Notes: generated by a model not told the origin, from the letters alone. DNA of 47,418 bases from Planctomycetota bacterium (GCA_016190155.1 JACPRB010000095.1:1-47418); one strand, 5' to 3'; numbered from the stretch's first letter, positions 1 to 47,418 are shown. Numbers and translations: made by a program.

Positions 1-46
1 CACAGAGTTCCTTGAGGAGGAAGGTTGTGCGCACACGCGTGGGTAT

Positions 47-82
47 AATCCGTGAAAATCCTCAGAATCCGAGAAATCCGTG
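47..82. repeat. Short tandem repeat, AATCC-core, 9-10 bp period
   Basis: AATCC at 47, 57, 66 and 75 (aatccgtga/aaatcctca/gaatccgag/aaatccgtg); reverse-orientation relatives at 16280-16297. Confidence 0.6.
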
Positions 83-239
83 TTGAAAGGGCGCCATAAA
101 ACATCTTCGTGCCGCGAGAGTATCTTGACCGTGAGTAGTCCAGAGGGTAACCGAGGACCCGGAGCAGCCCCCAACACCGGAGAACGCAGGGCGGCGGTGC
201 CCCAACCCAATCCCGGAACTCAATCGCGGCTCGACCGCT

Positions 240-394
240 CGGAGTACCTATAAGGAAACCAGGAAGCCAGGAGGAAGAGACGGGCATGAGGCTGGAGCAT
301 GAGGAGTTGACACCCCCATCGAGGCATGGCGTCCCCGAGATGACCTTGCCTCATGGAGCTTTTGAGAGCCCTCCGTCTCCTCAGAAAGATCCTC
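240..394. repeat. Degenerate copy of AGGAAGCC-based inverted-repeat (MITE-like) element
   Basis: 253-278 matches 17957-17982 at 25/26 nt; right end cctcagaaagatcctc resembles cctcagagatactc of the second copy. Confidence 0.6.
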
Positions 395-423
395 ATCTGG
401 GTATGGTACGCGGGCGTAACGCC

Positions 424-439
424 GTTACCTCGAGGTAAC
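424..439. promoter_or_regulatory. Perfect 16-bp palindrome upstream of pilin operon (candidate operator)
   Basis: GTTACCTC|GAGGTAAC; GGTAACCGAGG also occurs at 146-156 and 434-444. Confidence 0.35.
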
Positions 440-628
440 CGAGGTTTGCGAGGTGGTGTAAGGGAAGAGTGGAAATGGGCGAGGATCAACGTAGAATGGG
501 CTCTTGGGTGGAAACAGACTCCCTGGCGCGGGCACGAGCTTTGCTTTCCTTGGCGTGGCGCGGCAAGGGGTAGTGACCGTGGATATTGCGTTCCCGGACG
601 CTGTGGGCGCTTTTCGGTGGGGGGTGTC

Positions 629-1138
629 ATGAATCGCGCACGGACATGTGGAGCGATCCGTCGTCGGTCAGGCTTCACGCTGGTGGAGCTTCTGGTGGTC
701 ATCGTCGTCATCGGCCTTCTGGCGGCCCTGTTGCTGCCGGCCTTGGGAAGGGCGATGTGCACCGGTCGAATGGGCGCCACGGAATCCTTGGTGGACAACC
801 TCCATCAGGCCGCGAAGATGTACGAGTTGGACAACAACGCCTATCCTCCGGACGGCGGCGGGGCGTTCCCGTCGTCGAAGCTGGCGTTGCCGCTGAAGAG
901 TCTGGGCGGCAAGAAGGTCGCGTACTTCGAGTTCCAGCCGGACATGCTCGATTCGAGCAACAACATCAAGAGCCGTGTCCATGACTGGGATACGATCCGG
1001 TACCGCAACAACGCCGTGAACTACCCGGGCAATCAGCTCGACGCGAGCGCGCATAACAAGAGCTCCATCGATTTGTGGTGCAGCGACTGCAGCGGGACGC
1101 AGGTCAGTCCCAACACCAACGTGAATAACTGGGAGTAG
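629..1138 (+). CDS. Prepilin-type N-terminal cleavage/methylation protein, GspG-like (169 aa)
   Basis: ATG 629, basic leader then G|FTLVELLVVIVVIGLLAALLLP; Y..DN..YPP and C-terminal NNW as in GspG-like pseudopilins. Confidence 0.85.
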   Translation: MNRARTCGAIRRRSGFTLVELLVVIVVIGLLAALLLPALGRAMCTGRMGATESLVDNLHQAAKMYELDNNAYPPDGGGAFPSSKLALPLKSLGGKKVAYFEFQPDMLDSSNNIKSRVHDWDTIRYRNNAVNYPGNQLDASAHNKSSIDLWCSDCSGTQVSPNTNVNNWE

Positions 1139-1143
1139 ACGCG

Positions 1144-1659
1144 ATGAGAAGGTGCGCCCCCAAGGGATTCACCCTGATCGAGCTGCTCGTGGTCATCTGC
1201 ATCATCCTCATCTTGCTCGCGCTGATGGTGGTGCTCATCCGCGGCGTCATGGAGCGCGCCAAGAATACGAAGTCGAAGGCGTTCATCGAAATGCTGGATC
1301 GGGCGTGCAAGGATTACCACACGGATTGCGGGCAGTATCCGCCGGGCCCCGGCTCGCAGAATCTCCATCGGTGTCTCGGATCGCCTCGCGTCGTCGTCGT
1401 TCAGTATGTGAGCTCCGGGCCGAACATCACGACGACCAAGCCTCCCTACGTCGAGTTCAAGAAGGAGATGCTGCCGATCACCGCCGTGTCGACGTCCCCC
1501 AATCCGCCGCAGGTCTTGATCGACGCGTGGGAGCGCGTCGTCGAGTACGGCGGTTTCCCGGGGCAGCACAACACGAAGGCCGTGGACATCTGGTCGTCCG
1601 GCAAGGACGGCTTGAACAACACGGAGGACGACATCGCCAACTGGATTCGCGATTTCTAG
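1144..1659 (+). CDS. Prepilin-type protein, GspG-like (171 aa)
   Basis: G|FTLIELLVV; C-terminal DAW...DIWSSGKDG..TEDDIANW motif typical of GspG. Confidence 0.88.
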   Translation: MRRCAPKGFTLIELLVVICIILILLALMVVLIRGVMERAKNTKSKAFIEMLDRACKDYHTDCGQYPPGPGSQNLHRCLGSPRVVVVQYVSSGPNITTTKPPYVEFKKEMLPITAVSTSPNPPQVLIDAWERVVEYGGFPGQHNTKAVDIWSSGKDGLNNTEDDIANWIRDF

Positions 1660-1679
1660 CGCGATTGAGCGGGGTGCTT

Positions 1680-2255
1680 ATGAAGCAGCGGGGATTCACG
1701 TTGATCGAGATGCTGGTGGTGATCGTCATCATCGTGATCCTGGTCGGGGCGTCGGTGGCGATGATTAACGTCTTCTTCCGCGGCCAGGGGGTGCGCCAGG
1801 GCGCGTTGATCGTCACGCAAGCCATCGCCCAAGCCAAGCAGTTGGCCGCGGACAAGCGGTCCGTCCACTTCGTCGTATTCGAGAACAAGCCCGACGGCGG
1901 CGAGATGCGCATCTATCAGGACACGAGCGCGCCTTTCAAGGAGTTCACGCTGGGCGATACGGAGATCGAACAACGCCCGATCGGTCTTTCCAAGCATGTG
2001 CGGTTTCGCGGACCGTTTTGTCCCGCGTGGCTCGGCGTCGAGCCGAGCGGCTACGTCATCTTCAGCCCCGGCTCGATTTCCGGAGGCGGATTCATGGAAG
2101 TGCATGCGTCTTGGTTTGAAGGGCAGCTGCGGGCCGATCCGCCCGTCCTCGCCGGCGACATCGTTCTGGAGATGGCGAGCCAGCGCTACTTCATGTGCAT
2201 GGACGTCGATCGGGCGGGCGGCAAGATCCGTCGATCGCATTTCGTGACGCAGTAG
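1680..2255 (+). CDS. Prepilin-type minor pilin, GspH/FimT-like (191 aa)
   Basis: ATG 1680, MKQRG|FTLIEMLVV; helix 'AIAQAKQLA' followed by beta-rich body. Confidence 0.85.
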   Translation: MKQRGFTLIEMLVVIVIIVILVGASVAMINVFFRGQGVRQGALIVTQAIAQAKQLAADKRSVHFVVFENKPDGGEMRIYQDTSAPFKEFTLGDTEIEQRPIGLSKHVRFRGPFCPAWLGVEPSGYVIFSPGSISGGGFMEVHASWFEGQLRADPPVLAGDIVLEMASQRYFMCMDVDRAGGKIRRSHFVTQ

Positions 2256-2270
2256 GTCGGAGGCGATTTT

Positions 2271-3026
2271 ATGAGGCGGCGCGAACGCGGCTTGACCTTG
2301 ATCGAGATCCTGTTGGCGCTGATGGTGCTGGTGCTGGGAGTCGTGGGGATCTTGGCCCTCTTTCCGCGCGCCATGCAGTCTTCGAAGGAGTCGACGGAGT
2401 TCACGCAAGGCGCCATTCTGGGAGAGTCCGTGGCCAACGCGCTGACGACGGCGGCGCGGTTCGCGCAGTACGACGTCGGGACCGGACGATACCGGCTGAC
2501 GATGACGCACGACTCGAAGAACCTGGCCAGCGGGGCGCTGGTCTACTATCAGTTCCTGTTGCCGGGCTTTCAGGATCCGATGCTGGGCCCTTCGGGCACG
2601 CAGTGGTTCCATCACCCCGTCAACGGCGCGCCCATCGGGGTCGTCATGGCGGGCCAACCGGAGGATCCACAATGGTCTTGCTGGCAGCTGACGGGCGATC
2701 CGTGGACGAAGGCGCAGTTCGATCAGATCAAGGGTACCAGCGACACGACAGGGACGGACGGTTCGGAGCCGCTCAACCAATTCGCGTACTCGTTCGACGT
2801 CCGCAAGATCAACACGCTGGAGTATCTCTTGGGGACGCCCAAACCGACCGGCGGCAACTACGCGCTGGTGGATCTGGATCCTCTGGTGCGCGTCTGGGAG
2901 TTTCGCATTCACACCTTCCGGTTGATGCAGCCGGGGTCGATGGGCGCCGGCGGAGCGAGCAACGTGGCCGGCCAGGTCCCCAAGAAACTGATCGCGACGC
3001 TCACCACGCGCATTACCGTGAGATAG
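2271..3026 (+). CDS. Prepilin-type minor pilin, PilV/GspI-like
   Basis: G|LTLIEILLALMVLVLGVVGILALFP; GGAGG upstream. Confidence 0.85.
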   Translation: MRRRERGLTLIEILLALMVLVLGVVGILALFPRAMQSSKESTEFTQGAILGESVANALTTAARFAQYDVGTGRYRLTMTHDSKNLASGALVYYQFLLPGFQDPMLGPSGTQWFHHPVNGAPIGVVMAGQPEDPQWSCWQLTGDPWTKAQFDQIKGTSDTTGTDGSEPLNQFAYSFDVRKINTLEYLLGTPKPTGGNYALVDLDPLVRVWEFRIHTFRLMQPGSMGAGGASNVAGQVPKKLIATLTTRITVR

Positions 3027-3036
3027 GAGAGCACCC

Positions 3037-3921
3037 ATGAGGACGCCCGCGGGCCGCACGGGGTTCACCCTGATGGAGCTGTTGGTGTCGGTGGTGCTGA
3101 TGGTCATCCTCTTGTCCGCGGTGACCCTGGTGTTCATGAGGACGACGGAGACGGTCGCCATGAGTCAGGCCCGTACCACCGTCTACACCAACGCGCGCTA
3201 TGCGATGGACGTGATGGAGAACGACCTTCTGGGGTGCCTGCCCTTCACCAGCGGGCAGCAGAAGTTCATCCTCCAGAACGGGCGGACGATGCCGCCGTCC
3301 AATCCGCCGGCGGTCGGCGGAGGTTTTCACGTCGGGCAGGCGGCGGACTTCATCAAGTTCCGCGCCACGGCCCCTGTCGGCAACAGGCTGCAGACGGCGG
3401 AGATTTCGTATCATCTGATCCCGGGCAACCGGGCGCTGGCGATCCCGGGGCCGACCGCCTTGCCGGACGCCCTCAATCTCATGCCCCTCTGGCCGCCGGG
3501 CGATCCCGACCGGGGCCAGACGGTGCGGACGCCTTCCAGGCCGATCTACACGCTCGTGCGCCGGGTGCGGGTGCAGAACGCGCAGAATCCCGCGAACTGG
3601 GACCAGGTGGCCGTGGATTCGTTCGGCAACGCGATCCCGGACATGGAGGTGTGCTACTTCGTCGTCAGCTTCAACATCGAGTACCTGGCGAACAACATGA
3701 GCTTCTCGCAGATCGACGCCGGGCCGGCCATGCCCGGCGGCTCTCCGTGTCCGCCGAACGACCCGCTGGGGGACGGGGCGGGGCTGAACGACGGGATCGG
3801 TGCCGGGGCGGGCGTGGCCTTGCGCATCCCGGCGCTGCGCATCACGCTGGTGATCGTGGAGGACGTCGGGGCGCGCCAGGAGCGGCAGATCCAGAAGGAA
3901 ATCTGGATCCCGATGGGCTAA
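3037..3921 (+). CDS. Prepilin-type minor pilin, PilW/GspJ-like
   Basis: G|FTLMELLVSVV; 'ARYAMDVMENDL' helix typical of PilW/GspJ; AGGAG upstream. Confidence 0.85.
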   Translation: MRTPAGRTGFTLMELLVSVVLMVILLSAVTLVFMRTTETVAMSQARTTVYTNARYAMDVMENDLLGCLPFTSGQQKFILQNGRTMPPSNPPAVGGGFHVGQAADFIKFRATAPVGNRLQTAEISYHLIPGNRALAIPGPTALPDALNLMPLWPPGDPDRGQTVRTPSRPIYTLVRRVRVQNAQNPANWDQVAVDSFGNAIPDMEVCYFVVSFNIEYLANNMSFSQIDAGPAMPGGSPCPPNDPLGDGAGLNDGIGAGAGVALRIPALRITLVIVEDVGARQERQIQKEIWIPMG

Positions 3922-3924
3922 CGG

Positions 3925-3930
3925 TATAAT
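3925..3930 (+). promoter_or_regulatory. -10 box of probable leaderless promoter for lpxH-like gene
   Basis: TATAAT 6 nt before ATG 3937, no SD. Confidence 0.65.
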
Positions 3931-3936
3931 CGCGCG

Positions 3937-4725
3937 ATGCCGCGCTTTCTCTTCGTGGGCGACGTCCACCTTCGACCCGGCGATGCGGCGTTCAACGCGC
4001 CGTTCTTGAGGTTTCTCGAGACGCAGCGTGAGCGCGGTTTGGACGCGCTGATCATCGTGGGCGATCTCTTCGATTATTGGATCGGTCCGAAGCACCTGGA
4101 AGGCGACGACTATCGGGAGGCGCTGGAGGCTCTGCGGGGGCTGACGCGCGCGGGCGTGCGCATCGAGTTCCTCCACGGCAATCGCGACTACTTCGTCGAG
4201 GAGCGATTCGCTCGAGCGACGGGGGTACGCGTGGCGGGACGGGACCTCAGGATATCGCTCGGCGGTCGCGAGGTGTGGTGCACGCACGGCGATTTCGTGT
4301 ACAACCGCAACCCGAAGTACGCGGCGTATCGAGCGGTCATGCGTTTCAAGCCGTTGCGGGCCGCGTATCTGGCGATGCCGGCCTGCGTGGGAAAGGGCAT
4401 CGCGCGCGGGTTCCGCAAGGTTTCGCCGCGCACCACGCCGCAGGTTCGATGGACGCGCGAGGAGCTCGTCGAGGGGGCGCGCCCGCTCTTCGAGCGCGGG
4501 GCGGACGTGTTGATCTGCGGGCACATCCACTGGCCGAGCCACATCGAGTGCGCGCACGGATCGCGGCGGCGCGAGATCTTCGTGTTGGGGGATTGGTGCG
4601 GCGGCACGCGCGATTATGTGGAGTGGGACGGCGTCGATTTGAGGTTACTGAGGCCGCGAGGAACGGAGGTCCCAGAGAAAGAGGAATCGACACCCGAGGA
4701 CTCCGAGGACGCAGAGAAGAGATAA
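3937..4725 (+). CDS. lpxH: UDP-2,3-diacylglucosamine diphosphatase-like metallophosphoesterase
   Basis: GDVH, GDLFD, GNRD, HGD, GHIH and LGDW motifs; last ~25 residues derive from a DNA repeat. Confidence 0.8.
   Translation: MPRFLFVGDVHLRPGDAAFNAPFLRFLETQRERGLDALIIVGDLFDYWIGPKHLEGDDYREALEALRGLTRAGVRIEFLHGNRDYFVEERFARATGVRVAGRDLRISLGGREVWCTHGDFVYNRNPKYAAYRAVMRFKPLRAAYLAMPACVGKGIARGFRKVSPRTTPQVRWTREELVEGARPLFERGADVLICGHIHWPSHIECAHGSRRREIFVLGDWCGGTRDYVEWDGVDLRLLRPRGTEVPEKEESTPEDSEDAEKR
4641..4722 (+). repeat. GAGGACGCAGAG-family ~9-bp-period repeat, translated as LpxH C-terminal tail
   Basis: 4671-4720 aligns with 7629-7677; exact GAGGACGCAGAG at 4705. Confidence 0.7.
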
Positions 4726-4734
4726 GCGGCGGCG

Positions 4735-4759
4735 GCCGTTCGACAGGCTCACGGCAAGC
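4735..4759. repeat. REP-like hairpin with TTCGACAGGCTCA core between convergent genes
   Basis: GCCGT-TCGACAGGCTC-ACGGC-AAGC; 5-bp stem. Confidence 0.5.
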
Positions 4760-4770
4760 GAGCCGTACGC

Positions 4771-4941
4771 CTACTTTTTCACAGGCCGCCCCGTCCGGTC
4801 TTCCTGATAGACGAACCCCGCTCCGCAGCGTTGGCACGTGCAGTGCTTCTCGACGATGCCGCTCGACATGGGGCGGCGGCGATGGACCACGAAATCGCCG
4901 AGCCTACAGATCGGGCACGCCACCGTCATTCGGTGGATCAT
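4771..4941 (-). CDS. Small zinc-ribbon protein (~56 aa; start uncertain, 4941 or 4929)
   Basis: CPIC...CQRC pairs; overlaps the 3' end of the upstream same-strand gene. Confidence 0.6.
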   Translation of the reverse strand: MIHRMTVACPICRLGDFVVHRRRPMSSGIVEKHCTCQRCGAGFVYQEDRTGRPVKK

Positions 4942-5599
4942 CACGGCCTTGTGCATGCGCCACCTCCAGCTGTGCAAACCGCTCGGGCGCCACGCGGACC
5001 GCGATGACGCCGCGGTCCCGGAACGCCACGTCTCCCTCCACCCGGACTTCGCCGCGGCAGATCGCCAGAGTGCCGCCGCGGGGTACGTCGAAGGACTCCC
5101 GCGCGATCGCGTCGTCGACGAGGAGTACGGATCCTCTCGAGACGCGCACGACGCGACACGCCCGCCGCTGTTCTCCCACCATGACATCGACGGGCATGTC
5201 GTAATGCTTGCGCGCGTCCGCCGCCGCGCGTTGCAGGATCGCGCGCACGGCGGCGCGCAGACGTTCCACGCAGAGCGGTTTGGCGAGGACCGCCACGACG
5301 GGGCCGGCGGGCGGTACCTCGCGTTCCACGCCGGCGAAGACGATCGGCAGCGTCGGCCACTCTGTCTCGACGTGCTCGGCCAGTTCCGCGGGCATGCCGC
5401 CGGGGCCGATGACGAGCGCGTCGAAGAGCGCCGTGTCGAGCTTGAGGCGCGCCAGGCTCGGCTCGGGCTCCACGCAGACGCGGCATCCGCACGCGGCCAG
5501 GCCCGCGCGCACGAGCGCGCCGATCGATCCGTCCCAATCGAACGCGAGAATGTTCACGCACGAGAAATATCGGCGTTCTCGGGAGGCGTCTTGAGGCAC
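4904..5599 (-). CDS. Degenerate receiver domain plus PilZ-like domain protein (start may be GTG 5557)
   Basis: REC-like 'NILAFD...FDALVI...PIVF...VLAKPL'; PilZ-like 'ARKHYDMPV...VVRVSRGS...VEGDV'. Confidence 0.6.
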   Translation of the reverse strand: MPQDASRERRYFSCVNILAFDWDGSIGALVRAGLAACGCRVCVEPEPSLARLKLDTALFDALVIGPGGMPAELAEHVETEWPTLPIVFAGVEREVPPAGPVVAVLAKPLCVERLRAAVRAILQRAAADARKHYDMPVDVMVGEQRRACRVVRVSRGSVLLVDDAIARESFDVPRGGTLAICRGEVRVEGDVAFRDRGVIAVRVAPERFAQLEVAHAQGRDDPPNDGGVPDL

Positions 5600-5690
5600 T
5601 ATGGATTGTGCGCGGGTGTCGGCGAGGCCCCATGGGTATTAACCCATACGCTAACCCATATTTTTTGTGTTCCGCGCGCGTGATTTTGCC

Positions 5691-5718
5691 TTGACAGCTT
5701 AGGTCGGAGCGGTATCAT
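5691..5718 (+). promoter_or_regulatory. Sigma70-type promoter of dcw operon
   Basis: TTGACA (5691-5696), 16 nt, TATCAT (5713-5718). Confidence 0.7.
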
Positions 5719-5730
5719 TCTCGCAACAGG

Positions 5731-5758
5731 AGGCGGCGAAGTGAGCCGCCTGTTTTTT
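5731..5758 (+). terminator. Intrinsic-terminator-like hairpin in mraZ leader
   Basis: AGGCGGC-gaagtga-GCCGCCT followed by GTTTTTT. Confidence 0.5.
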
Positions 5759-5768
5759 ACCAAACGTG

Positions 5769-5793
5769 GTGGAAGAAAGTGGAGGCGCGGGGA
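5769..5793 (+). promoter_or_regulatory. MraZ-binding direct repeats (dcw box)
   Basis: GTGGA, GTGGA and GGGGA at 5769, 5779 and 5789 (10-bp period) just upstream of mraZ. Confidence 0.75.
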
Positions 5794-5820
5794 ACGGCCT
5801 CCCACGAAAAGTAGGCTGGA

Positions 5821-6294
5821 ATGTTCCTGGGAGAGCAGGCGCTGACGCTGGACGCGAAGAATCGTCTGGTCCTCCCGAGCAAGTTCAGGGTTTTTCTTAC
5901 CGACGACGACCTCAAGGGCTTCTTCATGGTGGTCAATCCCACCCGAACGGAACGCTGCCTGCGGCTGTACCCGCGGTCCACCTGGCAGCGTGTTCAGAAG
6001 GGGCTGATGAAAAAGGCGGACGACGCGAGCGATCCCTCGGAGTTCCTGAGGCTCATCGCGTCGCACGCCGAGTTCGCACCCATCGACGCGCAATTCCGCT
6101 TTGTGGTGCCTCCCAAGCTTGTGGAGTTTGCCCATCTTGGTCGCGACGTCATCATGGCGGGTAACCACGATTGGTTGGAGATCTGGGATCCGGGCGAGTG
6201 GGAAACCATCGCGGAGCAGACCCGCGAGAAGTACCGCCCGATGCTGCAGCGCGCGCTGTGGCCGGGGACGGAGGGGGACCAGCACAAGACGTAA
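5821..6294 (+). CDS. mraZ: Division/cell wall cluster transcriptional repressor MraZ
   Basis: MFLGE...LDAKNRLVLPSKFR, second repeat IDAQFRFVVP, GNHDWLEIWD; heads the dcw cluster. Confidence 0.93.
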   Translation: MFLGEQALTLDAKNRLVLPSKFRVFLTDDDLKGFFMVVNPTRTERCLRLYPRSTWQRVQKGLMKKADDASDPSEFLRLIASHAEFAPIDAQFRFVVPPKLVEFAHLGRDVIMAGNHDWLEIWDPGEWETIAEQTREKYRPMLQRALWPGTEGDQHKT

Positions 6295-6379
6295 CTGTGT
6301 CGGATCGCGACGGCAAAGATCGAGTGCGAGGGGAAGTGCGGACGCCCTGGCGCGTCCGGCGACCTGGAGAGAGGGAAGC

Positions 6380-6640
6380 ATGGAACCAGGGAACGGGGGC
6401 ATGTCTTCGGTGGAGATCGTTCGGCAGTTTCTGGAATCGCTCGACGGGCGCCAGCCCCGGCCGGAGGAAATCCGCCGGATCCGGCCGGCGCTGGATGATC
6501 TGGTCGCCAAGATCACGCGCCTGCACCAGATCGCTCCGGCGTACGGCCGCGCCACGCTGAGCGAGGAGGTCAAGGCGCTCGTGCGGCTGGCGCACGATCC
6601 GGCCGGGCCCGAATGGCTGCGGATCGCGGCCCTCTTCTAG
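6380..6640 (+). CDS. Hypothetical 86-aa helical protein between mraZ and rsmH
   Basis: ATG 6380 after purine-rich GGAGAGAGGG; GC3-biased codons; fills the mraZ-rsmH gap. Confidence 0.6.
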   Translation: MEPGNGGMSSVEIVRQFLESLDGRQPRPEEIRRIRPALDDLVAKITRLHQIAPAYGRATLSEEVKALVRLAHDPAGPEWLRIAALF

Positions 6641-6729
6641 CGGTGAGGCAGGTAGTGAGGATGGAATGGCAAGGAGAATAGGCGCATGAGAGAGGGGGCC
6701 GTTCCACTCGCTACCTCCCTCGCCGCTGG
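6637..6729 (+). other. Long imperfect RNA hairpin upstream of rsmH
   Basis: 6637-6670 pairs with 6698-6729 (~31 bp, four G-U pairs, one mismatch, one 2-nt bulge). Confidence 0.75.
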
Positions 6730-6741
6730 CGGCCCAGGGGC

Positions 6742-7599
6742 GTGATGCACGAACCTGTTCTTTTAAACGAAGTCGACCAGATCCTCCGGCCCGAACCGGG
6801 CAAGCTCATCGTCGACGCCACGCTCGGCCTCGGCGGCCACGCGGAAGCGTTCCTCGAACGCGGCGCGCGGGTCGTCGGAATCGAGTGGGACGAAGACGCG
6901 GCGGAGCATGCCGCGCGACGGCTGGAGCGTTTCGGCGGCGCGTTGACCATCGTCCGCGAGAACTTCGCGGAGTTGCCGGCGATCCTTGACAAGTTGAAGA
7001 TTGCGACCATCGACGGACTACTCCTGGATCTTGGGGTCTCCAGCCTACAGCTCGACGACGCATCGAGGGGATTCAGTTTCCGTTTCGAAGCTCCGCTGGA
7101 CATGCGCATGTCGCGCGCGTCCCGGCGGACGGCGGCCGAGGTGCTGTCCAGCCTGACCGAGAAGGACCTGGAACGGATCTTTCGCCAGTACGGGGAAGAG
7201 CCCAAAGCGCGGGCGCTGGCGCGGGAGCTCTGGAGACGTAAGGGGGAAACGGCGCGGTGGACGACCCGGGAGCTGGCTGAGTTCGTGCTCCGACTCGTAG
7301 GGAGACGCGGGCGAATTCATCCGGCGACCCGGGTCTTCCAGGCGCTGCGCATCGAGGTCAACCGCGAGCTGGATAATTTGAAGCGGTTGCTCGCCGTTGC
7401 CGATAAATATGTCGGGAGCGGAGGACGGATCGCCGTCATCTCGTTCCATTCCCTGGAAGACCGGATCGTGAAACACGCCTTGCGCGGGAACGCGGCCTGG
7501 AAGATCGTGACGAAGAAGCCGATCCGGCCGACGCGCGAGGAAACGCTGGCGAACCCAAGGTCGAGGAGCGCGAAGTTGCGGTCGGCGGAGCGCGTTTGA
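6742..7599 (+). CDS. rsmH: 16S rRNA C1402 N4-methyltransferase RsmH
   Basis: HEPVLL, DATLGLGGH, DLGVSS.QLD..RGFSF, HPATRVFQALRI.VN, SFHSLEDR, NPRSRSAKLR. Confidence 0.97.
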   Translation: MMHEPVLLNEVDQILRPEPGKLIVDATLGLGGHAEAFLERGARVVGIEWDEDAAEHAARRLERFGGALTIVRENFAELPAILDKLKIATIDGLLLDLGVSSLQLDDASRGFSFRFEAPLDMRMSRASRRTAAEVLSSLTEKDLERIFRQYGEEPKARALARELWRRKGETARWTTRELAEFVLRLVGRRGRIHPATRVFQALRIEVNRELDNLKRLLAVADKYVGSGGRIAVISFHSLEDRIVKHALRGNAAWKIVTKKPIRPTREETLANPRSRSAKLRSAERV

Positions 7600-7973
7600 G
7601 GACGCAGAGCGACGTGGATACCAGAGGACACAGAGAAGAAGAACCGACACCAGAGGACGCAGAGAACCCAGAGAAGAAGGGCACCGCCGGGTTCTCGGCT
7701 CTGCGCGCGATGCTGATCGTGATGGTCGTCCTGAATCTCGCGCTGGTCGTCGTCTTCCTGGAGGCGCGAGGAACGAAGCTTCGCTATGCGCTGGCCCGCA
7801 AGCGCGAAGCCGTCCGCGCGGAGACGCTGGAGAATCGGAAGTGGATGTTGGCCGTGGCGAAGGCGCGGCGACCCGAGGCGTTGGCCCGGCAGGCCGCGCG
7901 CTTCGGCCTGACGATCAAAGACGAGGAGAGAGGGGAAACGGGGGAGGTCGCGCGCGACCGCCGCCGTCCGTAA
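7596..7973 (+). CDS. ftsL: FtsL-like bitopic cell division protein
   Basis: Lies between rsmH and ftsI; one TM then coiled coil ending 'PEALARQAARFGL'; TTG overlaps rsmH stop; start uncertain. Confidence 0.7.
   Translation: MRTQSDVDTRGHREEEPTPEDAENPEKKGTAGFSALRAMLIVMVVLNLALVVVFLEARGTKLRYALARKREAVRAETLENRKWMLAVAKARRPEALARQAARFGLTIKDEERGETGEVARDRRRP
7598..7679 (+). repeat. GAGGACGCAGAG-family repeat in the FtsL N-terminal coding region
   Basis: Exact GAGGACGCAGAG at 7598 and 7653, variant GAGGACACAGAG at 7624. Confidence 0.75.
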
Positions 7974-7976
7974 CGG

Positions 7977-9644
7977 ATGTCGGAGAGAACGGAGAGAGAA
8001 ACCCGGGGCGGAACCGAACCGTCCTCGGACAGGGTGCGCCGCGCCCGCGTGTTCCTGCTGCTGGTGACGGCCGCCTTCCTGGGACTCTCCGTCCGGCTCT
8101 TCGCCGTTCAGGTGAAGGACCACGACGCCCTTCGCGCGCGGCGAGAGAAGCAGCGCCTGGGCCTCGTGGACGTGCGCTCCCCGCGCGGCGCCATTCGGGA
8201 CGCGCGCGGCGAGATCCTCGCGGTCTCCGTGCCCGTTTCGTCGATCTATGCCGTCCCCGCCCAGATCGCGGATCCGGCGGCCCTCGGTCGCGCGCTGGGC
8301 TTCGATGTCGCGTCCAAGCTGAAGCCGGGCCGCGAGTTCGTGTGGCTCAAGCGCCGCGCCACGGAGGAAGACGTCGCGCGCGTCGCGGCATGGCCCGGCG
8401 TCGGGGTGCGCACCGAGCACCTGCGGCGCTTTCCGCACGGCTCGGTCCTCGCCCATGTGCTCGGCATGACGAACGTCGACGACCAGGGCCTTGAGGGCCT
8501 CGAGCGCGTCCTGGAGCCCGTGCTGGCCGGAGAGAGCGAGCGCGGCGCGATCGTGGTCGACGGCCGGCGCGGGAAGCTCTCGTATCCGGAGTCCGAATTC
8601 GGCGCGGCGGACGTGGAGCTGACGATACCGCTCGCCTTCCAATACGTCGTCGAGGAGGCCTTGGATGCCGCCGTGGAACGCTTCCACCCGAAGTGGGCGG
8701 CCGTGGTGGCGATGGATCCGCGCACGGGCGCCGTTCTCGCCCTGGCCAACCGCCCCGCATTCGATCCGAACGCCCCGATCACCGACCCGAAGGCGCATCA
8801 GAACATGGCGATCATCGCGCCCTACGAGCCGGGCTCCACGCTCAAGCCGTTTCTCATCGCGGCGGCGCTCGAGGAGAAGCTCCTCACGCCGAAAACGACG
8901 CTCTTCTGCGAGAACGGGGAATGGAAGCACGGGTCGCGGAGGCTGCACGACCACGAGTCCTACGGCACGCTCACCGTCAAGGACATCATCGCCAAGTCGA
9001 GCAACGTCGGCGCCGCCAAGATCGGCGCGCTCGTGCTGGGCCGGGCGCGGATGAAGAAATGGGTGGAGGCGTTCGGCTTCGGCGAGAAGACCGGCGTCGA
9101 GTTCCCGCTGGAACACCCGGGAAGCGTCGCCCCGCGGGGGTGGAACGAATTCACGCTGACGTCGATTCCCATCGGCCATGAGATCGCGGTCACGATGTTG
9201 CAGCTGGCGCGGGCCATGTCGGCGATCGTCAACGGGGGACGCCTCGTGCGTCCGTACGTCGTGCGCCGCCTGGTATCGCCGGGCGGCGACGAGCTGTGGG
9301 CGGCGCGCCTCGTCGAGGAACGCATGGTCCTGTCGCCGCGGGTGTGCGATCAGATGCGCGAGATCCTGGTCGAGGTGGTCAAGAACGGAACCGGCAAGAA
9401 CGCCGCCGTCGAAGGCGTGCTCGTGGGGGGGAAGACGGGCACGACCCAGAAGGTCGATCCGGCGACGGGGCGATACACGAGCCAGCGGCACATCGCTTCC
9501 TTCGTGGGCTTCGCGCCCGCGGAGGACCCGCGCGTGTGCGTGGCCGTCGTGCTGGACGAGCCGCAGGGGGCGTATTACGGCGGGACCGTGGCCGCGCCGG
9601 TGTTCGCCGAGATCGTGAGGAGGGGACTGCCGCACTTGAAGTGA
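7977..9644 (+). CDS. ftsI: Class B penicillin-binding protein (FtsI/PBP3-like)
   Basis: N-terminal TM, RGAIRDARG, EPGSTLK (SxxK), SSN, KTGT. Confidence 0.93.
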   Translation: MSERTERETRGGTEPSSDRVRRARVFLLLVTAAFLGLSVRLFAVQVKDHDALRARREKQRLGLVDVRSPRGAIRDARGEILAVSVPVSSIYAVPAQIADPAALGRALGFDVASKLKPGREFVWLKRRATEEDVARVAAWPGVGVRTEHLRRFPHGSVLAHVLGMTNVDDQGLEGLERVLEPVLAGESERGAIVVDGRRGKLSYPESEFGAADVELTIPLAFQYVVEEALDAAVERFHPKWAAVVAMDPRTGAVLALANRPAFDPNAPITDPKAHQNMAIIAPYEPGSTLKPFLIAAALEEKLLTPKTTLFCENGEWKHGSRRLHDHESYGTLTVKDIIAKSSNVGAAKIGALVLGRARMKKWVEAFGFGEKTGVEFPLEHPGSVAPRGWNEFTLTSIPIGHEIAVTMLQLARAMSAIVNGGRLVRPYVVRRLVSPGGDELWAARLVEERMVLSPRVCDQMREILVEVVKNGTGKNAAVEGVLVGGKTGTTQKVDPATGRYTSQRHIASFVGFAPAEDPRVCVAVVLDEPQGAYYGGTVAAPVFAEIVRRGLPHLK

Positions 9645-9771
9645 GTCCGCCGGGACAGGAGAGAGGGGGAAACGCATGCCGAGGGATCCGCGCCAATCGC
9701 AATTCAGTCCGCTTCGAGAGATCTACCTGGACACGTCGCCGGTGCACTATCGGCGCAGAAGGGAGGACGTC

Positions 9772-11244
9772 ATGGCCGTGCCGCTGAGCGTCGTTGTGGA
9801 AGGCATCGCGGGCGAGCGCCACGCGTTCCGTGAGGTGGAGATCCGCGGCGTGACCTGCGACTCTCGCCAGGTCCAGGAGGGCTTCCTCTTCGTGGCCATC
9901 CCGGGCGACAAGGACGACGGCCGCCGCTTCATGCATGACGCCGTGCACCGGGGTGCCGCCGCCGTGGTGGCGCAGAAGCCGCTTGAGGAGCGGGCGGACG
10001 TGCCGATGCTGCTGGTGCGCGACGCGCGGGCGGCCCTGGCGGACGCGGCGGGACGATTCTACGGGAGCCCGACGCGGAAGCTCAACGTCGTCGGCGTCAC
10101 CGGCACGAAGGGGAAAAGCACCACGACGTACCTCTCGCGGGCGATCCATGAGGCCGCCGGGGAGCGGGTGGGGCTCCTGGGGACGATTCAGTACGCGTTG
10201 GGTCAGCGCGTGCAGGCGGCGCCCATGACGACTCCACCCGCGGATGAGCTGCAGCGGTACTTCGCGGACATGGTGGCGGCCGGGTGCAAGACGGCGGTGA
10301 TGGAAGTCTCCTCGCACGCGCTGGCGCAGCAGCGGGCGCGCGCCGTCCGATTCGCCGCCGGCATCTTCACGAACTTCGCCCACGATCACCTCGACTATCA
10401 CAAGACGAAGGCGGAGTATCGCGCCGCCAAGGCGCGGCTCTTCGCGCAGCTGCCGGACCATGCGATCGCGGCGCTCAATGCGGACGATGCGTCGTACGGA
10501 TATTTCGCGCGGCGGACGAAGGCGCGCGTGGTGGGCTACGGCTTGGATCCGAAGCTCGAGGCGCACGCGGAGATCGAGAGGATCACGTTCAGCGGAACTC
10601 GGCTGCGCCTGACGCTGGGAACGGAGGCGGTCTCGCTCCGTTCGCGGCTCGTCGGTCGACACAATGTGTACAACATCCTGGCGGCCTCGGCGGCCGCGTG
10701 GGGCATGGGCTACGACCTCGAGCACATCAAGGCCGGCATCGAGGGCATGACGGCCGTGCCCGGCCGGCTGGAGCCGGTGGACGCGGGCCAGGACTTCGCC
10801 GTCTTCGTCGATTACGCGCACACGGAGGATTCGCTGCGCAACGTCCTGAGCGCGCTGCGGCCGCTCACGCCCGGCCGCCTCATCGCGGTCTTCGGGTGCG
10901 GGGGCGATCGCGATCGGGCCAAGCGTCCGAAGATGGGCGCGGTGGCCGAGGAGCTCGCGGATTTCTTCGTCCTCACCAGCGACAACCCGCGCACCGAGGA
11001 TCCCGTGGAGATCATTCGGCAGATCGAGATCGGCACGCAGCGCTCGTCGAAGCACGTGACGGAGCCGGATCGTTACGCGGCGATTCGCCTGGCGATCTCG
11101 ATGGCGCGCAAGGACGACACGATCCTCATCGCGGGCAAGGGGCACGAAACGGTCCAGATCATCGGCCCGGAGACGCGGCCGTTCGACGATCGCGCGGTGG
11201 CGCGGGAGATTCTCGGAGAAACCGTGAGGACGAGACATGATTAA
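9772..11244 (+). CDS. murE: UDP-MurNAc-dipeptide--meso-DAP ligase MurE (alternative start 9676)
   Basis: GVTGTKGKSTT, MEVSSH, DYAHT, FGCGGDRD, SDNPR (DAP-type), AGKGHE; GGAGG before ATG 9772. Confidence 0.96.
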   Translation: MAVPLSVVVEGIAGERHAFREVEIRGVTCDSRQVQEGFLFVAIPGDKDDGRRFMHDAVHRGAAAVVAQKPLEERADVPMLLVRDARAALADAAGRFYGSPTRKLNVVGVTGTKGKSTTTYLSRAIHEAAGERVGLLGTIQYALGQRVQAAPMTTPPADELQRYFADMVAAGCKTAVMEVSSHALAQQRARAVRFAAGIFTNFAHDHLDYHKTKAEYRAAKARLFAQLPDHAIAALNADDASYGYFARRTKARVVGYGLDPKLEAHAEIERITFSGTRLRLTLGTEAVSLRSRLVGRHNVYNILAASAAAWGMGYDLEHIKAGIEGMTAVPGRLEPVDAGQDFAVFVDYAHTEDSLRNVLSALRPLTPGRLIAVFGCGGDRDRAKRPKMGAVAEELADFFVLTSDNPRTEDPVEIIRQIEIGTQRSSKHVTEPDRYAAIRLAISMARKDDTILIAGKGHETVQIIGPETRPFDDRAVAREILGETVRTRHD

Positions 11245-12589
11245 TCTCCATCTCGGCGAGATCGCCCGGCTCTTGGGAGCGACGGTGGACGGCGCGATCG
11301 ACGGCGTGACGGCGTGCGGCATGTCCGCGGATACGCGCACGGTGCGGCCGGGAGAGATCTTCTTCGCGTTGCGCGGAGGCCACGAGCATGTGGCGGAGGC
11401 GTTCCGAAAGGGCGCGTGCGCGGCCGTGGTCGAGCGCGACGTGCTGGGGCGCGGGCTGCTCCTGCGCGTGCAGAGCACGATCGCCGCGCTGGGCGCCTTG
11501 GCGGGCGTGTATCGACTGATGCTGGACGCGCGCGTCGTCGCCGTCACGGGCTCCAACGGGAAGACCACGACGAAGGACATGATCGCGCACATCCTTTCGA
11601 AGAGCCGGCGGGTGGTGCGTTCGCGCGCGAGCTTCAACAACGACATCGGATTGCCGCTGACGATCGTGAGCACGCCCGCGGAGGCGGAGTTCCTCGTGGT
11701 GGAGCTCGGCACGAATCATCCGGGCGACATCGCGCGGCTGGCTCAGTGGGCGCGGCCCGACGCGGCGGTGATCACGTCGATCGGCGAGGCTCACCTGGAG
11801 GGGTTGGGATCGCTGGAGGGAGTGGCGGCGGAGAAGGCGTCGCTCCTGCGTCACTTGAAGAGCGGCGGCTTCGCGGTGGTGCCGGCCGAGGAGGCGACGC
11901 TGGCGCCGCATCTGTGTCGCATGCGATCCGAGAGGATCGTCCTGTTCGGTTTCGACGAGCGGGCCGACCTGCGGGTGACGGATTTCGCGCGCACGCCGGA
12001 AGGCATCCGGTTCCTGTGCCGGGGCACGGAGTTCCGGCTGGCCCTGGCGGGGCCTTGGAACGCGCTGAACGCCATCGCCGCGACGGCTGTCGCGATGATG
12101 TACGGGGTGCCGCTTCCGGAGTGCGCGGCGCGCCTGGCGAGCTTCCGTCCTCCCAAGATGCGCATGGAGCGTCTGGAGATCGACGGGACGACGATCATCA
12201 ACGACGCGTACAACGCGAATCCCGTCTCGACCCGCGGGGCGCTCCTGGAGTTCGATCGCCTGCCGTGTCGCGGGAAGAAGATCGCCGTGATCGGCGAGAT
12301 GCGTGAGCTCGGGGCGGAATCCGATCGCCTGCACGAAGAGATCGGGCGGCTGTTGATGGAGCTTTCGTCGGTCGATGCCGTCGTCACGATCGGTCCGGCG
12401 GCGCGGCGGATGGGCATGGCGTTCCACTATGACACGGTGGAAGAGGCGCGGAGTCTGTTGTGCGCGATCGTGGAGCGCGGGGACCTCGTGCTTCTGAAGG
12501 GATCGCGGGCGGTGGGATTGGAGAACGTCGTGAAATTCCTGGCGGAGAGAATGTCCGAGGCGCGAGGCCATGCTCCTGCGACTGTTTAG
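11237..12589 (+). CDS. murF: UDP-MurNAc-tripeptide--D-Ala-D-Ala ligase MurF
   Basis: VTGSNGKTTTK, SFNNDIGLP, INDAYNANP, GEMRELG, LKGSR. Confidence 0.96.
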   Translation: MINLHLGEIARLLGATVDGAIDGVTACGMSADTRTVRPGEIFFALRGGHEHVAEAFRKGACAAVVERDVLGRGLLLRVQSTIAALGALAGVYRLMLDARVVAVTGSNGKTTTKDMIAHILSKSRRVVRSRASFNNDIGLPLTIVSTPAEAEFLVVELGTNHPGDIARLAQWARPDAAVITSIGEAHLEGLGSLEGVAAEKASLLRHLKSGGFAVVPAEEATLAPHLCRMRSERIVLFGFDERADLRVTDFARTPEGIRFLCRGTEFRLALAGPWNALNAIAATAVAMMYGVPLPECAARLASFRPPKMRMERLEIDGTTIINDAYNANPVSTRGALLEFDRLPCRGKKIAVIGEMRELGAESDRLHEEIGRLLMELSSVDAVVTIGPAARRMGMAFHYDTVEEARSLLCAIVERGDLVLLKGSRAVGLENVVKFLAERMSEARGHAPATV

Positions 12590-13643
12590 CGCGGATTACC
12601 TGAAGCTGATCACGCCCCGGGCGGCGATGGCGGGCGTGGGGGCGCTGCTGCTGTGTCTGCTGGTGGGGCCGCGCGTCATCGCGTGGCTGCGACGCAGGAA
12701 GCTGGGCGAGCGGACGGAGAAGGGGGATTCGCGGCGGCTGGACGACATCATGCGCGCGAAGAAGGATACGCCGACGATGGGCGGGTTGTTCCTGAGCGCG
12801 GCGGTGTTGCTGGCGATGGGGCTGTTCGCCAACACGAGCAATCGCGTGGTGCCGATCCTGGTCTCGGCGGTGGTGGCTCTCTGCGCGCTGGGAGCGGTGG
12901 ACGACTGGATGAAGCTCTCGGGCCGGCGCCGGACGGGGATGCCCGCGTATCTCAAGCTCCTGGGGCAGTGCGTCATCGGATACAGCGCGGGCTGCTGGCT
13001 GTTCGTGGCGCTCCTGCGCACGGATCCGGGGCAGGCGTCTCGATTGCATGTCCCGCTGATGGGGACGATGGATCTGGGGATCGCGTATCCGCTCTTTGTG
13101 ATGCTCGTGACGGTGGCGAGTTCCAACGCGGTGAACATCACCGACGGGTTGGACGGGCTGGCTGGCGGGTGTCTGGCGATCTCGTTCTTCGCCTTCGCGA
13201 TGATCGCCTACGCGGTGGGGCGGGTCGACTTCAGCGGGTATCTCGGCGTGCCTTATGTGCGGGCGAGCGCGGAGGTATCGGTCTTCTGCGCCGCGGCGCT
13301 GGGCGCGACGCTGGGATTCCTTTGGTTCAACAGCCATCCGGCGCAGGTCTTCATGGGCGACTCGGGGTCGCTGCCGATGGGAGGGGCGTTGGGATTGGCG
13401 GCGTGCGCGACGAAGCAGGAGTTCCTGTTGGCGCTGGTCGGGGGCGTGTTCGTCGTCGAGGCGGGGTCGAGCCTGGCGCAGATTCTGTGGTTCAAGGCGA
13501 CGGGGCGGCGGCTGTTCCGCATCGCGCCGCTGCATCATCACTATCAGTTCGGGGGGGTGCCCGAGACGAAGATCGTGACGCGCTTCTGGATCGGCGCGGC
13601 GGTGTTGGCGGTGGCGAGTTTGGCGACGTTGAAGTTGAGGTGA
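12570..13643 (+). CDS. mraY: Phospho-MurNAc-pentapeptide transferase MraY
   Basis: KKDTPTMGG, DDW, NAVNITDGLDGL, PAQVFMGDSGS, APLHHHY; multiple TMs. Confidence 0.97.
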   Translation: MLLRLFSADYLKLITPRAAMAGVGALLLCLLVGPRVIAWLRRRKLGERTEKGDSRRLDDIMRAKKDTPTMGGLFLSAAVLLAMGLFANTSNRVVPILVSAVVALCALGAVDDWMKLSGRRRTGMPAYLKLLGQCVIGYSAGCWLFVALLRTDPGQASRLHVPLMGTMDLGIAYPLFVMLVTVASSNAVNITDGLDGLAGGCLAISFFAFAMIAYAVGRVDFSGYLGVPYVRASAEVSVFCAAALGATLGFLWFNSHPAQVFMGDSGSLPMGGALGLAACATKQEFLLALVGGVFVVEAGSSLAQILWFKATGRRLFRIAPLHHHYQFGGVPETKIVTRFWIGAAVLAVASLATLKLR

Positions 13644-13647
13644 CTCC

Positions 13648-14172
13648 TCAGATCCTCTGCATCTCGATGACGAAGTCCGGCCCGTCGTCTTCGGGGTAGG
13701 CGTCCGGATCGTGCAGGAATTCGTGTTCCATCTCCTGGGTCGCGTCCACTGTCAGACCGAGTTGGTAGACGCCCGGTTGCACGGTGACCGCCGGCTCCAG
13801 CGCGGGCGAGCCCAGTTCGCGCAGGGAGGCGATGATCAGTTCTCCTGTCGGACAGACCAGATAGCGTTCGCGCGTCTCGTGCCCCAGGAACGGTTCGTAT
13901 TGCGCGGGAGTGAACTCGCGCGGGGTCTCTTCGGGCCAAACCGTGAATTCGCCCTTGAACACGCCGTCGAAAAGGACGATCCAGGCGAGCAGGTCCCCGC
14001 GGTCTTGAAACCGCCCCCAGAACGCGTTGAAGTCGGCGATGTCGGTCTCCGGGTGCGTGAGGACGCGACGGGCCCTCCAGGGGATGCGCGGATCGTTTAC
14101 CGGCGACGCGCGATCGAAGATCCCGAGATAGCAGCCCTCGGTCTTGACCAGCTTGTTCACGCGCTTGATCAC
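13648..14172 (-). CDS. Hypothetical acidic protein (174 aa)
   Basis: Natural-looking composition and GC3 bias; converges on mraY; no family recognised. Confidence 0.65.
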   Translation of the reverse strand: MIKRVNKLVKTEGCYLGIFDRASPVNDPRIPWRARRVLTHPETDIADFNAFWGRFQDRGDLLAWIVLFDGVFKGEFTVWPEETPREFTPAQYEPFLGHETRERYLVCPTGELIIASLRELGSPALEPAVTVQPGVYQLGLTVDATQEMEHEFLHDPDAYPEDDGPDFVIEMQRI

Positions 14173-14349
14173 CAGGTCATTGGAGCAGCGGAACCCGGCG
14201 CGGGCAACTTCGAAGCCTCACCATTTGCTTGATTCCAAGTTCCGTAGGGATACCATGGCCGCAGCCTCCGTGCGCATCTTGAGCTTTCGGCTGCGGGTCG
14301 TGAATCTGGGCGGAGGCGGGATCCGCGACCGAATCAACAGGGGGATCTT

Positions 14350-15276
14350 ATGCCGCGTCCAAAAGTCGGAATCGTCGGCGCCGGAAACGTCGGCGCCGCT
14401 TGCGCCTTCATCCTGCAGAAGAGGAACGTCGCCGACGTCGTCATGAGCGACATCGTGCAGGGCCTTCCGCAAGGCAAGGCCCTCGACATGAACCAGTGCC
14501 GCCAGGTCGATCACCACAGCACCCGCGTCACGGGCACCAACGAGATCAGCGACATGCGGGATTGCCAGGTGGTCGTCATCACGGCCGGAGTGCCGCGCAA
14601 GCCGGGCATGACGCGCGAACAGTTGCTCGACGTCAACGCCGGCATCATCAAGGACGTCTGCTCGAAGCTGCTCGGCACGGGCGCCAAGCCGGTCATTATC
14701 GTCGTGACGAATCCGCTGGACGTCATGACCTACGTCGCGCTCAAGATCACGGGGTTTCCGCGCGCGCGCGTGCTGGGCATGGCGGGCATGCTGGATTCGA
14801 ATCGCTACGCGCACTTCATCGCGGAGCGCCTGCAGGTTTCGCCGCGCGACATCAGCGCCATGGTGCTGGGCTCGCACGGCGACACGATGGTTCCGCTTCC
14901 GCGCTTCACCACGGTGGCGGGCATCCCGATCACGGAGCTGCTGCCGAAGGAGGAGTGTGACCAGCTGGCGATTCGGGCGCGCGACGGCGGGATCGAGATC
15001 GTGAACTTCCTCAAGACGAGCGCGTGGTTGGCGCCGGGAAGTTCCATCGCGTCGATGGTCGAGGCGATCCTCAACGACGAGAACCGGGTCATGCCGTGCG
15101 CGGCGTATCTGGACGGCGAGTACGGCCTCACGGACGTCGTGGTCGGCGTGCCCTGCAAGCTCGGCGACGGTGGCATCAAGGAGGTCATGAAGCTCAAGCT
15201 CTTGCCCGACGAGCTGGCCGCGCTGAAGAAGTCTGCGGCGGTCGTGAAGGAGAACTGCGGCTTGCTGAAACTGTAG
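14350..15276 (+). CDS. mdh: Malate dehydrogenase (LDH-like)
   Basis: GAGNVG, TAGVPRKPGMTR, VTNPLD, LDSNR, VLGSHGD. Confidence 0.93.
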   Translation: MPRPKVGIVGAGNVGAACAFILQKRNVADVVMSDIVQGLPQGKALDMNQCRQVDHHSTRVTGTNEISDMRDCQVVVITAGVPRKPGMTREQLLDVNAGIIKDVCSKLLGTGAKPVIIVVTNPLDVMTYVALKITGFPRARVLGMAGMLDSNRYAHFIAERLQVSPRDISAMVLGSHGDTMVPLPRFTTVAGIPITELLPKEECDQLAIRARDGGIEIVNFLKTSAWLAPGSSIASMVEAILNDENRVMPCAAYLDGEYGLTDVVVGVPCKLGDGGIKEVMKLKLLPDELAALKKSAAVVKENCGLLKL

Positions 15277-15291
15277 CGGCGCCGGCCTTCC

Positions 15292-15492
15292 TCAGAAGAT
15301 CGCGCGGACGGTGAGGACGAGCCCCACGAGAAACAGGGGGATGCCCGCGACGGGAATTCCCAGGGGCTCGATGAGCAGCAGCCCCGCGCCCATGAGGAGG
15401 AACCCGACGGCGCCCATCGTCACGCGTCCCACGACCTTCATGAGAAAGCCGGCCGCGCGCAGGGGCGCCAGGAAGATGTCGCGGAAGTTCAT
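15292..15492 (-). CDS. Small two-TM membrane protein (66 aa)
   Basis: MNFRDIF...; ATGA overlap with the upstream gene stop; hydrophobic. Confidence 0.7.
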   Translation of the reverse strand: MNFRDIFLAPLRAAGFLMKVVGRVTMGAVGFLLMGAGLLLIEPLGIPVAGIPLFLVGLVLTVRAIF

Positions 15493-16160
15493 TCGACGGG
15501 GCTCCGACTCTGGGCCGTCCTGTTCTCGATTTCGACGACGAGGCGGCCTGCCTCCGTGGCCTCTTCGCTCTCGGGGTCCGCTTTGGCGAGTTCGACGGCC
15601 TTCTGGCGGGCGAGGTCCCACATCTCCAGCTCCATGTACGTCCTGATGTGCTGCAGCCTCTTGCGGAGCTCGTCCTTGCGCTGGGGGGCAGGCGAGGCCG
15701 GCGGCGTCGGCGGTGCCGGTTTGGGTTCCGCCTTCCAGCGCAGCTCATGCATGTTGCGCTCGACGATCTCCGCCTGCGGAGTGCCCGGGAAACGTTCGAG
15801 AATCTCGTTGGCCTTTTCGAGCGCCAAGTCCCACATTTCAAGGCCGACATGGGTGCGCATCTGTTGGAGCAGCGCGGGTGCGTCGGGGGTTTCGGCGGGT
15901 TTCTCCGGGGCCGGCGCCGGTGCAGGCGCCTTGCTCGCCGGGGGCGCCGGGACGCGCGTCCATCGCAGCGTCAGGCCGAAGAGCGCCGCGAACGAGAATC
16001 CGCCCAGCGCGAGCAGCCACGCGTGCTCGAAGGTCGGCCGCGCCGTCGCGGTTGGATCGACGATCGTCCAGACGCCCAAGGCGACTCCCCCGCCGGCGGC
16101 GATTACGCCGCCGAGCGCGAGCAGCGTCACGAAGAGGCCGCGAATCAGTCGAATGGCCAT
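15489..16160 (-). CDS. Membrane protein with two TMs and a duplicated TPR-like 'LEMWDLA' repeat (223 aa)
   Basis: ATG 16160 after GGAGG; repeats MRTHVGLEMWDLALEKA and IRTYMELEMWDLARQKA separated by a Pro-rich linker. Confidence 0.75.
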   Translation of the reverse strand: MAIRLIRGLFVTLLALGGVIAAGGGVALGVWTIVDPTATARPTFEHAWLLALGGFSFAALFGLTLRWTRVPAPPASKAPAPAPAPEKPAETPDAPALLQQMRTHVGLEMWDLALEKANEILERFPGTPQAEIVERNMHELRWKAEPKPAPPTPPASPAPQRKDELRKRLQHIRTYMELEMWDLARQKAVELAKADPESEEATEAGRLVVEIENRTAQSRSPVE

Positions 16161-16383
16161 GGTTGAAACCCTCCATACATTGAGACGCATCGAGGGCGAT
16201 GTCAATGGCGATGCTTTCAATTGCCGCAGGCCCCGGGGGGAACTATAAGAGACAACGACCCAAGATGAAGCTGACCCACCGCGGATTGCACGGATTGACC
16301 GAGCCGGGAAAGTCCGCGGTCGCTTCTCTTGAATCCATGATCGGTCTTGGCTTCGTCGCGGATCATTGATGAAAGAAGCCCTC

Positions 16384-17529
16384 ATGCGTCTCTCCACCCG
16401 CGCCGTTCACGGCGTCCACCCGCAGCCGAGTGTTACGGAGCCGATCGCGCCGCCGATCAGCGTGGCTTCCGTCTACGCGCATCCCGACTTGGATGTGCTG
16501 GAGGCCGTGGCCGCAGGTCGCCGGCCGGCATGGCACTATCGTCGTTACGGCCATCCCAACGGGCGGCTCTTGGAAGAGACCGTCGCCGCGCTGGAAGGCG
16601 GCGAAGACGCGCTGGCGTGCGCCTCCGGGCAGTCCGCGTCGCTCGTGCTCTTCTGGAGCGCGCTGGCCAAGGGCGATCATGTCGTCTCGGCGCAGGAGAT
16701 CTACGGCGGGACGTACTCGCTGCTGGATCGACAGGGGCCGCGCCTGGGCATCGAAGTGTCGTTTGTTCCATGCGAGCCGGAGGCGATCGAGCGCGCCTTG
16801 CGGCCGAACACGCGCGCGATCTTCTTTGAGACCATCACGAATCCTCTCATTCGCGTGCCCGATGCGAAGCGGATCATTGGGATCGCCAAGAAGGCGGGTG
16901 CGGCGGTCTTTGTCGACAACACGTTCGCCACGCCGGTGCTGGCGCGGCCGCTCCTGTGGGGGGCGGACGTGGTGCTGCACAGCGGGACGAAGTTTCTGGG
17001 CGGCCACGGCGACGCGATGTCGGGCTTGCTGGTGGGAAAGCGGGAGTTCGTCAGGCGGGCGCGGAAGCTGGCGGTCTCGCTGGGAGCTGCGGTGTCGCCG
17101 TTCGACGCGTGGTTGACGCTGCGGGGTGTACGAACGCTGTCGCTGCGCGTCCGGCGTGCGTCGGCCAACGCTCATCGGTTGGCCGCGTTTCTGTCGCGGA
17201 AGGTCCGGGTCCACTATCCGGGCTTGCCTCGGGATCCGTCGCACCAGGTGGCCGAGGATCTCCTGAACGGGGCGTACGGGGCGATGCTGTCGTTCGATCT
17301 GGGCGGATGGGCGGCGGCGAAGCGGTTCGTGAAGGCATGCCGGCTGGTGCGGCTGGTGCCGAGCCTCGGCGACGTGGCGACGACGATGACGCATCCGGCG
17401 CGCTGTTCGCACGCCTATCTGACGCCGGAGGAGCGTCGGCGCGTCGGCGTGGGCGAGGGGCTGATCCGCGTGTCGACCGGCGTGGAGGACATCGAGGACA
17501 TTCTCGAGGAATTCAGGAGGGCGTTATGA
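16384..17529 (+). CDS. PLP-dependent Cys/Met metabolism enzyme (cystathionine gamma-synthase/lyase family)
   Basis: STRAVHG, YRRYGHPN, ETITNP, DNTFATP, HSGTKFLGGH (PLP Lys), SLGDV, IRVSTGVED. Confidence 0.9.
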   Translation: MRLSTRAVHGVHPQPSVTEPIAPPISVASVYAHPDLDVLEAVAAGRRPAWHYRRYGHPNGRLLEETVAALEGGEDALACASGQSASLVLFWSALAKGDHVVSAQEIYGGTYSLLDRQGPRLGIEVSFVPCEPEAIERALRPNTRAIFFETITNPLIRVPDAKRIIGIAKKAGAAVFVDNTFATPVLARPLLWGADVVLHSGTKFLGGHGDAMSGLLVGKREFVRRARKLAVSLGAAVSPFDAWLTLRGVRTLSLRVRRASANAHRLAAFLSRKVRVHYPGLPRDPSHQVAEDLLNGAYGAMLSFDLGGWAAAKRFVKACRLVRLVPSLGDVATTMTHPARCSHAYLTPEERRRVGVGEGLIRVSTGVEDIEDILEEFRRAL

Positions 17530-17882
17530 CGGAGGCGTCGCCGGCGGGGTCAGGAGCGAGGATCACGTTGGAGGAATTCAAGAAGATCGACCTGCGCGTC
17601 GCGAAGGTCTTGGAAGTGGCGGACCATCCCAACGCGACGAAGCTGCTGGTGCTCAAGGTCGATTTAGGCACGGAGCAGCGCCAGCTCGTGGCGGGGATCA
17701 AGCCGTGGACGCCGGATCCGCAGGCGCTGGTGGGGAAGGAGGTCGTGGTCGTCGCGAACCTACAGCCGGCCATGCTGCGCGGGGTGGAGTCCAACGGGAT
17801 GCTCTTGGCGGCGAGCGGAGGGACGGACGTGGCGGTGCTGGCGCCGATTCGCGAGGTGCCGCCGGGCAGTCCGGTGAGCTGA
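17526..17882 (+). CDS. Stand-alone tRNA-binding OB-fold protein (MetRS C-terminal/Trbp111/CsaA family)
   Basis: ITLEEFKKIDLRV, HPNA.KLL, QLVAGI, NLQPA.LRGVESNGMLLAA; ATGA-coupled. Confidence 0.88.
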   Translation: MTEASPAGSGARITLEEFKKIDLRVAKVLEVADHPNATKLLVLKVDLGTEQRQLVAGIKPWTPDPQALVGKEVVVVANLQPAMLRGVESNGMLLAASGGTDVAVLAPIREVPPGSPVS

Positions 17883-17941
17883 GGACGCGGAGGACGCAGC
17901 GCGGCGACCACAACCGAACTCGGGGATCCTCCGTTTTCCGT

Positions 17942-18043
17942 CCGGAGAATACGATGAGGAAGCCAGGAAGCCAGGAGGAAGACCGAAGGATAGGACGACC
18001 GACTTCCTTTCCTGGTTTCCTACCTTCCTCAGAGATACTCCGG
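17942..18043. repeat. AGGAAGCC-based imperfect inverted repeat (MITE-like hairpin)
   Basis: Left arm ccggagaatacgatgaggaagccaggaagccaggaggaag pairs with right arm cttcctttcctggtttcctaccttcctcagagatactccgg. Confidence 0.75.
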
Positions 18044-18263
18044 CGACTGGCCTGGAGGTTCATGAAGAATCTTGTCGTAGCACAAAGACTTGCCCGATTA
18101 GCACAGCAGAGATTCCTTTCGAAAACGGACGCAACCGCCTGAGATCGGGTCGGTTGCCCGAGCACCCCGGAAGATCTTCGCGGCGCGAGAAGATGTGGAT
18201 TGTGAGTAGTGCGGGGGGACGGAAGCGGGAGCAGGGAAAGGGCGAAGCGGCGTGGGGTGCTGA

Positions 18264-18302
18264 GAACCTGGGAACGAAGGAACGGAAGAACGGGGGAACG
18301 GG
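18264..18302. repeat. Octamer-period GAAC repeat (5 units)
   Basis: GAAC at 18264, 18272, 18280, 18288 and 18296, abutting a stop codon. Confidence 0.7.
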
Positions 18303-19565
18303 CTAAGGCGATGGCGCGGCCGGCGGAGGTTCGGGGGCGGGGGCTTGCGTGGAATCGCCCGGTCGGAACAGCTCTCCCAGCCGTTCCAGGATGACCTCAC
18401 GCGTGAACGGCTTGACGATGTAGGCGCGGGCGCCGCTGCCGAGGGCGAGCTGCGCCGTCTCGCGGCTGGCGTCCGTGGAGAGGACGATGATTGGGGCGGG
18501 CGTGTTTTCGGAGAGCCACGTGCAGAACTGGAAGCCGTCGCTGGTGCTGATGCCGATGTCGAGGATCACGCAATCCAGTTTGCGGCCCTCTCCGATGACG
18601 GCCAGGGCTTGGCCGGCCACTTCCTCGATGACGTCGAAGCCTCCCTCGCGCAGGATGGCGGCCAGGATGCTGCGATACTTGAGCATCTCGCCGAGCAGGA
18701 GGATAGTGCGTCGGCCCGAAGCGCCCGGGGCGAAGGCCGGCGCGGTGGGAGCGGGTTGAAGCGCGGCGGGGGCGCCGGCGATCGGGAGTTTGACCTTCGT
18801 GGTCTCGGCGCGCAAGCTGACGGTCGTTGCGCTCTCGCGGTCGAAGATGCGCACGTACCCCTTGGTGGCCAGCAAGTACATCGTCCGCAGCGCCTCGAAC
18901 CTGGGATAGAGCGAGCGGCGGATGACCTCCTCGATCGAATAGCGCCCCGTGATTTGCGAGTAGACGGCGAGGGCCAAATTGGGATCGTCCCCGGCCGTGG
19001 CGGCATCGAAGGGACGCGTGGTCTTCATGGCGATCATCTTCTCGCTTCGGATGACCTTCATGATCTGCTGGATCTCGTCGGCGCGTCGCGCGGCCTCCAG
19101 CATGATCGTGGTGGGGTTGGCGTCCAGAATGGCCTCCGAGAAGGGGGAGTCCGATTTGACGGACGGAGCGCCTTCCACGAATTCGAAGCAGGCGTCGGTC
19201 CACGTGAACAAGTCGTAGATCTCCTCTTCGACCTGCTCGCGCAGCGCGCGGTCGATGTCCTTCTTGGATACGAGCCCGAGTTTGCCGACGATCTCTCCCA
19301 ACTTCTTTCCCGTGCGCTTCTGCTCTTCGAGGTACTGGTCCAGCTGTGGACGGGTGATCTTCTTGGTGCGGATCAGGATTTCGCCCAGGGAGCTCGTCCG
19401 GCGGCTGGTCGTCATGAGGAGTCGTATTCCCGTGGGGCAGAGGTAGATCGCCTTCTTGTGGTCTCCCTGGGAGATCGTCAGGACGCCCTCACGCGCGTTC
19501 TGGCTGAGGAATTGAAGCAGATCGGCGATGCTCAGGACGCCGACGTCTCCTTGCAGTTTACCCAT
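18303..19565 (-). CDS. DUF4388-like domain plus MshEN-like repeats plus C-terminal receiver domain
   Basis: LQGDV..LSIADLLQFL....EGVL; SLGEIL/KLGEIV repeats; EAARRADE; REC with ILD, LS and KPF. Confidence 0.8.
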   Translation of the reverse strand: MGKLQGDVGVLSIADLLQFLSQNAREGVLTISQGDHKKAIYLCPTGIRLLMTTSRRTSSLGEILIRTKKITRPQLDQYLEEQKRTGKKLGEIVGKLGLVSKKDIDRALREQVEEEIYDLFTWTDACFEFVEGAPSVKSDSPFSEAILDANPTTIMLEAARRADEIQQIMKVIRSEKMIAMKTTRPFDAATAGDDPNLALAVYSQITGRYSIEEVIRRSLYPRFEALRTMYLLATKGYVRIFDRESATTVSLRAETTKVKLPIAGAPAALQPAPTAPAFAPGASGRRTILLLGEMLKYRSILAAILREGGFDVIEEVAGQALAVIGEGRKLDCVILDIGISTSDGFQFCTWLSENTPAPIIVLSTDASRETAQLALGSGARAYIVKPFTREVILERLGELFRPGDSTQAPAPEPPPAAPSP

Positions 19566-20351
19566 CTAGCCTTGCGCCTGACCCTTCTGCCGCGTCGGTA
19601 CGGCGAGTGTGACCGTCGTTCCGGAGAGGGAACGCACCTTCGCGAAGCCGCCGGCGATGAGCGCGTAGACGGCGCGCATGGTGGCGAACCGAGGATAGAT
19701 CGAGTATTGCACGATTTCGCGCACGGTGCAATTGCCGTCGATCAGCGGCAGGATGGTGCGGGCGGTCTCGTTGACGTCTCCCAGGGCCTCCGCCCGGATC
19801 GGTTCTCCGGTCAGCAAGACGATCATTTCGTCGTTGACCAGCCGGCGGATCTGGCGCAGCTCGTCCTGGCGGCGCGCCGCTTCCAGGACGACGTGGGTGA
19901 TGGTGACGTCGAGGGTCAGCTCGGCCAGCGGGTTGTCGGCTTTTTCGCGCGGCGGTCCCTCCTGGAACTCAAACGTCGCGTCGGGCCACATGAACAGATC
20001 GAAGATCTCCTCTTCGACCTGCTCCTGCAGGGCTTCCTCCAGGTCCTTCCGTGTGATCTTGCCGGTGTCGATGGCGATCTCGCCGAGCTTCCAGCCGACG
20101 AGCCTCTGCTCTTCAAGGAGGGCTTTCAAATCGTCCACGCTGATCTTACGCCGTCGCAGGAGGATCTTGCCCAGGCGATTGATCTGCTTCATGGTGGTCG
20201 AGAGCAGGCGGATGCCGTGGGGGCCGAAGTAGATCGTCTTACGTTCCGTGTCTCGGGACAGCGTAAGGACCCCTTCACGCCCGTTCATGGTGAGCGCTTG
20301 CAGGAGCGTGCCCAGGCCCAGGATTTCTACGTCGCCTCTGAGGATGCCCAT
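19566..20351 (-). CDS. DUF4388-like domain protein with MshEN-like repeats (261 aa), paralog of downstream gene
   Basis: ATG 20351 MGILRGDVEILGLGTLLQAL; RLGKIL/KLGEIA; EQVEEEIFDLF.W; EAARRQDE. Confidence 0.8.
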   Translation of the reverse strand: MGILRGDVEILGLGTLLQALTMNGREGVLTLSRDTERKTIYFGPHGIRLLSTTMKQINRLGKILLRRRKISVDDLKALLEEQRLVGWKLGEIAIDTGKITRKDLEEALQEQVEEEIFDLFMWPDATFEFQEGPPREKADNPLAELTLDVTITHVVLEAARRQDELRQIRRLVNDEMIVLLTGEPIRAEALGDVNETARTILPLIDGNCTVREIVQYSIYPRFATMRAVYALIAGGFAKVRSLSGTTVTLAVPTRQKGQAQG

Positions 20352-20953
20352 GATGCGGGAGGCCTCACCTTGCCGTCGGCAAACAGGCGGACCGCTTCGG
20401 GGTAAGCGATGCATTCCTCGCGGAAGACCCGTTCCGCCAAGGCGTCCGGCGTATCGCCGGGCAGGACCGGCACCTTCCGTTGAAGGACGGTCGGTCCGTG
20501 ATCGTACCGGTTGTCGGCGAAGTGGACGGTACAGCCGGATTCGCGCGTTCCGGCGGCCAAGACCGCTTCGTGGACGCGGCGTCCGTACATCCCCTTGCCT
20601 CCGAACTTCGGCAGAAGGGCGGGATGGATGTTGATGACCCGTCCGAGATACCGCGGCGGGATGTGAAAGAGGCTGGTGAAGCCCGCCATCAGAACCAGGT
20701 CCACTTCGGCGCGATCGAGGATGTCGGCGACGGCTTTGCTGAACGCCTCGACGCTTGGATAATCCTTTCGGGGCACGATTTCCACGGGCAGTCCGTGGCG
20801 ACGCGCGCGCTCGATCCCGACAGCGTTGAGGCGACTGGAGACGACGACGCGGATGCGGGCGGGCAGCTCCCCCTTCTCGATGAGGTCGATGAAATTTTGA
20901 AGCGTCCGGCCGGTACCGGAAAGCAAGACGGCGAGCCTCAGAGGAAGCGTCAC
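20327..20953 (-). CDS. purN: Phosphoribosylglycinamide formyltransferase
   Basis: LSGTGRTLQ, LMAGF, INIHPALLPKFGGKG, GCTVHF, YDHGP; TACAAT 6 nt before GTG. Confidence 0.95.
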   Translation of the reverse strand: MTLPLRLAVLLSGTGRTLQNFIDLIEKGELPARIRVVVSSRLNAVGIERARRHGLPVEIVPRKDYPSVEAFSKAVADILDRAEVDLVLMAGFTSLFHIPPRYLGRVINIHPALLPKFGGKGMYGRRVHEAVLAAGTRESGCTVHFADNRYDHGPTVLQRKVPVLPGDTPDALAERVFREECIAYPEAVRLFADGKVRPPASWASSEAT

Positions 20954-21007
20954 ACCTGAATTGTACCAGAACGCGACGGCGAGGTGCCAAGGTACGGAGT
21001 ATTCTCG

Positions 21008-23782
21008 CTACGCATTGATCGCCGCCGCGCAGCGCGCGCAGAGCGTCGGGTGCTCGGCGTTCCGGCCGACCGTGGGGCGCAGCGCCCAGCAGCGCTCGCA
21101 TTTCGCGTGCGGGGATTTCTTCACCCGGACGTGAAGCCCCTTGAAGGCCTCCGATTCCTCGCCGATCGGCGCGGGCATGACGATCACCTGCGAGACGATG
21201 AACAGCTCCTCGAGATTGGCCGAGAGCAACGCCGCCTGCAGATCCGCGTCCTGCGCGTGGATCTCCACTTGGGCCTCGAGCGACTTGCCGATCTCGCCCG
21301 CGGCCCGCAGGCGCTCCAGCCGCCGATTCACCTCGTCGCGTGCCCGAAGGAGCTTCTCGAACTTGGCCAGGAGGGCGGCGTCGGGAATCGGGCGCGCGGG
21401 CCAAAGGGCGAGGTGCACGCTTCCGGCCTCCTTCGATCCCGGAAGGTGTTCCCAGACTTCTTCGCAGGTGTGCGCGAGGATCGGGGCGAGCGCCTTGACG
21501 AGCGTCATCAGAATCTCGTGCAAGGCCGTCTGCGCCGAGCGGCGCTCCCGCGACCCGGCGGCGTACGTGTAGAGCCGGTCCTTGAGCACGTCGAAATAGA
21601 CCGAGCTCATGTCCACCACGCAGAAGTCGTGCAGGCGGTGGAACGTCCGGGAGAACTCGTAGTTCTCGAAATGCTTCGTGACGTCCGCGACGACGGAGGA
21701 GAGCTTCTCCAGCGCCCATCGATCGAGTTCCAGCAGTTCGTCGGCCCGGACTCGGTCGCGCGACGGATCGAAATCGTGGAGATTGCCCAGCAGGTAGCGG
21801 AACGTGTTGCGGATCTTCTTGTAGGGATCCGCCATGCCCTCGAGGATCTCCTTGGAGAAGGGGATGTCGTCCGTGAAGTCGATCGAACAGATCCAGAGGC
21901 GCAGGAGATCGGCGCCGATGCGGTTGACGATCTCATCGGCCCGGAGGAGCCATTTCTCGCCGGGGGCCGACTTGGAGATCTTGTCCTTCGTGCGCGCGTC
22001 CACGAGGAAGCCGTGCGTGACGACGGTCTTGAACGGCGCCTGTCCGTTGGACAGCAGGCTGGCCAAGAGCGACAGCTGGAACCACCCGCGGTGTTGGTCG
22101 GTTCCCTCCAGGTACAGATCGGCCGGGAAGTTCAGGTCCGGGTGCTTCATGCAGACGGCGCGATGGCTGGATCCGGATTCGAACCACACGTCGAAAATGT
22201 CTTCCTCCTTGCGGAATTCGGCGCCGCCGCAGTGCGGGCAGCGGAAGCTCTGCGGAAGGATCTCCTTGGCGGATGTGGTGAACCAGGCATTGGCTCCGCC
22301 GACGGCGAAAAGGGCCTTGACCGCGCCGAACGTGGTCTCGTTCAGGATCTCCTTGTTGCACGCGCCGCAGTAGAAGGCGGGGATAGGCACGCCCCACGTG
22401 CGCTGGCGGGAGACGCACCAGTCGGGCCGCTCTTCGAGCATGGAGCGGATGCGCTTCTCGCCCCAGGCCGGCACCCATCGCGTGCGGCCGACGGCTTCGA
22501 GCGCGCGCCGGCGGCCGTCGGCGTGATCCACGGCGATGAACCACTGCTCGGTCGCGCGGAAAATGACGGGCTTCTTGCAGCGCCAGCAGCACGGGTAATC
22601 GTGGGTGAACTCGGCGTCCTTGATCAGGACCCCGCTCGCGCGAAGGTCCCCGATGATCATGCGATCGGCCTCGAACACCTGCAAGCCGGCGTAGCGGACC
22701 GCCTCCTTCGTGAAATGTCCGGACTCATCGACGGGCGAGAGGATGGGCAGGTTGTACTTGAGCCCGGTCTCGTAGTCCTCGGCGCCGTGGCCCGGGGCGG
22801 TATGGACGAGCCCCGTGCCGTCGGAGACGGTGACGTAGTTCGCCAGGACGACGGGGCACTCGTGGTCGAAGAGCGGATGCTTGTACTTCCAGCCTTCCAG
22901 TTCCTTGCCCGTGATCGTGCCGACGGTTTCGCCGATGGCGAAGAGCTTGCGGCACTCCTCGATGCGCTGGGGCGCGATGACGCCGCGGCGCTTGCCGCGC
23001 GCGCCTTCGTAGTCCACGATTGCGTCTTCGAGCTGGGGGTGCGCCGCGACGGCGACGTCGGCGGGCAGGGTCCAGGGCGTCGTGGTCCAGACCAGGAGGT
23101 CCTGGGCTTCGCTGCGGCCGACGAGCTCGAAGGCGAGATAGATCGAGGGCGAGGGGAGCGCCTTGTATTCCAGCTCCGCTTCCGCCAGGGCGGTGCGGTC
23201 GAAGGGGCACCAGCGGATGGACTTGCGGCGCCGGTACACGTGGCCGCGCTTCCAGAGCTCCTCGAAGACCTCGACGATCGACAGCTCGTACGTCGGATCG
23301 AGCGTCAGGTAGGGACGTTCCCAATCGCCGAGCACGCCGAGCGACTTGAACTGTCGGCGCTGGATGTCGATGTAGTTGCGGGCGAACTCCTCGCAGAGGC
23401 GGCGGATCTCCGCCTTTTCGGCGGTCTTGGCTTTGGGGCCGAGTTGCTGGAGGGCTTTCTGTTCGATCGGCAGGCCGTGGCAGTCCCAGCCGGGGACGAA
23501 AGGCACGAGGCAGCCCTGCATGGTCCGGAACTTGACGACGACGTCCTTGAGGACCTTGTTCTGACCGGTGCCGACGTGGACGTCGCCGTTGGCGTATGGC
23601 GGGCCGTCGTGAAGGATCCACTTGCCTCTCGGGGAGCCGCGCCGGGCGGCGAGGATTTTCTCGTAGAGGTGTTCGTGTTCCCAGCGCTCGCGGATGCGAG
23701 GCTCCATCTTCGTGAGGTTGGCTTGTTGGGGGAAGTCGGTCTTGGGGAGGTTGATCGTGTCCTTGTAGTTCTTCGTTGGCAT
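21008..23782 (-). CDS. ileS: Isoleucine--tRNA ligase (type 1)
   Basis: DGPPYANG, GWDCHGLPIE, WTTTPWT, GTGLVH.APGHG, DQHRGWF, C-terminal CERC...CARC zinc finger. Confidence 0.97.
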   Translation of the reverse strand: MPTKNYKDTINLPKTDFPQQANLTKMEPRIRERWEHEHLYEKILAARRGSPRGKWILHDGPPYANGDVHVGTGQNKVLKDVVVKFRTMQGCLVPFVPGWDCHGLPIEQKALQQLGPKAKTAEKAEIRRLCEEFARNYIDIQRRQFKSLGVLGDWERPYLTLDPTYELSIVEVFEELWKRGHVYRRRKSIRWCPFDRTALAEAELEYKALPSPSIYLAFELVGRSEAQDLLVWTTTPWTLPADVAVAAHPQLEDAIVDYEGARGKRRGVIAPQRIEECRKLFAIGETVGTITGKELEGWKYKHPLFDHECPVVLANYVTVSDGTGLVHTAPGHGAEDYETGLKYNLPILSPVDESGHFTKEAVRYAGLQVFEADRMIIGDLRASGVLIKDAEFTHDYPCCWRCKKPVIFRATEQWFIAVDHADGRRRALEAVGRTRWVPAWGEKRIRSMLEERPDWCVSRQRTWGVPIPAFYCGACNKEILNETTFGAVKALFAVGGANAWFTTSAKEILPQSFRCPHCGGAEFRKEEDIFDVWFESGSSHRAVCMKHPDLNFPADLYLEGTDQHRGWFQLSLLASLLSNGQAPFKTVVTHGFLVDARTKDKISKSAPGEKWLLRADEIVNRIGADLLRLWICSIDFTDDIPFSKEILEGMADPYKKIRNTFRYLLGNLHDFDPSRDRVRADELLELDRWALEKLSSVVADVTKHFENYEFSRTFHRLHDFCVVDMSSVYFDVLKDRLYTYAAGSRERRSAQTALHEILMTLVKALAPILAHTCEEVWEHLPGSKEAGSVHLALWPARPIPDAALLAKFEKLLRARDEVNRRLERLRAAGEIGKSLEAQVEIHAQDADLQAALLSANLEELFIVSQVIVMPAPIGEESEAFKGLHVRVKKSPHAKCERCWALRPTVGRNAEHPTLCARCAAAINA

Positions 23783-23805
23783 GGGCTTTTCAGGGAGTGG
23801 GGAGG

Positions 23806-23834
23806 ATCCTAGCGGAGCCGGGGGAGCAAGTCAA
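23806..23834 (-). promoter_or_regulatory. Sigma70-type promoter of ileS
   Basis: TTGACT, 17 nt, TAGGAT on the minus strand. Confidence 0.65.
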
Positions 23835-23853
23835 TTCTTCGAAAAGGACTTGC
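23826..23853. promoter_or_regulatory. Spaced palindrome GCAAGTC-N14-GACTTGC
   Basis: Perfect 7-bp arms overlapping the ileS -35 in a divergent intergenic region. Confidence 0.45.
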
Positions 23854-23911
23854 GGACTTCGCATTAAAAATGTACAACAGGGGAGGTGCGGGCAGGCCTG
23901 GAGGGGTGGCT

Positions 23912-26017
23912 ATGCGGGAGCCCGAGGGTCGGGTGTGGCTGCACGCGGACAGAGTCTTGCGCTGTCTCGTCGCCGCCGTCTGGGTCGTGACGGTCGCTTG
24001 CGGCGGGGAAAAATCGTCCAGCCGGCAAGACCCCGCCGCCTCTTCGCCGGCGGAACCGCCGCCGCCCCCCTCCAACGTGATCAGACTGAATCAGGGCCAA
24101 ACATACGGGGCCATGACGCTGGCGACGTCCGACGTCGTTCTTGACGGCCAGGGCGCATGGATCATCGGCGCCGCGTTCGGCGATCCCCGCAATTTCACCG
24201 GCACGGGCATCAGGGTCGCGGGCGTCGCCAACGTCATCATCCGCAACGTCAACGTACGGGGCTTCGAGACGGGACTGCGGGTCGCGGACAGCTCGAACGT
24301 GCTCGTGGAGGGATGCAACTTCTCGGACAACTTCCACGATCCCTCGTTCGGGTGGGGAGAGAACGGCCGGCGCGGCGGCATCGTGATGGAACGCGTCACG
24401 AACTCCGTCCTTCGCAACAATCGCGCGAATCGCGTCTGGGACGCGTGCGTGCTGGTCGATTCCGACGACAACACGATCGAGAACAACGACTTCTCCGTGA
24501 CGTCCGACACGTGCCTCAAGATGTGGACGTCGTGCCGCAACACGGTGCGCGACAACAACCTCAGTTACGGGATCCGGATCAGTCCCGGCGAGGTCCATGC
24601 GCGCGATTCGTGTTGCGTGCTGATCGAGAGCGGGTCCAACGGCAACACGTTCCTCAACAACAACGCCACGCACGGGGGAGACGGCTTCTTCCTGCGCGGG
24701 ATGAACCGCTGGGTCAGCACGGGGAATTATTTCGAGGGCAACGACGCGTCCTACGCGAACAACAACTGTTTCGAGTCGTGGTGTCCCGGCAACACCTACG
24801 TCGGCAACACGGCGAATTGGGGGAGTTACGGTTTCTGGATGGGCGCCTCCAACAAGACCGTGCTCATCGGCAACGAAGCCGCGTATAATGGACAGCCCAG
24901 CGGCAACGACAACGCCCCCGAGCCTGGATTCGGCTTCGGCGGAATCGTCATCGTGAACGATCCGTCCGCCCACGTGTTCGTGTCGCAGAACAATTGCCAT
25001 CACAACAACGGCGGGGGCGTGGTCCTGCGCGGGGACATGGCGACCGCCGGCGGCAAGTACAAGGCGCGCCACTGGATCATCCAGCAGAACACGCTGGAGG
25101 CGAACCGGTGGGGCATCTACATGCAATACGCCGACTGGGTCAGCGTGGCCGCCAATACGTATCTCAACAACACGATGGGGACCGTGGCCAACGTGGGCGG
25201 CGTCACCAATCTGACGATGTATCCCGACAATCTGTCGGTCACGCAGAGTCCGAACGTCGTCCTGGAAGGGCCGTCGATCGTTTCCGCCGGCGCCGCGTTC
25301 TCGATGAGCACGGAGAAGACGGTGGACCCGGCGGGATTGCCCCTGACGTTCCGGTGGGATCTCGGGGACGGGACGATTTCGACGGCCGCCGATCTGACGC
25401 ACGCGTACGCCGCCGCCGGTTTCTACCGGCTGGGCTTGACGGTGAACAACGGGTCGCTCTCTCAGCTGGCGTATCGGGACATGTACGTCTTGGAGAACGT
25501 CCCTGAAGTCGGGACGGACGGGGCGGCTTCGTTATGGGCGCTCGCGGACGAGGGGTTCGGCTCCGTGCCGACGTTCTCCAACGATACGACCGTCGCGCTT
25601 CACGGCGGTTCCTCGATCAAGGCCGTCATCAAGCCGTACAGCGGGAGTCGCGTGCATCTGCAGTATCCGAGCACGCAGTTCGCGGGGATCAGTCTGGCGG
25701 GGAAGACGCACGTCGTGTTCTGGATCAAGCATCAGAATCAGAATGTATGGAGCTGGCAGGACACGAATCCGACCGTTCGGCTCTATCAGACCGGAGGGCA
25801 GTCCCGCATGTTCACTCCGACGTCCGATCTGCTCCACAATCCGCCATACGTGGAAGCGTGCGAGGGCTGGCTCTACGTGGCGATCCCGCTCGCGGGCGGG
25901 AGCGGATGGACGGTCTCCGGATCGGCGTTATCCACGGTCAACTGGATCCGGATCGGCGTGGACTCGTGGGAGTACGAGCCGATCACGGTGTGGGTGGACG
26001 GGTTGGGGTTCAGGTAG
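23912..26017 (+). CDS. Putative lipoprotein with right-handed beta-helix (NosD/pectin-lyase-like) repeats, PKD domain and C-terminal beta-sandwich
   Basis: Lipobox-like VTVAC-GG; Asn-rich 'N.I.NN' repeats; PKD motif WDLGDG...H.Y...G.Y...LTV. Confidence 0.8.
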   Translation: MREPEGRVWLHADRVLRCLVAAVWVVTVACGGEKSSSRQDPAASSPAEPPPPPSNVIRLNQGQTYGAMTLATSDVVLDGQGAWIIGAAFGDPRNFTGTGIRVAGVANVIIRNVNVRGFETGLRVADSSNVLVEGCNFSDNFHDPSFGWGENGRRGGIVMERVTNSVLRNNRANRVWDACVLVDSDDNTIENNDFSVTSDTCLKMWTSCRNTVRDNNLSYGIRISPGEVHARDSCCVLIESGSNGNTFLNNNATHGGDGFFLRGMNRWVSTGNYFEGNDASYANNNCFESWCPGNTYVGNTANWGSYGFWMGASNKTVLIGNEAAYNGQPSGNDNAPEPGFGFGGIVIVNDPSAHVFVSQNNCHHNNGGGVVLRGDMATAGGKYKARHWIIQQNTLEANRWGIYMQYADWVSVAANTYLNNTMGTVANVGGVTNLTMYPDNLSVTQSPNVVLEGPSIVSAGAAFSMSTEKTVDPAGLPLTFRWDLGDGTISTAADLTHAYAAAGFYRLGLTVNNGSLSQLAYRDMYVLENVPEVGTDGAASLWALADEGFGSVPTFSNDTTVALHGGSSIKAVIKPYSGSRVHLQYPSTQFAGISLAGKTHVVFWIKHQNQNVWSWQDTNPTVRLYQTGGQSRMFTPTSDLLHNPPYVEACEGWLYVAIPLAGGSGWTVSGSALSTVNWIRIGVDSWEYEPITVWVDGLGFR

Positions 26018-26118
26018 GGCATCCCGCGGGAAACGGCCGTCAAGGCGCGACGAATCGCATCGCAATGCCGCAATGCAATGACGTTGCAATAGGTGGACGG
26101 CTCTGGTAAAACCCGTCC

Positions 26119-27369
26119 GTGCCGCGCAAGGAGACGTCCCTGGCGGGGGGCAACCCGGCTTTCCCGCGCACGCAATGGTCCGTGATCGCGATCGCCCAGG
26201 CGGGCGATCCGCAGGAGCGCCGGCGCGCGCTCGAGGGGCTGATTGCGGCCTACTGGAAGCCGGCGTATTACTTTTTGCGCGGGGGTGGGTACGCGATCGA
26301 AGATGCCAAGGATCTCACCCAGGGGTTCTTCGCGATGCTTCTCGAGAAGGACGTGTTGGAGGGGGTCTCGCGCGGAAAGACCGCCTTTCGGACGTTCCTG
26401 CTCGTGGCCCTGAAGCGATTCGTCTCGAAGGAACGCGATCGCGCAAGGGCCCTCAAGCGCGGCGGAGGGCGCCGCATACTCGGGCTCGAGTTCGACTCGG
26501 CGGAGCGGGAGTTCGGGACGGGGTCGGCGTGGCCCACCCCGGAGCAGGCGTTCGCGCACTCGTGGTATCGCTCCCTGTTGGAACGTGCGATGGCTCGATT
26601 GGAAAGGGAGTGTGGCGATTCCCGGCCTCATGCGCGGCTCCTGCTCGAAGTGTCGCGGGCGGACAAGCCGCGCATCTTCCAGGACCAGTTCGCCGTCGTG
26701 CTGGAACAGGCGGAGCTTTCGGTGGAGGGAGAAAGTCCGGAGAAGATGGAGGTGCGTTGCCACATTACGTTCGCCTGGGAACCCGGCAATCGGTTTGTGG
26801 GTCTCACCGAGAAGCTCGATTCTGCAAGGGATGATCGAGGGCGCTCCTGGCTTGGTTGGGTGGCGATGCCTCCCCTGACGGGCTCGTGGGTGACGCACAA
26901 GACGTTCGTGCTTGGTCCCCGGTTCGATCCGGACGCGAAAGGGGTCTCCCGACTGAGCGGGCATTTCACTTTGAGGGTCCCCGAGGAGTTTTCGGTGGAA
27001 CAGATCGTGGATCTCCATTCCGATAGCTGGGTAGAAGCCGGTTTTGTTCAGGCGCGGATTGGGCGTGACGAAACTTCCGAGAATCTCACCTATCGGATCG
27101 AGTTCCGTGCTCCGGCGTGGCCGCACTTTCGGCCTGACGATACGGGTTACCGTGTGATCGACGACATGGGTACGATGCACGTGGGTCAGGGAGCGAGGTT
27201 CAGCCATGATGTCCGTACGCGCGTGCAAGCGGCGGTCGTCGGCTTTCAAGTCCCCGCGGACACGAAGGTCAAACGACTGTACCTGATAGCGCCGCGCACA
27301 TGGCGCACGGTGGAGGTACCGTTCGAGTTCAAGGACGTCGCGCTTTCTCCCGCTAAGGAGCCCAAGTAA
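26119..27369 (+). CDS. ECF sigma-70 region-2 domain fused to an unrelated beta-rich C-terminal domain
   Basis: FPRTQWSVI, YWKPAYYFLR..G...EDAKDLTQGFF, FRTFL, ALKRGGG; no recognisable region 4 after 'AMARLEREC'. Confidence 0.7.
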   Translation: MPRKETSLAGGNPAFPRTQWSVIAIAQAGDPQERRRALEGLIAAYWKPAYYFLRGGGYAIEDAKDLTQGFFAMLLEKDVLEGVSRGKTAFRTFLLVALKRFVSKERDRARALKRGGGRRILGLEFDSAEREFGTGSAWPTPEQAFAHSWYRSLLERAMARLERECGDSRPHARLLLEVSRADKPRIFQDQFAVVLEQAELSVEGESPEKMEVRCHITFAWEPGNRFVGLTEKLDSARDDRGRSWLGWVAMPPLTGSWVTHKTFVLGPRFDPDAKGVSRLSGHFTLRVPEEFSVEQIVDLHSDSWVEAGFVQARIGRDETSENLTYRIEFRAPAWPHFRPDDTGYRVIDDMGTMHVGQGARFSHDVRTRVQAAVVGFQVPADTKVKRLYLIAPRTWRTVEVPFEFKDVALSPAKEPK

Positions 27370-27371
27370 GC

Positions 27372-28694
27372 CTACAAAGTCAGCGTGAAATCGTCCACCA
27401 GCGCCCCGGGCACCAGGCGGCTTTGCGTGGATCGCTGATAGTAGGTCCCCGGGTCGAGGATCAGATCCTGTTCCCTCGTCAGCCCCACGAGATTCTCCCC
27501 CAGCATCCGGAAGAGCGTCTCGTCGAATCGCATCACGTTCAGCGGCGCCTTGATCCGCGCGCCTTCCACCCAGAACGTGGCGAAGCGCGTCATGCCGGTC
27601 GTCCGGCAATTGCTCCGGTCTGAATAGTTGAGGTACCAGACGTTGCCCACGTAGATTCCCGTCTCCAACGTACGGAGCACTCTTTCCATGGGCAGATCTC
27701 CCGGCGCCACCTCCAGCGACTCCGGGATCTCCATGAGCGAGGCCCCGTTCGTGGGCACGCCGTACTCCATCGCCGAGCGGGGAGAGACGAGGCAATCGCG
27801 ATGGGCTCCGGCCTCGATCAGCGTCACGCGATCAGGACGAATGAACCCCGCCTCCTGGAAGTTGGCCGCGATTCCGGCCCCGGTGTGTTCCGCGATGTTC
27901 ACCGACGGATGCATGCGCACTTCGCCTTCGATCATCTTCAGCAGCGGCGTCTGCTTTGTCCGGTGGGACTTCAGCCCGAAGCCGCCCGAGTTGAGGATGC
28001 CGACGATGTCATAGAGGGCCGCGGGGGCGAGATAGACCCGGTACCGGCCGGGATGGACGGTGCGCGCAGGATGCGAGAGCGCCTCCAGCTGTTCCTTTGC
28101 CCACGAAACCTTGCGGTCGAACTCCTGGGGCTTCCACTCGAAGCCGGCGTAGGTCGTCTTCACCGCCTTGTCGAGCTGATGGTAGAAGCTCCAATCGAAG
28201 TTGAAGGTGTGGGTGCCGTACCAATTCCGCTGGCCGAACGAATTGGCGAATCCTTTGTGGATGCCGCCGGAGGCGTAGATGCCGACCAGGTCCCGCCCTT
28301 GGCCCGCCTTGCGGATTTCCTCCACCGCGGCCGCGGCGTCCGGCAGGCGGCTCGAGCCGGTGCGCTCCGTCGATCGCACCTCGGTGGCATAGAGAAGATG
28401 GGGATCCTCCGGGAGGTGGCTCCTTAGCTCTCGCAGGCTCTTGATCAGCCGGGCGATCCGCGGCCGGTCGGTCTCCAGATCCCCGGAGAGCGATCCACAG
28501 CCGGACGCGTGCCGCTTCCCGGAAATCAGGTCGATCTCCAGCATCCGCTGGGTGACGTGCCCCGCCTGGCGGATCTCGTTGCGATTGAAGCGCACGAAGT
28601 CCGAGTCCTCCGCGCCGAAATCGGAGGTGAACGCCTCGTCCGCATGAAGATGGGACTGGATTTCGTCGGCGATCGTGTTGAAGTATTCCCGCAT
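27372..28694 (-). CDS. pmbA: TldE/PmbA family protein
   Basis: Follows tldD; FVRFN, PGRYRVYL.P, TGMTR, MRFDE; lacks the HExxGH motif. Confidence 0.82.
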   Translation of the reverse strand: MREYFNTIADEIQSHLHADEAFTSDFGAEDSDFVRFNRNEIRQAGHVTQRMLEIDLISGKRHASGCGSLSGDLETDRPRIARLIKSLRELRSHLPEDPHLLYATEVRSTERTGSSRLPDAAAAVEEIRKAGQGRDLVGIYASGGIHKGFANSFGQRNWYGTHTFNFDWSFYHQLDKAVKTTYAGFEWKPQEFDRKVSWAKEQLEALSHPARTVHPGRYRVYLAPAALYDIVGILNSGGFGLKSHRTKQTPLLKMIEGEVRMHPSVNIAEHTGAGIAANFQEAGFIRPDRVTLIEAGAHRDCLVSPRSAMEYGVPTNGASLMEIPESLEVAPGDLPMERVLRTLETGIYVGNVWYLNYSDRSNCRTTGMTRFATFWVEGARIKAPLNVMRFDETLFRMLGENLVGLTREQDLILDPGTYYQRSTQSRLVPGALVDDFTLTL

Positions 28695-28695
28695 G

Positions 28696-30129
28696 CTAGG
28701 CTCCGCCAAACACGTCGACATTGCCGAAGACGCACGCCGGGGAGGCATGACCCACGCGGATCGACTGGTTCGGTTCGCCCTTGCCGCAGAAGGGCGTCCC
28801 CAGCACCTGCAGGCCCGCGGCGTCGCCCACCTGTTTGAGGCTCCGCCAGAAGGTGGCGGAGACGCCTCGGTAATTGGGCTTGCGGACCACGCCTTTGAGC
28901 TCCCCGTCCTCGATCATCCGCCCCCACTCGCATCCGAACTGAAACTTGTTGCGGGAGTCGTCGATCGACCAGGAGCAATTGGTCTCCATGGCGATGCCGC
29001 GCTCGATTCCGCGCACCATCTCGTCGAACGTGGACTCGCCCGGCTCCAGGTTGAGGTTCGCCATCCGATCGATGGGCGGGCGGTTCCAGCCCGCCGCCCG
29101 GGAGTTGGCGACGCCAGGAATGCCCGCTCGCGCCTGCGAGATCGCCCCGCCGAGCGGCCGCAGCAGGATGCCGTTGCGGATGATGTACTCCTTCTTCGCG
29201 GGTGTCCCGTCGTCGTCGAAGGCGTAGGTCGCGAGTTGATTGGGCCGCGTCGGGTCGAACGTGACGTTGAGGAGCTCGGTCCCGTAGCGATACGCCCCGA
29301 ACATGTCGAGCGTGACGAAGCTCGTGCCCGCGTAGTTTCGTTCGTCTCCGAGAATCCGGTCGAGCTCCAGCGGGTGCCCGATCGATTCGTGGATCTGGAG
29401 GATCATCTGATCGGGCGCGAGCAGCACCTCCATCTTTCCGGTGGGGCAGTCCGGGGCCGCCAGGAGCTGGAGCGCTTCGGATGAGATCCGGGGGGCCGCC
29501 TCGTGGAATCCCAGATCGTCCAGGACCTCCAGGCCGCCCTGCCGCGCGCAGCCGATGCCGCCGAACGAGCGCGTCTGCGTCTCCGTCCCCTCGTTCGCCG
29601 TGGCGGTCATGTTGGGCACGAGAAAGTGGAAGCGCTGATAGACTCGCCCTCCGTCGGACGTCAGAAGGAGCGTCTCCAGCTCCGTATGCCAGAGGCGTGC
29701 GTCCCAGTCGACGATCCGGTCGTCCGCTTTGAGTTGCTCGCACACCTCTTGAAGGAGGGCGATCTTGTCGCCGAGCGAGACCGAATCCCAAGGCTTCGCG
29801 GGACGGGACGTGTATTCGCCCTTCGGCGAGCGCGGGTGGACCCGGGTGAAGTCCAGCACGCTCTTCCCGGCCGTGCGATGCGCCCACTCGAGAGCCTTGT
29901 CGGCGGCGCGCTTCAGCCCGGCGCGCGTCAGGTCGCAGGTTCCGGCGTAACCCAGTCCGCCTCCGTCGACCACGGTGATCATCGCGCCGACATCTTCCGA
30001 CGTGGAGACCGGTTCCACGATGTTCTGGCGGACGGCGACTTGCTCGTTGCGCCCGCGAACGTATCGGAGGGAAGCGTAGTCCGCCTCGGGCGCGGCCTCC
30101 CGGAAAAGTCTCTCGACGGCTTCCAGCAT
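28696..30129 (-). CDS. tldD: TldD metalloprotease
   Basis: HESIGHPLELDR, FDDDG, PIDRMANL, CGKGEP; AGGAGG before ATG 30129. Confidence 0.92.
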   Translation of the reverse strand: MLEAVERLFREAAPEADYASLRYVRGRNEQVAVRQNIVEPVSTSEDVGAMITVVDGGGLGYAGTCDLTRAGLKRAADKALEWAHRTAGKSVLDFTRVHPRSPKGEYTSRPAKPWDSVSLGDKIALLQEVCEQLKADDRIVDWDARLWHTELETLLLTSDGGRVYQRFHFLVPNMTATANEGTETQTRSFGGIGCARQGGLEVLDDLGFHEAAPRISSEALQLLAAPDCPTGKMEVLLAPDQMILQIHESIGHPLELDRILGDERNYAGTSFVTLDMFGAYRYGTELLNVTFDPTRPNQLATYAFDDDGTPAKKEYIIRNGILLRPLGGAISQARAGIPGVANSRAAGWNRPPIDRMANLNLEPGESTFDEMVRGIERGIAMETNCSWSIDDSRNKFQFGCEWGRMIEDGELKGVVRKPNYRGVSATFWRSLKQVGDAAGLQVLGTPFCGKGEPNQSIRVGHASPACVFGNVDVFGGA

Positions 30130-30166
30130 GATGGCCTCCTGGAGACCGCACAGCCTACCAGAAAAA

Positions 30167-30196
30167 CCGTTCGACCGTTCACCTGTTCGTCCGTTG
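30167..30196. repeat. Octamer-period GTTC repeat (reverse of the 18264 family)
   Basis: GTTC at 30169, 30177 and 30185, GTTG at 30193. Confidence 0.6.
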
Positions 30197-30219
30197 TGTG
30201 CATTCGCAGGTGATTCTGC

Positions 30220-30248
30220 TTGACCCGAGCCGCTTGAGTCACTAAACT
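30220..30248 (+). promoter_or_regulatory. Sigma70-type promoter of the Lys-rich protein gene
   Basis: TTGACC, 17 nt, TAAACT; ATG 9 nt downstream, no SD. Confidence 0.6.
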
Positions 30249-30257
30249 CTGCAGCCC

Positions 30258-30638
30258 ATGACCGACAAGCAGGAAGCACTCAAGAAGATCATCGCCGAGT
30301 TCAAGGAGAAGGTCTCCAAGCAGACGGCGGCCTCGAAGGAACCTAAGAACGACCCCGAACTGCGCGAGCTTCGCAAGCAGCTCAAGCGAGCACAGCGGCG
30401 CCTGGCCAAGATCACCAAGTACTCGCTCGAAGAGAGCGTCAAGAGGACGCAGAAGCGCTCCGACATTATTTCCAAGCTCCTCTCGGACATGACCAAGGGC
30501 GCGAAGAAAGTGCAGGCTGATCCTTACGTGCACTCGCTGCGCAAGAAGTCGAAGTCGCTCAACAAGCGCCTCAAGAAGCTCAATCGGTTGATCGAGAAGC
30601 AGAAGAAGGCGGCCCCGCCCGCCCCACAGACCTCATAA
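30258..30638 (+). CDS. Highly basic 126-aa helical protein with internal duplication
   Basis: 37/126 residues K or R by hand count; strong codon bias; two DP-x4-LRK repeats. Confidence 0.85.
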   Translation: MTDKQEALKKIIAEFKEKVSKQTAASKEPKNDPELRELRKQLKRAQRRLAKITKYSLEESVKRTQKRSDIISKLLSDMTKGAKKVQADPYVHSLRKKSKSLNKRLKKLNRLIEKQKKAAPPAPQTS

Positions 30639-30674
30639 GGCCGGCTATCCTTGTCAGACCTCGGGGCTGCGTCC

Positions 30675-32675
<2,001 letters not shown>

Positions 32676-32690
32676 CGCGTAGTCGAGCGG

Positions 32691-33833
32691 CTATTCCCTC
32701 GGCGCGAGCTCCTCCTCGCGACGCCCCGTCAGCGGCGGACACCGCTGCGACTCCTGGCGCACGACGTCCTCCAGCGTCCCCTCGCGGATGGCTGCGCGCA
32801 GGCGCCGCATGAGCCCGACGTAGTAGTGGATGTTGTGCAGCGACAGCATCGCGAGCCCGACGATCTCGTCCACATTGAAGCAGTGACGCAGGTAGGCTCG
32901 TGAGAAGGCGGCGCAACAGGGACAGGAGCAGTTCGGATCGACGGGCCGCGCGTCCTCTTTCCATTCCGCGTTGCGGATCTTGATCATGCCCTCGCTGGTG
33001 AACGCCCAGCCGTTGCGGCCGAGGCGCGTGGGGAGCACGCAGTCGAACATGTCGATGCCGAGCGCCACGCTGCGCGCGATGTCGGCGGGCGTGCCCACGC
33101 CCATCAGGTAGCGCGGCTTGTTCACGGGCAGGAGCGCCGCGGTGACGTCGGTGATTTCGTAGAGAAGCTCCGCGGGTTCGCCGAGCGAAAGGCCGCCGAT
33201 CGCGTACCCGGGGAGATCATGCGCGCAGACGGCCTCCGCGGAGGCTCGCCGGAGGCGTGCGTCCATGCCTCCCTGGACGATGCCGAAGAGCGCTTGCGGG
33301 CCGTCGCCGGCCCACGCGCGCTTGCACCGTGTCAGCCAGGCGTGCGTCCGCTGCATCGCTTTCTCGACGCGTGCTCCGTCGCACGGCCAGGGGGCGGGTT
33401 CGTCGAGCGGCATGATGACGTCGGCGCCGAGGCGGCGCTGGATTTCGACCGCGCGCTCCGGGGTGAGCGAGACGAGGCTGCCGTCGAGATGCGACTGGAA
33501 CTCGACTCCTTCATCGTTGACCTTGCGCAGGCGCGCCAGGCTGAAGACCTGATAGCCGCCGCTGTCGGTGAGGATGGGGCGCGGCCAGGCCATGAAGCGG
33601 TGCAGTCCGCCCATCTTCGCCACGAGCTCCTCGCCGGGCCGCAAGGCGAGATGGTAAGTGTTGCTCAGGATCATCTCTACGCCTGCCACTTCGAGCTGCG
33701 AGGGGAGGAGGGACTTGACCGCGGCCTTGGTGCCGACGGGCATGAAGACCGGGGTCTCGACGGCGCCGTGCGTCGTTTCGAGTCGGCCGGTGCGTGCGCG
33801 CCCGGATTGGTGGAGGACCTCGAAGCGGATCAC
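32691..33833 (-). CDS. tgt: tRNA-guanine transglycosylase
   Basis: TPVFMPVGT, NTYHL, TDSGGYQ, GIVQGG, DMFDCVLPTR, C.C..C zinc site; GTG 7 nt after TACCAT. Confidence 0.96.
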   Translation of the reverse strand: MIRFEVLHQSGRARTGRLETTHGAVETPVFMPVGTKAAVKSLLPSQLEVAGVEMILSNTYHLALRPGEELVAKMGGLHRFMAWPRPILTDSGGYQVFSLARLRKVNDEGVEFQSHLDGSLVSLTPERAVEIQRRLGADVIMPLDEPAPWPCDGARVEKAMQRTHAWLTRCKRAWAGDGPQALFGIVQGGMDARLRRASAEAVCAHDLPGYAIGGLSLGEPAELLYEITDVTAALLPVNKPRYLMGVGTPADIARSVALGIDMFDCVLPTRLGRNGWAFTSEGMIKIRNAEWKEDARPVDPNCSCPCCAAFSRAYLRHCFNVDEIVGLAMLSLHNIHYYVGLMRRLRAAIREGTLEDVVRQESQRCPPLTGRREEELAPRE

Positions 33834-33865
33834 GCGCAGGATGGTAGCCGCCGCGCGCGGGAAAC

Positions 33866-34285
33866 TCAATCGCCGATCATCTGAAGCACGATCTCGCGCT
33901 CGCGCGCCCGCGTGTCGAAATCGATGAGGACGATCTGCTGCCACGTGCCCAGGGTGAGCCGGCCGTTCGTGAAGGGGACGGTGATGGACGGGCCCAGCAG
34001 CGAGGCGCGCACATGCGAATGGCCGTTGTCGTCGCCCCAGCGCTCGTGATGCTTGTACGGGCGGTTCGAGGGCGCGATCTCCTCGAACATCCGCTGGAGG
34101 TCGGAGACGAGGCCGGGTTCGTACTCGACGGTCGTAATGCCGGCCGTGGAGCCGACGGTGAAGACCGTGACGATCCCGTTCTTCAGGCGGGAGCGTTCCA
34201 GGGCGGATTGGACGGCGGCGGTGATATCATGGATATCCGTGTGCCCGCGGGTCGAGAGCTTGATCGTGTCGGTAGCGACGGTCAT
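33866..34285 (-). CDS. yjbQ: YjbQ/UPF0047 family protein (139 aa)
   Basis: GSTAGITT.E, Y.H, DNGHSH.RASLLG, LGTWQQI...DFD. Confidence 0.9.
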   Translation of the reverse strand: MTVATDTIKLSTRGHTDIHDITAAVQSALERSRLKNGIVTVFTVGSTAGITTVEYEPGLVSDLQRMFEEIAPSNRPYKHHERWGDDNGHSHVRASLLGPSITVPFTNGRLTLGTWQQIVLIDFDTRAREREIVLQMIGD

Positions 34286-34321
34286 GGCATCGGATTGTAG
34301 CCGAAGGGGTGTCAGATCGGT

Positions 34322-35863
34322 ATGAGCTTGCGCTGGGCGGCCGTCCTTCTCTTCATCGCCCTTGAGGCGCGCGCGGACGATCTGGACAAGGCGCTGCGGA
34401 CGATCAAGGCGGCGGATCTGCAGAAGCATCAGGTGGTTCTGGCGTCGGACGCGTTCGAGGGGCGGGAGGCGGGCAGCGAGGGCGGTCACAAGGCGGCGCT
34501 CTACATCAGCGAGCTCCTGTCGAAGTGGGGCCTCGAGCCTGGCGGGCAGGACGACACGTGGTTCCAACCGTTCGGCGGCGAGGTGACGTACGGCGACTTG
34601 GCGGAGGCGAACGCCCTGCGGGTGTACAAGGACCGGACGATGCGCTCGTGCGACCTCTACAAGCTGAACGAGTCGCTGATGCCGCTGCGCGTGGGGCGGG
34701 CGGGGACGGCGACGGGCGAGATCGTGTTCGCGGGGTACGGCATCACGGCGCCGGAGTACGAGTACGACGACTACAAGGGTCTGAAGGCGAAGGAGGCGAT
34801 CGTGCTCGTGCTGGATCACGAGCCGCAGGAGCGTGATGCGTCGAGCCGTTGGAACGGCGAGAAGCCGACGAAGTACTGCGATTGGGAGCACAAGATCTCC
34901 AACGCGGAGCGCAACGGCGCCGCCGCGCTCATGATCGTGCTCGATCCCGTCAATCACGAGGAGCGAGGGATTCCGGAGCACGATGGATTGCGATGGCCGG
35001 GGGACGTCAAGGAGGCGAAATGCCGGATCCCGGTCGTCTATCTGACGGCCGACGCGGCGGAGGGTCTGGCGAAGCTTGCGTCGAAGAGCCTCAAGCAGCT
35101 GCAGCACGAGATCGACACGACGGGCAAGCCGCGCGCGTTTCGCGTCGCGCGGCCGGCGAAGCTCTCGGTCGCGTATCGAGGGCTGCCGGGCAAGGGCCAG
35201 AAGAACATCGTCGCGATTTGGCGTGGGACGGATCGGCCGGACGAGTATGTGGTGATCGGGGCGCACTATGATCACGTGGGGTTCGGCCGCGCGGGCAGCA
35301 ACGGCAAGGCGGGCGAGATCCACAACGGCGCGGACGACAACGCGTCCGGGACGTGCGCGCTGCTGGAGATCGCGGAGGCTCTGGCGGTGGCGCGGCCGAG
35401 GCGCTCGATCGTCTGCATCTGGTTCGACGCGGAGGAGAAGGGGCTGGTGGGATCGCAGGAGTGGTGTCGCAAGCCGACGGTGCCGATGGAGAAAGTGGTC
35501 GGCATGATCAACCTGGACATGATCGGGCGCAACGAGGTGCGCGACATCAAGGTGGGGGTGGAGGGCGGGACCCATCCGAAATATCCGAAGCTCGCGGCGC
35601 TGATGAGGGAGGCGGAGCGGGTGTTTCAGGTGCGGTTCGATTGGGACACCATCATCAACCAGAATCTGATTCAGCGCAGCGATCACTGGAACTTCATGCA
35701 GGCGGGAGTGCCGGCGACCTTTCTTTCGGGCGGGTTGCACGGGGACTACCACACGGAGCGCGACGACGCGGACAAGATCAACTATCCGAAGGAGGAGTTG
35801 ATCGGGCGGATCGTTCTATGGCTGGCTCACCGGATGGCGGCGATGGAGGGGGCGTTGAAGTAG
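34322..35863 (+). CDS. Secreted M28 family metallopeptidase with PA domain
   Basis: Signal peptide; LASD.FEGR, FAGYGI, GAHYDH, GADDNASG, AEEKGL.GS, NLDMIG, RSDH, YH. Confidence 0.9.
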   Translation: MSLRWAAVLLFIALEARADDLDKALRTIKAADLQKHQVVLASDAFEGREAGSEGGHKAALYISELLSKWGLEPGGQDDTWFQPFGGEVTYGDLAEANALRVYKDRTMRSCDLYKLNESLMPLRVGRAGTATGEIVFAGYGITAPEYEYDDYKGLKAKEAIVLVLDHEPQERDASSRWNGEKPTKYCDWEHKISNAERNGAAALMIVLDPVNHEERGIPEHDGLRWPGDVKEAKCRIPVVYLTADAAEGLAKLASKSLKQLQHEIDTTGKPRAFRVARPAKLSVAYRGLPGKGQKNIVAIWRGTDRPDEYVVIGAHYDHVGFGRAGSNGKAGEIHNGADDNASGTCALLEIAEALAVARPRRSIVCIWFDAEEKGLVGSQEWCRKPTVPMEKVVGMINLDMIGRNEVRDIKVGVEGGTHPKYPKLAALMREAERVFQVRFDWDTIINQNLIQRSDHWNFMQAGVPATFLSGGLHGDYHTERDDADKINYPKEELIGRIVLWLAHRMAAMEGALK

Positions 35864-35937
35864 CGGGAGCGGCTGCGTGGAATCTGGAAGCCGAGGGCCG
35901 CTGAAGCTATGATTCCCTCCGCCATGCGGTCGTGTGC

Positions 35938-36013
35938 GCCGGGGTAGCTCAACGGTTAGAGCGGCGGTTTCATAAGCCGTAGGCTGCCGGTTCGAGTCCG
36001 GCCCCCGGCACCA
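35938..36013 (+). tRNA. tRNA with CAT anticodon (elongator tRNA-Met likely; tRNA-Ile2 not excluded)
   Basis: Acceptor GCCGGGG/CCCCGGC-A-CCA, D arm GCTC/GAGC, loop TTCATAA, T loop TTCGAGT; paired G1-C72 so not initiator. Confidence 0.93.
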
Positions 36014-36213
36014 CTCGTGGCGCTGGGGTTCGTGCACTTTCCTATTCGTGAAGGCTTTCGGCTGAGGCGTGCAGGCAGCGACGAAGGGCACGCGAGCGAC
36101 GTGCAAGACTGAAGCCGATCAGAAGGGGCGGTTGGAGTCGTCCCCTTTCGACCGGCGACGTCGAAACGCCCTTCGAGATTCCATCAAGTCCGGAGGGTAG
36201 ATAGAATGCCACG

Positions 36214-36861
36214 ATGTCGGAAGAGACGGCGACGGGCGGGCCGAACGTCCGCTTTCAGCAGACGCTTTGGACGATGGTGCTGGAGGCGAAGCAGGGGACG
36301 GCCGAGAGCGTGGATCGGCTCGTGGCGCTGTACTGGAAGCCCGTCTACTTTTTCATCCGCCGGCGGGGGTATTCGATCGAGGACGCAAAGGACCTGACGC
36401 AGTCGTACTTCGCGACGTTCTTGGAGAAGGACTTCCTGAAGGACGTCTCGCCGGATCGGGGACGCTTCCGGTCGTTCGTGCTGGCGACCGTGGCGCATTT
36501 CCTGTCGAACGAGGCGCATCGGGCGCGCGCGAAGAAGCGGGGCGGGGATTTCGATTTCGTCCGGGCGGAGACGGAGATCGTGTCGGCCGAAGCCGAGCCC
36601 GAGAAGGCCTTCCTCAAGCAGTGGGCGCTGGAGACGCTGGGGCAGGCCATGGATCGGCTCCGGAAAGAGTGTTCGGCGGAGGACGTGGCGCTCTTGAACG
36701 GCGCGGCGCGGCCGGATCTGAGCGAGAGCGACCGGAAGAACCGGCTTCATCGCCTGCGACAGCGGCTGCGCGAGTGCCTGCGGGAGATCGTGCGGGCGTC
36801 GGTGGAGCGGGAGAGCGACGTGGAGGACGAGGTGCGGGAACTTCTTGCAACGCTGGGCTGA
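36214..36861 (+). CDS. ECF sigma-70 factor paired with Ser/Thr kinase
   Basis: FQQTLW, YWKPVYFFIRRRG, DAKDLTQ, GRFRSF, region-4 end 'KNRLHRLRQRL'; TAGAAT 6 nt before ATG. Confidence 0.88.
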   Translation: MSEETATGGPNVRFQQTLWTMVLEAKQGTAESVDRLVALYWKPVYFFIRRRGYSIEDAKDLTQSYFATFLEKDFLKDVSPDRGRFRSFVLATVAHFLSNEAHRARAKKRGGDFDFVRAETEIVSAEAEPEKAFLKQWALETLGQAMDRLRKECSAEDVALLNGAARPDLSESDRKNRLHRLRQRLRECLREIVRASVERESDVEDEVRELLATLG

Positions 36862-36914
36862 AAGTTTAAAACCATCCGTCGCTTTTCTTTCTGATAGCGG
36901 CGGAGGAAATCGCC

Positions 36915-38597
36915 ATGGAATGTCCGCGTTGCCGCAAGGAAGTGCCTGAGCCGGTGTTGCAGCGTTACGGGGGCGTTTGTCCGCCGTGTCTGGCCGGTTT
37001 CGCGGGGGAGGGCGCGGGGGCGCCGACGGAGCTTGAGGTGCCGACGGTTCAGCCGGGGATGCGCTTTCACGGGTTTGAGATCGTGCGCCGGTTGGGTCAG
37101 GGCGGGATGGGGACGGTGTACGAGGCGCGGCAGGTGGGGCTGGAGCGGTCGGTGGCGCTGAAGATCCTGTCGGCGAAGCTGGCGCAGGACGAGCAATTCG
37201 CGCAGCGGTTCGCGCGGGAGGCGAAGGCGATGGCGTCGCTGAACCACCCGAACATCGTGCAGGTGTTCGATTTCGGGAAGGAGGACGGGCGGTACTTCCT
37301 GGCGATGGAGTATGTGGAGGGGGTGTCGCTGCGGGGCTTGATGGCGGGGAATCGTTTGCGGCCTGAGGAGGCGCTGCGGATCGTGCCGCAGATCTGCGAG
37401 GCGCTGGAGTACGCGCACGGGCATGGGGTGGTGCACCGGGACATCAAGCCGGAGAACATCTTGGTGGGGCGGGACGGGCGGGTGAAGATCGCGGACTTCG
37501 GGCTGGCGAAGATGGTGATGGAGGAAGGGGGGACGCTGACGCGGACGAGCGTGGCGATGGGGACGCCGCAGTACATGGCGCCGGAGCAGTACGAGCGGAT
37601 GAAGGACGTGGACCATCGGGCGGACATCTATTCGTTGGGGGTGGTGTTCTACGAGATGCTGACGGGGGAGGTTCCGGCGGGGCACTTTCAGCCGCCGTCG
37701 CGGAAGGTGGACGTGGATGCGCGGCTGGACGGAATCGTGCTCAAGGCGATGGCGAGGGAGCCGGAGAAGCGATATCAGCGGGCGGTGGAAGTGAGGACGG
37801 ACATGGAGCTGATGGCGTCGGGACGCGGGGTCGTAAATGAGGTACAACCAGCGCCGGCGCGGACTTCCAAGGTTGCGGTGTGGAGTCTGGCGTGTTGGGG
37901 CATTGCGGTGGCGGCGCTGGTTGCCGGAGCGGTAGGGGATGCTGAAGGGGTGAGATGGATTGCCTCGCTGGGAAAGACGGGTGCGATCCTCGCTTTCTTG
38001 GCCTCGCCGATTCTGGCCATTGCCGCGCTGATTCGGATTCATCTGAGCCACGGACGGCTGGTCGGAAGGGCGTATGCCGTGACGGCGCTTGCGTTCCTCC
38101 TCCTCCCTTGCGCCGCAATAGCTGTCTTGTCTTATTCTACAGGTATGCCTGTAGAAGAGGTTAGTCAGCGCCGGTCCGTGCCCGCGCGACGGCCGTTGAA
38201 ACTTGATCTTGATGATGTGGTGTCGGACCTGAAGCTCACGCACGGAAGCCTCTTCGCGGACGGGCAGGGCTGGGTTGTCACGCGAGAGCACTCCGAGATC
38301 CGTGAAATCCGGGCGGAATGGGATCGTCTCTTGGGCCGCCAGACCTTCACGTCCGATAACTACACGGGGGCATGGCGCGGCGTCCTTCAAACGGGAGGCA
38401 CGATCATCATCATCTTGGAGATGAACGGGGGAGCGGGATCAGGCCGCTCCCTGAAGGAAACGGCGGGCCCAGGGTCTTTTCGGTGTCTTGAATCAGATAG
38501 TTTCCACGCACTCATTCGTCAGACGCGCGACGACGAGGTCACCTCCGAAGAGGCGCGCCGGGTGGCGGATCTTCTTCGGGGGAAGTTCAAGCCGTGA
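36915..38597 (+). CDS. Membrane Hanks-type Ser/Thr protein kinase with N-terminal Zn ribbon
   Basis: CPRC..CPPC; LGQGGMG, VALK, HRDIKPEN, DFG, GTPQYMAPE; three hydrophobic segments then C-terminal domain. Confidence 0.93.
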   Translation: MECPRCRKEVPEPVLQRYGGVCPPCLAGFAGEGAGAPTELEVPTVQPGMRFHGFEIVRRLGQGGMGTVYEARQVGLERSVALKILSAKLAQDEQFAQRFAREAKAMASLNHPNIVQVFDFGKEDGRYFLAMEYVEGVSLRGLMAGNRLRPEEALRIVPQICEALEYAHGHGVVHRDIKPENILVGRDGRVKIADFGLAKMVMEEGGTLTRTSVAMGTPQYMAPEQYERMKDVDHRADIYSLGVVFYEMLTGEVPAGHFQPPSRKVDVDARLDGIVLKAMAREPEKRYQRAVEVRTDMELMASGRGVVNEVQPAPARTSKVAVWSLACWGIAVAALVAGAVGDAEGVRWIASLGKTGAILAFLASPILAIAALIRIHLSHGRLVGRAYAVTALAFLLLPCAAIAVLSYSTGMPVEEVSQRRSVPARRPLKLDLDDVVSDLKLTHGSLFADGQGWVVTREHSEIREIRAEWDRLLGRQTFTSDNYTGAWRGVLQTGGTIIIILEMNGGAGSGRSLKETAGPGSFRCLESDSFHALIRQTRDDEVTSEEARRVADLLRGKFKP

Positions 38598-38835
38598 CCC
38601 CCGCGACCTTCAGGACCGCGCACAATCGCCTTCCGGCGGGCGTGGAGTGCAGGCGCTGCGCCGCTTCCGCCAACGCCCGCCCGCGCTCGACATCCCCCGC
38701 TCGAAGGGCCTCCCGCGCCCGGCGGCGCAGGTCGTGGCCGGCCACGGCGAGCGTCATCAACGGCCCCAGGTCCGCGCCGCAGCGCGGGCACTCGCGCGAC
38801 TGCCGGAACCGCGCCCGACACACCGGACAGCTCAT
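38587..38835 (-). CDS. Small Zn-finger plus TPR-like helical hairpin protein (82 aa)
   Basis: MSCPVC...CPRCGADL; TGATG overlap with the Hsp70 stop. Confidence 0.75.
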   Translation of the reverse strand: MSCPVCRARFRQSRECPRCGADLGPLMTLAVAGHDLRRRAREALRAGDVERGRALAEAAQRLHSTPAGRRLCAVLKVAGVTA

Positions 38836-40667
38836 CACTTCCCCTCCACGAAGAAGAGCAACTCCTTGAGTTGGTCCACCGCTTTGGAGAGCGTCTCGGG
38901 GTCGCGGCGGGAGATCGCGATCGCGATCCGCTCCGTGAGCCCGAGGGCGTCCTCGCGGTCCTCTTCGTGCATGCCCTCCAGGACGCGGTGCGAGCGCTCG
39001 ACCAGACGCTGCGCGTCCCCCGAGACCCGATCCCATTCGAGACCAGGGGCCGCGGCCGGCGCGGGCGCGATCTCCACGTGGTCCTGCGGGACTTCTTTGG
39101 GCTCGTCCCCGACGACGGAGAACATCCCTTCCAGATCTTCGGCGCGAGCGGTGTAGAGCGAACGGAGCTTCTCGCGCGCGGCCTCCAGCTCCTTCTCGCT
39201 CCTGGGCCGGAGGGCGCCCGTGATCTTGATTCCCTTCGACAGGCCAGTGCGCTTCTCCGTCGCCGTGACGCCCAGAATCCCGTCCACGTCCAGGCTCATG
39301 CGGACCACGACGTCGCTGGGCTCCGGTGTCGGCGTCAGGCCTTCGACGCGAAACGTTCCGATGCGCGCGTTCTTGAGCGCGTCCGGGTCCTCGCCCTGGA
39401 AGATCTCCACCTCGACGTCCGTCTGGTACGGCGCGGCCGTGTAGTACGTCTCCGCGCGGGTCACCGGCAGGGGCGTGTTTCGCCGGATGATCGGCCGGTA
39501 GCAGTAGGGATAGGGGACCTCTTCCTTCTCGCCCAGGTAGGAGGGCCCGAAGGAATAAGGCGAGACATCGACCAGGACGCGGTCGATCTCGTGCCCCGCC
39601 AGCCGCGAGGCCAGCACGCCCGCGCCCAGCGCCACGCACAGATCCGGATGGACCTCCTGCCTCGGAGCGAGACCCGTGCGCTCCTCGAGAAGGCGCGAGA
39701 CGAGCGGCGTGCGCGTCGAGCCCCCTACCAGGAAGATTGCGTCCAGATCGGAGGGCTTCTTGCCCGCGTCGGCCAGCGCTTTGGATACGCTTTCGAGGGT
39801 CGATTCGACGAGGTGTCGAATCAGGTTCTCGTATTCTTCGCGCGTAATCTCGACCTCGAGGTGCAGCGGCTTGCCTTCGTGCACGACGAGGGCCTCCTCG
39901 CGCACGACCGTGTACGGCTCGAAGCTGAGGCGCTTCTTGGCCTCCTCCGCCGCCCACCACAGTCGCTAGTTCGCCACCCTGTGGCCTTGCCGGAGGTCGA
40001 TGCCGTGGCGGTTCTGGATCGCCGCCAGGAGGCGCTCCAGCAGGAGCTGGTCGAAGTCGTCGCCGCCGAGTTGCGTGTTGCCGTGGCTGGCCAGCACCTC
40101 CGTGACGTCCTTCTCCGTCGTGACGATCGAGACGTCGAAGGTCCCGCCGCCGAGGTCGTAGATCATGAGCGTGCGCCGTCGGCCGTCGCCGTGGCCGTAC
40201 GCGAGGCTCGCGGCCGTCGGCTCGTTGAAGATGCGCACGACGTCGAGACCGGCCAGCGCGCCGGCCTCGCGCGTCGCGTTGCGCTGGGCGTCCGAGAAGT
40301 AGGCGGGCACGGTGATGACGGCCTTGCGCACCGGGCGGCCGAGCGAGCGCGTGCCCCACTCCGCCAGCTCGCGCAGGATGAGCGCGGACAGCTCCTGGGG
40401 GGTGAACGTCCGATCGGCCAGCCGGATCGTCTCGGGGCTCCCCATCTTGCGCTTGACGCTGCGCACGGTGCGCTCCGGGTAGAGGATCTGCTGGTTGCGG
40501 GCGGACTCGCCGATCAGCAGCGCCCCGCTGGGTGAGATTCCCACGCAGGAGGGGAGCATGCGTGTGGCGCCCGGGCCGAGGACCTGGACGCGCCCTTCCA
40601 CGAAGGCGGCGATCTCCGAATTGGTCGTGCCCAGGTCGATGCCTACGATGAGGTCGTCACTCACCAT
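38835..40667 (-). pseudogene. Hsp70-family chaperone (610 codons) interrupted by one in-frame TAG at 39966-39968
   Basis: GIDLGTTNS, TVPAYF, DLGGGTFD, then ...RVAN*RLWWAAEEAKKRLS..., VGGSTR.P, linker VLVDV; both halves in the same frame. Confidence 0.85.
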
Positions 40668-41385
40668 GGTCGTTCTCCGTTTGTCCGCGGGCCACCTTCA
40701 CTTCTGCCGGACGAACCGCATCTCCGTTCCACTCGTACCCGGCGCGATAGACTTCCAGCACGGTTCCGTCCGGAACATCGGGACGGACTTCCATCTCGAC
40801 CGCCCTCATTCGATGCGGATCGAAGAGGAGTCCGGCGCACGCGATCTCGTGGACGTCGTTGCGCTCGAGGGCCTCGTTGAGGCGAACGAGCGTCAATTCG
40901 TAGCCTTTGACCAGCGCCTCGGTTGCGTCGTGGGGCCGGCGGAGGAGCCGCTCCCAGAGGCCGGTCTTCTTGGCGACGTGCGCTCGCGCGGACGAGAGCC
41001 CTCGCTGGAGGCGGTCGCGCAGATCGAGGAGCAGGTCGAGGATGTCTTGCCAAGCGGCGCGCTTGATTTCCGCGGCGCGCGTCGCGCGCAGCTCGGACAG
41101 GATCTGCGGCTGGGCCTCCAGGGCGGCCTTCACGCCGGGTCCCAGCGTGTCGCTCAGTTCCTTGAACGCCCTTCCCTGGAGCTTGATTTCCTGGGTCAGC
41201 GCCGTCGCGGCCGCCCAGAGGGAATAAAGATCGCGCGGGTCTTCCTCGGGCGTCGGCTTGCCTTCGGCGAAGAGCTCGGGGGCGATTCCCGAGGGCGGCT
41301 CTTCCTGGGCGAGGGCTTCATCGAGCCAGCGCGTAAAGCGTTCCAGGATTCGTTCCCGGACGGCGGATTGATCGACGTCGCTCAT
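40657..41385 (-). CDS. grpE: GrpE-like nucleotide exchange factor
   Basis: LLDLRDRL coiled coil, FDPHRMRAV, GTVLEVYRAGY....VRPAEVKV; ATGA-coupled. Confidence 0.8.
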   Translation of the reverse strand: MSDVDQSAVRERILERFTRWLDEALAQEEPPSGIAPELFAEGKPTPEEDPRDLYSLWAAATALTQEIKLQGRAFKELSDTLGPGVKAALEAQPQILSELRATRAAEIKRAAWQDILDLLLDLRDRLQRGLSSARAHVAKKTGLWERLLRRPHDATEALVKGYELTLVRLNEALERNDVHEIACAGLLFDPHRMRAVEMEVRPDVPDGTVLEVYRAGYEWNGDAVRPAEVKVARGQTENDHGE

Positions 41386-41675
41386 TTCTTCCTCAGGACC
41401 TCCAGCCACGGTTCCGGCCCGACGAACAGGCGGGCCGTCTTGATGCCTTCCAGCAGGGAGGGTAGGGGGCGCAGTGGATCCTCCGCCAGGAACGCCAGTC
41501 GCGCGCGCTTACGGGGATCACGCAGCGTCTCGTAGGCGTCGCGGATGCGTTCGAACTTGAGGGGGGAGCGCTCCGGGGGATGCTCCTTGACCTTGCGCAG
41601 GTAGGCCGCGCGGATCTCTTCCTCGCCGGCCTCGGCGGACACTCCCAGGATGGCGCGCGGATCTTCGTGAGTCAT
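41382..41675 (-). CDS. Small J-domain protein with HPP in place of HPD
   Basis: DPRAILGV...EEIRAAY...KEHPPERSP..FERIRDAYETLRDP..R. Confidence 0.85.
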   Translation of the reverse strand: MTHEDPRAILGVSAEAGEEEIRAAYLRKVKEHPPERSPLKFERIRDAYETLRDPRKRARLAFLAEDPLRPLPSLLEGIKTARLFVGPEPWLEVLRKK

Positions 41676-41677
41676 CG

Positions 41678-44245
41678 CTACCTCCCGAATCCGAAGAGGA
41701 TCCTTCCTATTTCTCGAAACAGCTTGGGATCCGTTCTCTCGAGCTCCCGCGGGTCCGGCAGGCCTCCGTATTTCTCGAGTATCTCCGCGAGGACGGGCAG
41801 GAGCTCGGGGTGCATCCCCGGAGGGAGCGGCAGGTCCTCTTCGTCTCCGTCGTCCTCCTCGTCGAAGTCGTCGGGAGCCGGGTAGGCGAGGTCGTTCTTC
41901 TCGCGCTCGAGGACGCGATGGGCTTCTTCGAGGGACATAGGGGATGGCTTTTCACCCATCGCCCATGGCGGCAGGATCTCCTCCTCGTCCAGGAGATCCA
42001 TCGCCTCCTCGATCACGGATTCGTCCCGCTGTTGCCGCGCCAGTTCGGCGGCGGCCCGGAGGCACGTGGAATACCGATCGGACGAGGAGAGACATTGCGC
42101 GCGCAGGAGCAGGAAGCGGGCGGCGAGCGGGCCGCCTCGGGCCAATCCGATACCCGAGGTCGCGTAGGCCAGATCCTCGTATTCGTCGTCGAGGGCGGTT
42201 TCCGCCAGCGCGCGCAGCGCCGAGAGGTCGAGCGAGCGGGCTCCGTCCGGGAGGGATTGTTTTAGCGCGGGCACCCATTGCGGGGGGATTTCCACGCAGA
42301 CCTTCAGGTCCGCTACGAGGGCGCACGCTTGGGCGATGCCCTGAACGAGCTTCTCGCCGGGTTCGGGCTTGAGCTCTGGGGGCGCCTTTCCCGCGGCGGC
42401 AAGGCTCTTCAGGAGGACGAACCCGGCGAAGGGATTCTCCAGGCGCGCGTATGTCTCGTCTTGCAAGCGCCGGGTCTCGGTTTGATCGCACCTGAGGGCG
42501 GCGGATACCCATCGCAAGGCGATCGGGAAGGCGGAGCGGCGTCCCTCGCGGGTCGGGGGAAGCGTCTCAAGGGCGTCCGCGTCTTTCTTGATGAGAGAGG
42601 CGTTCCTCTTTTTCACGTGCTGCATGGCCGAAGCGACCATCAGGCGAAGCCGTGCGCGGGCCACCGCGGGATCGAGGGAGTCGATGCGTTCGGCTTGCTC
42701 CAGATAATCGAGCGCCTTCTTGAAGGCGCCGCGCGCCTCCGCGGACTCCATGAGGAACAGGAGCGGGCGAGTATCGGCGGGTGCGGCGGCGTGCCAGGCG
42801 TGGGCCACCTCGTCGGCGGCCTTGCCGTAGCCTTCGGGATTCTTCACGGCCTCCATCCAGGCGTGGAAGAGCTCCGGATCGGCGTCGATCGCGCAGGAGC
42901 GTCTGTAGAGGACATCAGGTGACAAGAAGGCGGGGTCGGGTTTTCCGGGTTTCTCGTTCCCGAGCGCGGCGAGGATCTCCGGCGGCTGATCCGCGTAGTA
43001 ACGCCCGAGGTCCGGAATCTGCTCTCGCGCCTGCTTGAGGAGCGGTTCCGGCATTCGTCCGAGGATCGTGGCCATGTGGCCGTAAAGCGCGGCGAGTTCC
43101 AGGCCGTCCGGCGGGAGCAGTCCTTCGTGAAGGGCGTGTTTGCGGTACTGCTCCCAGTGGAGGCACGCTTCGGCGGGGCTGCCGGCGCGTTCGGCCGCCA
43201 GAGCATAGAGGCGCCAGAAGGACGCGTCCTTGCGCGACGAGCCGCCCATGGCCTCGCGCACCCGGTCGGCGGGGAGATCGGCGATCGCGCCGCGGATCGC
43301 AAGGTGCTGTCGGAGACGGATCAGCAAGTCGGGGACATCCTGATCGCACTGCTCCACCGCGCGTCGAATGGCCTCGAAGATCTTGCCTCGTTTGCCGCTC
43401 TTGAGGGCGGAATCCAGCGACTGCAGGGCGTCGCGCGTGGCCGTTGTCGTTTTCGCGATGCGCGAGAGGAGGCCCGCCGACGGGGTCGTCAACGTCTTGT
43501 CGCTCTTACCCGAGAGCGCGGCGCGAAGAGCCGGAACCAGGCGCGCCGGGACGGAATCGGGATCGATTGCGTCCAGGCACTGCGCGCACGCGTCGTCCTC
43601 GCGCCGGTAGAACAAGGCGATGGCGCGTACGAGCAGCTTCCAAGGGGCGAGCGGGCTGCGCAGGGAGATCTCAGGAAGCGCGATCTCTTCGTCGCGACCG
43701 GGCCCGCGAGTGGCGGCGGTGACCGCTTGCGCCGCGGCGGTTGCAGCTTTCCTCAGCGGATGGTCAGCTGAGAGAGAGGGGCATTGGGCCAGGGCGTACG
43801 GATCCACCAGCTCCCGTCGCAAGGCGCGCTCGATGTGGGCTTTCTGCTCCTCGGGGAGATCAGGTTGGCTGAGGGGACGTACGAGTTCGGCCAGGGTGTC
43901 GTCGCGCTTTTCCGTCGTCGCGTACAGCGTGTCCAGGACCGCGGAGGAGGAGGGGAATCTCTTCGACACGTATTCAAGGAGGGCTTGGGCTTCGAGGGCG
44001 AGGCCGCGTTCGTTCAGGCTCCGGATGCGTGCCACGTACGCCTCAGCCAGCAGCGCTTCGGAGACGCGTATCGGGAGATCCTTGAGGAGCCTCTTGGCGT
44101 GCTCCACGGCGTTCTTGGTTTCTCCTTTCGCGATGAGGGCTCTGATCTCGTCCGCTCGGCGAGCAAAGGCGGAGTCGCTCTGGTCGTTCGAAGGGCGAGT
44201 TCCCGAGGATTGCAGATGTTGCTTGAATGGTTCTTGAGATGACAC
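41678..44245 (-). CDS. Large alpha-helical, TPR-like protein (855 aa) with acidic C-terminal patch
   Basis: A/L/E/R-rich helical composition; TPR-like 'FKKALDYLEQAERIDSLDP'; first gene of the Hsp70 operon. Confidence 0.8.
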   Translation of the reverse strand: MSSQEPFKQHLQSSGTRPSNDQSDSAFARRADEIRALIAKGETKNAVEHAKRLLKDLPIRVSEALLAEAYVARIRSLNERGLALEAQALLEYVSKRFPSSSAVLDTLYATTEKRDDTLAELVRPLSQPDLPEEQKAHIERALRRELVDPYALAQCPSLSADHPLRKAATAAAQAVTAATRGPGRDEEIALPEISLRSPLAPWKLLVRAIALFYRREDDACAQCLDAIDPDSVPARLVPALRAALSGKSDKTLTTPSAGLLSRIAKTTTATRDALQSLDSALKSGKRGKIFEAIRRAVEQCDQDVPDLLIRLRQHLAIRGAIADLPADRVREAMGGSSRKDASFWRLYALAAERAGSPAEACLHWEQYRKHALHEGLLPPDGLELAALYGHMATILGRMPEPLLKQAREQIPDLGRYYADQPPEILAALGNEKPGKPDPAFLSPDVLYRRSCAIDADPELFHAWMEAVKNPEGYGKAADEVAHAWHAAAPADTRPLLFLMESAEARGAFKKALDYLEQAERIDSLDPAVARARLRLMVASAMQHVKKRNASLIKKDADALETLPPTREGRRSAFPIALRWVSAALRCDQTETRRLQDETYARLENPFAGFVLLKSLAAAGKAPPELKPEPGEKLVQGIAQACALVADLKVCVEIPPQWVPALKQSLPDGARSLDLSALRALAETALDDEYEDLAYATSGIGLARGGPLAARFLLLRAQCLSSSDRYSTCLRAAAELARQQRDESVIEEAMDLLDEEEILPPWAMGEKPSPMSLEEAHRVLEREKNDLAYPAPDDFDEEDDGDEEDLPLPPGMHPELLPVLAEILEKYGGLPDPRELERTDPKLFREIGRILFGFGR

Positions 44246-44409
44246 GTTATCCCCATTCTCCTCGATGCGGTAGCGAATCGTAGCGTCGTGAGGGGTTCAG
44301 GGAAAGGGGAATTGCGGTGGGTTCCACGAAGTGCCTTGGGTGCGCACGAATGACGAAGTAGCCGCCGCTGAGATCGCGAAGAAGAACGCTGATGATTCTT
44401 CAAGAAGAC

Positions 44410-44452
44410 GGCTCTGCGTCCTCTCCGAACCCTCTGCCCGCTCTGCGGTTGG
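44410..44452. repeat. GAGGACGCAGAG-family repeat, reverse orientation
   Basis: CTCTGCGTCCTC at 44412-44423 followed by ctctgcccg-ctctgcggtt. Confidence 0.65.
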
Positions 44453-44483
44453 TCTTTCGGAGTGAATCGTGGGATCTACTGCC

Positions 44484-45008
44484 TCATTCTCCCGACGGCG
44501 TTCGGTCCACCTTCTGCGCGAACGAGTCCGGGTCTATGGCGGGATATCGGTAGAGGTTCGGGCGGATCTGCTCGAAGCGCGCCTTCAGCTGAACCGGCTC
44601 GATCAGGCCACGCCGGAGCATCTCGCGGACATCGAGCAGATCACGTTCATGCGCGCGCTCGATCTTGGCCAGGGCCTGGGAATACAAGTCATAGTGATGC
44701 CACTGGACGCGCCCTTCCTGGCAGATGAAGGGGCTTCGGGACTCCCAATCCGGGATCGGCGGGATGAACTGGTCTGGACTGGCCAGTTCGATATTGAGGT
44801 GAAGCGCCTCCTTCAATTCAGGCAGGGCGCGGAACGCTTCGTCACGGTCGGGGACGATCTTGATGTCCACATCGATGGTGGTTTCTCGCCAGCCCATCAG
44901 CACGGCGGTCGCCCCGCCGGTGAGATAGATGCGCGTGTCCGTTCGGACGGCTTTACCCAAACGGCGCATGAACTCCCGAATACGATCGGCCGTGGCTAGC
45001 TCGCGCAT
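44484..45008 (-). CDS. Putative nucleotidyltransferase (DUF6036-like)
   Basis: YLTGGATA...TIDVDI (GG plus DxD), LAKIER...DL.D. Confidence 0.75.
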   Translation of the reverse strand: MRELATADRIREFMRRLGKAVRTDTRIYLTGGATAVLMGWRETTIDVDIKIVPDRDEAFRALPELKEALHLNIELASPDQFIPPIPDWESRSPFICQEGRVQWHHYDLYSQALAKIERAHERDLLDVREMLRRGLIEPVQLKARFEQIRPNLYRYPAIDPDSFAQKVDRTPSGE

Positions 45009-45262
45009 TCGAGGGCTCGTTCAAAGCTGACCAGCCTTCGGAGGAGCGCGTTGTATCGAGCATGCGCGTCGTCCCCGTAGGCGCGCGCCAGCATGAGGTA
45101 GAGCAGGTGGTCGGCTTCCGGGATGGGACGTAGGACGGCCAGACCGGCGCGGCGGAGGCGCGATGCTCCGATCGAGACAAGCAGGGCCTCCGCGGTTTGC
45201 CTGTCATTGGCGAGGTCGTCCAACCCTCGACGCACGAACTCCTCGCCCGGCAGTTCCTTCAT
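44996..45262 (-). CDS. Small helical protein (88 aa), partner of the nucleotidyltransferase
   Basis: MKELPGEE...YNALLRRLVSFERAL; overlaps the next gene; TATAAT 6 nt before ATG. Confidence 0.75.
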   Translation of the reverse strand: MKELPGEEFVRRGLDDLANDRQTAEALLVSIGASRLRRAGLAVLRPIPEADHLLYLMLARAYGDDAHARYNALLRRLVSFERALECAS

Positions 45263-45317
45263 GACGGCATTATAGCGCATGGAAGTACCGAGGTGCGAGT
45301 GGGGGGAGCCTCGATGT

Positions 45318-46325
45318 TCATCGATGGCACGCCGTACACGCGTCGCCGTTGTCGGGGTGCCGCAGCCCGATCGAGTGGCACGGCCGGCAGTCCATCGTCA
45401 AATTGTGCCAAGGAGGCATGGGGGGCACCAGGTCGTGTCCCGGCGCCGACCTGTGGCAGGCGAAACAGCCTCCGCTGAACTGCAGGGGTAAGTGGCAACT
45501 CACGCAGTGCCGGTCCTGCGGCGCGTTCCATCCGGCCGTGTGCGATCGCGGCGAGGTTTCCTCGTGGCAGCGCACGCACATGTCGCTCGCATGACAAACC
45601 GTGCAGCGCCCGCGGTCGATCGAGGCGGCGATGCCGTGGGGCTGGAATCGCCACGCTCCGTTGTGATCGTCCGGAAGGCGAGTCTGGTGGCACGTGACGC
45701 AGGAGTCGTTCTGATGGCACATCGAACAGTCGTTGGCCGTGTGCGCGGCGGGGCCTTCGCGGGCGCGCCGGCCGTGGAGGGTACTCCACATCCTCAGGTG
45801 GTCCGGCGGGGCGTGATCGCGGTCGAGCTGGGTGTGGCAGGTGGAGCACTCGTTCTTGCGTGGCGCCTGGGCGGCGTGACACGCGGTGCAGGATTCCATG
45901 CGCTGAACCAGGCCGGGCTGGAGGCCCTTGTTCTTGTCGATGCCGACGTGGCATTGCGCGCATTCGACGTTCGCGGTCGCATGCGCCTGGTGCGAGAAAC
46001 GAATCTCAGGCGATTGCTCGGTGAAGGCGCTCCACACCGGCCGGCCCGAAGGGTCCAGGTACCACGAGGCCTTCCTCTCCGGCGGTTTGGCGGGATCCTG
46101 GTCGAGTTCTTCGTGGCACTCCAGGCACGATTCCATGGAGGGCATGCCCGCCTCGGCTTGCGTTTCCGCGTCTTCGTGGCACGACAGGCAGTCCGGGCCT
46201 CGCCGCAGGTGCGACGCGTGGTTGAACGGCCGCGGTGGGGGCGCGGCGGACGGCATGATCGCGTGGATCACGCTGCACGCGGCGGTCAGCCCCAAGGCGA
46301 TCCCGATCATGGGTCTAAAACGCAC
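45318..46325 (-). CDS. Multiheme cytochrome c lipoprotein, 13 CxxCH motifs
   Basis: 13 CxxCH counted; cytochrome c3/c7-like FNH..H and FSH..H motifs; lipobox-like LTAAC. Confidence 0.93.
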   Translation of the reverse strand: MRFRPMIGIALGLTAACSVIHAIMPSAAPPPRPFNHASHLRRGPDCLSCHEDAETQAEAGMPSMESCLECHEELDQDPAKPPERKASWYLDPSGRPVWSAFTEQSPEIRFSHQAHATANVECAQCHVGIDKNKGLQPGLVQRMESCTACHAAQAPRKNECSTCHTQLDRDHAPPDHLRMWSTLHGRRAREGPAAHTANDCSMCHQNDSCVTCHQTRLPDDHNGAWRFQPHGIAASIDRGRCTVCHASDMCVRCHEETSPRSHTAGWNAPQDRHCVSCHLPLQFSGGCFACHRSAPGHDLVPPMPPWHNLTMDCRPCHSIGLRHPDNGDACTACHR

Positions 46326-47418
46326 GGCGTCCCCCGATTTCCAAGGTGTTGAACGTGTCGAAATCGTCGCGGTCGATGCTGTAGCGCAGGTCCACCGCCG
46401 TCCCTTTGGCCGCCGTCCAGCGGGCCGCGGCGTAGATCGAGCGCACCCGGCGGCGTTCGGTGCCCGCGAAGGCGTCGATGACGTAGAGGGAGAACGACGT
46501 GCCGGTCGTCAGAGAGAGGGCGGGATGGGCTTGCCAGGCGACGTCGGCGCCGGCGGTCCAGAAGTCGTCGTTGCTGGTCTCCCAGAAATCGAGCGGCACC
46601 GCGATGGACACCTTGGGCAGCGGCCAGTCGGCCGTCCGCGGCGTCACGTTCCATCGCTGGAATTCGTGATTGAAGGGGGTCTCCTCGTCGTCGTCGATCA
46701 GTTCCCGCAGGGTGGCGGAGGCGTCCACGCTGAACAGCGAGCCGAGGCCCTTGGAAGCGCGTAACGCCAGCTGGGCGTAGGGCTCCAATTCGAACAGGAA
46801 GACGGAATACGGGTCGATCGCAAGGGCCTGCGCGTGTTGGGTTTCAAAGAGGTACGTGCCTTGGATGTCGATGACGAGATCCGCGGCGGGAAACGTGCCG
46901 GTGAGCCGCGCGGCGACATCGCGGTTCTCGCTTTCGAGCACCGTGTATCGGGCCCACGTGAAGAACGGTCCGGAGCCGTGCTCGACGGAGAAACCGACGA
47001 GGTCGTCCTTGAACAATCCGAACGCGTTCTCGTCGCGCAGGTGGAGGTACTCGATGCGCGCGCGGGTTCGGGTCCACGGAAGCGCCTCGATCCACCCGCC
47101 ATACATGGCGTCGTCGGAGGTGGAGCTTTCGAACAGGTTGACCGGCAGGCCGCCGAAGACGGCGGCGGTGATGTGATCTTGGATCTGAAGCCAGGCTTGT
47201 CCGCCGTCCATGGGGACGGCCTCGGGCATCTCCTCGACGATGAGGCGGCCGGCGCGCGCGCGGAGGTTCGGCATCGGGCGGTGCAGGTCGACGAACGCGG
47301 TATAGAGGCGGGACGTGGCGGCGCGCCGGTAGCTGTCGTCGAGGGAGTCGAAGGCGAAGAAGCCGGCCTCGTCGCGTTCTCCGTCGAGGTCTTCGGCGAA
47401 GCGGGCGCTCAAAGAGGC
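46315..47418 (-). CDS. Outer-membrane beta-barrel protein, 5'-truncated by the window edge
   Basis: Alternating hydrophobic/aromatic strands, C-terminal Phe (EIGGRRAF); frame open to the window end; overlaps the cytochrome start. Confidence 0.75.
   Translation of the reverse strand, partial: ASLSARFAEDLDGERDEAGFFAFDSLDDSYRRAATSRLYTAFVDLHRPMPNLRARAGRLIVEEMPEAVPMDGGQAWLQIQDHITAAVFGGLPVNLFESSTSDDAMYGGWIEALPWTRTRARIEYLHLRDENAFGLFKDDLVGFSVEHGSGPFFTWARYTVLESENRDVAARLTGTFPAADLVIDIQGTYLFETQHAQALAIDPYSVFLFELEPYAQLALRASKGLGSLFSVDASATLRELIDDDEETPFNHEFQRWNVTPRTADWPLPKVSIAVPLDFWETSNDDFWTAGADVAWQAHPALSLTTGTSFSLYVIDAFAGTERRRVRSIYAAARWTAAKGTAVDLRYSIDRDDFDTFNTLEIGGRRAF

Follow-up and report, generated by a model that had tools for sequence, protein, structure and literature searches.

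The window, i.e. the whole stretch of DNA that was analysed, comprises 47,418 nt from a Planctomycetota bacterium (GCA_016190155.1, JACPRB010000095.1:1-47418). ORF calling identified a cassette of five genes, all on the minus strand. The first encodes an 855-aa helical-repeat (TPR-like) protein (41678..44245). It is followed by the genes for a 97-aa J-like protein (41382..41675), a GrpE-like protein of 242 aa counted from ATG (40657..41385; alternative GTG start at 41409), an Hsp70 (38835..40667; 609 sense codons plus one stop) and an 82-aa protein with a zinc ribbon and a TPR-like hairpin (38587..38835). In gene order, the junctions were a 2-nt gap, ATGA, an 11-nt overlap and TGATG, with the GrpE-like ATG overlapping the J-like stop in the ATGA. 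Coordinates and junctions agreed with those of the first-pass annotation, whose domain calls were also upheld: DnaJ and GrpE were above cut-off, and HSP70 was found on both halves of its gene. No membrane segment was predicted in the five proteins (top 19-residue hydropathy of 1.58). The upstream intergenic region (44246..44483, minus strand) is the presumed promoter site and had no recognisable element; a sigma-70-like site was not found there.

Of 80 related loci, 69 had all five genes in the same order and on the same strand; contig ends interrupted the remaining 11. This arrangement is far beyond chance, and the co-conservation of the neighbouring genes with the Hsp70 clade holds. By record label, the loci belonged to Acidobacteriota, Thermodesulfobacteriota, Planctomycetota and others, and the cassette is kept in many soil and sediment bacteria. 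Neighbouring cassette genes of the related loci often overlapped by 1 or 4 nt. The median tblastn identity to the window was 63% for Hsp70, followed by the J-like (59%), zinc-ribbon (54%), GrpE-like (44%) and 855-aa (38%) proteins. Judged by sequence, the cassette is under strong constraint across phyla. Its presence was patchy: it was carried by none of 19 same-family genomes and, within the phylum, by 11 of 301 (the window's own included). No flanking gene was shared among the loci, and the biggest flank cluster was found in 6 of the 80.

Pfam HSP70 matched the two halves of the cassette Hsp70 with 236.5 and 176.7 bits. On the same halves, the DnaK equivalog NF001413 reached 253.1 and 188.7 bits (cut-off 648) and TIGR02350 reached 253 and 184 bits (cut-off 822.55). 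In the Hsp70 tree (32 rows, quick IQ-TREE run, LG+G4; a single HscC, long branches), the cassette Hsp70s (n=19) formed one clade outside DnaK and HscA (SH-aLRT 100), and E. coli DnaK and six canonical DnaKs formed a separate clade (SH-aLRT 98). HscA was closer to DnaK than the cassette clade was. The tree was in partial conflict with taxonomy. Canonical DnaK identity was rejected because the equivalog scores were below the cut-offs and the tree placed the cassette clade apart; the earlier expectation that this Hsp70 would not group with canonical DnaK was borne out. HscA identity was rejected as well, given no N-terminal extension, a retained GrpE loop and no isc genes nearby.

The alignment showed a mixture of HscC-like deletions and a DnaK-like GrpE loop. 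Two gaps, one in lobe I (DnaK 76-101) and one that shortens lid helix B, coincided with those of E. coli HscC; the lobe I deletion is also present in many DnaKs outside proteobacteria, according to the cited passages of PMC8215388. Retained were GIDLGTTNS, K70, R167, E171, DLGGGTFD and a hydrophobic interdomain linker. With the ATPase residues and the linker kept, the cassette Hsp70 looks active. The GrpE-signature loop is absent from HscA and HscC, and its retention fits an Hsp70 having its own GrpE. The substrate-binding domain was complete, its beta domain carried an 8-residue insertion with a conserved PYP[HY]C, and the protein ended in a conserved ELLFFVEG.

The window's Hsp70 gene contains one in-frame stop, a TAG that replaces codon 234 (39966..39968, minus strand), with an identical reading frame on both sides. 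The TAG was absent from the first-pass annotation. Owing to this stop codon, the window's Hsp70 copy may be inactive. That the copy is a dead gene, i.e. that the TAG is real, full-length Hsp70 is lost and the module is decaying, is a serious possibility, which we place slightly short of an even call. All 63 aligned homologues had a sense codon at this position (A in 48, S in 10, T in 3, N in 1 and V in 1), and the nearest relative (L020) had TCG, from which one C-to-A change leads to TAG. However, there was no lesion besides the TAG, the four remaining genes were intact, and GC3 stayed high on either side (0.95 and 0.87), which fits a mutation that arose very recently or else an error in the consensus. 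Exact-match contigs from four sequencing runs had a depth of only 2 to 9, and none spanned 39955-40028. Hsp70 frame breaks were found in four of the seven related loci inspected in detail. These four loci had the same kind of record name, and a shared indel-prone sequencing method is a possible explanation, offered as a guess.

The GrpE-like protein matched Pfam GrpE (PF01025) with 80.4 bits (cut-off 25.8) over profile positions 48-164 of 165. All 21 matching NCBIfam GrpE equivalogs were below cut-off, the best with 56.3 bits vs 194. The same genome also encodes housekeeping DnaK, DnaJ and GrpE. Its housekeeping GrpE (contig C302) scored 141.5 bits, and its true DnaK (contig C16) scored 801.6 bits with Pfam HSP70, compared with 375.5 plus 48.2 bits for the cassette gene. 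Each of five other cassette-bearing genomes had a canonical DnaK (531-915 bits) and a cassette Hsp70 (365-429 bits). The cassette is an extra system beside housekeeping DnaK/GrpE/DnaJ.

The 97-aa protein was matched by Pfam DnaJ (PF00226) with 41.1 bits (cut-off 27.8). Its alignment had P33 and P34 in 72 of 72 rows, followed by D (55 rows) or E (17 rows) at position 35. The motif [F/Y/H]-P-P-[D/E] replaces His-Pro-Asp, and the window copy reads Pro-Pro-Glu. In the profile alignment to E. coli DjlC, P33 fell on the His of the DjlC HPE. We therefore call the protein J-like, as its profile match indicates a J-domain fold without HPD; the atypical J protein proposed earlier was confirmed on this point. 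The J-domain is followed only by a short tail, a conserved C-terminal extension of ~35 aa in which R82, G86, P87 and W90 were invariant or nearly so and F84 was kept in 64 of 72 rows. The His of the canonical J-domain is needed for ATPase stimulation. As it is missing here, the J-like protein may be a regulator, or inert, and not an activator. Large J-protein surveys excluded sequences without a full HPD, as stated in the cited part of PMC10410713, and such filtering may explain why the J-like family went unnoticed.

The 82-aa protein begins with a four-cysteine zinc ribbon (C3, C6, C16 and C19; C-x2-C-x9-C-x2-C), whose cysteines were invariant in 25 of 25 rows, followed by a conserved TPR-like helical hairpin. 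Pfam yielded generic zinc-ribbon matches only, all below cut-off, and a PDB sequence search yielded nothing informative. A Hep1/Zim17 escort was rejected because zf-DNL was not among the Pfam matches of the window protein at E≤0.1; a scan of 25 members at E≤0.01, which listed eight Pfam families, did not list it either. Ruc (Rv0991c) is similar in being a small four-cysteine zinc-ribbon protein that Planctomycetes, Acidobacteria and others encode at Hsp70 loci. Compared by its description in the cited excerpt (PMC7448276), it differs in its cysteines (8, 11, 29 and 32; C-x2-C-x17-C-x2-C) and in having a disordered hydrophilic tail instead of a hairpin, so that a Ruc/FmdB type was rejected.

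The sole Pfam match of the 855-aa protein was TPR_14, with 14.7 bits below the cut-off of 23.5, and neither NCBIfam nor the PDB sequence search gave a match. At least 268 homologues were found, every one named 'hypothetical', and the family comprised 636 representative clusters at E≤1e-30. For one homologue (P0072), the feature neighbours in Atlas were TPR proteins (scores 0.93-0.96). Sequence searches place the protein in a large family without a Pfam domain. Family conservation begins near residue 33, and a start at or near 44245 therefore fits better than the recorded 809-aa form (P0001). As no catalytic or binding domain is recognisable, the roles of client and adaptor are indistinguishable.

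One of the closest known systems is that of E. coli HscC, a specialised Hsp70 with dedicated J proteins (DjlB/DjlC) encoded alongside. The deletions in NBD lobe I and lid helix B are common to both Hsp70s, and the cassette clade fell on the HscC side of the branch separating DnaK/HscA (SH-aLRT 98, with one HscC and long branches). The J-domains of the J-like protein and DjlC have the same short post-motif loop and align with one another (hhalign probability of 85%), and the hscC locus also encodes helical-repeat (Sel1) proteins. In contrast to the cassette Hsp70, whose loop is retained and whose operon supplies a GrpE, HscC has no GrpE loop and uses no exchange factor, as described in the cited sections of PMC8215388. 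The cassette Hsp70 was also longer (600-650 aa among relatives vs 550-580 aa), and its 8-residue substrate-domain insertion is at a different site. HscC identity was rejected based on the GrpE-signature loop, which is retained at its DnaK length, and the operon GrpE in all 69 complete loci. The J proteins differ in that the cassette has a soluble 97-aa protein with PP[DE], whereas the DjlC type is tail-anchored, ~480 aa long and carries HPE. The 855-aa family showed no similarity to YbeU or to the remainder of DjlC.

Two other systems resemble parts of the cassette. In Myxococcus xanthus, MxDnaK2 (MXAN_6671) and MXAN_6672 are an Hsp70 paralogue and a private GrpE, co-transcribed beside the housekeeping set. 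This operon is described as bicistronic, unlike the cassette, and the cited portion of PMC11019930, on whose description alone the comparison draws, reports no J-like, zinc-ribbon or large helical gene. Shewanella oneidensis AtcJ (~94 aa) is likewise a short J protein; its 21-aa C-terminal extension binds the same-operon partner AtcC, a protein of unknown fold (PMC6715715, cited passages). Unlike the cassette protein, AtcJ as described there has a functional HPD and uses housekeeping DnaK, with no private Hsp70 or GrpE. Membership of the J-like protein in the AtcJ family was rejected (NCBIfam AtcJ model, 23.3 bits vs cut-off 150).

We consider it rather probable that the cassette forms a so far uncharacterised Hsp70 machine, complete in itself and devoted to the 855-aa protein, which would be its client or its adaptor. 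What we observed is the gene content and order, the coupling, the conservation, the clade membership and the motifs; which proteins touch each other, in which direction they act and what the module does for the cell we infer. The machine would travel as a single five-gene operon, and its Hsp70 would cycle with the private GrpE as exchange factor. The J-like protein probably docks onto Hsp70 via its J-domain, and the Pro-Pro-Asp/Glu loop may insulate this pair from housekeeping DnaK/DnaJ. Its C-terminal extension probably tethers it to another operon product, most likely the 855-aa protein, for which the extension of AtcJ is a precedent. The 855-aa protein would be either an obligate client being remodelled or an adaptor presenting clients. 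The zinc-ribbon/hairpin protein, translationally coupled to Hsp70, probably assists that Hsp70 as an accessory or escort factor.

Alternatively, the cassette could be an auxiliary general-stress set (cold, oxidants, desiccation), with the 855-aa and zinc-ribbon proteins as general co-chaperones and not as the target, which we regard as unlikely. TPR proteins are common as Hsp70 co-chaperones, and the substrate-binding domain is complete. However, the J protein has no client-binding domains, and a narrow task is suggested by the altered substrate-binding loop and by the 855-aa gene, which is inherited strictly 1:1 with the rest of the cassette. Ruc zinc-ribbon proteins occur in DnaK/DnaJ/GrpE loci and pass clients to DnaK (PMC7448276, cited excerpt), but the cassette protein matches neither their cysteine spacing nor their tail. 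In Acidobacteria, paralogues of DnaK are frequent (31.6% of 38 genomes; cited portion of PMC11019930). The elements CIRCE and HAIR were absent upstream of the first gene in all 70 scanned regions (the window and 69 loci). A sigma-54 consensus was not found in these regions either, and sigma-32-like matches were limited to two weak ones, neither of them in the window.

A specific form of the dedicated machine would be an insulated, chaperone-gated switch, in which the His-less J-domain drives only the private Hsp70/GrpE cycle and toggles the 855-aa protein between a latent and an active state. We consider this form quite unlikely. If true, it would mean that HPD is not universal for productive J-Hsp70 coupling, and the cassette would be a compositional bacterial counterpart of the mitochondrial Hsp70 motor that could sense stress or infection. 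The mitochondrial import motor combines an Hsp70 with a GrpE-type factor, an HPD-less J-like protein, a small zinc-finger partner of the Hsp70 and a large scaffold. Its parts list (mtHsp70, Mge1/GrpE, Pam18/Pam16, Tim44 and Tim15/Zim17/Hep1; PMC9695410) is similar in kind, as an analogy only, but the cassette has no predicted membrane segments, zf-DNL is not among its Pfam matches listed at the thresholds used, and a J partner with a true HPD is absent.

A conflict or anti-phage system, in which Hsp70 would be the threshold or sensor part and the 855-aa protein would sense or act as effector, is very unlikely. The patchy presence, the partial conflict of the Hsp70 tree with taxonomy and toxin-antitoxin or transposase genes among the flanking proteins (10 of 119) would fit such a role, but PADLOC yielded nothing above noise on the five cassette proteins (six proteins submitted; the best E-values, 0.055 and 0.059, fell on two of them), its matches on flanking proteins (12 of 119) were generic helicase, kinase, HTH or methyltransferase domains without a complete system, plasmid and phage sequences had no cassette match, and Pfam and NCBIfam found no effector domain (nuclease, protease, GTPase, pore-former or other) in the five proteins. 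Non-housekeeping Hsp70s also occur in the conserved neighbourhoods of GAP1-N2 GTPase systems, where some are accompanied by GrpE and DnaJ or TPR fusions (PMC7159879), and of CoCoNuT CnuD (PMC11090510). As described in the cited parts of both sources, these systems are built around a GTPase or around McrBC, with nucleases, and degenerate ATPase motifs are frequent in their Hsp70s; the cassette has no GTPase, McrBC or nuclease partners, and its ATPase motifs are intact. The window's neighbours of the cassette were mostly housekeeping genes, and no flank gene was shared between loci. The co-conservation, the non-DnaK Hsp70 and the HPD-less J protein of the original reading stood, while its accessory region and its anti-phage role were not supported, and a defence role of the cassette has no support.

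The five-gene cassette appears unstudied: a full-text literature search found no description of it, in line with the first-pass remark that no characterised system has this make-up. Bacterial Hsp70 biology has been framed around DnaK, HscA and HscC. Other DnaK derivatives are called unexplored 'dark matter' in the cited passage of a 2026 review (PMC13580251), and the cassette would add a well-defined Hsp70 system with its own exchange factor. Three more features set it apart: in all members seen, the J-domain has Pro in place of the supposedly essential His; the zinc-ribbon partner is new; and the large partner family is unannotated (636 clusters). The cultured, non-pathogenic strain Edaphobacter aggregans DSM 19364 (L074) carries the cassette, which is therefore directly testable.

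Five head-to-tail ORFs on the minus strand occupy positions 38587 to 44245 of the window. They encode, in order, an 855-aa protein (41678–44245), a 97-aa J-like protein (41382–41675), a GrpE-like protein (40657–41385 from an ATG, with an alternative GTG start at 41409), an Hsp70 (38835–40667, an ORF interrupted by one in-frame TAG) and an 82-aa zinc-ribbon protein (38587–38835). The first-pass annotation had described the same layout. Its junctions (a 2-nt gap, an ATGA, an 11-nt overlap and a TGATG) were all seen, and its DnaJ, GrpE and HSP70 domain calls were all matched by Pfam. The GC content of the cassette (0.66–0.69) is the same as that of the window, and none of the five proteins contains a hydrophobic stretch suggestive of a membrane segment. 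The analysis confirmed the cassette as a real Hsp70 system that is conserved widely and has apparently not been described before.

A conserved peptide pattern was used to draw 134 confirmed loci from a species-level genome collection, and the best 80 of the 134 were kept. With the window's five proteins as tblastn queries, 69 of the 80 showed all five genes, in unchanged order and all on one strand. The remaining 11 stop 19 to 3104 bases past the first gene; they are incomplete because the sequence stops at contig ends. Among these best 80 of 134 loci, the median tblastn identity to the window was highest for the Hsp70 (63%), followed by the J-like protein (59%), the zinc-ribbon protein (54%), the GrpE (44%) and the 855-aa protein (38%). 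Adjacent genes often overlapped by 1 or 4 nt across loci, with starts taken as longest-ORF guesses, and the zinc-ribbon gene overlaps the Hsp70 stop codon in the window and in most loci. Clustering of all ORFs of 70 aa or more in the window and the 80 loci gave no widely common family outside the cassette; the biggest flank cluster occurred in 6 of the 80 loci. The proposal of a self-contained module is therefore well supported, as the five genes are co-conserved and the flanks are not widely common.

By record label, the majority of the best 80 of 134 loci belong to Acidobacteriota (59), followed by Thermodesulfobacteriota (7) and Planctomycetota (6). Sumerlaeota and Hydrogenedentota contributed one locus each, two loci titled 'Deltaproteobacteria bacterium' mapped to Myxococcota and four had no phylum. 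One locus (L074) comes from a cultured strain, Edaphobacter aggregans DSM 19364. The cassette has a patchy distribution. A search with the single 855-aa protein did not find it in 19 genomes of the window's own family and found it in 3 of 41 relatives, the window's genome included. A search with a 23-sequence alignment recovered it from 11 of 301 sampled genomes of the window's phylum, its own genome counted (9 at E≤1e-49). An alignment query was needed for related loci, as a search with the single 855-aa protein returned only one weak locus.

Regulatory signals were sparse. In the 70 regions upstream of the first gene, no CIRCE, HAIR or sigma-54 consensus was found, and there were two weak sigma-32-like matches. 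A sigma-70 scan across the window gave no sites. Terminator-like sites in the window numbered 6, with 4.6 expected.

The two halves of the window Hsp70 scored 236.5 and 176.7 bits against Pfam HSP70. The same genome (G000) carries a canonical DnaK on contig C16 (801.6 bits), and its housekeeping GrpE and DnaJ both lie on contig C302. Five other cassette-bearing genomes also have a canonical DnaK, with best matches of 531–915 bits (the lowest being a gene in two pieces) and 365–429 bits for their cassette Hsp70. We built a quick IQ-TREE phylogeny (LG+G4) of 32 sequences: 19 cassette members, 7 paralogues from the five other genomes, 2 sequences from G000, the C16 DnaK, and E. coli DnaK, HscA and HscC. 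The cassette members formed one clade (SH-aLRT 100), and DnaK and HscA lay across a branch with support of 98. Any grouping of the clade with HscC would be tentative: one HscC sequence was used, and the program warns of long branches. The window Hsp70 is 41% identical to its own DnaK, 38% to E. coli DnaK, 37% to HscA and 35% to HscC.

A further short Hsp70 (open frame of 561 aa, minus strand, about 8449–10367) is present on contig C347 of the same genome. It forms a long branch near HscC in the tree, and immediately downstream of the gene is a weak, sub-threshold J-domain match (23.6 bits). These genes may be a second specialised Hsp70/J pair.

In the alignment, the cassette Hsp70 is a mosaic of features. 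The ATPase residues and R167 are conserved. The GrpE-signature loop has the length found in DnaK, whereas it is deleted in HscA and HscC. An 8-residue insertion with a conserved PYP[HY]C lies in the first loop region of the substrate-binding beta domain, and the lid holds a variable acidic insert. The C-terminus carries a conserved ELLFFVEG in place of the long tail of DnaK.

The 97-aa protein matched Pfam DnaJ with 41.1 bits (cut-off 27.8). The first-pass annotation had called it a J-domain protein. In place of HPD, the loop reads aromatic-Pro-Pro-Asp/Glu in 72 of 72 aligned rows (the window and 71 of 76 homologues; five were excluded for length). The first Pro aligns with the His of the HPE of E. 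coli DjlC in a profile alignment. A conserved extension of about 35 residues follows the J-domain. Within the extension, R82, G86, P87 and W90 show little or no variation, and 64 of 72 rows retain F84. A large J-protein survey dropped sequences without a full HPD (PMC10410713), so this family would not have been included there. The GrpE-like protein matched Pfam GrpE over both the helical bundle and the beta domain (80.4 bits vs a cut-off of 25.8); against the housekeeping GrpE equivalog models, it scored far below every cut-off.

In the 82-aa protein, the four cysteines C3, C6, C16 and C19 are invariant, and a conserved, TPR-like helical hairpin follows them. Only weak zinc-ribbon matches were obtained from Pfam, no specific family was matched by Pfam or a PDB sequence search, and the PDB search with the family profile gave nothing informative. 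Hep1 was rejected as an identity on the Pfam profile results. Ruc zinc-ribbon chaperones also sit in Hsp70 loci; they were rejected because their cysteine spacing and tail (PMC7448276) differ from those of the 82-aa protein.

For the 855-aa protein, Pfam gave only a sub-threshold TPR_14 match. At least 268 homologues were found at E≤1e-3 among 8000 candidates scored. Among the matches listed, 120 homologues had E-values of 1e-139 to 1e-200, named homologues were 'hypothetical' except for one 'TPR repeat protein', and none had a precomputed Pfam domain. A profile of 23 homologues retrieved 636 representative clusters at E≤1e-30 and 1893 at E≤1e-3. A PDB sequence search with the family profile was uninformative, and hhalign detected no similarity between the family and E. 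coli DjlC or YbeU (probability <1%). In the alignment of homologues, many C-terminal tails show C-x-C-x2-C-R, then an acidic run, then a basic tail or a G-x-L-F end. The window's protein keeps the acidic run and lacks the cysteine motif.

From gene content, coupling, conservation and motifs, we infer a complete private Hsp70 cycle, which would consist of the Hsp70 ATPase, a GrpE-type exchange factor and a J-type partner. Replacement of His by Pro may insulate the J-like/Hsp70 pair from DnaK/DnaJ; another possibility is that it turns the J-like protein into a regulator instead of an activator, as for Pam16. For the zinc-ribbon protein, escort or regulation of the Hsp70 is a possible role. In AtcJ, a short J protein, a 21-residue tail binds the operon partner AtcC (PMC6715715). 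By analogy, the J-like extension probably holds another operon product, and the obvious candidate would be the 855-aa helical-repeat protein as an obligate client or adaptor. Overall, we lean towards a dedicated Hsp70 machine in which the J-like extension would hold the 855-aa client or adaptor.

No description of the five-gene cassette was found in the main-text passages of the literature covered. Of the characterised systems, HscC with DjlB/DjlC comes closest in its features. In HscC and the cassette Hsp70, a deletion of DnaK 76–101 and a lid helix B deletion coincide. DjlC and the J-like protein share the J-domain subtype, with a short spacing from the motif to the next conserved Phe, and helical-repeat genes are present at both loci. 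In contrast to the cassette with its own GrpE-like gene, HscC is without an exchange factor (PMC8215388). The hscC locus of E. coli K-12 carries two copies each of Sel1-repeat (ybeQ/ybeT), DUF1266 (ybeR/ybeU) and J-protein (djlB/djlC) genes, a helical-repeat-plus-J arrangement that loosely parallels the cassette.

MxDnaK2 and MXAN_6672 of M. xanthus are a private Hsp70-GrpE pair described as bicistronic (PMC11019930). Cyanobacterial DnaK1/DnaJ3 shows how a single cellular process can be served by a paralogue system (PMC9239167). The mitochondrial import motor is made up of similar kinds of parts, but only as an analogy (PMC9695410). Hsp70 conflict systems centre on GTPases or McrBC plus nucleases, which are absent from the cassette (PMC7159879, PMC11090510 and PMC12642450).

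The cassette is a variant of the dedicated kind of Hsp70 machine, and the window's copy has a stop codon in its central gene. This single in-frame TAG (39966–39968), which the first-pass annotation does not mention, leaves the frame identical on either side, GC3 is high on both sides (0.95 and 0.87) and the other four genes are intact. Recoding was rejected because homologues have ordinary sense codons at the site: Ala in 48 of 63 aligned sequences, Ser in 10, Thr in 3, Asn in 1 and Val in 1. The TAG in the assembly may reflect a recent mutation or an error in the consensus. Its counterpart in the nearest relative, L020, is TCG, which a single C-to-A change would turn into TAG. Exact-match contigs of all four runs (one study, short contigs) end on either side of a 74-base stretch that holds the TAG (39955–40028). 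Highly conserved Hsp70 segments nearby collect contigs from many other organisms. One Hsp70 ORF of at least 600 aa was found in 66 of 69 homologous loci. Frame breaks occurred in four of seven loci inspected closely (L016, L042, L078 and L079). These four records share a naming style, so the breaks may stem from indel errors of a common sequencing method.

Neither the accessory region nor the anti-phage role proposed earlier is supported. In the 68 loci with both end genes placed, the closest ORF of 110 aa or more was taken both upstream and downstream. The resulting 119 proteins were mixed (hydrolases, transporters, SecA, helicases, regulators and unknowns). Toxin–antitoxin or transposase-type proteins accounted for 10 of the 119 (four PIN, two DDE transposase, and one each of Y2 transposase, RES, PemK and PD-(D/E)XK). 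PADLOC matched 12 of the 119, all generically (helicases, kinase, HTH, methyltransferases, RidA and a SecA tail), and found no complete defence system among them. For the five cassette proteins, it gave nothing better than E 0.055, and the 855-aa protein had no match in plasmid or phage collections. Neighbours in the window include IleRS, TGT, a UvrD-type helicase, TldD/PmbA, an M28 peptidase, a Ser/Thr kinase and a multihaem cytochrome.

The 'TA-like pair' does adjoin the cassette in the window: a DUF6036 nucleotidyltransferase gene (174 aa) and a 94-aa upstream gene, overlapping by 13 nt (44484–45280, minus strand). Its pairing with the cassette is not conserved in the other loci. The pair sits in the lowest-GC kilobase of the window (0.605). 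On the other side, a 560-aa Ser/Thr protein kinase gene (36915–38597, plus strand) is convergent with the cassette, with an 11-nt overlap between its 3' end and the end of the zinc-ribbon gene. The kinase has an N-terminal cysteine-rich stretch and hydrophobic segments, and a protein kinase is also the nearest downstream ORF in one other locus (L059). Two further minus-strand features of the window are unrelated to the cassette: a DUF4388 protein with a receiver domain (18303–19565) and the TldD/PmbA peptidase pair (27372–30279).
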